64,000 nt of DNA from Mobula hypostoma (lineage: Eukaryota), in the NCBI RefSeq assembly GCF_963921235.1, contig NC_086109.1:1984001-2048000 (forward strand). The letters are read 5' to 3'. Under the pieces are notes generated by a model. That model was given only the letters and a program-made list of their open reading frames with translations, was not told the origin of the DNA and ran no database searches. Shown here piece after piece: positions 1-64,000 of this stretch; within the stretch, counting starts at the first letter, position 1; every line of letters begins with the position of its first letter. The translations under genes and the position numbers were made by a program.

Positions 1-804
1 TGGGGGATCTGTTCCTGCCCTCCTGTGCTGTGTCTTTGACTTTGTGCGGCCTCTTCACCCAGGATTGTTGAGGCCTCACAAAAGCCCCTGATATAAAAAT
101 CAATCTTCTTCATGCAGAGAGGCCCTGCTGACCTGGGCTGTGCACTTTACCATCTCACTCTTTCAGGGTCACACCCAGGTGATCTTCCAGCCTCTACCAA
201 CAGTATTTCATTCCACAGACACCAATCATAGAGTGTAAGGAACATTGTCATCTCCACCTACTACCCCCTCCCCTCTTTCCCACCAGCATCAGTCAGAGGG
301 AGACAGATCACCTCCCTCCATCTCCACAGCTTTCCATATACCGACTGAGCGCAGATTCCTGCAACTAACTCAGGCTCTGCGAGTGGGTGATGGGTCAGTG
401 TGAACGGATCTTGCCTCTGTGTCTAATTCCTGTCCTGTGAGTGTGGGAGGACTGTGTCACCGTTTCATACTAGAGGCAGTCAGTCAGTCAGAGTGTGCTG
501 GGGGAGAGGGGTTACTGAGGGTCTGAGTGAGGATGCTGGACTAACATCATTGAGGATACTGTCAGAGACATTGGAGACTACAATTAGAAGGGAGGATATG
601 GGGCTGTTTGGAGTGGATGAAGATATTCAAGGTGAGCGGGGTGGTGGAGCAGAGTGATGTGGGGCTGACTACAGAGGACTGGGGCACGGTGTTGCAGTGA
701 CAGGGAGTTTTCTCTGCCCTGTGGTGGGATGGACTGGATCCATCAATTCCTTGTCACTGGGAGTGTAAGGATGGGATTAATGACAAAATCTTTTATCTCC
801 CCAG

Positions 805-990
805 ATCCAGATCTCAGAACATCATACAATGGTTGGAAGGTTGCCACCGTGATCCTCATCGTGATCCTCATCCTCATCCTCGTCGTAATCGTCATTCTGT
901 ATCTGGTTTATGATAAAAGCTGCATAAAGCTGCATGATTCTTGCTCACGTGGGAACAGAAGTAAGGGAAAGAAATCTGGTACACCTGACG
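805..990 (+). CDS. Transmembrane exon of IgSF paralog 1 (phase 1-1, 186 bp)
   Basis: Acceptor ttttatctccccag, donor GACG|gtaggt. Encodes DPDLRTSYNGWK-VATVILIVILILILVVIVILYLVY-DKSCIK...GKKSGTPD. The upstream intron is the inverted homolog of 43000-43260. Confidence 0.75.
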
Positions 991-1297
991 GTAGGTGTCT
1001 CCTCCCCCCCAAAAAAAAATCCAGTACCGAAAACTCTAGCCAGGAATAGCAGCAGGAGGGGCTCGGTCTGCAGGCAAGTGTCTCCCATTCCGACCCTGAG
1101 GACATGGGGTCCCACCTCAGGAATAAGGTTCAGGCTGGGGCAAGAGTGTGAGGTTTGGGAGGAGGAGTTGAACTGGGTAGAGGGCTGTGGAGAGGAGTTG
1201 GGGGAAAGGAGTTGGCCACAGCACTCTGTCCCATCGACTCGGTGGGGACATCAGGGCTGAACAGTGGATCAGTCTGGGTTCTGGTATCCCCCCCGAG

Positions 1298-1372
1298 GGA
1301 GACACCAAGCACAGACTCCCTTGAAAGAGACCACAGATGCCAGCATCCCAGGAGGGAGTCCCCAGCTCACAG
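1298..1372 (+). CDS. Putative cytoplasmic exon of paralog 1 (75 bp, phase 1-1)
   Basis: Open frame GRHQAQTPLKETTDASIPGGSPQLT, donor ACAG|gtagcc; the acceptor is a weak GAG. Homologous to the exon at 4818. Confidence 0.5.
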
Positions 1373-1742
1373 GTAGCCACTGAGGAAGACTGCAACACAA
1401 GCCACCCCCTTCACCTGGACATCTAGTACCTCGCCACAGACCCAGTTATTGGGTAATGGAGCCCAGACCCAATGCAGAGTGAGGAGGTTGGGAGTGGGTT
1501 TCTATCCCGGTGGAACTTCTGTTCTTGTTCCACAGTCCCAGTGGGGTTGGACCCTCACTCTATCGAGAGGACAAGGATTCAGATGCAGCATAGAAGCAAA
1601 GCAAAGGAGGCATACAATATGGCAAAGTTTAGCAGGAAGCTTTTAAGACCTAGTGGGGAACAATTGTAAAACCAATAAGGCAAAAAAGATGGAAAGACAA
1701 GGGTAAATTATCCAATAATGTAAAAAAAAAATTTCAACATCT

Positions 1743-2420
1743 TTAACGAACTGCCTGCAAGGATATTGGTTCCCCTTGGATTCGGGTGCAACCCATCCCT
1801 TTGGAACAGGTCATAGATTCCCCAGCAGAGATCCCTTTGATCCAGAAATCTGAACCCCTGCCCCCTGCACCTGTCCTCAGGTGCACAGTTCTCTGCCCAA
1901 TGATCCTATTTTGTACCAAGACTTCTGGATGCTGACCCTCTCCCTTTAGAATGCCATGGACTCGATCTGAGATGTAACTGACCATGGCACCTGCGAGGCA
2001 ACATATCATCCGGGTTCTATTACGTCCACAGAAAACCTTCTGTACTTCTTTAACTTTGGAATTCCCTATCACTACTGCAGTCTTTTCCATTCCCTTCTGG
2101 GCCATAGTTCCAGAGTCTAGAGACCTGGTCATAGTGGGACCTCCCCTGCCATCCCTTCCCCCCACTCCGGTAGGTCATCCCCCTCAACAGCATCCAACAA
2201 GGTATCATCATTATTGAGGGGATTGGCCACAGGGGTACTTTGTACTGGCTGCCCATTTCCCTGTCTTCTGACAGTCACCCAATTACCTGCCTTCTGCAAC
2301 TTGGGAGTTACCACCTCATTGTACCTCCTATCATCACCTCTTCTGATTTCTGGATCATTGGGATCTGCTCTGGGGAAGGATGACCTGTGCAATAGGGTTG
2401 AATAACACCTGAACCCTAGT
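1743..2420 (-). mobile_element. CR1 LINE ORF1 (SGNH esterase) fragment
   Basis: AVVIGNSKV...ICCLAGAMVSYISDRVHGILKGEGQHPEVLV matches the CR1 ORF1 seen at 13100-13640. Confidence 0.75.
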
Positions 2421-3990
2421 AGATGGTTCACTTGAACTTGGCAATTGGGAAGGTTTTAAAATCGATTATAAAAGATAAAATTTCAGGATACTTGGAAGCA
2501 GGCGATAGAATAGGGTGAAGTTCGCACAATTTTGTTCTAATTATTTGAGAACGTAACAGGCCAGCTGAGAAAGGAGGGTATAAGCTCCAGCAATTTACAA
2601 GTACTTTCACAAGGTATTTGACAAAGTTACACTCACGAGGCTATTAAACAAGATGATACAAAATTTTGAAAGGGATAGATAAGATAGAAGTAGAAAAGTT
2701 GTTTCCATTGCTCGGTGAGACGAGAACTAGGGGATATTACCTCAAGATTCAGGGGAGAAAATTTAGGATGGAGATGAGGAGAAAATGTTTTTCCCAGAGA
2801 GTGGTGAATCTGTGGAATTCTCTGCCCAGGGAAGCAGTTGAGGCTTCCTCACAAGATATAGTTAAGAAACAGTTAAATAGGTTTTTACATAGTAAGGGAA
2901 TTAAGGGTTATGGGGAAAAGGCAGGTAGATGGCGATGAGTTTACATACGGATCAGCCATGATCTTATTGAATGGTGGGGCAGGTTCGATGGGCTGGATGG
3001 CCTACTCCTGCTCCTATTTCTTATGTTCTTATGTTTTTAAGAGCCTATGGCATCGTTGGTAAGGTACAGCATGGATAGAAGATTGTCTGACTGGCAGAAG
3101 TTAGAGAGAGTGGGAATATAAATGCTGTTTTTGGAACACCTGCCACAGACGAATGGAGTATCAAAGGGTTCTGGGCTGGGACGGCACCTTTTCACATTAC
3201 ACATGAATGGTCTCGATGAAGGACCAGATGGCATTGTGGATATATCAGGATCAAGATAGCTGGAGGTACAGTTGGTGTCACAGAGGCACAGGGTCGAGTC
3301 TGCTGCAGGACTTGGAGAGCTTGGGAGAATGGGCAAAGAAGACAATTTTTAGGAAATGAGAGTTTGTGCACTCTGAGAGGAAGAATAATGTTGTAGCCTG
3401 GAATGAAATGGACAGACAATTCACGTTGAGTCAGTATTAAAGGAGGGAAATACATTGTTAGTATTTAGTTTGGAAAGGGTGTGGATATAATAGCAAGAAC
3501 GAACTGCTGAGGCTTTATAAGGAGTTGCTTAGACCCCATATGGAATATTGTGAACAATTTGGGTACTGTATCTAAGGAAATATGTGCTGCCTCTGGAGAG
3601 GGTCCAGATAATGTTCACAAGAATAATTACAGGAGTGGAAGTCTTCAGGTATGAGGAGTGTTTGGCAGCTTTGGGCCTGAAAAGGATGGACTTCAGAAGG
3701 GTGATGGAAAGGATTCACTAAATCATAACAGATACTGAAACGCCTGGATGACATGAAGGTGCAGAGGATGTTTATGTCAGTGGGAGAGTCCAGGACACAA
3801 GGGCACAGACTCGGAATAAAGAAATGTGCTTTTGGAACTGCGGTGAGAAGGAATTTTTTCAGCCAGAGGCCAGGAATCTGGAATTTAAGGATGAGATTGA
3901 AAGGTTTTCAATTGGTAGAGTAGTTCAGAGTTACAGAGAAAAGGCAGGAGAATGTGGCTGCATAAGGAACCAACAATAATTAATAGATGG
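2420..3990 (+). mobile_element. Two degenerate CR1 RT/3-prime fragments
   Basis: FHKVFDKV motif, C-terminus RTRGYYLKIQGRKFRMEMRRKCFSQRVVNLWNSLP, (tatgttct)-type tail near 3030; a second RT fragment follows. Confidence 0.75.
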
Positions 3991-4149
3991 AACAGGCTCA
4001 AAGGGCTAAATGTCTTAAATTTCCTCCTATATTTTATGGTCTTACAGATCTGCAATAAATTGTGCGGACCACACTCCTCGATCTTGGCACCCCATTTCCT
4101 GTTCCTTATCACCCAGATTTGGGTTTATAACTGTTGCTAAACCCATCAT

Positions 4150-4500
4150 TCACACAGTCACTGGGGTTATACCGACTCACACGCACCTAGTCACTGGAGT
4201 ACCCCCCAATACTGTCACTGGGATTCATTATCCCCACACACAGCCAGTCACTGGGGTGCACTGTCCCCCACACACCCAGTCACTGGGGTGCACTGTCCCC
4301 CACACTGCCGGTCACTGGGTCACAGTGTCCCGGCACACCCCGTCGCTGGGTCACAGTGTCCCCGCACACCCCGTCGCTGGGTCACAGTGTCCCTGGGTCA
4401 CAGTGTCCCTGTACATGTGGTTACTGGAGTACCCTGTACCCCTCATAACTGGTTACTGGTGTACAGTGTTCCCTACACACCCACTCACCGGGATTTACTG
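4150..4500. repeat. Degenerate minisatellite (cacacacccagtcactgggg-like unit)
   Basis: Repeated gtcactggg / cacagtgtccc units visible directly. Confidence 0.8.
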
Positions 4501-4817
4501 TCCTCCACACACCCAATTGTGAGATGTGGTGGGGAGACTTTGACTTGTGTGGGTGTGATGTTTTGTAGGATATTGATCAGTGTGAGAGATAGAGGCAGAG
4601 TAACTAAAATGAAGTTTATGGGACACGTCAGTGGAGATGGGAATGAGGAAGGGAGTCGGGGTGTAGTGATTTGCGACAGTGGAGGTGACATTGCAGAGGA
4701 TGTGTAGGAACCAGATGAACATATCTGAGGTTGAGGGTCACTGGGAGATTCTGTGGAGGGAAGGCCAGGTATCAGTATCACTACTGGAAGCCCTCAACTC
4801 TGCTCTCTATCCCACAG

Positions 4818-4882
4818 GCCAAGTGGAGACCCAGCCTTTGGAAGATCAAAAGAAGGAGCCTGCAACTAATGCCCCGGAATAG
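4818..4882 (+). CDS. Putative alternative terminal cytoplasmic exon of paralog 1
   Basis: Acceptor tctctatcccacag, phase 1 GQVETQPLEDQKKEPATNAPE*. Paralogous to 1298-1372, but the donor position reads AT instead of GT. Confidence 0.45.
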
Positions 4883-5394
4883 AACCCAGCTCACAGATAC
4901 CCCCTCCATTGGGACAGCGAGTACCTCTCCAAACCCAATCACTGGGAAAAGTTGACCACAACCTCCTAGCCCCACAAGCACAGAGGGTGTGTGTAGGGGG
5001 TGGTCCTCCCCTCTACTGGAACACCTGCCTTTGTTCAACAATCCCAAATTGCCTTATATACTGTGGGTTTTTCAGTGACTGGTGATAACCCCACTCCTGG
5101 ATCTGGGATCCTTTCTACTGCACACAGTCCTGTGTCCACTACATGACCACCTGTCTCCCTCCTTTTTCTCCCTGCTGCTCAGATCTAATACTGCCCACCT
5201 TTCCTCCTGACTCTAGTCCTCAGAATTTACAACTTTCTTGTCCTCTGTCAGTATGCTCTCCTGTGTCCCCACCCGAAGCCCTGTGTCAACATCATTCCCC
5301 AGCATCCCCACACATCCCCAGGTAGTCCCCACACTCTGTCATCACAGAATGCTCCGTTCATGTTCTCACCTTTTTTCTCGTCCCCTAACCCACC

Positions 5395-6720
5395 TGGGTA
5401 AAGTCCATCAGACCACAAGACATTGGTGCAGAATCAGGCCATTCAGCCCATCGAGTCAGCTCCATTATTTGATCAAGGTTGGTCCATTTCCCTCTCAATC
5501 ACATTCTTCTGCCTTCTCCACATAATCTTCCATGCCCTGACTCATCAAGAATCCATCAACCTCAGCCCTGAATACACTCAATGATCTGGCCTCCAAAGCC
5601 ACCAGTGGTAACAAATTCCACAGATGCAACACCCTCTGGCTAAAGAAATTCCTCCTCATCTCCTTTTCAAATAGACATCTCTCTATTCTGACATTGTGAC
5701 CTCTAGTCCTGTACTCTCCCACAATCAGAAACATCCTCTCCACATCCAGTCTATTTAGTACTTTCAACATTCAATAGGTTAGAATGAGGTCCTCCTTCAT
5801 TCTCCTAAATTTCAGTGAGTACTGTTCCAGAGCTATTGAATGTTGCTCATATGATAAGACTCTCAAGTCCAGAAACATTTTCTGAGCCTCCTCTGTACCC
5901 TCTCCAATGTCAGTACATCTTTTCATACAGAAGTGTCTTTAGAGAATCCTGCACAAGGAATCACATGTCTCTAGGGTTTTGGCCTGAAACATCAACTGTA
6001 CTCATTTCCATAGATGAGCTGCTTGGATCTCCAGCATCTGCAGTGTTACTCCTGTTTCTGACTGTATTCCCTTTGCACTTTGGATTTATGAATTTTCTCC
6101 CCGTTTGGAAAATAGTCTACCATTTTTACCTCCTCCCAAAGTGCATGACCATTTAGTTCCCGACACGATGTTCCATCTGGCACTTCTTTGCCCGGTCTCC
6201 TCATCTGTCCATCTTTCTGCAGCCTCTCTGCCTCTGCAACACTATCTGCCCCTCTAACTACCTTCATATCATCCACAAACTTGCCCACAAAGCCATCAAT
6301 TCCATCATCCAAATCATTGATATACAACATGAAAAGAATAAGTCCCAACATCACTACCTGTGGAACACAATTTGCCAGCAGCAGCCAATCAAAAATATTC
6401 ACTGTATTCATACTTTTTGTCTCCTAATTATCCAATGATCTTCCAATCCTATGTCATCTCTTTCCAAGGATATGATTTATTTTTTATCAACAGGGCTATG
6501 CTTCACCCTCTGCCTACCTGCCTGTCATTTCAATACAATGTGTATCCATGGAAATTAAACTCCCAAGAATAATTTTCCTTCCCATGGATGTTAAGCTCCC
6601 AACTATTTTTCTTTCAGTTATGACTCAGTGATGCCCACAACATCATACCTGTCAATCTCTAACTGTGCTACAAGACCGTCTATCTTATTTTGCATGCAGC
6701 GTGCATTCAAATATAACACC
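5395..6720 (-). mobile_element. CR1 RT and 3-prime fragments
   Basis: Minus-strand ORFs with LYINDLDDGIDGFVGKFVDD and RTRGHNVRI...FFSQRV. Confidence 0.75.
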
Positions 6721-6897
6721 TTCAGTTAGCTGTTTTCCCTTTGATAAACTTGTCAGCCCCAGCTGATCAGTCACCCTGAGCTTCACAATGTACTGCAGCC
6801 CCACACTGTAACTTCCTGTTCCCCACCCCACAACCCCTCCCGGGACATCCCTTCCAATTCTCATTGCCTGATTAACCATTGACATCCTGAAAGACAG

Positions 6898-7103
6898 TCC
6901 CAGAGGTTGGAGCCGAGGGTGGAGCCTGTGCAAAACCCAGGATGTCGGATGTTGTGGAGGATCCTGTGAAGCCCCTCCCAAGATTCTGGGGCTGTGGACG
7001 GCCACACACTGCAAGTGGTTTATTGTTAATATTGTGTGCTCCCTGCCAACATGAACCAGTGAAGGTTTCACCAGTGAAATCACGCTGCAGTCTTTCAGCC
7101 TGA
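6898..7103 (+). CDS. Candidate terminal exon of paralog 1
   Basis: Phase-1 open frame VPEVGAEGG...CSLSA* starting at an AG conserved with the inverted homolog at 41712 (VPEIEINQ...). The polypyrimidine tract is weak. Confidence 0.35.
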
Positions 7104-7379
7104 GAGCCTGCTGATGAGGTATTGGGCAGAGGGCACATTTTTTATCTGTGCACTGTCAAATTTAATAGCTTGGCCAGCATCTGTGGAGAGTTAATGTTTC
7201 AGGTCACACACATCTCTCTCCACAGGTGCTGCCTGACTTGCCTCAGGCTTCCAGCAGTTCCTGATTTTCCTAGAGATTTCCAGCTTGTACAATTGCTTTA
7301 TATTTACTGCTTGAGATTGTCTACTTTATAATAAATTCTTATACAATATTTTCCCAGACCATTCTGCTATTGGATGTTG

Positions 7380-8640
7380 TTGGGTTGCGGCAAGTTTTCT
7401 AATATATGGATGGGTACAGGGGCCAGAGGGTGTTACACAGATTTGGATGGATGGAAGGACTGTTGCTGTCTGGGCCAAAGTGGGGTTACTGAGAAATGAA
7501 TGAATGTTAGGGTTGTAGGAGTTACAGAGAGATGGATATTTATAGGGGCCGGAGGGGATTACAGAAAGATGAATGGGTGTAGGGGCTGGAGGGCAGTACA
7601 GGGAGATGGATGAGTGTAGGGGCTGGAAGAGGTTGCAGAGAGATGGGTGGATGTAGGGTCTGGAGGGGGTTACAGAGAGATGGATAGGTATAGGGGCCAG
7701 AAGGGGTTTCACAGAGACGGGACGGATGTAGGGGCCACAGCGTATTGTTACGTACCCCGTAACTGGGTTGCCAAACCAGCAGAAAGGGATCACTCAGTTG
7801 GAGTCTGGATTACTGGAACTAAGAAAGTTTTATTAAAGAAATAAGCAACACAGTACTCTAATCAAAAGGATAATGAATGCAACAGTTCAGCAATGATAAA
7901 CACACATGTACACAGAAACTAGGATAATAGGATCAATCAAGCTCTATCGTCGTCTAGGGGTAAATGACCAGTTTCAAAGTGATGCGAAGTTCAGTTCAAT
8001 TGAGTTCAGTTCAGTTCACAGTAATCACTGCCGTGGGGGAGAGAGAGAGAAAGCGAATGAATATTCAAAATAAAAACGGCTTCCACACAGACCTTCGATA
8101 TTCCTCGCAGTCAGCTTTCGGGCGAGCCCTTTGTAATGTGTTCTGAGGTCACCGACTATGACCCCTCCGTTCCTCTACAGTGAACCTGGCACCCAGGCAA
8201 GGGCGGACACACACCAGGTTCCCGCCGATCGTACCTTTCCACCCTGTGCGTCTATGGCTTGGTCCCGGGACCAGCCCTCCGAAAACTGCCACCGACTTGT
8301 GGGAGACGCACCACTTCCAGGGTCGTGTGCGTCTTGCCTTAGCGAACCTGTCCCTTTTTATCCCCCTGCTGGGGTATCGCCTGTCCATCACTTCAAACAG
8401 TTCAGGGTTCAAAGAGGAGCCGGTCTTGACAGCTCTCCCGTCTCTTCATTAACATTTCCAATGCTGCTCCATTGTTTTCCTTATCTCTCTTTCTCCTGAA
8501 GACAGGTGGCAGATCAACTGCTGATCCCACTGGTGCCAGCACAGGACAGTTAACATCTTAGTCTATGTGTACTTTCGTCACAGTATTACTGAGAGATGCA
8601 TGAGTGCAGCGGCCGGAGGGGATTACGGAGAGATGGATGG
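7380..8640. repeat. About 37-bp minisatellite (ggggttacagagagatggatgggtgtaggggctgga-like) split by an LTR
   Basis: Units at 7380-7745 resume at 8583. Confidence 0.75.
7746..8582 (-). mobile_element. Solo LTR (Gypsy-type), 837 bp
   Basis: TG...CA ends, 4-bp TSD GTAT at 7742-7745 and 8583-8586, minus-strand AATAAA near the left end. Confidence 0.85.
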
Positions 8641-9094
8641 GATCCACGGGAAGGACACTGGAATTGAACACTGAACTCTGACGCTCTGTGAAGCTCCTCA
8701 CATCCCACCCTTTCACTGACCAACACCCATATGGCACTCCCTGCCTCCCACCCCCACCCCTGAGAGGCGGCTGAGATTACTGGGTGACTTCGGGGTTGGG
8801 GAGGAGAGACTGAGGACAGATATTGACCCACAGCAGCACCCGTTGTCCTGTGTTGTCCTCCTTCTCTCACCCTGTTCCATTGCTTCCACTTTCCTTCCCC
8901 ATTTTACTCCCTGTGGTGCCCTCAACTCCTCGCTCCCCATCTCCCTCGTGGATCTGAGACGCGCGGCGGAGGAAGTTAGCTCATGGCCTGCTGTGATCTG
9001 ATTGGGCAACCCATGGACCAGCGCTCTAGGATTGGCCAAAGTGGTTGTGGAACAATCCAATTGGACACTATTATTACCGCACATCTGATTGTCC

Positions 9095-9302
9095 ATCACC
9101 TGTCCAGCTCTTGGCTCCATCCCGCCCCCTCCTGCCTTCTCCTATCATTTTGGATCTCCCCCTCCCCCTCCCACTTTCAAATCTCTTACTAACTCTTCCT
9201 TCAGTTAGTCCTGATGAAGGGTCTCGGCCCGAAACGTCGATTGTACCTCTTCCTAGAGATGCTGCCTGGCCTGCGGTGTTCACCAGCAACTTTGATGTGT
9301 GT
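9095..9302 (+). mobile_element. Penelope-like element 3-prime/pLTR fragment
   Basis: 9-bp TSD TGATTGTCC at 9086-9094 and 9303-9311; same tail as the copies at 10900-11420 and 54157-54497. Confidence 0.75.
9207..9242 (+). ncRNA. Minimal type I hammerhead ribozyme motif
   Basis: AGTC-CTGATGA-A-GGG TCTCGG CCC-GAAAC-GTC-GATT: intact core, stem II, and stem I AGTC/GATT. Confidence 0.65.
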
Positions 9303-9894
9303 TGATTGTCCGTCGCCTGGCTGCCGTGTTTACTGATTGGCTGCTGGAATAACGCACTCACTGATTGGGTCGGCTGGAGGCAGTGCAACACGCCGCTGAC
9401 CGGACGGATCAGGAGCCGCCGGACTGGTTCGCTGATGTGACGGTGACGGTGACCGCAAAGCGACACCATGGAGCTGACGCCGACTCTTCGGTTTGCGGTC
9501 TTCGTGGGTGAAAGGGTCCGGGGAAGGTGGTGTATTGGCGGGACACCCTTCCTCCGGTCTGTGGACGCACCCGTTCCTCTCAGACCGGGCCTTCCCCACA
9601 ATCCCTCCACCCCCACCCCGTCTGTTAGATTCTTCATCTGTCAACAGGGGGAAAATAACTGGGCGAAGGCAGAGGAATAATAAAATAACGGAGGAATTAA
9701 ACTAATATTGTTATGCCCATGTTAGTGGGAGACATAGATGAGAACCGCTGCCTCTCTTAAACACAATATATATACACACATACATACATATTTGCATATA
9801 TATTGGGGAGGGGGTGTTGCCTTTTTAGAAACACAATGCAATTATCCTTACTGTAATACTACAGCTCCTGTTTAGCCAAGTTTCCATCGAACTC

Positions 9895-10812
9895 AATTTA
9901 TAAGTTTGCTGATGACAACACAATTGTAGGCCGTATCTCGGGTAATGACGAGTTTGAGTACAGAGAGGAAATTAAGAACCTGGTGACATAATGCGAAGAC
10001 AATAACCTATCCCTCAACATCAGCAAGACGAAGGAATTGGTTGTTGACTCCAGAAGGAGTAGCGGATCGCACGACCCCACTTACATTGTTGATGCGCAAG
10101 TGGAACAGGTCAAAACCTTTAAGTTCCTCGGGGTCAATATCACAAATGACCTGACTTGGTCCAACCAAGCAGAGTCCACTGCCAAGAAGGCCCACCAGCA
10201 CCTTTACTTCCTGAGAAAACTAAAGAAATTTGGCCTGTCCCCTAAAACCCTCACTAATCTTTATAGATGCGCCTTGGAAAACATTCTTCTCGGGTGCATC
10301 ACAACCTGGTATGGAAGTTGTCCTGTCCAAGACCGGAAGAAGCTGCAGAAGATCGTGAACACGGCACAGCACATCACATCACGCAAACCAATCTTCCGTC
10401 CTTGGACTCACTTTACACCGCACGCTGTCGGAGCAGTGCTGCCAGGATAATCAAGGACACGACCCACACAGCCAACACACTGTTCGTCCCTCTTCCCTCC
10501 GGGAGAAGGCTCAGGAGCTTGAAGACTCGTACGGCCAGATTTGGGAACAGCTTCTTTACAACAGTGATAAGACTGCTGAACGGATCCTGACCCGGATCTG
10601 GGCCATATCCTCCAAATATCCTGACCTGCCACTCGGTTTTTTTGCACTACCTTACTTTCCCTTTTCTATTTTCTATTTATGATTTATAATTTAAAATTTT
10701 AATATTTACTATCGATTTGTAATCCAGGGAGCGTGAAGTGCAGAATCAAATATCGCTGTGATGATTGTACGTTCTAGTATCAATTGTTTGGCGACAATAA
10801 AGTATAAAGTAT
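9895..10812 (+). mobile_element. 5-prime-truncated Rex1/Babar-type LINE
   Basis: YKFADD...LNISKTKELVVD...FKFLGVNITNDLTWS...LPSGRRLRSL, followed by a (aaagtat) tail. Confidence 0.8.
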
Positions 10813-10899
10813 ACTCAGGAAATGTGTGTTGAAGGAAAGACTATCGGCTTGTTTACTGTGTTACGCAGGACAGAGTTAAGGGAATCTTCAAGACAAGAA

Positions 10900-11420
10900 A
10901 AACACGAGAAAATTTGCAGATACTGGAGATCCAAAGCAGCACACAAAATGCTGACGGAACTCAGCATCTATAGAAAAGAGTAAACAGTCGAAGCTACGGG
11001 CCCAGCCCTTCATCGGTACTGCACAGAAGGGCAAAATTTAGAATAAGAAGGTGGGGAGAGGTGAAAGGTGAAACTGGAATGGGGAAGGGGAGCGGGTGTA
11101 GTGAGGAAGAGCTGGGAAGGTGATTGCTGAAAGAGATAAAGGGCTGGAGAAGGTTGCAATCTGATGATGATCTGCAGGTTGGAAGAGAAGGTGTGAGAGG
11201 GAAACAAGAATGGGAAGTAGTGAAGGAGAGGAGGAGGCGGCAATTTTCGGAAGCTTGAGAAACCGATATTCATGCATCTGATTGAAGGATACCCAGACAG
11301 AATATCAAAGTATTGCTCCTCTGACCTGCGTGTGGCTTCATCCTTGGCAGTAGAGGCTACACTACAGACAACGGGGGATCCGAATCTCCAGTTGTCGTGT
11401 GGGAACGGATGACTGAGGTT
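10900..11420 (-). mobile_element. Penelope-like element 3-prime fragment (GIY-YIG C-terminal region plus degenerate hammerhead)
   Basis: DEATRRSEEQYFDI...MNIGFSSFR resembles the PLE C-terminus; core decayed to CCGATGA...GTAG. Confidence 0.65.
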
Positions 11421-11439
11421 TGAGTTCATACATAGAAAC

Positions 11440-12350
11440 ATATAAAACCTACAGCACAATACAGGCCCTTTGGCCCACAAAGCTGTGCCGAACATGTCCT
11501 TACATTGGAACTACCTAGGCTTACCCATACTCTATAGAATCATAGAACCATAGAACACTACAGCACAGTACAGGCCCTTCGACCGTCAATGTTGTGCCGA
11601 CCCATATAATCCTTTAAAAAAGTACCAAACCCGCACTACTGCGTAACCCTCTATCTTCCTTTTATCTTAGGTTCTTAAATACTCCTAATGTTTCAGCCTT
11701 CATCACCATCCCTGGCAAGACATTCCAGGCACCCACAGCCCTCTGTAAAAAACTTACCCCTGACGTCTCCCTTATACCTCCTTCTCTTAACTTTGTACAT
11801 ATGCCCTCTGGTGTTTGCTATTCGTGCCCTGGGAAACAGGTACTGGCTATCCAGCCTCTCATAATCTTGTAGACCTCTATCGAGTCCCCCCTCATCCTCC
11901 TACGCTCCAAAGAGAAAAGTCCCAACTCTGCAAACCTTGCCTCATAAGACTTGTTTTCCAATCCAGGCAACATCCTGGTAAATCTCCTCTGCACACCCTT
12001 CCTATAAGGAGGTGACTAGAACTGAACACAATACTCTAAGTGTGGTCTCACCAGAGATTTGTAGAGTTGCAACATGACCTCTCTACTCTTGAACTCAATC
12101 GCCCTATTAATGAAGCCTAGCATCCCATAGACCTTCTTAACTATCCTATCAACCTGTGCAGCGACCTTGAGGGATGTATGGAGGTGAACGCCAAGGTCCC
12201 TCTGTTCGTTCATACTCTTAAGTAACCGATCCCTGTACTCAGCCTTCTGGTTTGTCCTTCCAAAATGCATCACCACACACTTATCCGGATGGAAATCCAT
12301 CTTCCACTTTTCTGCCCAAATCTGTTTTTCTAAGATCCATATATCCATCT
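11440..12350 (-). mobile_element. CR1 3-prime fragment(s)
   Basis: ORF 12016-12348 with QRDLGVHLHTSLK...LYKSLVRPHLEYCVQF. Confidence 0.85.
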
Positions 12351-14072
12351 TGGAGTCTCTTAAAAGACCCTATCGTTTCCGACTCCACTACCGTCGCCGG
12401 CAGCCCATTCTACACACTCATCACTCTCTGCGTAAAAACGTACCCCTGACACCTCCTCTGTACCGGCCATGGTCCGGATCGGGTTTCCCTTTAAATTTAC
12501 TATGTTTATGTTACGATGCGGACCATTGACTCCCCGTTTCCCGTTGGTTCCCTGTTATCCCGTGTGCCTAGGGCTTGGTGATTAGAGGCAACTTACTCTC
12601 GGTTGAAACGGCAGTTTACAAGTCTCCGGCTTTTAGCCATTCGGCGCGAAAGCGTTAACGAAGTCACCGAAGGTACTGTGAGCCAATGTCATCTGGCCGG
12701 AGCAAGCCTAGTCTCCTCCCGAAGCAAGAGCCAGTAAGCCGCATTCCCTTGTTAGAGCGGGTCAGTCAAAGTTAACTCGCCGGACCGAGTCAAGAGCTCG
12801 TCGCTGCTTGGAGCGTACTCGTGTCCAGTTATAGTACTGTCCATCGTTGTGTGGTCTCTGTATACATGTCCTGCGTCTAAAAAGGGTCCTGGCCCTGTAC
12901 CCTGGAAGGGTCCTGACACTGTATCAAGAAGAGTCTCGACTCCGTCCTGTGTCTGAGGAGGATTCCCAGCTCAATGTTTTATGTCCTGTGTCTGAGTCTG
13001 TCCCGTGAATAAAAAGAGTTCCTGGCCCTGGAGGCTTCAGGTATCAGTTTACCTGGGGGAAGCAACAGTGGCCGTGCCTCCGGCACAGATCTGGCCCTGT
13101 ATATGAGAAGGGTAGGGAAAGGAAGACGAGGAGGGCAGTAGTAATAGGGGACTCGATAGTAAGAGTGTCAGATTGGCGACTCTGTGGACGCAGTAAGGAG
13201 ACCCCGATGGTGGTTTGCCTCCCTGATGCCAGGGTCCGGGATATTTCTGATCGTGTCCAAGATATCCTGAAGTGGGAGGGTGAGGAGCCAGAGGTCGTAG
13301 TACATATAAGTACCAATGACATAGGTAGGAAAAGGGAAGAGGTCCTGAAAGGAGAATATAGGGAGTTAGGGGGTTGAGAAAAAGGACCGCAAAGGTAGTA
13401 ATCTCCGGATTACTGCCTCTGCCACGCGACAGTGAGAGTAGGAATGGAATAAAGTGGAGGATAAATGCGTGGATGAGGGATTGGAGCAGGGTGCAGGGAT
13501 TCAAGTTTTTGGATCATTGGGACCTCTTTTGGCGCAGGCGTGACCTGTACAAAAAGGACGGGTTACACTTGAATCCTACGGGGACCAATATCCTGGCGGG
13601 GAGATTTGCGAAGGCTACTGGGGAGACTTTAAACTAGAATGGTTGGAGGTGGGAATCAAATTAAAGGGACCAGGAGAGAGGAGGTTAGTTCACAAATAGA
13701 GAAAGCTATTAGGAGGCGAGCCAGGGGACAGAAGGGGAGCACTCAGACCGAAGCTGTGGGGGAGAAGGAAGAAAAAGATAAAGAAGTTGTTTGCACCATT
13801 AGGGATAAACAGAGAGTAAGAGGTGGAGAGTTTTTTTAAATGCATCTATTTTAATGCTAGGGGCATTGTAAGAAAGGTGGATGAGCTTAGAGCATGGATT
13901 GACACCAGGAAATATGATGTTGTAGCTATTAGTGAAACATGGTTGCAGGAGGGGTGTGACTGGCAACTAAATATTCCTGGATTTCGTTGTTTCAGGTGTG
14001 ATAGAATCGGAGGAGCAAGAGGGGGAGTGTTGCATTACTTGTCAGAAAATATTACAGCGGTGCTTTGGTAGG

Positions 14073-15133
14073 TGTCATAATGGTGGGGCATTGGGAGCAA
14101 GGGTGGACCCAAATGCCAGACACATCTTGTGAGGTTAATTAAATTGAGTTTATTGTTTGATACCAGGAGAGCAAAGCAGGAGCAGGAGTAGCAAACTGGA
14201 CAAGGACTCAGGACTACGACTAGGCTGGGACAAGGGTCTGGGCTTGGATTCGGAATCGACTCCCAGAACTAGGAGACATGAAGAGGCTAGGGTATGGACT
14301 CTGAGCCCGAGACTGGGCAAGGACCCAGTACCTGGGTCTTGCCTCGGATCCCAGAACCAGGCATGGACATGACATGGGCTAGGGAGAGGAGGAACATGGG
14401 AACACAGAGCCTCGGTCTTGGAGAGCAGGTACATGGAACCATAGACACATACACAGAACACAGAGTCGGGACCCCTCCTTGGGTACACGACATAGGGCAG
14501 GGACTCATGACGCCCCCCCCCCCCCCAGGGCAACGGCAAGACGGCTTGACTTACCCCACAGAGGTGAGGACAAGACGAGACAAGACATGACTCTCCGCGG
14601 GGCAACAGAAAGATGGCCAGACTTACCCCACGGAGGCAAGGACAGGACAAGACCAACACGAAAGCACACCAGACAATACCTATCTAGCTCCAGTGATGGA
14701 ACTAGACCGAAGGGCAGGCGAGGGCTAGAGGCGAGAGGGGCAGAGAAGGGATTCAGACAAGGGGGTAGGACAGGAATCACAGACCACCAGGGCCAGGACT
14801 TGACTTGAAGCCTCCGGGTAGTGGTGAGCTCTCGACTCGGCCTGGGAACAGTAGACAGCGGTTCTTGATCCCCTCTGGCGGATTAACTGACGGACCCACC
14901 TCGGTAAGGAAACTTTGCAGGCTCGCTTTAGCGGGGTAACCTGACAGGGTTGCTCTGGTAAGGAAAGGCAAATTACCGGCACTCGCTTCGGGCGGTGACG
15001 AGGCTTGCTCTGGCCAGATGACATTGGCACACCGTACCTTGGTGACTTTGCAGACGCTCCCGGGCCGAACGGCTGAAAGCCGGAGACTATAAACTACCAG
15101 TTCAGCCGAGCGTTAATTGCCTCTAATCACCAA
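14073..15133 (-). mobile_element. Truncated solo LTR inside the CR1 endonuclease region
   Basis: Starts TGTC; reverse complement of the 12465/21026 LTR family; minus-strand AATAAA near 14150. Confidence 0.75.
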
Positions 15134-16481
15134 AGTCGAAGGGAGGCTACTTGGGTGGAATTGAGGAATGGGAAAGGTGTAGTAACGCTTATAGGGGTGT
15201 ATTATAGACCACCTTATGAGGATCGAGAATTGGAGGAGGAAAATTGTAAAGAAATAGCAGATATTTGCAGTAAGCACAAGGTTGTGATTGTGGGAGATTT
15301 CAATTTTCCACACAGACTGGGAAACCCATTCTGTAAAAGGCTGGATGGTTGGGAGTTTGTAAAATGTGTGCAAGGTTGTATTGCTGCAAAAAATTAAAAG
15401 TACCAACTAAAGAAGGGGCAGTTGTTGGATCTCCTGTTAGGGAATGAGATGGGTCAGGTGACAGAGGTATGTGTTGGAGATCACTTCGGGTCCAGTGATC
15501 ACAATGCCATTAGTTTCAATATAATTATGGAGAAGGATAGGACTGGACCCAGGGTTGAGATTTTTGATTGGAGAAAGGCTAAATTTGAGGAGATGCGAAA
15601 GGATTTAGAAGGAGTAGATTGTTTTATGGGAAGGATGTAATAGAGAAATGCAGGTCATTTAAAGGTGAAATTTTGAGGGTACAGGATCTTTATGTTCCTG
15701 TTAGGTTGAAAGAAAAGGTGAAAAGTTTGAGAGAGCCATGGTTTTCAAGGGATATTGGAAACTTGGTTCGGAAAAAGAGAGATTTACAATAAATATAGGC
15801 AGCTTGGAGTAAATGAGGTGCTCAAGGAATATAAAAAATGTAAAACGAATCTTAAGGAATTAGAAAAGCTAAAAGAAGATGAGGTTGCTTTGGCTAGTAA
15901 GGTGAAAATAAATCCCAAGGGTTTCTACAGTTATGTTAATAGCAAAAGGATCATGAGGGATAAAATTGGTCCCTTAGAGAATCAGAGTGGATGGCTATGT
16001 GTGGAGCCAAAAGAGATGGGGGACATTTTGAACAATTTCTTCTTCGGTATTCACTAAGGAGAAGGATATTGAATTCTGTAAGGTAAGGGAAACAAGTACG
16101 GTAGTTATGGAAACTATAATGATTAAAGAAAAGGAAGTACTGGAGCTTTTAAGGAATATAAAAGTGGATAAGTCTCCGGACCCTGACAGGATATTCCCTA
16201 GGACCTTGAGGGAAGTTAGTGTAGAAATAGCAGGGGCTCTGACAGAAATATTTCAAATGTCATTAGAAACAGGGATGGTGTCGGTGGATTGGCGTATTGC
16301 TCATTTTGTTCCATTGTTTAAAAAGGGTTCTAAGAGTAAACCTAGCAATTATCAGCCTGTGAGTTTGACACCAGTGGTGGGTAAATTGATGGAAAGTATT
16401 CTTAGAGATGGTATATATAATTATCTGGATAGACAGGGTCTGATTAGGAACAGTCAACATGGATTTGTGCATGGAACGTCA

Positions 16482-19400
16482 CAGAAAGAAACCATAGAAA
16501 CTACAGCACAGAAACAGGCCTTTTGGCCCTTCTTGGCTGTGCCGAACAATTCTCTGCCTAGTCCCACTGACCTGCACATGGACCATATCCCTCCATAAAC
16601 CACCCATCCATGTATCTGTCCAATTTATTCTTAAATGTTAAAAAAAGAACCCGCATTTACCACCTCGTCTGGCAGCTCATTCCATACTCCCACCACTCTC
16701 TGTGTGAAGAAGCCCCCCCCCAATGTTCCCTTTAAACTTTTCCCCCCTCACCCTTAACCCATGTCCTCTGGTTTTTTCTCCCCTTGCCTCAGTGGAAAAA
16801 GCCTGCTGCATTCATTCTATCTATACCCATCATAATTTTATACCTCTATCAAATCTCCCCTCATTCTTCTACGCTCCAGGGAATAAAGTCCTAACCTATT
16901 CAACCTTTCTCTGTAACTGAGTTTTTCAAGTCCCAGCAACATCCTTGTAAACCTTCTCTGCACTCTTTCAAACTTATTAATATCCTTCCTGTAATTTGGT
17001 GACCAAAACTGAACACAATACCCCAGATTCGGCCTCACCAATGCCTTATACAACCTCATCATAACATTCCAGCTCTTATACTCAATACTTTGATTAATTA
17101 AGGCCAACGTACCAAAAGCTCTCTTTACGACCCCATCTACCTTTGACACCACTTTTAGGGAATTTTGTATCTGTATTCCCAGATCCCTCTGTTCCACTGC
17201 ACTCCTCAGTGCCTTACCATTAACCCGGTATGGTCTACCTTGGTTTGTCCTTCCAACGTGCAATACCTCACACTTGTCTGTATTGAACTCCATCTGCCAT
17301 TTTTCAGCCCATTTTTCCAGCTGGTCCAAATCCCTCTGAAAGCTTTGAAAACCTTCCTCACTGTCCACTACACCTCCAATCTTTCTATCAGCAGCAAATT
17401 TGCTGATCCAATTTACCACATTATCATCCAGATCATTGATATAGATGACAAATAACAATAGACCCAGCACTGATCCCTGTGGCACACCACTAGTTACAGG
17501 CATCCACTCTGAGAAGCAATGCTCTACTACCACTCTTTGGCTTCTTCCATCGAGCCAATGTCTAATCCAATTTACCACCTCTCCATGTATACCTAGTGAC
17601 TGAATTTGCCTAACTAACCTCCCATGCGGGACCTTGTCAAAGGCCTTACTGAAGTCCATGTAGACAATATCCACTGCCTTCCCTTCATCCACTTTCCTGG
17701 TAACCTCCTCAAAAAACTCCAATAGATTGGTCAAACATGACCTACCACGCACAAAGCCATGTTGACTCTCCCTAATAAGTCCTTGTCTATCCAAATGCTT
17801 GTAGATCCTATCTCTTAGTACTCCCTCCAATAACTTACCTACTACCGACGTTAAATTTACTGGCCTATAATTTCCCGGATTACTTTTCATTCCTTTTTTA
17901 AACAACAGAACAACATGAGCCACTCTCCAATCCTCCAGCACCTCACCCATAGACACCGACATTTTAAATATTTCTGCCAGGGCCCCTGCAATTTCAACAC
18001 TTGTCTCCTTCAAGGTCCGAGGGAACACCCTGTCAGGTCCTGGGGATTTATCCATTTTAATTTGCCTCAAGATAGCAACCACCTCCTCCTTTTCAATCTG
18101 TACAGTTTCCATGATCTCACTACTTGTTTCCCTGAATTCCATAGACTTTATGCCAGTTTCCTTAGTAAATACAGACGCAAAAAAAAAAACATTTAAGATC
18201 TCCCCTATTTCTTTTGGGTCCGCACATAGCCGACCACTCTGATCTTCAAGAGGACTGATTTTATCCCTTACAATCCTTTTACTCTTAATATACCTGTAAA
18301 AACTCTTTGGATTATCCTTCACTTTGACTGCCAAGGCAACCTCATGTCTTCTTTTAGCCCTCCTGATTTCCTTTTTAAGTATTTTCTTAACTTTTTATAC
18401 TCAAGCACCTTATTTACTCCCTTTAACCAATTCCCCCCGGGATTAATAAAGTATGACTATGACTATGTTTCCTATACATGTCATATAACTCTCTATCAGA
18501 GTTGCAATATCCCTTGAAAACCTAGGTTCCTTATTCCTATTCACTTTGCCTTTAATCCTGACAGGAACATACAAGATCTGCACTCTCAAAATTTCTCCTT
18601 TGAAGGCTTCCCACTTACCGATCACATCCTTGCCAGAGAACAACCTGTCCCAATCCACGCTTTTTGGATCCTTTCTCATTTCTTCAAATTTGGCCTTCTT
18701 CCAGTTTAGAATCTCAACCCTAGGACCAGATCTATCCTTGTCCATGATCAAGTTGAAACCAATGGTGTTATGATCACTGGAACCAAAGTGCTCCCCTACA
18801 CAGACTTCCGTCACTTGCCCTAATTCGTTTCCTAACGGGAGATCCAATATTGCATCCCCTCTAGTTAGCCCCTGTATATTGATTTAGAAAACTTTCCTGA
18901 ACACATTTTACAAACTCTAACCCATCTAGACCCCTAACAGTATGGGAGTCCCAATCAATGTATGGAAAATTAAAATCCCCTACCACCACAACTTTATGTT
19001 TCCTGCAGTTGTCTGCTATCTCTCTGCAGATTTGCTCCTCCAATTCTCGCTGACTATGGGTCGCCTATAACACAGCCCCACTAATGTGGCCATACCTTTC
19101 CTGTTTCTCAGCTCCACCCATAAGGACACAGTAGACAAGCCCTCTAATCTGTCCTGCCTGAGCACTGCTGTAACATTTTCCCTGACTGGCAATGCTTACT
19201 GCGCCCCCCCCCCCCCCCACCACCAACCTTTCATTCCTTTGCCTCGATCACATCTGAAACATCGGAACCCTGGAGTATTAAGCTGCCAGTCCTGCCCCTC
19301 CTGTAGCCAAGATTCACTAATTGCTACCACCACTACTAATTTTTACCACCACTCACAATCTTTCTTGCTTGAACTTTTGACATTTATTTTCACCCCAGCC

Positions 19401-19750
19401 CCACTGTCAGCTCTGGCACTCTGGTTCCCAGCCCCCTGCAAATCTAGTTTAAAGCCTCCCCAATAGCACTTACAAACCTCCCTGAAAGGATATTGGTCCC
19501 CTTGTAGTTCAAGTGTAATCCGTCTCTCTTGTACAGGTCCCACCTGCCCCAGGAGAGGTCCCAATGATCCTGAAATCTGAAACCCTGCCCCCTACACCAG
19601 TTCCTCAGCCACTTGTTCATCCTCCAGAGCATCCTATTCTTACCCTCACTGGCACGTAGCACAGGTAGCAATCCTGAGATTACCACCCTCGAGGTCCTTC
19701 TTTTCAACTTCCTACCAAGCTCTCTATACTCACTCTTACTCTATACTGAC
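16482..19750 (-). mobile_element. CR1 LINE, 5-prime truncated in ORF1, with a 498-aa RT ORF
   Basis: ORF 16838-18334 with KSPGPD, QHGF, YMDFSKAFDKV, PQGSVLG, FAAD; APE at 18443-19043; esterase at 19444-19707. Confidence 0.92.
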
Positions 19751-22489
19751 TCATATTTGACAAATCTTATTGAATTTTTTGGAGAGGTTACTAGGAAAGT
19801 TGACTAGGGTAAAGTGGTAGATGTTGTCTATATGGACTTCAGTAAGGCTTTTGACAAGGTTCCACATGGAATGTTAGTTAGGAAGGTTCATTTGTTTGGT
19901 ATTAATATTGAGGTAGTAAAATGGATTCAGCAGTGGTTGGATGGGAGACGCCAGAGAGTAGTGGTGGATAACTGTGTGTCAGATTGGAGGACGGTGCCTA
20001 GTGGTGTGCCTCAGGGATCTGTACTGGGTCCAATGTTGTTTGTCATATATATTAATGGTCTGGATGATGGGGTGGTAAATTGGATGAGTAAGTATGCAGG
20101 TGATACTAAGATAGGTGGAGTTGTGGATAATGAAGTAGGTTTTCAAAGCTTGCAGAGAGATTTAGACCAGTTAGAAGAGTGGGCTGAAAGATGGCAGATG
20201 CAGTTTAATGCTGATAAATGTGAGGTGCTACATTTTGGTAGGACTAATCAAAATAGGACATACATGGTTAAATGGTAAGGCATTGAAAAATGCTGTAGAA
20301 CAGAGGGATCTAGGAATAATGGTGCATAGTTCCCTGAAGGTGGAATCTCATGTGGATGGGGTGGTGAAGAAAGCTTTTACTATGCTGGCCTTTATAAATC
20401 AGAGCATTCTGTATAGGAGTTGCGATGTAATGTTGAAATTATACAAGACATTGGTAAGGCCAAATTTGGAGTATTGTGTGCTATTCTGGTTGCCGAATTA
20501 TAGGAAAGGTCAACAAAATTGAGAGAGTACAGAGAAGATTTACTAGAATGTTGCCTGGGTTTCATCTCCTAAAGTTACAGATAAAGATTGAACAAGTTGG
20601 ATCTTTATTCTTTGGAGTGTAGAAGGTTGTTGGGGGGTGGGGGGGGGAAGAACGACTTGATAGAGGTATTTAAAATTGAGGGGGATTGATAGAGTTGACG
20701 TGGTTAGACATTTTCCATTGAGAGTGGGGAAGATTCAAACAAGAGGGCATAGGTTGAGAATTAGAGGACAAAAGTTTAGGGGTAACATGAGGGGGAACTT
20801 CTTTACTCAGAGAGTGGTAGCTGTGTGGAACGAGCTTCCAGCAGAAGTGGTTGAGGCAGGTTCAATGTTGTCATTTAAAGTTAAATTGGATAGATATATG
20901 GACAGGAAAGGAATGGAGGGTTATGGGCTGAATGCAGGTCGGTGGGACTAGGTGAGAGTAAGAGTTCAGCACGGACTAGAAGGACCATGATGGCCTGTTT
21001 TCGTGCTGTAATTGTTATATAGTTATATCAAGTCCTGGCCCCGGAGGTCCGTGTTCCAGTCTTGTCTAGTGCCTGTGTCCTTGTCCATTACGCTATTCCT
21101 GCTTCTGCTTTGCTCTCCTTGTAATGAGCAATAAACTCAATTTCAGTTAACCTCACAAGATGTGTTTGTCTTGCATTTGAGTTCACTCCCAGCACCCCTT
21201 GTGACAGTACCTACTTTCAAGCAGCTTAAAACGATGCCCTCTCATGCTAGACATTTCAGCCCTGTGTCAAAAGCCTCTGACTATCCGCACGATCAATGCC
21301 TCTGATTATCTTATACACCTCTATCAGGTCACCTATCATCCTCTGTCACTCCAAGGAGAAAAGGCCGAGTTCACTCAACCTATTCCTATAAGTCATGCTC
21401 CCCAATCCAGGCAACATCCTTGTAAATCTCTTCTGCACCCTTTGTATGGCTTCCACATCTTTCCTGAAGTGAGCCGACCAGAATTGAGCACAGTACTCCA
21501 AGTGGGGTCTAACCTAGGTTCCATATAGCTGCAACATTATATCTCGGCCCTTAAACTCAGTCCCACGATTGATGAAGACCAATGCACCGGTTGAACTCCA
21601 TCTGCCATTTCTCAGGCCAGTTTTGCATCCTACCAATGTCCCACTGTAACCCCTGACAGTCCTCCACACGATGAGCAACACCTCTAACCTTTATGTCATC
21701 AGCAAATTTACTAACCCATTCCTCCACTTCTTCATCCAGGTAGTTTATAAAAATCACAAACAGTAGGGGTCCCAGAACAGATCCCTGAGGCACACCAGTG
21801 GTCACTGACCTCCATGCAGAAGATGACCCATCTACAACCACTCTTTCCCTTCTATGGGCAAGCCAGTTCTGGATCCACAAAGCAATGTCCCCTTGGATCC
21901 CATGCCTCCTTACTTTCTCAATAAGCCTTGCTTGGGGTACATTATCAAATGCCTTGCTGAAATCCATATACACTACATCTACCTTCACCAATGTGTTTAG
22001 TTACATCCTCAGAAAATTCAATCAGGCTTGTAAGGCATGACCTGCCCTTGACAAAGCCATGCTGACTATTCCTAATCATATTATGCCTCTCCAAATGTTC
22101 ATAAATCCTGCCTCTCAGGATCTTCTCCATCAAATTACCAACAACTGAAGTAAGACTCACTGGCCTATAACCTGAATAAAGCATTTAAATTTCACAGGAA
22201 AAATGAAGAAATCCAGATAAAATATACTATCAACATTGAGTCTAATGAAATGCGACAGCTACATCATATGAAAATGACAAGCGGTAAAAGTCGGAGATTG
22301 CCTGATGGAAAGAGGAAATCTGGATGGACATTTGCAGTCAGCGGTCTTATTGCAGTTGAAGAAACAAATACGTGTTGAGTTGGAAAATTGAATATGTAAA
22401 TTAATAGAGCAAATTTAAAAGTTCACTGAACAAGTTGTCAAAGAAAACAGTGATAAAATACAAAAGCAATATGATGGAGGCAGTAAGAT

Positions 22490-25400
22490 TGTTGCACGGG
22501 CGTGGTGGTGGATGAACCCAATCGCAGAACACGGGCGCTGAGGCAGAGTCGGGGGGGGGGGGTCCTTGTTGTGGTCACAGGGTCTTCATCCTGCATTTTC
22601 TGATGGAAAGCAGGTGTGTGTAGTTAGTGGAACCTGGGAATGATCGGAAATTAAGCGAGGGGATTGAGGCACAATTCCTGAGGTAAATAGCAAGGTGGGG
22701 GATTGCCAGAAGGGGCTATGTCCGTACTCCCCACAACGGGAGTCTCCAGGCGATCCTCCAGGCCTGTCTGGATGGTCCCGATGAGAGTCCTGGATGAGGG
22801 AAGGGTCTAGGATGAAGGAGTGGGGAACCCAGGAACACTCGTCTGGACCATACCCTTCCCAGTCCACCAGATATTGGAGACCCCTGCCCCGACAGTGCAC
22901 ATCGTGTAGTCGTCGGACCGTGTATGCCGGATGGTTGTCGATGATACGGGCAGGTGGGGGAGTCTCAGCCCGGGGACACAAAGGGCTGACGGAAACTGGC
23001 TTTAACTGGGAAACATGAAAAGTTGGGGGGATGTGCATGGATCTAGCAGCTTTAGGTGGACCGCTGCGGGATTGATAACCCTTTCGACCTTGAATGGTCC
23101 CAGGAAGCAAGGGGCGAGTTTCCTATGCTCGTTCTTGAGCGGGATGTCCTTGGATGGAACCCCCACCATCTGCCCCGGTTGGTACTCAGGCGCCGGAGTG
23201 CGGCGTCGGTCAGTCGTCTTTTTATTGCGATTTGCTGATCTGAGTGGGGCCATGCGAGTCTCCTCCCAAAGTTTAAGGCATCGATCGATATGGTCCTGAC
23301 TGACGGTACCGCAATCTCCTCCTCTTCCCTGGGGAACAGTGGGGTTTGGTACCCAAGGGAGCACTCGAACGGAGACCTCCCAATGGCAGAGCTCACCAGA
23401 GAGTTGTGGGCGTACTCAGCCCACGGGAGGTGGTCGCTCCAGGTCGACGGGTTGTTTGCCGTTGCACAACGTAGCGTCACCTCCAGGTCTTGGTTGACCC
23501 GTTCCGTCTGCCCGTTCGTCTGGGGGTGGAAGCCAGATGACAGGCTGACCGAAGCACCTAAGGCTTGACAGAAGGCCTTCCATACCTGCAAGCTGAACTG
23601 GGGACCTCAATTGGAGACGATGTCCGCGGGGATTCTGTGGAGGCGGAAGATGTGGCGGACGAGAAGATCTGCGGTTTCCTGAGAGGAAGGGAGTTTAGGG
23701 AGGGCCACAAAGTGCACCGCCTTGGAGAATTGGTCTACCACGGTGAATACGGTGATGTTTCCATGTGAAGGGGGTAGGCCGGTGATGAAGTCTAGGGCGA
23801 TGTGCAACCAGGGACGACTAGGGCCAGGTAGAGGACGAAGTGACCCCGCAGGTGGCCGATGAGAGGCTTTTCCCCGGGCACAGACTTCATATGCCGAGAC
23901 ATAGGAACGGGTATCCGCCTCCGTGGAAGGCCACCAAAAATGTTTTTTTCCAGGAGCGCTATGGTCCGATCACTCCCCGGGTGGCAGGCGAACCGGGATG
24001 TGTGCCCCCATTGGAGAACCTGAGACCTGATGTAAACAGCCACATACAGGCAATCGCCGGGTTCATTGCCGGGGTCGGGGTCATCCCGTTGGGCTTCCTT
24101 TACTTTAGCCTCGATCTCCCAGGTGAGGGTGTCAACCACGCAGGATGGTGGGAGGATAGTCCCTGGGCTGGAACTGTCCCCCTTGGAGTCGTATTGGTGG
24201 GAGAGCGCGTCCGCCTTCCCGTTCTTGGACCCTGGATGGTATGTGAGGGAAAACCTGAACCGTCCAAAAAATAATGCCCAACGGGCCTGGCGGGCGTTCA
24301 AACGTTTGGCGGTCTGAATATACCCCAGGTTTTTATGATCAGTCCACACCACAAACGGTTGTTCTGCCCCCTCCAGCCAGTACCTCCATTCTTCCAATGG
24401 AAGTTTGACGGCCAGGTAGTCCCGATTCCCCACGTCGCATTTCCGCTCGGTGCGGGGACAGTTGGCGAGAATAGAAGGCACAGGGGTGAAGCTTTTTGTC
24501 TGAACTTGATCGTTAGGACAGGACTGCTCCTTCCCTGGCGTCAGAGGCGTCCAGCTCAACAATAAATTGACGGGCTAGGTCCAGATGGACCAGGATGGGA
24601 GCGGTGGTGAAATGCCTCTTCAGGACGGTGAACACCGAGTCAGCTTCGGAAATGTCCTGGCTGGCCACAACAATCCCCAGCTCTCCACCTCCGAAATCGT
24701 TTGACCTGGGAGAGCCGGTTCCGTCCCAGCTGCATCGGTTCCTCCCCCAGGGTGGTGGGGACAGTCGGAGCAGGAGCCACACTTGGAGCGGCTGGGGAAG
24801 GGAGGTTGGCTGAGGCTGATAAAGTGGACTGTGGGCTTCCCCGAGGAGCGGGGCGACTGGTTCTTTCTCTCAGCCACTCTTGAAGTCGATTATCTAATCT
24901 AGTGGCCATCGAGATCAGAGTCCAGACAGTCCGGGTCATCCCTCGCTGCCAGTTCATCCTTTATCTTGTCCGAGAGGTCCTTTTGAAACACCTCCCGTAG
25001 GGCCTCGTCATTCCACCCGGAGTCTGGAGGTTCAGAACTCGATGGAATACCTTGCTACGCTTCGCGAACCCTGACAAAGAGTCAGCAAACTTTTAGCGGC
25101 GTCATTACCACAAATGGGTTGTTCGAAGACCTTCCTCATTTCAGCAACAGAGGAGGGGAAGGAGGAACAAACCTCTGGTTGATGATCCCATATCGCGGTT
25201 GCCCAAGCCAAGGCATCCCCTCGTAACAGCCGCATGATGTACGCAATCTTGGATTTATCTGAAGTGTAGGTTCGTGGCTGTAGCTCAAAGACCAGAAAGC
25301 ATTGTAACAGGAAAGCCCGGCACCTCCCTGGGTCCCCAGTGTAGGGTTTGGGGTCGGGTACATACAGCTCTCGAGGGGACTGTGTTGCTGATCCCGGGGC

Positions 25401-25990
25401 GACGCCATCCCGAGCGGTTCGGTTTGGGTAGTCGGGGTTCTTGGAGGGGACGGAGAAAGGGAAGCGGAAACTCGGTCCACCTGCTCACTGACCTTCCGTA
25501 CATTCGTGGAAAGCGTCCAAAGGTTTTCCGTGACATCCCCAAGTAGTTGGTCGTGGGTGCCCAGTAGGTCGCCCTGGCTGGCGAGGGCCTGTTGTACGAG
25601 ATCAGTGTTCGCTGGGTTCATTATGGCCAGTTCGTTCTGTTGCACGGGCGTGGCCGTGGACAAACCCAAGTGCAGAACATGGGCACAGAGGCAGAGCCGG
25701 GAGGCGTCATTCCCGTAGCGAGCGTGGAATCGGTATCCAGCAGCGTCTTTACCCAGAGTCTTGGGTTTGGAGAGAATCCAAGAGCGATGCTGGAATTCGA
25801 ACTGACAGGTTACTCATACCGGAGTCGAACAATGAACTGGCAGCTCCTTGTTGTGATCACAGGGTCTTTATCCTGCATTTTCTGATGGAAAGCAGGTGTG
25901 TGTAGTTAGCAGAACCTGGGAATGATTGGAAATTAAACGAGGGGATTAGGTAAATAGCATGGTGGGGGATTGCCAGAAGGGACCATGACA
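22490..25990 (-). mobile_element. Tf1/sushi-type chromovirus LTR retrotransposon lacking PR and RT
   Basis: LTRs at 25638-25990 and 22490-22723; gag [20 protein letters not shown] knuckle, RNase H DASD/WTDHKNL, integrase [17 protein letters not shown], chromodomain [11 protein letters not shown]. Confidence 0.92.
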
Positions 25991-26124
25991 AAAAAGTCTA
26001 AAGACCAAGTCTTTGGATTAACTGAAGTGAACAGAGTGAAAAAGAAAATGTGTATTAAGTTTAATTGAATTAAAGTACATTTAATGTTGATTCAAGACAT
26101 GTGAAGCATTAGCAGAAAACTGAA

Positions 26125-26142
26125 CAGCGCCCTCTAGTGGCG
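26125..26142 (-). promoter_or_regulatory. CTCF consensus site
   Basis: Minus strand CGCCACTAGAGGGCGCTG matches the CCASYAGRKGGCRS consensus. Confidence 0.55.
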
Positions 26143-26486
26143 ATGCTTCCAGTGACGCTGCTCCTTGGGAAACACCCCTCTATGGGACAGTCCTCCAAGA
26201 CGGCGCCACCATCCAAACTCCGTGCAGTTACTGGATGGACACAACATTGTCTCTCAGCGAGCCCTGGCGACTCAGGTTAGGATGACAACGACGAATCAAA
26301 AGGTTTAACTGCCATGTCACGACTTGCCCCAGTAAAGACCAGGGATGTGGAGATTGAATCTGAATCAGAATCAGGTTTAATAACACAGCATATGTCATGA
26401 AATTTGTTGCCTTTGCAATAGATAATAGTAGACGATAAAAACTGTCAATTACAATAACATATATATTCAAAAGTTAAATTAAATAA

Positions 26487-27363
26487 TGTTACGTAACCGG
26501 CAACAATGAATATTAACCGAGACAAGTTTTATAAAAAACAACCGAACATTTATTAAACACGTATAAGCGATAGGGGAAAAAAAAAACAAAGGAAAACTTT
26601 AGCCGGAGGTTAAACAGGTTCGCAGCCGTTCATCAACTCCACTCGGCTCTGGTTCTTAAAGCGTTAAATGCGAAAACAGTTCTTAAAGCGATACAGTCAG
26701 ATACAGTTCTCAAAGCGATAACTTCGAAAGTCCAACAGTTTTACGCATTCAATTGGGAGAGACTTCTCTGGAGAACGATTTCTTCACCGACGCACCTTTA
26801 CTGCTGGTTCTGTTCACAGGATTCACGATGCCGAAAATAAACAGTTTAAATCAACTGACCTTAAATTCCTTTAGAGAGATAGAGCCGTTGTGCATGAACT
26901 CATTACGCTTTTACAAGAGTTATCTCAATGCAGCTTTTCAACGAAGACTCAATAAGGTCGATCCTTTATTAAACTGCCGAACCGATGCCGACTTCTCCCG
27001 ATCTTTCACTTCGACAAAGTGAAAAAAACTTCAAAAAACTGTCGGAATTGAGTAAAATGGCTCTTCCAGCCACACATTTCCAGTCCAAGTAACATGGAAT
27101 CTTTCAACAGAACGTACAACTTTTTAAAAATGAAACTGCGTCACAAAAACAAACACAACAGAAACGGAGATACAACACGTTCTACCTGGAAATCTACAAA
27201 CTCAAAATCCAACTGCGTCTCCTGGGTCGACCCTTATATAGTCACGGGGGGGGGCGCACATGTCATCATGTGACCTCACATCGGCGGGAAAATCACCAGG
27301 TGACCTCCAAAAGACCATTACAGCATTCTCACAACAAGCCCTGATCTCTTTGAGCATGTAACA
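26487..27363 (-). mobile_element. Solo LTR related to the Gmr1-type LTR at 35007
   Basis: TGTTAC...GTAACA termini; the reverse complement aligns by eye with both ends of 35007-35906. Confidence 0.75.
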
Positions 27364-27689
27364 GTAGTGTAGAAGTAAACATACATAAACAGTAGTGAGC
27401 TAGTAAAGGTAGTGAGTATGAAAGGATACAGATGTTTTTTTTCATCAACTGCCTGAACAGGAAAAGATTGATAAGTGATTCAGGGAAGGGGCACATCACA
27501 AACAAGAGAGTTGGACTGAATTTCAATGTATAAAGTCAGATACAGGTTGAACCCCTGTTATAGCAACTAAATTCTATCTACTATGTTGCTTTCTCCACAA
27601 ATCACACAGTTGACGCGTGGAGTTGATGACACCACAGGAGATGACAAATCAACATGTACAAGGTGGTGGAAGAATCAGAGGACTAGTGA

Positions 27690-28800
27690 GTAGCTAATGT
27701 TGCTGCATTATTCAAGAATGGAGCCATGGATAAACATTAGCTGAACGTGGAAAGGATAGATCCTCGACTCTCATGACAGTGGTAGGAAACTTGCTGGAGA
27801 AGGTTTTTATAGACAGGATTTGTGACAATTCGGAAAACCATAGACTGATGAGATGTAGCCGGTATGTCTCTGTACAGGACAAATCGCGTCTCTGTAATCT
27901 GATTGTGTTTTCTAATGAGGTGACGAGGGTGATTGGTGAAAGAAGAACTGTGGATATGTGGCGATTGACAGGGTCAGTCAGGTGCGGCTCATCCAGAAGA
28001 TTAAGATGCGTGGGGTCCATGGCGAATAGGCCATTTGGATTCAGAACTGGCTTGTCTATAGAAGGCAGACGGTAGAGGGAATAGGAGGGAGGAGTGGGGA
28101 TGGAGAGAAGGACAATGTGGGAAAAATGGATGGGGGGTTTGTGTTGAAAGTAGACTAACTGGATCTCAGACTCCTTCTACCCCGGTGATCCATCCACAGT
28201 TCCCACCACGTCCCCCTGTCCCAGATGTTGTGGTCACCCTTACGAATCTGTGTGGAACCCAGAGACGCCTCTGGAATACATTGACCTCAACCATAAGACA
28301 TGGTAGCAGAATTAGGCCATTAGGTCCGCCTTTCAATCATGGCTGATCCTTTTTCCCTTCCTCAGCCCCACTTCCCGGCCTTCTTCCCATAAGCTTTGGT
28401 GCCGTGACCAATCAACAACCTGTCTATCTCCGCTTTAAATACACCCAACGACCTGTGCTGTACAGCAACCTGTGATAACACATTTCACAAACTCACCACC
28501 CTCTGGCTAAAGAAATTTCTTCACATCTCTGTTTTAAGTGTACGCCCCTCTGCCCTGAAGCTGTGCTCTCTTGTCCTTGACTCCCCCTCCATGAGAAACA
28601 GCCTTTTTATATCTATTCTGTCTAGGCCTTTCAAAATTCGAAATATTTCAATGAGATCGTCCCTGATCATTCTAAATTCCAGCGAGTAAAAGCCTAGAGC
28701 GATCAAACGTTCCTCATATGATAAACCATTCATTTCCTGAAACATCCTTGTGAACCTCCACTGAAACCTATCCAATTCAGAAAGACCATTAAATAAGAAG
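27690..28800. mobile_element. Degenerate CR1 fragments (+ 27690-28080; - 28300-28800)
   Basis: Decayed GKLLE/SCLTNL/VTR motifs and an ESRTREHSFR C-terminus. Confidence 0.65.
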
Positions 28801-29559
28801 CCCAAAACTGTTCACCCTCGCCCTCCCTGTCTCTGTGACACCCTCCATAACCTGTGCCCTTCACTATCCTCATGAACCTCTCCCTCCTCTGCAGCCTTGC
28901 CTCTCCTGCACACTTCCGGACCTCTGCAATTCTCTCCCCAAAATCCAATCCTCCACGTCTCCATGATACCCTCCATTCCCTACACCACTTCTCATCTAAA
29001 TGATCTCCACCCGACCATTCCAATCTCTGTAATCCTCTCTTTCACAATCTCTGTGATTTCCTCCCTCCCCTTCAATCCTCTCCGTCTTTATGGACTCAAT
29101 TTATTCCTACACTTCCCCGTCTCTGTGACGCCTACTTCCCTCATACGCCCCAGTCTCTATAAACCCTCCCGTCTTCTACGCTCCTCTCTCACTAAACTCC
29201 CCTCCCTGTCCTTGCATTCCCCTTCACCCATCTCTGTATATCACCCAGTAACCCACAGGTTCGGTCGGCGGTGTAGGTCTAGAGAAGAACATTTCTGGCC
29301 CCACCAAACATCTGAAATTTCAGGTGCAAAACCTTCTGTTTCAGTGGATGCTGCATGATTTGTTCCCCCGTTGTAAATCAGTACCATGAAATAACAGGCC
29401 ATACACCATATGCAATTAAGCAATTTAACTTTATAATTCTGAATTTGACTAAAGGGTTAGTAAAGAAAAACGAAAAGAGAAGGGCCCTTTTTACTGAGAG
29501 AATCTAATGAGCACAGGTTGGAGCTCACGGTTTCCCTATCACAGCCCGGTACAGAAACA

Positions 29560-29872
29560 CCAATGCGCTGGAAAGGAAAATACGACAAAATGTAGCGGAT
29601 ACGACCCAGTCCATCACGGGTAAAGCCCTCCCCACCATTGAACCCATGTACACACAGCGTTGTCACAGGGAAACAGCGTCTATGATCGGGATCACCACAT
29701 TACAGACCGTGAGGTCTCGCTGCTGCCAGCAGGAAGAATGTACAGGAGATGTTTAATTCTCAGCGCTTCGTTCAGGAACAGTTATTATCCTTCAGCCATC
29801 AGTTCTGGAACCGATGGTAATAACTTCACTCAACTTCACTTGCCCCATCACTGAAAAGTTCCCACAGCCTAT
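29560..29872 (+). mobile_element. Rex1-type LINE 3-prime fragment
   Basis: LLPAGRMYR...FRNSYYPSAI followed by the 3-prime UTR, cut by the LTR at 29873. Confidence 0.65.
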
Positions 29873-30268
29873 TGTCACGTGCCCCGTGACGGGTAAAAGA
29901 ACCAGCAGAGATGGAAAACACTTTGGAGTCCAGTATTGCTATTAACTAATAGTATCTATCAGTAACTGCACAATATAATATGATATAAATACAGATAAAT
30001 CAAGCAGATTAGCAATAGTTATATATCAGTAAATGCGGAATATATAGGAAAACCAAGCTTTTTCAAGTCTGGGGGTAAATAGATAGTCTTACGATAATGA
30101 GTAAAGTTCAGTTCAGTTCGTGGTATTGAGTAGTGATAGAGAGAGGGAGAGGGAGAGATTTGAGTCTTCAGGTGAGCTGACACCATCGATCTTCCTGTTG
30201 TCCTCCGAAATCCTTTAAAAATCACCGACTGTGACCACAACAAAGGGGACCGTTCTTCTGTTGTGGTA
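29873..30268 (-). mobile_element. Truncated LTR (same family as 63954, related to 7746)
   Basis: Starts tgtcacgtgccccgtgacggg; ends abruptly next to the gag of the adjacent + strand element. Confidence 0.7.
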
Positions 30269-33200
30269 TTCGGCAGCAATGAATATTTACGAGTTTATGG
30301 AATCTCCTGACCCGGAGGTTATAGCGAAGGCAAAAAAGGGTGATGTATCCCAGATTGCTAGAAGGTTGTACCTTAAAGGAATTACGAAGGTTACAACAAA
30401 GCCAGTAATTCAGAGGAAAATCGTGGCACACTATAAAGAGTCGAGTGTTTTTGATGAACAAGTGTTAGATATGTTTCCACTGAGTAATCTAGCAGTTACA
30501 TATAGAACAAATAAACTTAGAGCAATTAGAAGCTGATTTGGAACAGAGTCGGTTAGAATCTGCGGATAAACAAAAGGAATTCGAAGCTAGAGAAGCCCAT
30601 AGGAAAAGAAAATTTGAAGAAAGAGAAGCAGAGAAACAAAGGAAATTTCATCTCGAGACGGAGAAATTAAAGTCCGAGAATCAGTCATTTGGTTCTAGGA
30701 AACAGTTTGTTGCTAGTCGAGAAATTATGTTGGCTCCTCCATTTAATGAAACAGAAGTGGACAAACATTTCCAACATTTTGAAATTGTTGCTCTGATTTC
30801 AGGGAGGCCGAAAGATAAATGGCCAGTGATGTTACTAAGTGTAATTAGGGGTAAGGCACAACAAGTTTATACAGCTTTAACTGCTGAGGAAGCACTTGAT
30901 TATGATATTGCAAAGCAGCATATATTGAAAGCGTATGAAATGGTTCCAGAAGTTTATAGAGAAAGATTCAGAAATTTGAAGAAATCCATGGAAAACACTT
31001 AACATGGAATTTGCCTATGATAAATCTATGTGTTTTGAGAGATGGGTTTCCTCTAAAAATGTGAATGGAGTGTATAAAAAATTAAGAGAGTTGATTTTAT
31101 TGGAGGAATTTAAAAGAAGAATTCCTGTTGAAGTAAGGTCATATTTAAATGAGAGGGACACTGTTACATTACAGGAGTCTGCTAAATTAGCTGATGAGTA
31201 TGCTTTAATTCCTAAGAGTAAATTGTCTCCAGGTAGAATTTCTAAAAGGAAAAGTAGCACAGAGAGTCAAGGTAAACCAGAAATTAAATCAGAATTTAGT
31301 GAGAAATGTAAGGAAGAAGGGAAATATATGAAGGAAAGACATTTTGGTCCTATTTGTAATTATTATAAGAAACCTGGACACATAATAGCTAACTGTTTCC
31401 GATTGAAGAAGAAGGAGAAGGAAACAATCCCAGATGCTTGTATGCAACATATTGAAACACCTGTATATCCCCTGAGTTCGATAAATACAAATGAAGCTTT
31501 GTCAGTCTTACCAAATTAAGAAGGGATGTGATAATTTTATAACTGAAGGATTTGTATCCTTGAAAGAAGGATCAACTCTGGTGCCAACAAAAATTTTTAG
31601 GGATACTGGAGCTTCTCAGTTGCTAATGTTAGACAGTATTCTAAAGTTTAGTGATAAGTCTAACACTGATGAGGTAAACTATATACGAGGTGTTGGGAGT
31701 GCATTTATGCCTGTACATTTGCATAAAGTAAATTTAAGGTCAGGGTTAGTTACAGGACCTGTGAAAGTAGGACTACAACCCAGTTTACCCTTGAAAGATC
31801 TTCCTTTATTGTTAGGGAATGACTTAGCAGATGGACAAGTTTACCTGTGAATCATGTTTCTTTATTGTTAGGAAATGACTACAAGATGGAAAGTTTTTCC
31901 TGAGGTGCATTTGATAATATAGCCCATTTCTGAGGAACCAAAGATGGATTCTAACATGGATTCCTCCTGTGTTGTAACCCGAGCTATGGCTACAAAGATT
32001 GATGTGCAGGATGGGTCTGCTACTCATCACTATTCAACTCGGGATTCAAATTTTGAGGACGTGTCAGAAACTTTCTTACCATCATTGTTTGATCAAGATT
32101 ATAGTAGTAAGTCTGACCATGAAGATTTGTCTTTATCTCGCAAGGTGATGATAGCAGAGCAGAGTAGAGACCCTGAGATTACCAAATTAAAGGAACAAGC
32201 TCTTCCAGATAGTGAAATTAAAAAGGTGCGAGTAGGATATTATTTTGAAAAGGGAGTATTAAGGAAGAAGTGGAGATCACCTACAATTCCTGCAAGTGAG
32301 GAATGGAAAGTTAATCACCAGGTAGTAGTTTCTAAAGTTTATCGGAATGTGATTTTAACTATGGCTCATAGTATGCCTTTGGGTGGCCATCAAGGTGTAA
32401 AGAAAACTGTGAACAAGGTTTTTAAACATTTTTACTGGCCTAGTTTAAGAAAAGATGTGGCGACATTTTGCATAACGTGTCATCCATGTCAGATTGTTTG
32501 TAAACCTAATCAAGTTACTCCAGTGGTCCCACTGCAACCTATTCCCGCCTGGTGAACCGTTTTCCAAGATTATTATAGATTGTGTAGGCCCATTGCCAAA
32601 AACCAAAACTGGACATGAATATTTGTTGACCATCATGTGCACAGTATCTAGGTTTCCAGAGGCAATACCAGTCAGGAATATAACGGCTAAAACTGTAATA
32701 AAGGCTCTTATAAAATTCTTTACTTACTTTGGGTTGCCTAAGGAAATACAATCTGATCAAGGTAGTTATTTTATGTCTGAATTGTTTCAGCAGATAGTTT
32801 ATAAATTGGGAGCAAAACAGATTACCTTATCTGCATATCATCCAGAATTGCAAGGAGCCTCGAAACTATGATAAGGACATATTGTTTGGAAAATGAAAAT
32901 CACTGGGATGAGAGCGTACATTGACTTCTTTTTGCAGTACGGGAGTCAGTGCAGGAATCATTAGGTTTTAGTCCTTTTGAAATTGTGTTTGGGCACAGAG
33001 TTAGAGGACCTTTGGCCTTGTTAAAAAAAAAAGAACAGTGGATTAATAAAGAGGTACACACTAATTTGCTGGATTATGTTTTGAAATTTAAGGAAAGATT
33101 GCATACACCTTGTAGCTTAGCTGAGGAAAATTTAAAATCGGCTCAGGAGAAAATGAAAACTTGGGATGATAAGAAAGCTAGAATGAGGTCATTTAAGCCT

Positions 33201-35906
33201 GGAGATAAGGTGTTGGTTCTTTTCCCGGTGTGAACGAACCCATTACAAGCTAAATTTCATTGTCTTTATGAAATTATATCTAAAGTTAATGAATTGGATT
33301 ATGTGATAAAATTACTGGATCGAAGAAAGCCAACACAGCTTTGTCATATAAATATGATAAAACCATATTATGAGAAACAGTCCGCTACTATGACTGTGGA
33401 ACTTAATGGATGATTCATCTGAAACTCATTTTCAACTCAACATTATTTCTGCCAGGTTACCAAACTCAACTATTCTGGAAAATATTGATGAGAAATTAGC
33501 TTATTTACAGCCAGAGCAGAGAGAGCACATGAAACGGTTAATTTATTATTATGATTTATTTCCAGACGTTCCTAAAAGAACTACAGTAGCTTAACATGAT
33601 GTAGATGTTGTAGATGCTAAACCCATAAAGCAACATCCATATCGGATGAATAGGGAAAAATGTGAACTTGATGAACAAGAAATTAAATATATGTTAAGAA
33701 TAATATTATTAGACCTTCTAATTCGAATTGTAGTTCATCTTGTGTTATGGTGCCTAAGCCAGACAGTAGTATTAGATTTTGTACAGATTACGGTAAGGTG
33801 AATGCTGTGACAAAAAATGATGCGTATCCAATCCCTAGGGTAGATGATTGTATGGACAAAGTTGGAAAAGCAAAGTTCCTTACAAAGATTGATTTGTTAA
33901 AAGGTTATTGGTGTGTTCCATTGACAGATAGAGGTAGAGAGATTTCTGCATTTGTAACCCCATCCTGGTTATATGAATATAATGTTCATCCTTTTGGGAT
34001 GAAGAATGCCCCAGGTACTTTCCAGTGGATGATTAATTCTGTAATTCAGGGGTTAAAGGATACAGATGCCTATATTGATGATTTAGTTATAGGAAATGAT
34101 ACTTGGGAAGCACATGTTACTGCAGTGGAGTAACTATTTGAAAGGCTTTCAAAAGCTAACTTAACTATCAACTTAGCTAAAAGTGAATTTGGTCATGCCA
34201 CTGTGACCTAACTTGGTTATATTGTGGGTCAAGGTAAGTTGGCTCCTGCTCAGGCAAAAGTTCAAGCAATGTTAGAGGTACCCATTCCAACTGGAAAACA
34301 GACTCCAAGAAGATTCTTGGGAATGGTAGGATATTACCATAAATATTGTAAGAATTTTGCTAATGTTGCCCTTCCATTAACTAATCTCTTGAAGAAAAGT
34401 TTCTGAAAAGTTTGTTTGGACAGAGCCTTGTCAGGAGGCATTTGATAAATTGAAAACTATACTATGTCATTAACATGTGCTCAAGTCACCTGACTTTGAA
34501 AAACGATGAGGTTGATTGTCCAGTAGCTTACTTTTCTAAGAAATTAAATTTGCATCAAAGAAATTATTCAACTATAGAAAAGGAATTATTACCTCTTGTT
34601 TTGGCTTTACAATATTTTGCTGTGTATGTTGGTACTACTCAGAAACCACTCACAGTTTACACTGATCATAATCCATTAGTGTTTATGAGTAAGATGAAAA
34701 ACAAAAATAGAAGGTTACTAAATTGGAGTTCAATGTTACAGGAGTATAATATTTTCATAACTCATATTAAAGGTAAAGATAATGTGATCGCTGACTGTTC
34801 ATCTAGATGTTGAATGTACAATGTAATTTTTTTTGATGGAGTGGTATTTTAACATTTGTAACACTCCTACAGTATATTAGTTTGCTAGGTTCTGTACCAT
34901 AATACTGTGTATATTGGGTATGTTGTAGATTTTATACGTTTGTATTTTTTTGTATGTAGTTATTCAAATTTTGCTCATAAAAGACTAAAATTTTTTTGGA
35001 GGCAGGTGTTACATACCTCGTGGGTATCTTGTGACTGTCTTATGACCATGATGTAATTGAGTACATTGCGAGCATGATGTAATGGTCTTGTGATGGTGGG
35101 GGTGGTGTAATTTTCCCACCAGTGTGAGGTCATGTGATGGCATGTTCACAACAGGTATAAAAGGAGAACCCCTGTTGTGATGCAGTTAGTTTCAGTTTAG
35201 TCTTAGTTCAGTTTGTCAGTTACTCCGTTATGCTGCGTATTCGTCTCATGACACAATTTCTTCTTAAAGTGGAGTTCTACTTTCTATTGTAAGGTAAAAT
35301 CGTTGTGCCAGTAGTTTCACCAATCGCTGCCAGCTTTGTTGGTGTATCGTTGATTTACCTTCACGGTGGTATTGTAGAGTGAAGACCTTACTAAAGGATG
35401 GGAACCTGAAGGATCGAAAAAAGTTGGAGTCGTTCGCGGTTTAATAAAGGATCGACCTTATTGAGTATTCGTTCAGAAATGGTGACCTGTATCTGAGATA
35501 ACTCCTGCAAGAGTAGGAAAGTTTGCGCAGTGTTCACTCGGCAGAAAAAGGTCAGTTCCTTAAAGCCATTTTATTTCCTTCGTCGTGAATCCTTCGGAAA
35601 ATCAGCAGTAACGTCATGTCTTTGAAGAAATCCGTTTCCAGAGAAGTCTCTCCTTACTGACTCTGTAAATCACTTGGACTTTCGAATTTACCATTTTAAG
35701 ACTGTGTTCAAATTTACCACTTTAAGAGCTGTTTTCGAATTTACCCTTTTAAGAACTGCTCCAGAGTTGCCGTATAGCAGTTAACTTCCGCTTAAGTTAG
35801 TCGTTTGAATACTTTTCGCTATTGTTGCGCAGAGTTTAATAAATGTTTATGTTTGTTTATAAAACCCTGATTCAATTCTATATTCATTATTGCTGGTCAC
35901 ATGACA
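30269..35906 (+). mobile_element. Gmr1-type Ty3/Gypsy retrotransposon (gag-PR-INT-RT-RH) missing its 5-prime LTR; stops and frameshifts present
   Basis: SCAN-like gag and knuckle CNYYKKPGHIIANC, PR DTGAS (about 31600), INT HxxxxxGH..CxxC/DCVGPL/SDQGS (32350-33300), RT YIDD (about 34075), RH TDHNPL; purine tract then 3-prime LTR 35007-35906 with TATAAAA and AATAAA. Confidence 0.92.
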
Positions 35907-36738
35907 ATTTGCAAATCCTAATGTCAAAACATAATGTCTGTTGTATTTATTTGTCATTTTACGTACATTTTTTTTCCCATTCATCCCCCACCTGACCCCT
36001 AATTGTCCATGCTGTGTCCCTACTGCACACTGCGCATGCGTAGTTTCTGTCGCGCACGAATAATAACGGCCCGGGTCAACACCATGGTTTTTTCCCGGAA
36101 CCGCCAAACCTCAAACAAATGCACTATGTTGGCTATGAGTGCTCCAGAAACAACAAACGTAACACAAATAAACTTTTATGCATTAAATTTAATCAACTTA
36201 AATATTATTCATTCTCTAAATTGTTTATGTGTGTTACTGGCGTATTGGTTATGGCAAATGCGTATATATGAGGTGAGTGTGTCTGTGTGTATGGATGGTG
36301 TATGTTCTGTGTTACAGGTATGCACCCCGACACCGTCCAGCAAAATGTGGTATCAAATGGGAAGACATGTAACACGATAAGTGTATTTATTTCAAGGTTG
36401 TGAAATTATAGCAGTGTGGCCCAAGTCCAGTGACAGAGACTTCTAACACATTTATGGCCACGTTGCCCTTCTTCACTCCAAGAAAAACAAAAATATCCTA
36501 CCTTGGCTGTCTTTATAACTGAAACACTCCATCCAGCCAATATTCCAGTTAAATGTCGGCAGAAGGGGATTGAACCTATGTCAGCCATAGTTGAACAGCT
36601 GAACAGACTCTTTGGGACGAATAGCCTTATTCTGCTCCTAAAATTATGGTCTGACTTTTCCTGCACCGGCTCCAGCACTATGACATATCTCTGCAACATG
36701 GTGACCAGAAACACAGGTCAGCTCTGACCATTCCTTTA

Positions 36739-37531
36739 TGTAACCCCCTCACCGGGCTCGTCAGCTAATTCTAACAGCCACGGGAATCGATGGAGAGAAG
36801 GCCACCTTTCATAAACAGTATACGCCTATAGTCGGTATGATTTGGAGTTCAACCAAACAGGAACGCCATGAATGAAACCTCGATTTGAAAGAATGCTGTG
36901 TAAATACTGTCCATAAACAAATATAGGCTGTGAAGAAATAACAGACCGTACAATGAATGAAATTATAAAGGAAGTACATTTACTAATTTCAACTTTATCA
37001 AACAATATTTAAAAGAAAGGAAAGAAAGAGAAAAAAAGTAAAGGGGCCCATTTCAGTTAGACCAGTCTAAATGTGCACATAACCGTTGGAGCTCGTCTCT
37101 TCCAAAGCTGGGCATAACGATTTCTCTCGGCGCCGAACCTACAGTCTGCCTGGAAACACGCACCACATTCCGAACAAACTAGCTCTCTCTCCTTGGCCCG
37201 TCATCTGCACAAAGCACTCCTTGCAAAGAGTACACTCCTTCCCTCGGAATTCTGCGGAACCTCCTCTTCTCTCCCGCTCCGCAGCTTCAGCCAAAACACC
37301 CCAAACCAGACTACTGTCAGTCACAAATCTCTCTCTGATCCAGCCTGTCCAGAACCTCGGCAGATCCCACCATCCTGATCGGCTGACAGAACATTCCTAA
37401 GTTCAACACCTGGGCATCTTATCTTCAGCCAAAATCTAAATATTCCACCAGCAAGAAACACTGATTTTGCAGAAAACTGCTAAAATAAAATATCTACACA
37501 TAACAGTAGAAAACTTAACCAGGACATTACA
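36739..37531. mobile_element. Probable solo LTR
   Basis: TGTAA...TTACA termini, flanks TTTA/TTGA (TSD with one mismatch); partly homologous to 29380-29520. Confidence 0.55.
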
Positions 37532-37599
37532 TTGATAAATTTAGTGCACAACCATTTTGTTCTAACATTTAACAAACAATTGGCTACTTCAACAATGTG

Positions 37600-38893
37600 A
37601 ACTGTTCTCTGTAGCAAAAATCTCACACAGGTGCCACCGGCAGAAAATCTCACGCAAGCGCTGTTGGCAAAAACACTCTCTCTAGTAACCTTTAAGCTAT
37701 GAAGCTGCCAAATCATACCAAATAACACGTAAAAATACACAGCCTATATAAAGTAGAAATAATGTATGTACAGTGTAGTATCACTTACCGGAATTGATTC
37801 AGCGCCGAGCACACTGATGATGGTGTGTTAGGCTGAGTCGGAATTTGGGTGGTGGAGTGGCCCCCACCCTCCAGGCCACTGAGGGATACATTGCCGCGAG
37901 GCACGCAGGGGTCCAGCGGTAGCCAGGAAGCATCCAGCACATATTTAAGAAAAAAGCCGAAACAAACATGCTAATTAGGTGCCACCTGACACGTAATTGT
38001 TGGCCCAGATCAGTGCCGATTTCCAATTGCGTCGCCTCTGATCTGGGCCGACAATTACGTGTCAGCGGCACCTAATTAATTAACATGTTTATTTTGTTTT
38101 CTTTCTTAAAGATGTGCTGTGTGCCTCCCGGCTACTGCTGCATTCTCTGCGAATTCGTATCTGTCCGCGGCCTGGGTGTTGGGGTGGTGGGACACTGGGG
38201 TGTCATCTCGTCGTCTGTTTCCATTAGAGCAGGCAGCTCATCTTCTCCTATGACTGCCCGCCTCGATGTCGAAGGTCGAGGTTCGTCGTCTGCTGTGGCT
38301 AATGTGGAAGGCTTGCTTGACTGCTGAGCCTTGCGCATTTTTCTATATACAGTTCTTTGTAAGCACTCAACCCATCCTGCAAATATCTCCTAAACCGACG
38401 TACCCTTTCAAAATTAAAAGTCGTACTTTATCATTATTCATTCAGTTTCGATTGTTATCCTTTTCTCTTCCAACTGTATCAGCTCTTCATCTGTCAGTTC
38501 TTGGTCATGGGATGCCAAAACCTCTTCAACATCATCTTCATCAGCTTCCACAAGCCTAATTCACGTTGTCCTTAATTCGTACAGCACGATCGAAACGCTT
38601 AATTATGTCTAGTTTTACACTAAGTGTAACACCCTTACAAGCTCTTTCAGGCTTTTCCGATACCTTAGAACTCATCTTGCAAACGGCTGCTCACAGGCAC
38701 GTGTTAAAGCAATGCCGGCGAGAATGCAGGGGAGAGCGGCTGTTCAGGGCACGCGCTGCCTTTTATTGCGTGCTGCTTTTTTTTCATAACAGTGAAAACA
38801 CCTTCTGAAAGTGAAAACAGGGTACTAATGTAGGTCTTTCGTAACAGTGAGGTTTCGTAAAGCAAACGTTCGAAAAGCGGGAGACACCTGGTA
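37600..38893 (-). mobile_element. Internally deleted Tigger/pogo DNA transposon
   Basis: Minus strand KGVTLSVKLDIIKRFDR (HTH start) joined to a decayed acidic C-terminus; TIR-like end CAGGTGTCTCCCGCTTTTCGAACG. Confidence 0.7.
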
Positions 38894-38899
38894 ACTCCA

Positions 38900-39300
38900 T
38901 TCCTAGATATTCTGCATTGGATATTGTACCTTTCAGAATTGATTCTAAAATTCTATTACTTGTTTTTAAAGCTCTCAATGGTCCTGGCCCAGAGGATGCC
39001 AGAATTGCTTTTGTTTTATAATTCTGTTTGAGCTCTCAGGTCTTCTTCAGCTGGTGTCTTGAATAAAAATGATAATATGCTGTGTCATCTTTTTTAAAGT
39101 ATGTTCCCTATCTGTGGAACTCAGTACCTACAATGAAAAGGAATGCAGTCTCTCTGACATTTTCAAACACCAGCTCAAACCTAATTACTTATCCTCATTC
39201 TTAACTAACATCTTTTTGTCTTTTATTTTTATGTTTGTACTTTATCCCGTTGTAAAATACTTCGAACTACATTGTCTGCGCAAAGAGTCCTTGATAATAA
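38900..39300 (+). mobile_element. L2-type LINE 3-prime fragment
   Basis: RIDSKILLLVFKALNG...LWNSVP...FKHQLK resembles the L2 ORF2 C-terminus. Confidence 0.55.
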
Positions 39301-40914
39301 TTAAGTTATTATTGTTGGGTTTGTTGGCCAGAAGGAATGACAATCTACAAATCAGTGAATTCAACTGAATCAAGGACAGTGGAAGCAGACAGACTAATTG
39401 TCTTTGCTCTTGCTGCATGCCTGGGGATGGAGGCTGCCATTTTATGAAGACAATCTATTCCCCATTTTGTGAGCTTGACATTCTGGGCTTGATAAAGTTT
39501 TAAAGACACAATGATACTTCAGGTAACCTGCTGGAATGGAGATCATTTCCAAATAAGAAGTTATTTGTGAGATGTTCTTTGGTTGGGTATAATATGCAGG
39601 TTTGTGAACCATTGCAGGTACAAGCATGAGGAAGCCTGCATGAAACATGTGGGGATTGAATCGGGGTTATGAGGAATGCCAGGCCAGCATAAACTCTTTT
39701 GCCTGGGTAATACCTTTGCTTCAGGGATACTTAGTGGGTGTTCATACAAGGTATTTAGTGCATGAATTCATGTAATTTTTAGTATAAACAATAAAGGTAC
39801 TTGTCAGTAAATACAGATCTCTCTGTGACTCACTAATCATTGCTATGAAAAGTATTTTTTTACAACAAGAAATGTGGCTTGGATAAGGAATATTGTTTGT
39901 GTGTGGATTTTTGTTTGGCCTGAGGTGTTCATGTCATTGAGATTGGATGTTGATTGGTCTGAGTGCTGTTTTTTGGTGGGATTGTCATTCCGGGATGGAG
40001 CTATTTTTTTTTATATTGGTTTATACTTACAGTAGGGTTACTGATTGATCTTGAGTGTTGTTTTTCGATGAGATTGTCATTTCGGGGTTGAGATATTTTT
40101 TATATATTGGCTTATATTTACCGTAGGGTTACTGATTGAAGTGCAGTATTGTTTGGGGATCAGGAGTTGTTGGGAACCAGGGGTTGTTTGAGAGTGGGAC
40201 TGGGGTGTCTTTATTGTGCAATGAGGGTCAATGGAGGTCAGAAGTGGGGATGTTCACTGGTGACTGCACAATGTTCAGTTCCATTCACACGTCAGCAGGT
40301 GAAGCAGCCCGTCTGCATGCAGTAAGCCCAGGACAACAGTCAGACACAGGCTGAGAAGTGACAGGTAACATTCACACCACACATGTACCAGGCAGTGACC
40401 ATCTCCAACAAGAGAGAGTCTGACCACCTCCCTCTGACATCCCCATTGTCCAGTTCCCACCATGAACACACTGGGGTCAGCACTGAAACTGACCAGAAAC
40501 TCACGGGACCAGTCACATCAACATCATGGGGTCACCATTGACCAGAAACTCACGGGACCAGTCACATCAACACACCGGGGTCACCGCTGAACAGAACCTC
40601 AACTGGACCAGTCACATCAACACCATGTCTACAGCAGCAGGTCAGAGACTGGGGATCCTGTGGGAGTGACTCACCTCTTCACACCCCAACACCTTTCCCC
40701 CATCAACAAGTCAGGAGTGTGATGGAACACTCTCCACTTACCTGGGTGAGGTCAGCTCCAGCAACACTCTAAGGACTGAATCATCCTCCCTATCTTTGTA
40801 ACCCTCTCTGACCCCTGGACCCCTCCCTATCTTTGTGACAGTCTTCCGCTCCCACACTCTGTAACCACTCACAGCTTCATGAATATCCAACAACAGAATA
40901 GTTTTCTAGAATAT

Positions 40915-41250
40915 TTCTTTCTTTCTTTCTTTTTAAATCTTTTTTATTAATTTTCCAAAGTTATAAACAGAATAACAATGTTGATACAGAGAGATTGAAA
41001 TAATCTTATTGTTAATAAACATATACAGAAAAGATTTCAGATGACACAGGTATAATAGACTTCCAAACTCCTGATGTAATTAATCATAGAGAAAAAAGAA
41101 ATAGAAAGAAAAAAATACAAAGGAAAACCCCAAAAAGAAACAAAAAAAAGAACTAAATACTAAACCCAAAAAAGCAAACGGAACAAAACAAGGCTAGACC
41201 ATTATCGTAAATTGAACACATTCAATAATGTCGTCAACTCCTCTCCTCTA
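40915..41250 (-). mobile_element. Probable L1 3-prime UTR and A-rich tail
   Basis: Minus strand AATAAA followed by (AAAG)n; T-rich 3-prime UTR composition. Confidence 0.45.
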
Positions 41251-41566
41251 GAACTATTTCTTTAATGTTATTGTACATTGACATATTTCGAGCAGAGACT
41301 GAAAATCTGAATCAACAGTTGGAAACGATGGAAGCCCTGGGCAGGTGAGACAGCGTGTGTGGAGAGTGATTCAGTCGAAGGATGTGGAACTTGAAACATT
41401 AACTCTTTGTCTCACTCCACAGACGCTGCCTGAGACACGCGATGTGTGACACTGCACAGCTGAGTAATGTGCCCACTGCCTGAAACACCCATCAACAGGC
41501 TCTCAGACTGTGGTTTCTCTGGTGAAACCTGAACTGGTTCACTTTGGCTGTGATAACAAAATATCA

Positions 41567-41712
41567 TCAATAAACTACTTGCAATACGAGACCCTTCCCC
41601 AGCCCTGGGGTGTGGGGCGAGGGGCCCCAGGATTCTTCACCAAGTCTGAACTGCTGGGTGGGGGTCTCACTGGATTTCCCAGGGGCTCTTTGGTTGATTT
41701 CAATTTCAGGAA
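41567..41712 (-). CDS. Candidate terminal exon of minus-strand cassette A
   Basis: Phase-1 VPEIEINQRAPGK...LQVVY*; inverted homolog of 6898-7103. Confidence 0.35.
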
Positions 41713-42026
41713 CTATCCTCCAGGATGTTAACGGTTAAATGGGGCACGAGAACTGGGAGGATATCCCAGGAAAGGCTGCAGGAAGATCAGTGGAGTAACA
41801 CAGTAACACAGAGCACAGCACGGGTTCAGTAATAAAGCTCAGTCTGGAAGACTGACCAGATCCAGGTCACTGCAGAACCCTCAGGTGTTTAAAGAGACTC
41901 CCCCCTCACCGGGATTGTGGAACAGGGACAGTGATTCCAGTGGGATGCTCCGACGCTCTCCGTCTGTGCCATGGGTGGGCACTGTTCTCCAGGATCTAGC
42001 ACACACTGTTCCGATGGAGAGGGTGT

Positions 42027-42082
42027 CTATGAGCTGTGTTCTCCACCAGGTCGACTGTTCAAAGACACTCCCACTGTTGGAT
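42027..42082 (-). CDS. Putative cytoplasmic exon of cassette A
   Basis: Strong acceptor ctctctgtctcacag, phase 1 DPTVGVSLNSRPGGEHSS*; a downstream gtgagg donor at 41909 is out of phase. Confidence 0.45.
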
Positions 42083-42139
42083 CTGTGAGACAGAGAGTAG
42101 AGGTGAGGAGGCTCCGTCAGTGCCTTTCCTGATCGACAC

Positions 42140-42600
42140 ATACACATCTCCCCTCCTCCTCCCTGCTCCCAAATCTGCTCACCTCCTTCTCCATGCTCCC
42201 TTTGCCCCATCCCTCATCCTCCTTGCTCTTTCTGACCCTCCCCTCCTCTTCCCTGCTCATCAGCCCCTCTCCTCCTCCTCCCTGCACTCACAGCCTCTCC
42301 ACTCTTCCTCCCTGTTCCCACTGCCCCTCCCCTCCTCCTCCCTAATCTCCCAGACCCTCCCCTCCTCTTCCCCATTCCCAAAGCCTCTCCCCTCCTCCCT
42401 GTTCCCACTGCCCCCCCACTCCCCCAGACCCTCCTCTCCTCCTCCCTACTCTCCCAGACCCTCCCCTCCTCCTCCCCATTCCCAAAGCCTCTCCCCTCCT
42501 CCTCCCTGTTCCCACTGCCCCCCCCCACTCCCCCAGACCCTCCCCCCTCCTCCCTACTCTCCCAGACCCTCCCCTCCTCCTCCCCATTCCCAAAGCCCCT
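42140..42600. repeat. C/T-rich low-complexity tandem repeat
   Basis: Repeated ctcccagaccctcccctcctcctccccattcccaaagcc units. Confidence 0.8.
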
Positions 42601-42620
42601 CCCTCACCTCCGCCCCATCA

Positions 42621-42793
42621 TCATATGTATCCTTCTTGATGCCTTTCCCATTGGGGTGGACTTGCATGAGTGACAATGATGCCAGAGTTTACAGAGCAAA
42701 GATGACCCCGGATTATATACAGTACGGCACACGCAATGATCAAACTGAGTATCACAATGGGAATTATAAAACCAGTGTGTGACGATCTGTAAT
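42621..42793 (-). CDS. Second transmembrane exon (TM2) of cassette A, terminal
   Basis: ccag|ATTAC; DYRSSHTG-FIIPIVILSLIIACAVLYII-RGHLC...EGYI*; paralog of TM1. Confidence 0.6.
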
Positions 42794-42840
42794 CTGGCAC
42801 TGGTTGTGTGTGGGCGGGGGGGGGGGGGGGAGACAATTAC

Positions 42841-42993
42841 CATCAGATGTTCCGGATTTCTTTCCCATACATTTGTCCCAGTGTGAGCGAAGATACGCCC
42901 TCTTTCTATATATACAGCAACACACAAGTAACAGAATGAGTATCACAACGACGGGAATGATCCAAGCAGTGGGTGACGATCTGACACCAGGAT
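42841..42993 (-). CDS. First transmembrane exon (TM1) of cassette A (153 bp, phase 1-1)
   Basis: ttttctcctccccag acceptor, GATG|gtaatt donor; DPGVRSSPT-AWIIPVVVILILLLVCCCIY-RKRAYLRSHWDKCMGKKSGTSD. Confidence 0.75.
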
Positions 42994-43384
42994 CTGGGGA
43001 GGAGAAAAGATTCTGTGATTAATCCCATCCTCATACACCCAGTGACAAGGAATCGATGGATCCACTCCCTCTCACCACAGGCCAGATAAAACTCCCCATC
43101 ATGAAGGGGGAGGGGGATGGAGAGAAAGGATTACAGAATTAATCCCATTCCCACACTCCCAGTTCCAATCATCCTCACATCACTCCCCTTAAATCACAGC
43201 CAACAATGTCACCAACTGTATCTCCACTGATGTTAAACAAGTTCCTTCACACTGTCACTTGGTAACCACACTCCCACAGTGCCCTGTATCGCTGACTGTA
43301 TCTCAATTGATGTTAATCCAACTCCCTCACACCTTCCCACAGAAACCCCTCTCCATCACCCTGTATCCCTGACTCTATCCCCAA

Positions 43385-44190
43385 TTAAAGTTCAAAGTAC
43401 AAAGTACAGTTTATCAAAATGTGCATACATTATAGAACCTCCAGATTCATCTCCTGACAGGCAGCCACGAGACAAAGAAACACAAAAACAAACACACCGA
43501 TATGAAAAAAGACCGTCGAATACTCAATGTGCAATAGAAACAATCCATCATGTAAACAGTAACTGCAAGCCAGTCGTGTTTCTGAACTGAGGTCTGCAAG
43601 AGAGTCCCATACTTTAGTGTAGAGCCATGTAAACATTGTGGAGCAGCGATCTTAATCAGCCCGAACCTCACCTCGGTCCCCGTCACCCAGACCTTTCTGA
43701 CACCCTGATGTTTCCAATCTGGCTCGGAGCGTAACTCTCCATCCCAACATCTGAGGTTGCCCAAGCCTTGCCTCAGGCCTCAACAACCTGACCTTTTCTA
43801 CCACTTCAATTCTCCTGCAAATCTCCATCCAAAGATCATGCTTAGTTGTGTCTGGTGCCTGACCCCGTGGCATTGATTCGATCTGTAAATCTCCGTCCGT
43901 AGATTGTGCTCAGTCACGTCTGGTGCCTTGACCATGCAGTTTCGATTCCGCCTGTGCCTGATCTTTCTTGATTTCCCACGCTGTCGGCAACGGGTCCGCC
44001 GCCTCGCCTCGCCTCACCTCCCCCACCTCGCCTCGGCTCCGCCGCCTCGCCTCCGCCACCTCGCCTCGTCTCGGATCCGCCACATCGAATGGCCTCAGCT
44101 CCGCCACCTCGCCTCGCCTCGGTTCTGCCACATCGAATTGCCTCCAACCCCGAAGGAAAATTACAGACTATTGTTATGATTGTTTGCCAG
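43385..44190 (-). mobile_element. Rex1-type LINE 3-prime end with a (GCCTC)n tract
   Basis: Minus strand PSGLE start near 44150, pentamer repeats at 43990-44130, (aaagtac) tail near 43400. Confidence 0.5.
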
Positions 44191-44723
44191 AAGTTTGGTT
44201 AACAAAGTATTTAGTTGCTGTCCTTGTTTCATTAACTGCCAGCCAGAGATCACAGAGGTTCAGCAGCACCATCTTAACCGGAAGGAGTTACGAGTAAAAC
44301 ACAGATCCTTGTTCATTCTGCACTGTCCCACACACTCCTGAGATCGGACACAGAGAGGAGCTGTCTTGTTGAGCTGGGAGTATGGGAGGAGAAGTCAAAA
44401 AGAACAGCTGAAGGCAACACTGGAAAATGGGTGAGAGGAAATTTTGAGGGTTAATGAAAATGTATGACCACTGAATGTTCTGGTAAAAGGGAACAGAAAA
44501 TGTTGAAAAGATAAAAGGGAGTGTGGAAAACCACAAGTATTATTAAAACATAACAGCAAGATGCTGAGCTCATTGCTAACCACCCTCCTCCAGCTGCAGG
44601 GCTTGTTGTGAAAAGGTACTTCCATTCAGTCTCACAAATGCTTGGATTACATCTACTTACATTATCAGGAAACCTTGACTTGAAGTCTGTAGCTGTCTGA
44701 AAAGGGAGAATTATGAATTATAT

Positions 44724-45695
44724 ACACGTTTCCCCCGCCATCCGAAGGTAGAGCGTTCCTATGAAACGGTTCATAAAGCCGAAATGTCGTGAAGTGAAGA
44801 AGCAATTACCATTGATTTATATGGGAAAATTTTGTGAGCATTCGCAGACCCAAAAATAACCTACCAAATCATGCCAAATAATCACATAAAACCTAAAATA
44901 TCAGTAACATATAGTAAAAGCAGGAATGATATGATAAATACACAGCCTATATAAAGTAGAAATACTTCTCTACAACGATTGCCTGCACAGATCTCCATAG
45001 CGAAAATCTCACGCAAGCGCTGTTGGCATAAACGCGCTCTCCAGTAACCTTTAAACTATGAAGCTGCCAAATCTACCAAATAACACGTAAAAATACACAG
45101 CCTATATAAAGTAGAAATAATGTATGTACAGTCTAGTATCACTTACCGGAATTGGGAAAACAGCGCTGAGCACACTGATGATGGTGTGTTAGACTGAGTT
45201 GTCGCAGGCTGGGTGGTACAGTGGCCCCCACCCTCCGGGCCGCCAACCCGATACATTGCCGCGAAGAATGCAGCAGTAGCCTGGAGGCACACAGCACATC
45301 TTTAAGAAAAAAGCCGAAATAAACATGCTAATTAATTAGGTGCTGCCCGGCACGTAAGTGTCGGCGCAGATCAGAGGCGACTACCGATTGCATCACCTCT
45401 GATCTGGGCCGACAATTACGTGCTAGGCGGCACCTAATTAATTAGCATGTTTATTTCGGCTTTTTTCTTAAAGATGTGCTGTATGCCTCCCGGCTACCGC
45501 TGTGTTCTTCGCAAATCGGTACAGTATCTGTCCGGGGCCCAGATGTTGGGGTGGTGGGACATCTCATCGTCAATCAAGGCAGGCAGCTCACCTTCTCCTA
45601 TGACTGCCCGCTTCAATGTCGAAGGTCGAGGTTCGTCGTCTGCTGTGGCTGATGTGGAAGGCTTGCTTGACTGCTCAGCCTCGCACATTTTTCTA
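44724..45695 (-). mobile_element. Second Tigger-family fragment
   Basis: 44990-45690 aligns with 37640-38345 and carries the opposite terminus. Confidence 0.7.
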
Positions 45696-45696
45696 T

Positions 45697-47140
45697 CATA
45701 CAGTTTTGAATATCTGGGTCCAACTGTTCTTTTGAATTCCCCGACAATATCAATATTTCAGTCCGAATGTTACTTGATATGCCCAGACAATATCGGTGAC
45801 GAGATGGGATCCCTTTAAAAGGGATATGGTGAACCTATGATGGAGAAATTGGCCCCTTGGAAGGGAAATAGGCTGCCCACGAGTTTGCATTGGAAGACGG
45901 GCTTCAAGACCAGGGACCTGGGACGGTGTCAGACAAGGCTGCACATGAGATTGCCCTGAAATAAGGGATTCAAGACTGGGGACCAGGACTGTGTTAGACA
46001 ACGTTGTCCCTTACCGGTGGTGACCAGTGTTCCTGAGTTTGAGTAAGAACAGGACAGAAATTGGGAGAAGGGACAGGGAACACTGAAATTTTAAATTGCA
46101 TTAGAATAAAACTGATCTTTTTTGGACCCAGATGTTCATCGTCATAATCAGCTGATTATACAAGCCAATAGCTGGGGCGTGGGAATATATTAACACCCAT
46201 TAAGTAAGGTTTAAGACTTGAAAAGATGGGTAACCGTCCTGGTAGGTTAGCTGCCCTTTCTAAAAGTAGACCGTCGAGAACAGTGCCTCAGAAGTGATGC
46301 CTGAGTGGTCCTAAAATGAAAATACCAGTAAATGACACCACAATGAAGAAAATTGAAAAGTACAAGAAGACAAAGAAATTGCTGGGTGACCGCTGGTTCC
46401 CCCTGGGATCACCCGCAAATAAGGTTTTGTTGGAAACAGTGGACAGCAGGGACTCGGTTACATTTTCCAGTGATTTGTACGATTGGAATTAGGGGGATTG
46501 GCCTTATGGAGGTTCTTTTGACCAGAAAAAGATAAAATGTTGGAAGGAGACGACTGATTCAGGTAGCGGAGATCCTACATGGTACCTCGATTATGTGATG
46601 TGGTGTTTTAATAAATGGGAACAAGTGGCCAAACAGCACCAACAACCTAAGACAAAACGTAAGAAAGAAACTACTTCTAACAAAAAACCCAGGACACCGA
46701 CGGCCGTGGCTCCAGGACCCGCCAACAGTCTGCACCCACAGTTACCGGCTGCTTCTGCTCCTCCCCCTCCTCCGTGTGATCCACCTCAGGACCTCTCAGG
46801 TCATTGAAGTAGCTGCAACCACCCACCTATTCTGCGTTGCCTATTGTTTGCACACCGAGGGTCCGGAACAGAATGGTTCCCCGAATTAACACCTTTTCGA
46901 AGGCAACAGACAACAAAATCAAAGGGAATAAGAGCTGAGGCAACAGATAGCTCTACTGGGCAGATATCGGTCCATTTCCCCGAACAATGGTGGGAGAAAC
47001 CCCAATTCTAAAGCCCTGGACCTCAGCTGAGGTACGGAATATGGTTTGTGCTGACTCTGACCCGCTAACAAAACCAGTGGCGTTCCATAATTGGTTCACA
47101 CGGTCTTGCCAAATTTTCCAGCCCCCGGCAATCATTTGAT
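45697..47140 (+). mobile_element. Endogenous retrovirus relic (LTR end, PBS, leader, gag MA to CA start)
   Basis: tRNA-Ser(GCU)-like PBS CGGTGACGAG-ATGGGAT at 45794-45810; gag frame from ATG 46226 (MGNRPG...WPYGGSFDQKKI...SLHPQLP..APPPPP) then KPWTSAEVRNM...DP...F...CQIFQP. Confidence 0.6.
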
Positions 47141-48440
47141 ATCTGTCTCTGAAGCTGATGTCAGAACATCTTTGCTGTACCTGGTAGGGCACCCAAAATC
47201 TGTGTCAACCAACAGGTGGGAGTGTCAAGGACATCTTCAATCTCTCACTGCTGTAATCAGAGGTATCCAACCGCTTCAAAAAGGCCTCATTCATACTGGT
47301 GCCCAAGAATAAAAGAGTGAACCGCCTCAACGACCATCACCCACTTTCACTCGCATCTACTCTGGTGAATAGCTTGGAACGGTTAATGATGACTAGAATT
47401 GACTCCTGCCTCAGCAAAGACCTGGTCCTGCTGCAATTTGCCCATAGATGTATAGAAGATGCTATCTCACTGGCTCTCCATTCAGGATTGGACCACCTGG
47501 ACATCAGTGATACCCAAGTCAGGTTGTCTATTGAGTACAGCTCCATCATTCCCTCAGAACTAATCAACAAACTCCAAACCCTGGGCCTCTGCAACCAGAT
47601 CCTGGAGTTCTTCATCAGGAGATCACAGTGAGTGCGGAAAAAAATGATCATCTCCTCTTTGTTCACAAGCAACACTGGTGCACCTCAAAATTGTGTGCTT
47701 AGCCCATTGTTCTACTTTCTCTAACCCTAACTGTAAACCTAACCCATGATTGTGTGGTTGGTAACAACTCAACTGCATTCTAAAATTTCACCAATGATAC
47801 AAATCTCAGACAGTGATGAGGTGGTGTACAGGAGTGGAGTGAGATAGATCAGCTGGTTGAATGGTGTTGTAACAACAACTTTGCAGTCAACGTCAGTAAG
47901 ACCACAGAATTGATCGTGGATTTCAAGAAGGGAAATTCAAGGGAAGACACCCCAGTCGTCATTGAGGGATCAACAATATAAAGGAGTGAGGAGTTTCAAT
48001 TTCCTGGGCATTAACATCTTTGAAGATCTATCCTGGGCCCAACTGTAAATTTCAAAGAGGGCATGTAAGTGGCTCGATTTCATTGGGAGTTTGACAAAAT
48101 TTGGTATGTCACCAAAAACTCAAGCAGGTTTCTACAGATGAACTGTGGAGGGCATGATCAGTTGCATCATTGTCTGAGATGAAGTGTAAAAACATGCAGA
48201 AGAATCTGCTGTGCATTGGAAACTCGGCTAGCTCCATCATGTGCATGAGCCTCCCAAGCAATAACGACATCAAAAGAACCTGCCTCAAAAAGGCAGCGTC
48301 CTTCATTCAGGATCCCAGCCACCCAGCACATGCCCTCATCTCATTACTACCAACAAAGAGGTGGTACAGGAGCCTGAAGACACATACTCAATGTCTTAGG
48401 AACAGCTTTCCCCCCACCTTCAAATTTCTAAACAAATCAT
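47140..48440 (+). mobile_element. Degenerate Rex1-type LINE RT
   Basis: ISVSEADVRTSL, VPKNKRVNRLNDHHP, LQFAH..EDAISLAL, KTTELIVDF. Confidence 0.75.
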
Positions 48441-48444
48441 GAAC

Positions 48445-49640
48445 TCTGAATTTTGCGGATGTGACCAAACACATTGATGAAGGTAGAGCAGTAGGTGTAG
48501 TGTATATGGATTTCAGCGAGGCATTTGATGAGGTACCCTATGCCAGGCTTACTGAGAAAGTAAGGAGGCATGGGATCCAAGGGGACCTTGCTTTGTGGAT
48601 CCAGAATTGGCTTGCCCACAGAAGGCAAAGAGTGGTTGTAGATGGGTTATACTCTGCATGGAGGTCGGTGACCAGTGGTGTGCTTCAGGGATCTGTTCTG
48701 GGACCCCTTCTCTTTGTGATTTTTATAAATGACTTGGATGTGGAGTGGAGGGATGGGTTAGTAAATTTGCTGATATCACAAAGGTTGGGTGTGTTGCGGA
48801 TGGTGTGGAGGGCTATCAGAGGTTACAGCGGGACATCGATAGGATGCAAAACTGGGCTGAGAAGTGGCAGATGGAGTTCAAACCAGAAAAGTGTGAGGTG
48901 GCTCATTTTGCTAGGTCAAATATGATGACAGAATACAGTATTAGTGGTAAGACTCTTGGCAGTGTGGAGGATCAGAGGAATCTTGGGGTCCGAGTACTTA
49001 GGACACTCAAAGCAGCTGCGCAGGTTGACTCTGTGGTTAAGAAAGCATACGGTGTATTGGCCTTCATCAACCATACGATTGAGCTTAAGAGCCAAGAGGT
49101 AATGTTACAGCTTTATAGGTCCATGGTCAGATCCCACTTGAAGTGCTGTGCTCAGTTCTGGTCACCTCCCTACAGGATGTAGAAACTATAGAAAGGGTGC
49201 AGAGGAGATTTACAAGGATGCTGCCTGGATTGGGGAGCTTGCCTTATGAGAATAGGTTGAGTGAACTCGGCCTTTTCTCCTTGGAGTGACGGAAGATGAG
49301 GTGACCTGATAGAGGTGTACAAGATGATGAGAGGCATTGATCGTGTGGATAGTCAAGAAGCTTTTTCCCAGGGCTGAAATGACTAACACGAGAGGACACA
49401 TTTTTAAGGTGCTTGGAAGTAGGTACAGAGAAGTCAGGGGTAAGTATTTTTTAATACAGAGAGTGGTGAGTACGTGGAATGGGCTGCCGGCAATGGTGGT
49501 GGAGGCGGATAATGATAGGGTCTTTTCAGAGACTCCTGGATAGGTACATGGAGCTTAGAAAAATAGAGGGCTATGCTTCTAAAGTAAGTACATATTCGGC
49601 ACAGCATTGGGGGCTGAAGGGCGTGTATTGAGCTGTAGGT
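48445..49640 (+). mobile_element. CR1 RT and 3-prime end
   Basis: [26 protein letters not shown], complete tail. Confidence 0.85.
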
Positions 49641-49659
49641 TTTCTATGTTAACTCATAG

Positions 49660-49880
49660 AGTCAGTCGCCTTTCCAATCACCTCTCAAACACACCCATTA
49701 CTGTCAGTCCCCTTTCCAAACCTCCCACACAAACCCATTATCGTCAGTCCCCTTTCCAATCACCTCTCAGACACACCAATTACCATCAGTTCCCTCTCAC
49801 ACATTCCCATTACTGTCGGTCTCTTTGCAATAACCTCTCACACATGTCCATTAACGTCAGTCCCCTTTCCGAGTATTTCT
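49660..49880. repeat. About 39-bp minisatellite (cacacacccattaccgtcagtcccctttccaatcacctct)
   Basis: Same unit as at 52900-53105 and 57880-58145. Confidence 0.8.
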
Positions 49881-50934
49881 TTTAAGCCCCAGTTCTAGTC
49901 TCTATATCCCTGGTTTATTACAGACTGGGAGCTCTGTACACAGATCTTGTCTTCATATCCCTGTGAGACCATGCTGGGAGCACTGTGCACTGATCTGGTC
50001 TCCATATCTCTGGATTGGACCTCACTGGGAAAACTACACAGTTCTGGCCCATGTAACACTGACAGCACCAAATACGTTTTGATGAGGGATGCAGAGGGAC
50101 CTACTGGGAGCCGCCCAAGGAATTCTAAAAATGGTGAGGTGCCGACCTGGTGAAGCTGTAACACAGGATAAAATGCAAGTTCAACAGCAAAGCCGGAGGA
50201 AACTGAGCTGAGGGATCCCACACCCCACAGATCAGATCAAAGCTCCACAGTCCCCTTACATCAGGTCATGGACGACAGCTGATGGGAGGTGGAGTCTCTA
50301 TAAACATCCCCTCCTTCACTGACGGTGCGACCCAGCGTGTGAGTGCCAGAGATAAGGCTGATCATTCACATCCATGTTCAGACAGAAGTGCTGAGTGGAT
50401 GATCTCCCTCAGCTTCCTCCTGAGATCCCCCATCACAGAAACCAGTCTCCAGACAATTCAGTTCATTCCCTGTGATATCAGATTACTGGATACAGCAACA
50501 ACTATGGGACCAGACTACACCCAGGTGTGGTACTGCAGACCTGTGCTACAGAACTAGGTGGATCTCTGTCCCAGGATCAAACCCCTCTGTGGATCAGGGT
50601 GATGCAAACATGATTCATTTGAGAGGTGTCCATTCTTTAGAGTTCCATCGACAATGGCAATTATCTTATCGTCTGGGGGAATTTCAGCTCCACCACTGGG
50701 GTACACAGTGGCCGCTGTGTGTACCTGTCAATGTCACTGCAGATACTCAGACAGGCTACTCCAACAAACCCTCCCAAACTCTCCACCTCTACCCCCAAGA
50801 ATGAATGTCTTGGACACGGACAATCAGGCAGTGGGGTTCAGTAAAGAGTGGAATGGCCAGGATCTCCCGTCACCCATTAATTAGGATGTTTCAGGAACTG
50901 GTAAAACCCAGGCCCCTCGCCGTGTCTCACTCAC

Positions 50935-51237
50935 CGTTCACTTCCAGTCGCACTCTCGCCTTAAGTTCAGCTCCAGAACCCACAGCAATTTCCACCTCAT
51001 AATCACCGGCATCCTCTCTCTGTAGATCACGGATTTCCAGACTGAAGTCCCCGGGATGAAGAGTTATCCGTTGCTTGTACTCCTCAGTACCGAAGTAGGA
51101 AATGGTGCCATTTGTGTATTCTGCTATTCTGGTTCCGTTTGATCTCCACACCACCTGATAAACATCCCGCCAAGGTGTAATCCCAGCACGTAAGGAGACT
51201 GTCTGTCCCAAAGCTCCTTTCACAATCCCCATCCAGT
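50935..51237 (-). CDS. Ig V-set exon A, CD2/SLAM/CEACAM-like, no canonical cysteines (303 bp, phase 1-1)
   Basis: ctcttgtctcctcag acceptor, AACG|gtgagt donor; VKGALGQTVSL...VVWRS...FSLEIRDLQREDAGDYEV. Confidence 0.85.
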
Positions 51238-52138
51238 CTGAGGAGACAAGAGGAGGCAGTCAGCAGGTGAGCTTAGAGACTGGAGCAGGAATCAGAGTGA
51301 GGTGGGTTCTGAATGAGGGCACAGTTTCAAAATAAGGGACCACCACTTCAGACAGAGATGATCCCCTCGCCAAAGGTCTGGAATCAATGCAATTTTCTCC
51401 CAAAAAGAGCTGTGGAGGCTGAGTCCCTGTGTTCAGGACTGAGACAGAGTTTTGATGTGGAAAGGAGTTGGGGAAGGCGTGGGAACAGGCAGGAAAGCAG
51501 AGCTAAGATCAAGATCAGCCCAACCCTGATCTCAGTGAGCAGGAAGCAGGGTTGTGAGCCTTTAAGGCCTCTAACTGTTCTTTGGATAGAAATGTAGACG
51601 GGAAGGTTAGCATGTTTGTAGATGAGATAAAGATTGGTGGTGTTGTGCATTGTAGAGAGAAGTGCCAATAGGTGCAATTGGATATGGCTCAGATGCAGAC
51701 AATAGCAGGGAAATGTGGCTGCATATTGATAGGGTGGTAAAATAAGGTACTGGCTTAGTTGAGGCAATGAGTTCATAAGTTAGGAAGTTATACTGTATCC
51801 TTAAAATCCCCAGTTTGGAGATCTGAAGTATTGCTTTCTGTTCCAGTCATTTCATTATATGAAGAATGTGAAGGCTTTGGAGAGGGAGCAGACATTTCTT
51901 TTTGGGAGAAAATTGCATTGATTCCAGACCTTTGGCGAGGGGATCATCTCTGTCTGAAATGGTGGTCTCTTATTTTGAAACTGTGCCCTCATTCAGAACC
52001 CACCTCACTCTGATTCCTGCTCCAGTCTCTAAGCTCACCTACTGACTGCCCCCTCTTGTCTCGTCAGACTGGATGGGGACTGTGAAAGGAGCTTCGGGAC
52101 AGACAGTCTCCTAACGTGCTGGGATCACACCTTGGCGG
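51167..52138. repeat. 241-bp inverted repeat (51167-51407 / 51898-52138)
   Basis: Arms are reverse complements with about 10 mismatches counted by eye; they cover the V-A acceptor and first 71 exon bases. Confidence 0.9.
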
Positions 52139-52899
52139 TGAGTGCCTAGATTAAAGAGCACGTGCTATAAGGAATTTCTGGACAAACTTGGAATGTTTCC
52201 TCTGAGTGTCAGAGGTTAAAGATAGACCTGACATAAGTTTATAAATTTTGAAGGACACAGACAAAGTAGTTAGCCTGTATTTTTCTCCAGGGTCAAAAAT
52301 GTTGGACAAACTTAGGTTATTTCCTCTGGAGTGGCAGAAGCTAAGGGAAGATCTGATAGAGGTTTATCAGATTATGCGAGGCATAGATAGAGTAGACAGA
52401 CAGGGTTGGAATGTTTAATAGCAGAATACATGCATTTAAGATGACAGGGGCTAAGTTGGAAGGAGATGTGAAGCAAGTATTTTTACACAGAGGGTGGGTG
52501 GTGGGTGCCTGGAACATGCTGCCCGTGATGGTGGTAGTGGAGGCGTTTAGATAGGCACACAAACATGCTGGAAATGGAAGCGTATGGACAATGTGTAAGC
52601 ACAAGGGATTAGTTTAGTTGGGCATTTGATTACTAATTTAGTTAGTTAGGCATAACATTATGGGACAAAGGGCCTGTCCCTGCGCTGTATGTTTGATGTT
52701 CTAAAATGTCTTGGACGACAAGGCAACAAGGTAACTGAAGGCCAGGAGCAACTGGTTGAGGGTGGTGGGCATGATGAATGAACAAGGGCTGTGGATGAGA
52801 GCTTGGTTTAAAATAGGCTGCAAGTGAAGAATTGGGAACCAGTGTCAGGTGATTCCTGTTAGCTGGGTGGAGACAGGAAGGTGATGCCTGCTGCCTCTC

Positions 52900-53105
52900 A
52901 CACACACCCATTACTGTCAGTTTCCTTCCGAAACCTCTCACACACGCCCATTACCGTCAGTTCCCTTCCGAAACCTCTCACACACGCCCATTACCATCAG
53001 TTCCCTTCCGAAACCTCTCACACACACCCATTAACATCAGTCCCCTTCCGAAACCTCTCACACACAACCATTAACATCAGTCCCCTTTCTAATCACCTCT
53101 CACAC
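52900..53105. repeat. About 39-bp minisatellite, second array
   Basis: cacacgcccattaccgtcagttcccttccgaaacctctca units. Confidence 0.8.
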
Positions 53106-53234
53106 CCCAAATTCTGGTCTCCATATCCCTGGATTGGACCTCACTGGGAGCACCATGCACAGTTCTGGTCTCCGCAACAATAAGAGCACCAAGCACGTTT
53201 TCATAAGGGGTGCAGACGAAGCTATTGGGACCAG

Positions 53235-53323
53235 AACCACCTTAGAAACATCCAGTCTGGCTGAGATCCCACCAGGCAAAGAGACCATATGTCCCTAAAC
53301 TCCTTTCGCAGTCTCCACCCAGT
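53235..53323 (-). pseudogene. Truncated V exon B
   Basis: Intact acceptor, then DWVETAKGV*GHMVSLPGGISARLDVSKVV fused to a CR1 fragment. Confidence 0.75.
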
Positions 53324-54156
53324 CTGTGGAGACAAGAGGAGGCAGTCAGCAGGTGAGCTCAGTGACTGGAGGAATCAAGAGTGAGGTGGGTTCTGGGAAG
53401 GTGTTCATCTTTGTGTGCAGTGTAGAACAAGGCACAGTTTCAGAATAAAGCACCATTTCAGACAGAGATGAGGAATGATGTCTCCTCTCCAAGGGTCAGG
53501 AATCTCCCCATTTTTTTCCCCCAGAGAGCAGTGGAGTCACTGTATTCAAGGCTGAGAGAGATCTGATCAGGAGGAGTCGCTTAGGGCGTGGGAACAAGCT
53601 GGAAAGTGGAGCCCAGTTCAAGGTCAAACCAGCCCTGATCTCAGTGAATGGATTTTAGGATTCAGGAGCCGAAGGACAGAAATGTAGATCGGAGGGTTAG
53701 CACATTTGTAGATGAGATAAAGATTGGTGGTGTTGTGGATGGTGCAGGGGAGTGCCAATATGTGCAACTGGACATGGATCAGATGCAGACATGGGTGGGG
53801 AAACGTGGCTGCATGTTGATCAGGGGGGTAAAGAAGGGACTTTACATGCTTGCCCTGATCAGTCGAGGCACTGAGTTCAAAAGTCAGGAACTTATGCTAC
53901 ATCTTTTAAATTCTGGTTTGGCCACATCCAAGGTATTGCATTCACTTCCAGCCACCCAATTAAAGGAAGGATGGAAGGATGGGGAGGCTTTGGAGAGGGT
54001 ACAGACATTTACCATGATACTACGTAGATTATAGGGCAGGTGCTGGAAGAAAAACAATTGGACAGATTTGGGTTGTTTCCTCTGAGTGTCTGAGGTTGAG
54101 GATAGACCTGATACAAGTTTATAACATTTTTAAGAACACAGATAAAGTAGAAGCTA

Positions 54157-54497
54157 CACACATAAAAGTTGCTGGTGAACGCAGCAGGCCAGGCATCATC
54201 TCTAGGAAGAGGTGCAGTCGACGATTCAGGCCGAGACCCTTCGTCAGGACTAACTGAAGGAAGAGTGAGTAAGGGATTTGAAAGTTGGAGGGGGATCAAT
54301 TTTGGATCTCCCCCTCCCCCTCCAACTTTCAAATCCCTTACTCACTCTTCCTTCAGTTAGTCCTGACGAAGGGTCTCGGCCTGAATCGTCGACTGCACCT
54401 CTTCCTGGAGATGCTGCCTGGCCTGCTGCGTTCACCAGCAACTTTTATGTGTGTTGCTTGAATTTCCAGCATCTGCAGAATTCCTGTTGTTTGCGTT
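54157..54497. mobile_element. Palindromic Penelope-like insertion
   Basis: About 139-bp inverted arms (54156-54294 / 54316-54454) and a 14-bp TSD TAAAGTAGAAGCTA at 54143-54156 and 54498-54511. Confidence 0.85.
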
Positions 54498-54555
54498 TAA
54501 AGTAGAAGCTAATCACTTCCAACTGGTACTGTAAAGCCAGGATTTTTCCGCCCAA

Positions 54556-54830
54556 GGGTTGTACTATAGCGTAGTGGTTAGCACAACGCTTTACAGTACC
54601 AGTGAACCAGGTTGAATTCCCGCTGCCCATAAGGAGTTTGTACATTCTCCCCGTGTCCACGTGGGATTCCTCTGTGTGCTGTGGTTTCCTCCCACAGTCC
54701 AAACACGTACCGATTGGATGGTTAATCGGTCATTATAAATTGTCCTGTGATTAGGTTTGGGTTAAATTGGGGTATTCCTGGGCTGCACGGCTCAAATGGT
54801 TGCAAGGGCCTGTTCCCTGCTCTATCTTGA
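54556..54830 (+). mobile_element. tRNA-derived SINE (HE1/V-SINE-like)
   Basis: A box TAGCGTAGTGG, B box GGTTGAATTCC, core ttctccccgtg...gtttcctcccacagtccaaa. Confidence 0.75.
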
Positions 54831-55625
54831 TAAAATGTTTAAAAAATCAAATAAAAAGTGTCTAATACCAGAGATGGTGCACCTACAGTGACAGGGGTAA
54901 ATTCAAAGGAGATGTGCAGGGCAAGTTTTTCTTCACACAGAGTGGGGGTGGGAGCCTGAAATGGGCTGCCGGGAGTGGTGGTAGAGGCAAAGGCCAGAGA
55001 GATTTTTGAGAGGCTGTCACATACACACATGAATGTCTAGAGAATAAAGGCATATGGAGCACGAACAGTCAGAAGGGATTAGCTTAACTGGGTTCCATTA
55101 GCAATGAGTTTGGCAGCACGTCATGAGCTGAGGAGCTGTTCCTGTGATGTTCCATTCCTCACGTTCTGACATTCTCCTCCCTCCAATGGGACCCGTTAAA
55201 CCTGGGGTGGAGGAGATTTCTCAGACAGACGTTGCTGAGTGAGATTATTGTGAATGTGATATTACTGTTTGAGTGAGTCAGGAACCATATTGCTGTGTGT
55301 GAGTGTGCTGTTGTGTCCGTGTACTGTGTCACTCACTGGGACATTATATTCAGTGTAATGAACACACAGGGTCTCACTCAGCACAGCACAGCATGAAGGC
55401 TGAGGAATAAACACCTTGCTGAGCTCAGACCTCAGTCTGGGGAATTAACAAGCAGTGCCTCTGAAAATGGGATCCCTGAACATGACAGACCAGGACTTTG
55501 ACCTGGGGATACAGAGGGATCTGTTTAACTGACCCACAGATATAGACTGTTCAGCCCAGTCATCAGCCTCTCCCACCAGATTGGCCTATCTCCCATTCCC
55601 CCTTCCCCATCTGCTCAGCTCCTCC

Positions 55626-56492
55626 GCAGATCGCTTGCGGGCCGAATGTCGGAGACTGCAGCTGTTAGAAGAGCTGTTCAGACCGCCCAATGTCGGGAGG
55701 ACGGGGGCAGTACCAGCCACTATCTGCCAACTCACCGATTTTGGAGTCACGCTGACGGCTGAGATCTCCTGGGGTATGAACCAACGAGAGGTGAATGTTT
55801 TATTTTGGACTCTGGAGCAGCAGAAAATTTCCTGGACTTGGGCATAGCCCATCGGCTCAGCGTACAGCTGCTTGTGTTGAGTCAGCCCATGATCGCAACT
55901 GTCTTGGATGACAGCCGCTTCGTTCCGGGCAGATCCGGCAGATCGGCAGCAGACTTGCAGATGGTCTTGCGGATGAAGATAGCGGATCATGCGGAGGACA
56001 TTAGTTTCTCTATCATTGAGATCTCTAGTTCAGGAGCAAACAATGAGTTGCCCAAGCAGTATGGAACTCTATCGGTTAAGCCAAAGGCCTCCAGTTGCCA
56101 GGTCCCGTCTAAGGGGAAGGCTTCAAAACGGAGACCCTTGGAGCCCAGTCCCAGGAGCGCAAGGACCATTTGTCGCGCCTCGCTGCCGATGTCTGAGGAG
56201 ATGGAAGAGGATTTAGAAGGTGCTTTGGCCGCTATTTTCACTAGAGACTTGTGAACCTATGGGTGAAACCCTGGGGTCTGGCAAATCACCCTCAAAGAGT
56301 CTCAGGAGTCACCTTCGGAGGAAGGTTCGAGGGTAATTGCAGCTCCCAAACTGGCAGAAATCCCTTTGGGCTACAAGGATTTGGCAGAGGTCTTCATTAA
56401 GGGAAAGGCCTCAATTCTTCCACTGCTGCCAGCCTACCACTGTGCTACAGATCTACTGCCTGGTACTTGTCCTTCGCGGGGCCGATTATCTC
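55626..56492 (+). mobile_element. sushi-type Gypsy fragment (protease and PR-RT linker)
   Basis: LDSGAAENF protease motif; YKDLAEVF..KA..LP...YHCATDLLPG. Confidence 0.75.
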
Positions 56493-56597
56493 TCCCCTCC
56501 CCTCCTCCTCCCAGCGCTCACAGCCTCTCCCTCCCTGCTCCCTCAGCCCCTCCTCCCTCTCCATTCCCACTGCCCCTTCCCTCCTCCTCCCTATCAC

Positions 56598-56726
56598 CAT
56601 ATGTATCCCTTCTTGATGCCTTTCCGCAGATTATACGGTGAAGATGTATATACAGCACAAGGCACACAACGATCAGACTGAGTGTCACAACGGCAATTGT
56701 ACAGCCAGTGTGTGACAATACGTAAT
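56598..56726 (-). CDS. TM2 exon of cassette C (129 bp, phase 1-1)
   Basis: DYVLSHTG-CTIAVVTLSLIVVCLVLYI-HLHRIICGKASRRDTY; donor ATATG|gtgata. Confidence 0.6.
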
Positions 56727-56756
56727 CTGTTTCTGGGGGTGTGGGGAGACACCGAC

Positions 56757-56895
56757 CGTCAGATGTACACGTTCCGGAATTCTTTCCCTTGTATTTGTCC
56801 CAGCTTTTGCGAATATAGAATATATAGGAAAGGGAACACACTGAGTATCCCGATGGCAATCATCCAAAGCTTGGGTGATGATTTCTGATCTGGAT
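56757..56895 (-). pseudogene. TM1 exon of cassette C, frameshifted (139 bp)
   Basis: ctcctcctcag acceptor; DPDQKSSPKLWMIAIGILSVFPFLYILYSQK...NVYI*, while the family frame (RKSWDKYKGKNSGTCTSD) lies in another frame; donor gtcggt. Confidence 0.6.
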
Positions 56896-57879
56896 CTGAG
56901 GAGGAGAAACGATTCTGTGATTAATCCCATCCTCATACACCCAGTGACAAGGAATCGATGGATCCACTCCCTCTCACCACAGGCCAGATAAAACTCCCCA
57001 TCATGAAGGGGGAGGGGGATGGAGAGAAAGGATTACAGAATTAATCCCATTCCCACACTCCCAGTTCCAATCATCCTCACATCACTCCCCTTAAATCACT
57101 GCCAACAATGTCACCAACTGTATCTCCACTGATGTTAAACAAGTTCCTTCACACTGTCACTTGGTAACCACACTCCCACAGTGCCCTGTATCGCTGACTG
57201 TATCTCAATTGATGTTAATCCAACTCCCTCACAGCTTCCCACAGAAACCCCTCTCCATCACCCTGTATCCCTGACTCTATCCCCAATTAAAGTTCAAAGT
57301 ACAAAGTACAGTTTATCAAAATGTGCATACATTATAGAACCTCCAGATTCATCTCCTGACAGGCAGCCACGAGACAAAGAAACACAAAAACAAACACACC
57401 GATATGAAAAAAGACCGTCGAATACTCAATGTGCAATAGAAACAATCCATCATGTAAACAGTAACTGCAAGCCAGTCGTGTTTCTGAACTGAGGTCTGCA
57501 AGAGAGTCCCATACTTTAGTGTAGAGCCATGTAAACATTGTGGAGCAGCGATCTTAATCAGCCCGAACCTCACCTCGGTCCCCGTCACCCAGACCTTTCT
57601 GACACCCTGACGTTTCCAATCTGGGTCAGCACGTAACTCTCCACCCCAACATCGGGTTCTGCCGCTTTGAGCAGCGATCTGAGGCAGCCCAAGCCTTGCC
57701 TCGGGCCTCAAGAACCTGACCTTTTCTATCTGGCCCAGTGCTTAAATTTCCATCCGAACAACAGGTTCTGCCTCTTGGATACGCTGGACTTCACCACTTT
57801 GATTCGACCTGTAAATCATCCATCCATAGATCGTCTGCAGTCACATCTGGCGCCTGGACCGGTGGCTTCAATTCGGCCC

Positions 57880-58145
57880 GTAACTCTCTGTCCAATTACC
57901 TTTCACACACACACATTACCGTCAGTCCCCTTTCCAATCACCACTCTCACACACACCCATTACCGTCAGTCCCCTTTCCAATCACCACTCTCACACACAC
58001 CCATTACCGTCAGTCCCCTTTCCAATTACCTCTCACACACACTCATTACCGTCAGTCCCCTTTCCAATTACCTCTCACACACACTCATTACCGTCAGTTC
58101 CCTTTCCAAACCTCTCTCACACACCTATTACCTTCAGTCCCCTTT
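57880..58145. repeat. About 39-bp minisatellite, third array
   Basis: cacacacacccattaccgtcagtcccctttccaatcaccact units. Confidence 0.8.
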
Positions 58146-59024
58146 CTGACTATTTCACACACTCCCAAATCCAAATCCTTGGATTAGACCACACTGGGAG
58201 CACCAGGATCAGTTCTGGGCCCAGTAACACTGAGGGCACCAAACACATTTTGATGAGGGTTTCAGAAGGACCTTCTGGGAGCAGAACCAGCAGAACCTCA
58301 AAATGGTGAGCTGCCAGCTGCTGAAGCTGTAACACAGGGTGACATGTGAGGGATTAGCTTAACTGGGTTCCATTAGCAATGAGTTCTCCTCCCTCCAATG
58401 GAACCCGTTAAACCTGGGGTGGAGGAGATTTCTCAGACAAACGTTGCTGAGTGAGATTATTGTGAATGTTATATTACTGTTAGAGTGAGTCAGGAACCAT
58501 ATTACTGTGTGTGAGTGTACTGTTGTGTCCGTGTACTGTTGTGTCCGTGTACTGTGTCACTCACTGGGACACTATATTCAGTGTAATGAATACACAGGGT
58601 CTCACTCAGCACAGCACAGCATGAAGGCTGAGGAATAAACACCTTGCTGAGCTCAGACCTCAGGCTCGGGAATTAACAAGCAGTGCCTTCTGAAAATGAG
58701 TTCCCTGAACATGACAGACCAGGCCTTTGACCTGGGGATACAGAGGGATCTGTTTAACTGACCCACAGATATAGACTGTTCAGCCCATCCGCCAACCCCT
58801 CCCACACCTTTGGCCTATCTCCCAATCCCCCACACCATCTGCTCATCTCCAAACAACCCTCCCAAACTCTCCACCTCAAACCCCAAGAATGAATGTCTTG
58901 GACATGGACAATCAGTCAGTGGGGTTCAGTAAGGAGTGGAATGGCCAGGATCTGCCGTCTACCATTAATTGGGGGTGTTTCAGGAACTGGTGAAACCCAG
59001 GCCCCTCTGCAGTGTCTCACTCCC

Positions 59025-59327
59025 CATACACTTCCAGTCGCATTTTATTCTGACTCTGTCCTCCTGAACTTGATGTAACAGTCACCTCATAATCACCAGC
59101 ATCCTCTCTCCGTAGATCACGGATTTCCAGACTGAAGTTTCCGGGATGAAAAGTCATCCGTCGCTTATACTCCTCAGGACCAAAGAAGGAAATGTTTCCA
59201 TTTGCATATTCTACTATTGTGGTTCCTTTTGATCTCCACACCACCTGGGAAATGTTCAGCAAAAGTGTGATCTCAGCAGGTAGATAGACCAACCATCCCT
59301 GAGCTCCTTTCACGGTTCCCATCCATT
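59025..59327 (-). CDS. Ig V-set exon C with mutated splice donor (303 bp)
   Basis: Open paralog of V-A (VVWRSKG...FSLEIRDLRREDAGDYEV); the donor reads GGGAGT where V-A has GTGAGT. Confidence 0.75.
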
Positions 59328-60049
59328 CTGAGGAGACAAGAGGAGGCAGTCAGCAAGTGAGTTCAGTGACTGGAGCAGGAATCAGAGTGAGGTGGGTGCT
59401 GGGAGGGTGTTTCCCCCTACTGAGGGATCTAGAACAAGGGCACATTTTCAGAATAAGGGACTATAATTTTAGATGGAGATGAGGAGCGTTTTCCCTTCTC
59501 CAATGGTTGGTATTCTCTGGAGCTTTCTCCCCCAGAGAGCTGTGGAGGCTGAGTCAGTGTATTCAAGGCTGAGATAGAGTTTTGATCTAGAGAGGTGTCG
59601 GGGAGAGGGTGGAAACAGGCAGGAAAGTGGAGCTTAGATCAAGGTCAGACCAACCCTGATTTTAGTGAGAGGGGAGAGGGCTTGAGGGGGGCAAAAGCCT
59701 TCAAACCGTTCCTTGGAGAGAAATACAGATGGGAGGGTTAGGATGATTGTAGATGAGATAAAGATTGTTGGTGTGGATGGTGCAGAGGAGTGCCAATAGA
59801 TGCAATTGGACATGGATCAGATGCAGATGTGGGTGGGGAAACGTGGCTCGATGTTGATTGGGTGGTAAAGAAGGGACTTTACATGTTTGCTCTCATCACT
59901 CGAAGCACTGAGTTCAAATGTCAGGAAGTTATGCTACATCTTTAAAAACTCTGATTCACCCACATCTGGAGTACTGCATTGAATTCCAGCCACCCTGTTA
60001 AAGGAAGAATGTGGAAGCTTTGGAGAGGGAACAGACATTTACCATCTGG

Positions 60050-61195
60050 GTGCATGTTTCCACACGGTAGGCTTATTCAGAAGGTCAGAAGGCATGGGAT
60101 CCAGGGAAGTTTAGCCAGGTGGATTCAGAATTGGCTTGCCTGCTGAAGGCAGAGGGTCATGGTGGAGGGAGTACATTTGGATCGGAGGGTTGTGAGTACT
60201 GGTGTCCCACAAGGATCGGTTCTGGGACCTCTACTTTCTGTGATTTTTATTAACGACCTAGGTGTGGGGGTAGAAGGGTGTGTTGGCAAGTTTTCAGACG
60301 ACGCAAAGGTTGGTGGTGTTGTAGATAGTGTAGAGGATTGTCGAAGATTCCAGAGAGACATTGATAAGATGCAGAAGTGGGCTGCAAAGTGGCAGATGGA
60401 GTTTAACCCGGAGACGTGTGAGGTGGTACACTTTGGAAGGACAAACTCCAAGGCAGAATACAAAGTAAATGGTAGGATACTTGGTAGTCTGGAGGAGCAG
60501 AGGGATCTGGGGATACATGTCCACAGATCCCTGAAAGTTGCCTCAGAGGTGGATAGGGTAGTTAAGAAAGCTTATGGGGTGTTAGCTTTCATAAGTTGAG
60601 GGATAGAGTTTAAGAGTCACGATATAATGATGCAGATCTATAAAACTCTGGTTAGGCCACCTTTGGAGTACTGTGCCCAGTTCTGGTCGCCTCACTATAA
60701 GAAGGATGTGGAAGCATTGGAAAGGGTACAGAGGAGATTTACCAGGATGCTGCCTGGTTTAAAGAGTATGGATTATGATCAGAAATTAAGGAAGCTAGGG
60801 CTTTACTCTTTGGAGAGAAGGAGGATAAGAGGAGACATGATAGAGGTATACAAGATATTAAGAGGAATAGATATAGTGGATAGCCAGTGCCTCTACCCCA
60901 AGGCACCACTGCTCAATACAAGAGGACATGGCTTTAAGGTAAGGGGTGGGAAGTTCAAGGGGGATATTAGAGGAAGGTTTTTTACTCAGAGAGTGGTTGG
61001 TGCGTGGAATGCACTGCCTGAGTCAGTGGTGGAGGCAGATACACTAGTGAAATTTAAGAGGCTACTAGACAGGTATATGGAGGAATTTAAGGTGGGGGGG
61101 GGTTATATGGGAGGCAGGGTTTGAGGGTCAGCACAACATTGTGGGCCGAAGGGCCTGTAATGTGCTGTAATATTCTTTGTTCTATGTTCTATTAC
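60050..61195 (+). mobile_element. 5-prime-truncated CR1 inserted upstream of V-C
   Basis: PQGSVLG, KFSDD, LVRPPLEY, full tail; absent from the paralogous intron near 54010. Confidence 0.88.
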
Positions 61196-61329
61196 AGGGC
61201 ACGTGCTGGAAGAAAAGTTTGGACAGATATGGGTTGTTCCCTCTGAGTTTCGGAGGTTGATAATAGACCTGATACAAGTTTATAACATTTTTAATGATAC
61301 AGAAGTAGACAGAAAGTAATTTTTTCCCA

Positions 61330-61620
61330 GGCGTGGCATGATAGCTTAGTGTTTAACACAACGCTTTACAGTACCAGTGAACCAGATTGAATTCCCGCTG
61401 CTCGTAAGGAGTTTGTACATTCTTCCTGTGACCACGTGGGATTCCTCTGCGTGCTCTGGCTTCCTCCCACAGTCCAAAGACGTACCGATTGGATGGTTAA
61501 TTAGTCATTATAAATTGTCCAGTGATTAGGCTGGGGTTAAATTGGGGTAATGCTGGGCTGCACTGCTCAAAGGCCTTCAAGGGCCTCTTCCTTGTTGTAT
61601 CTTGACAAAATTTTAAAAAT
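61330..61620 (+). mobile_element. tRNA-derived SINE, paralogous to 54556-54830
   Basis: Same head and core at the equivalent intron position. Confidence 0.7.
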
Positions 61621-62139
61621 CATTTAAAAAGTGTCTAATACCAGAGATGGTGCATTTACAGTGACAGGGGTAAATTCAGAGGAGATGTGCGGGGCAAGTT
61701 TTTCTTTACACACAGAGTGATGGGAGCCTGAAATGGGCTGTCGAGAGTGGTGCTACAGGCAAAGGTTTCGAGGGTGTGAACACAATGAGGGAATGCGGGG
61801 AAACACCGTCTACACTGTCCCTTCATCCACTCCCAGTGCACAGGTCATGTACAGAATGAAGCTCGTCCACACTATCCTTCTGCAGAGGTCAACCCTGGCA
61901 CTGGTCCTCTCGGATGACCCTGACAACTGGTTCTTCACAGTGACGTTATTGGATTAAGGTCTACAATTCTTGTTTTTTAATTGCCCTTTTCCTTGTTGAT
62001 TTAGCTTTCTTTTTGAGTTTATGTTTGAATTATCACCTGTTTGCTAACTTTTAGTAAATGCAGTATCGTGGGTTCTCGCTTCCTGTGGGGGGAGAGGAAG
62101 GAGAACTGGCTCGAAGATGGTGGGTGGGGAAAGGTAAAG

Positions 62140-62340
62140 ATGAGAAAATCTGCAGATGCTGGAAATCTGAGCAACACACACAAAATGCTGGAGGAACTCA
62201 GCAGACCAGGCAGCATCTATGGAAAAGAGTGGACAGTTGACATTGCAGGCTGAGACCCTTCATCAGAGAAAGGAAAGGGGCTGGAGAAGAAGGTATCTGA
62301 TAGGAGAGAACAGAGGGTAATGGGAGAAAGGGAAGAGGAG
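62140..62340 (-). mobile_element. Penelope-like tail with degenerate hammerhead
   Basis: Minus strand CTGATGAagggtctcagcctGCAA. Confidence 0.6.
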
Positions 62341-62584
62341 GGGCATTTATTTTTCAATGGGACATCATTGTGTTTTGAGTCTATGCCCTGTGGTCGAAGA
62401 CACCTCACCCTGCCCATATGAAACATCCTCTCCAAGTCCATTGGTTTAAGTCTTTCAATATTCAGAATCAGAATCAGGTTTATTATCACTGGCATGGGTC
62501 GTGAAATTTGTTAATTTTGAGGTAGCAGGACAATGCGATGCATGATGACAGAGAGAAAGAAACTGAATTGCAGTAAATATACGT

Positions 62585-63953
62585 ATCGAATGTATAATTT
62601 TCTAATCATTGGGACCTTGTTTTGGGGAGGTGTGACCTGTACAAAAAGGATGGGTTGCACTTGAATCCCAGGGGGACCAATATCCTGGTGGGGAGGTTTG
62701 CTAAGGCTGCTGGGAGGAGTTCAAACTAGAATTGTTGGGGAGTGGGAACCGAACTAAAGAGACTGGGGAAGAGACGGTTGGCTCACAAATAGAGAAAGCT
62801 TGCAGACAGTGTGTGAGGGAGGATTGGCAGGTGATAGAGAAGGGACACCCTCAGACCGACGGTTTCAGATGTGTCTATTTCAACGTAAGGAGTATTGTGA
62901 ACAAAGCGGATGAGCTTCGAGCATGGATCAGTACTTGGAGATATGAAGTTGTGGCCATTACAGAGACTTGGATGGCTCAGGGACAGGAATGACTACTTCA
63001 AGTGCCAGGTTTTAGATGTTTCAGAAAGGACAGGAAGGGAGGCAAAAGAATTGGGGGCATAGCACTGTTGATCAGAGATCGTGTCACGGCTGCAGAAAAT
63101 GTGGACGCCATGGAGGGATTGTCTACGGAGTCTCTGTGGAACAGAGACCCTGAGAACAGAGGTTAGGAACAGGAAGGGGTCAATAACTTTACTGGGTGTT
63201 TCTTATAGGTTGCCCAATAGTAACAGGGATATTGAGGAACAGATGAGGAAACAGATCCTGGAAAGGTGCAATAATAACAGATTTGTCTTGATGGGAGATT
63301 TTAATTTCCCAAATATTGATTGACATTTCCCCAGAGCAAGGAGTTTAGATGGGAGAGAGTTTGTTAGGTGTGTTCAGGAAGGTTTCTTGACACAATATGT
63401 AGATTAGCCTACAAAAGAGACTGTACTTGATTTGGTATTGGGAAATGAACCTGGTCAGGTGTCAGGTCTCTCAGTGGGAGAGCATTTTGGAGATAGTGAT
63501 CATAATTCTATTTCCTTTACAATAGCATTGGAGAGGCATAGGAACAGACAACTCAGAAAAGCATTTAATTGGACTATGGCGAATTATGAGGCTATCAGGC
63601 AGGAAATTAGAAGCTTAAATTGGAAACAGATGTTCTCAGGGAAAAGGACAGAACAAATGTGGCAAATACTCAGCGGATATTTGTGTGGAGTTCTGCACAG
63701 GTAGGTTCCAATGAGACAGGGAAATTATGGTAGGGTACAGGAACCATGGTGTACAAAGGCTGCAATAAATCTAGTCAAGAGGAAAAGCTTGCAAAAGTTT
63801 CAGAGAGCGAAGTAATGTTGGAGATCTAGAAGATTATAAAGCTAACAGGAAGGAGGTTAAGAAGGAAATTAGGACAGCCAGAAGGGGCCATGAGAAGGCA
63901 TTGGTGAGCAGGATTAAGGAAAACCCCAAGATACTCTGCAAGTATGTGAAGAG
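62585..63953 (+). mobile_element. CR1 ORF1 end and endonuclease region
   Basis: DGLHLN, YFNVRSIVNKADELRAW..ETW, GDFNFPNID, SDHNSISF. Confidence 0.85.
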
Positions 63954-64000
63954 TGTCACGTACCCTGTGATGGGTTAAAGAACCATCAGAAATGGAAAAC
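63954..64000 (-). mobile_element. Start of an LTR of the 29873 family (runs off the window)
   Basis: tgtcacgtaccctgtgatgggttaaagaacc matches 29873 onward. Confidence 0.7.

Follow-up and report, generated by a model that had tools for sequence, protein, structure and literature searches.

We find that the minus strand between 42 and 59 kb of a 64,000-nucleotide stretch of the Mobula hypostoma genome (the window, meaning the whole stretch that was analysed) probably carries the 3' half of one multi-V gene, LOC134355363, whose product would be a C2-less chain of SLAM/CD2-type V domains; we put the probability of this reading at roughly 0.8. The region matches the RefSeq gene LOC134355363 exactly, with its features on the minus strand. 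LOC134355363 is an already annotated immune-receptor gene with five V exons and a span of 54.4 kb, and its leader and V1 to V3 lie outside the window, past its end; from the span, about 32 kb of the gene lie there. The paralogues LOC134355361 to LOC134355367 are clustered on one 98-Mb scaffold, and an exon of the first of these falls within the window. The exons are as follows.

59025 to 59327, minus strand: V-C, an extra V exon of the second-position type, with an open frame and a dead donor.
50935 to 51237, minus strand: V-A, an intact V exon of the third-position, membrane-proximal type, which encodes residues 411-510 of isoform X1 of LOC134355363.
42841 to 42993, minus strand: TM1-A, an exon for the stalk, TM helix and juxtamembrane segment, an exact match to isoform X1.
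42693 to 42793, minus strand: TM2-A, a second TM-type open exon, used by no RefSeq model.
42027 to 42082, minus strand: the tail exon, (D)PTVGVSLNSRPGGEHSS followed by a stop codon, with an AG acceptor and exact in X1 and X2.
804 to 989, plus strand: a TM exon of LOC134355361.

The RefSeq models run from V-C to V-A, then to TM1-A (42993..42841) and the tail exon (42082..42027). Isoform X1 matches part of V-C exactly and likewise V-A, TM1-A and the tail, all of them successive exons of a single gene, and the RefSeq protein P0186 (XP_062921208) gives exact peptide matches at 59325..59098, 51235..50936, 42991..42842 and 42080..42030. V-A is kept in X1 and skipped in X2. Isoform X3 terminates in TGWGL and a stop, which is what the V-A exon encodes in the wrong frame once the second cryptic V-C donor has been used, so V-C is spliced to the V-A acceptor in the X3 model as well. 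Splice sites and phases are consistent with this chain, which is built from NCBI automatic models and comparative sequence, with RefSeq models taking the place of RNA evidence; a protein search using the joined V-A, TM and tail sequence retrieved RefSeq models only and no transcript-derived proteins.

V-A is 303 bp long, in phase 1-1, with an open frame, no cysteine, an AG acceptor at 51239-51238 and a GTGAGT donor at 50934. V-C is likewise 303 bp long with an AG acceptor and no cysteine, and its donor position reads GG (59024-59023) where V-A has GT. An earlier note on this DNA had described both exons as 303 bp and phase 1-1, which holds in full for V-A and in length for V-C, whose phase can be assigned by homology only because of the GG donor. 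RefSeq models leave V-C through cryptic donors after 59097 (phase 1) or 59086 (phase 0), and all three annotated isoforms contain V-C in a truncated or frameshifting form. Both exons keep the C-strand Trp and the D-x-G-x-Y motif, as had been reported along with the lack of cysteine, and W30, D75 and Y79 are invariant in 58 relatives.

On the evidence of sequence and predicted fold, V-A and V-C are CD2/SLAM-type V domains without the B-F disulfide. Pfam V-set matches both above its gathering score (E 8e-9 and 5e-9), with sub-threshold matches to Receptor_2B4 and SLAM, and the best solved-structure matches in a phmmer search of the PDB were SLAMF5 (3.4e-5), CD48 (4e-4) and CD2 (3.5e-3). An AF2 model of V-A (pLDDT 93) retrieved as its top Foldseek matches the N-domains of CD48, 2B4, CD84, Ly-9, SLAMF7/8/9 and CD2, with TM scores of 0.82-0.91, and the top 16 Swiss-Prot matches were without exception N-domains of the CD2/SLAM family. 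Sequence and fold thus agree on the family relationship suggested earlier. The CEACAM/HEPACAM families share a V-type N-domain, disulfide-less in CEACAM; none of their members was among the top fold matches of V-A, and CEACAM1 gave weak, partial matches to the V exons (E ~0.007-0.1) that fell in its non-N-terminal regions.

The V-A exon would be spliced to TM1-A, which has 153 nt, phase 1-1, an AG acceptor and a GTAATT donor, and which shares 96% identity with the P0162 TM. The acceptor of TM2-A lies just 47 nt past the TM1-A donor. The TM helix contains a CCC cluster and is uncharged, and the tail is about 40 aa long (RKRAYLRSHWDKCMGKKSGTSDDPTVGVSLNSRPGGEHSS), with its sole tyrosine in RAYLRS; the tail exon shows a 78% match to the tail of P0001. 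The claim that the modelled tail has no ITIM or ITSM (TxYxxV/I) and the TM no charged residue is thereby upheld, and related Mobula genes do have tail motifs (TVYANI, TIYANV and TVYAAV). A scan for AATAAA placed the nearest minus-strand copy about 1.1 kb beyond the stop codon.

No C2 exon was found by any of three approaches, as the earlier note had also concluded. A profile of 13 family C2 domains, run against all 2068 stop-free six-frame segments in the window, gave a best E of 0.22; tblastn of the window with C2-bearing relatives found no C2 exon; and the two V-to-TM introns contain 14 open segments of at least 75 aa on the minus strand, in none of which Pfam detected an Ig domain. The C2 domain is also absent from the matching RefSeq protein (P0186), and close relatives in the same species (P0153 and P0173) carry one. 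A possible Ig exon at 43961-44263, raised by a weak tblastn match (E 0.01), was rejected as a GC-rich minisatellite translated as RRGEVAE repeats.

A maximum-likelihood tree of 70 V domains sorts the exons by position. V-A falls within a clade whose members are all last-position V domains, from Mobula, Hemitrygon and Hypanus (support 100/96), V-C within the second-position V clade (95/88), and the first-position V domains are separate (99/97). The two exons are thus positional orthologues of V3 and V2, respectively, of three-V proteins in four ray species, and a chained leader-V1-V2-V3-TM layout would by this placement be old in stingrays and devil rays. The three-V proteins include M. hypostoma LOC134355365, LOC134355364 and LOC134355361, M. 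birostris XP_072135121-128, and Hemitrygon akajei and Hypanus sabinus 'Ly-9-like' proteins; NCBI names for ray relatives also include 'SLAM family member 5/8/9-like'. LOC134355363 shares with them the leader-V1-V2-V3-TM layout and the type of TM and tail, but differs in having five V exons, since V1 and V2 are duplicated, and in its damaged internal V-C, V-B and TM-C. The earlier proposal of a lineage-specific family stands. At the protein level V-A shares 100% identity with V3 of LOC134355365 and 98% with V3 of M. birostris; the former identity means that there is no sign of selection on the LOC134355363 copy.

Between and around the exons lie relics and repeats, as follows.

53236 to 53323, minus strand: V-B, a remnant of a V exon of the second-position type, limited to the 5' end, with homology stopping after about 90 bp.
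56757 to 56895, minus strand: TM-C, a decayed duplicate of TM1, used by no RefSeq model.
51897 to 52138, plus strand: an inverted 242-bp copy (96%) of the V-A 5' end and upstream intron, with a stop codon.
57891 to 58146, unstranded: a 42-bp minisatellite between V-C and TM-C, with paralogous copies at 52894-53105 and 49661-49866.
48461 to 49182, plus strand: a LINE reverse-transcriptase relic in the intron of 7.9 kb that separates V-A from TM1-A.
60159 to 61124, plus strand: a LINE reverse-transcriptase relic upstream of V-C.

V-B is broken by a TAG at 53297-53295, and TM-C has 139 nt against 153, is frameshifted and carries an in-frame TGA at 56761-56759. DNA paralogy links 42549-43933 to 56530-57860 (82%) and 50759-51897 to 58847-60040 (76%), so the duplicated unit contained a V exon and a TM1/TM2 pair. 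The cassettes that had been labelled C and B are damaged duplicates within LOC134355363, and the observation that intact, truncated and donor-mutated copies stand side by side was correct (V-A intact, V-B breaking off after about 90 bp, V-C with its GG donor). The 2.1 kb between V-C and TM-C had been attributed to intron paralogy, LINE relics and a minisatellite; the first and last are indeed there, and the LINE (RVT_1) relics lie elsewhere, at 48461-49182 and 60159-60599.

These damaged copies allow a different account, in which the 3' part of LOC134355363 is a decaying and mostly non-productive fusion: an upstream gene, having lost the V-C donor and TM-C as its own TM, would read through into the remains of a downstream one (V-B, V-A and TM1-A). 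The order of the parts suits this account, in that the frameshifted TM-C comes after V-C and the dead second-position-type V-B stands directly before V-A, like V2 and V3 in intact paralogues, and V-C is truncated or frameshifting in every annotated isoform. However, the exons V-A, TM1-A and tail are undamaged and have canonical splice sites, leaving out V-C entirely could give an in-frame product, and neither a leader nor a V1 relic was found between TM-C and V-B. We regard the fusion as unlikely.

The isoforms themselves could be read as purposeful, with symmetric V exons serving as optional cassettes that vary the ectodomain. V exons are phase 1-1 throughout, and V content differs between RefSeq isoforms both in M. 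hypostoma and in an M. birostris paralogue (XP_072135122-127), isoforms of which lack V1 (P0187), lack V3 (P0166) or continue past the V3 donor (P0189). Nevertheless, it is commonplace for symmetric exons to be skipped, the additional copies in the window are damaged rather than alternative, and there is no sign of mutually exclusive V-exon choice, all of which makes such a design improbable.

We consider it very improbable that each V exon and its TM exon form a separate single-V receptor gene in a tandem array, as the earlier note had held: the duplicated unit did hold a V exon and a TM1/TM2 pair, and V-only SLAM-like proteins with leader, V, stalk, TM and ITSM occur elsewhere in Mobula (P0022, P0023 and P0177), but no leader exon was found upstream of V-A or V-C, the V exons begin in phase 1 without a signal peptide, V-C is unable to splice normally, TM-C is frameshifted, and both the RefSeq chaining and the V2/V3 positional orthology in four species speak for one gene. 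The leader search covered 51238-56760 and 59328-64000, where the best match to a family profile had E 1.7 and generic scanning returned no candidates; upstream of V-A, no leader was found over the 5.5 kb to TM-C or the 12.7 kb to the end of the window. The phylogeny likewise went against single-V genes, with V-A and V-C grouping with the third and second V of three-V proteins. The supposed single-V cassettes are better described as exons and exon relics of a multi-V gene.

Under the multi-V reading, LOC134355363 would belong to a CD2/SLAM subfamily of the Myliobatiformes (stingrays and devil rays) with an ectodomain formed by a chain of disulfide-less SLAM-type V domains. The ancestral layout would be leader, V1, V2, V3 and TM, with no C2 and with each V encoded by one 303-bp phase 1-1 exon. 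The intact V-A would lead through TM1-A to the short tail exon; V-C would be an additional V exon with a mutated donor, whose cryptic donors truncate the domain or shift the frame; and V-B, the inverted fragment and TM-C would be dead remains of tandem duplication of a V and TM unit. By analogy with the family, the protein may be a leukocyte surface molecule for adhesion or recognition of the SLAM/CD2 type, with the distal V1 presumably binding and the extra V domains serving as a stalk in place of C2. LOC134355363 may or may not still encode a functional protein, since the damaged V-C, truncated or frameshifting, is part of all three annotated isoforms; possibly the gene is half-dead, or possibly the models have been forced in part.

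Among SLAM/CD2 receptors (SLAMF1-9, CD2, CD48 and CD58), the ray gene shares the disulfide-less V, one Ig domain per phase-1 exon, type I membrane topology and clustered paralogues; it has neither the membrane-proximal C2-set domain nor the tail ITSM. Like Ly-9/SLAMF3 it has more than two Ig domains, but canonical members are V-C2 and Ly-9 is V-C2-V-C2, whereas the ray proteins have 3 to 5 consecutive V domains and no C2. SLAMF8, SLAMF9 and CD48 resemble the ray gene in a short or missing tail without TxYxxV/I, a motif whose absence means that SAP/EAT-2 coupling is not expected; as in those three, the ray protein would not signal through SAP. Unlike it, they retain V-C2, and CD48 is GPI-anchored where the ray gene has a TM helix.

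A literature search on SLAM/CD2 in cartilaginous fish found no description of an all-V architecture in the searchable literature, and the sole relevant match was a map label that places slamf on the elasmobranch MHC chromosome (PMC10751288). The all-V architecture opens no long-standing question; what is recorded here is an arrangement in which disulfide-less V domains are chained together and both C2 and ITSM are missing, present in the automatic annotations of four ray species. It bears on how the domain plan of leukocyte adhesion and co-receptor families has changed in cartilaginous fish. We suggest tentatively that stingrays and devil rays may possess a SLAM/CD2 subfamily in which extra V domains replace C2, the tyrosine motif is missing, duplication of exons and genes together with gene conversion and decay makes for rapid turnover, and ectodomain length is varied by symmetric V skipping. 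If true, such a pattern would be consistent with an arms race, driven by pathogens or concerned with self-recognition, in a family kept rigid in mammals.

The V exon copies V-A and V-C lie on the minus strand, stop codons occurring throughout the plus strand of both intervals stated in the earlier note:

51237..50935, minus strand: V-A, with an AG acceptor, 2 bases finishing a split codon, 100 codons (WMGIVKG...RLEVN), 1 base, and GTGAGT
59327..59025, minus strand: V-C, collinear with V-A

Minus-strand translation confirmed that these are cysteine-free V exons (0 cysteine codons in each) with the C-strand Trp and a D-x-G-x-Y motif, here D-A-G-D-Y, retained in both at positions invariant among 58 relatives. 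Both exons exceed the Pfam V-set threshold, and matches to Receptor_2B4 and SLAM were weak. By sequence, the closest solved structures are N-domains of SLAMF5/CD84 (3.4e-5), CD48, CD2, and SLAMF6. AlphaFold2 modelled V-A with confidence from 58 relatives (pLDDT 93), and the model's top Foldseek matches in the PDB were N-terminal V domains, those of CD48, 2B4, CD84, CD2, and CD58 (TM 0.82-0.89); the top Swiss-Prot entries were N-domains in 16 of 16 cases (CD48, SLAMF5, Ly-9, SLAMF8, SLAMF9, 2B4, SLAMF7, CD2), and CEACAM matches were weak and partial only. An exhaustive HMMER search with V-A retrieved ray and shark proteins that are 50-64% identical and contain one to three V stretches each, labelled by NCBI as Ly-9-like or SLAM family member 5/8/9-like; Mobula proteins were retrieved in a second search. 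It is from this family that we would infer the function of the product of LOC134355363, the annotated gene whose 3' half fills 42-59 kb.

The reported absence of a C2 exon held in all searches. Using tblastn, C2-bearing relatives (P0004, P0006, P0009, P0017, and others, as retrieved RefSeq proteins are labelled here) found nothing outside the V and TM exons of the window; an unfiltered search of all 2068 stop-free six-frame window segments, with a profile built from 13 family C2 domains, gave a best E of 0.22; and Pfam detected no Ig-type domain among minus-strand open segments of at least 75 aa in both V-to-TM introns. The sole weak match, a candidate Ig exon at 43961-44263, was rejected as a GC-rich minisatellite. 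Other elements recorded were:

48461-49182 and 60159-60599: RVT_1 reverse-transcriptase relics (Pfam)
57891-58146: 42-bp minisatellite

The earlier note had read the V exons as separate single-V V-TM cassettes, which we did not find borne out; three lines of evidence independent of the M. hypostoma gene models at LOC134355363 argue for one chain. First, no leader exon was found upstream of the V exons with a family leader profile (best E 1.7), and a generic leader scan (ATG, hydrophobic core, phase-1 GT[AG]) gave 0 candidates in 51238-56760 or 59328-64000. Second, a maximum-likelihood tree was built from 70 V domains, with RefSeq models of other species supplying the domain positions. Its V-A clade (100/96) holds exclusively the last-position V of three-V proteins from M. 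hypostoma, M. birostris, Hemitrygon akajei, and Hypanus sabinus; V-C falls among second-position V domains (95/88), and first-position V domains form their own clade (99/97). Third, the TM and tail of LOC134355363 are common to three-V ray proteins. We found no description in the searchable literature of an architecture of chained V domains with no C2; PMC10751288 shows no more than the placement of slamf on the elasmobranch MHC chromosome.

Isoform X1 of LOC134355363 (P0186, XP_062921208, 579 aa) consists of a leader and the domains V1, V2, and V3, followed by a V that is cut short after ...REDA, a complete V, TM, and tail. Four successive pieces of this protein have exact matches in the window:

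59325..59098, minus strand: part of V-C
51235..50936, minus strand: V-A piece
42991..42842, minus strand: TM1-A piece (first of the twin TM-type exons of unit A)
42080..42030, then TAG, minus strand: tail piece

Sites are canonical and phases compatible in both the TM1-A exon (42993..42841) and the tail exon (42082..42027). The V-C truncation in X1 corresponds to a cryptic phase-1 donor (G|GTGATT, 59097|59096), and in isoform X2 (P0160) the same donor is joined directly to TM1-A. In isoform X3 (P0185), V-C is left at another cryptic donor (GAG|GTGACT), and the C-terminus, TGWGL*, comes from out-of-frame reading of the V-A exon over its first 18 bases. V-C is therefore spliced to V-A or TM1-A in each of the three models, and in none (0/3) to TM-C, the TM1-type exon of unit C. 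As the gene spans 54.4 kb, the leader and V1-V3 lie past the window's end, by about 32 kb. A search for transcript-derived protein matches to LOC134355363 returned none; the support for its putative splice chain comes from RefSeq models and from comparison.

For LOC134355363 the earlier note was also right that the tail lacks an ITIM or ITSM and the TM a charged residue: the tail's single Tyr sits in RAYLRS, which is neither, and the TM sequence AWIIPVVVILILLLVCCCIY contains no charged residues. ITSMs are present in other Mobula SLAM-like genes. TM2-A (42693-42793, minus strand) is an open exon of TM type. Its acceptor follows the TM1-A donor by just 47 nt (42794-42840), which leaves too little room for splicing in both exons; TM2-A is similar to the TM type of LOC134355361 (41%), and no RefSeq model uses it. 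The twin TM1/TM2 arrangement also occurs, decayed, in unit C. The intron that separates the TM exons from the tail exon is filled by a long C/T-rich tandem repeat (42148-42615, periods of 30 to 119 bp), and a paralogous copy of the repeat follows TM-C (about 56530-56640).

Self-comparison resolved three tandem units, unit C containing a decayed TM1-type exon:

60040..56530, minus strand: unit C
54010..52894, minus strand: unit B
51897..42549, minus strand: unit A
56895..56757, minus strand: TM-C, 14 nt shorter, frameshifted, with TGA at its end

Intact, truncated, and donor-mutated copies do stand side by side, as had been claimed. V-A is intact; V-B is broken, with TAG as its ninth codon and homology stopping after about 90 bp; and the V-C donor is destroyed (G|GGGAGT vs G|GTGAGT in V-A). 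The V-A 5' end also has a copy in inverted orientation at 51897-52138, which contains a stop and is paired with 51167-51408 as an inverted repeat of 242 bp (96% identity), the two arms standing about 490 bp from each other. This repeat flanks the region immediately upstream of the V-A acceptor, and in the pre-mRNA it could fold into a hairpin favouring the V-A skipping of isoform X2. Between V-A and V-C (50759-51897 vs 58847-60040 compared), the exon bodies (dS 0.40, dN 0.23) are more diverged than their flanks (8.5% downstream, 17% upstream; intron range 8.5-23%), which suggests a mosaic history, whether through exon-scale gene conversion or a mosaic origin of the duplicates.

LOC134355361, another multi-V SLAM-like gene, ends in the window, convergent with LOC134355363: its TM exon (P0165 residues 327-388) has a match of 100% identity at 804-989, plus strand, which confirms the species and places the two genes tail-to-tail. 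A tail-like exon at 4811-4879, plus strand, accompanies it. In a M. birostris paralogue (XP_072135122-127), V3 is 96% identical to V-A, and in isoforms P0187, P0166, and P0189 V1 is skipped, V3 is skipped, or the V3 donor is read through, the read-through giving a short tail and a predicted soluble form. The V skipping in these isoforms is skipping of symmetric V exons. Given the positional orthology of the V domains across genera, leader-V1-V2-V3-TM is an old gene plan, conserved across ray genera.
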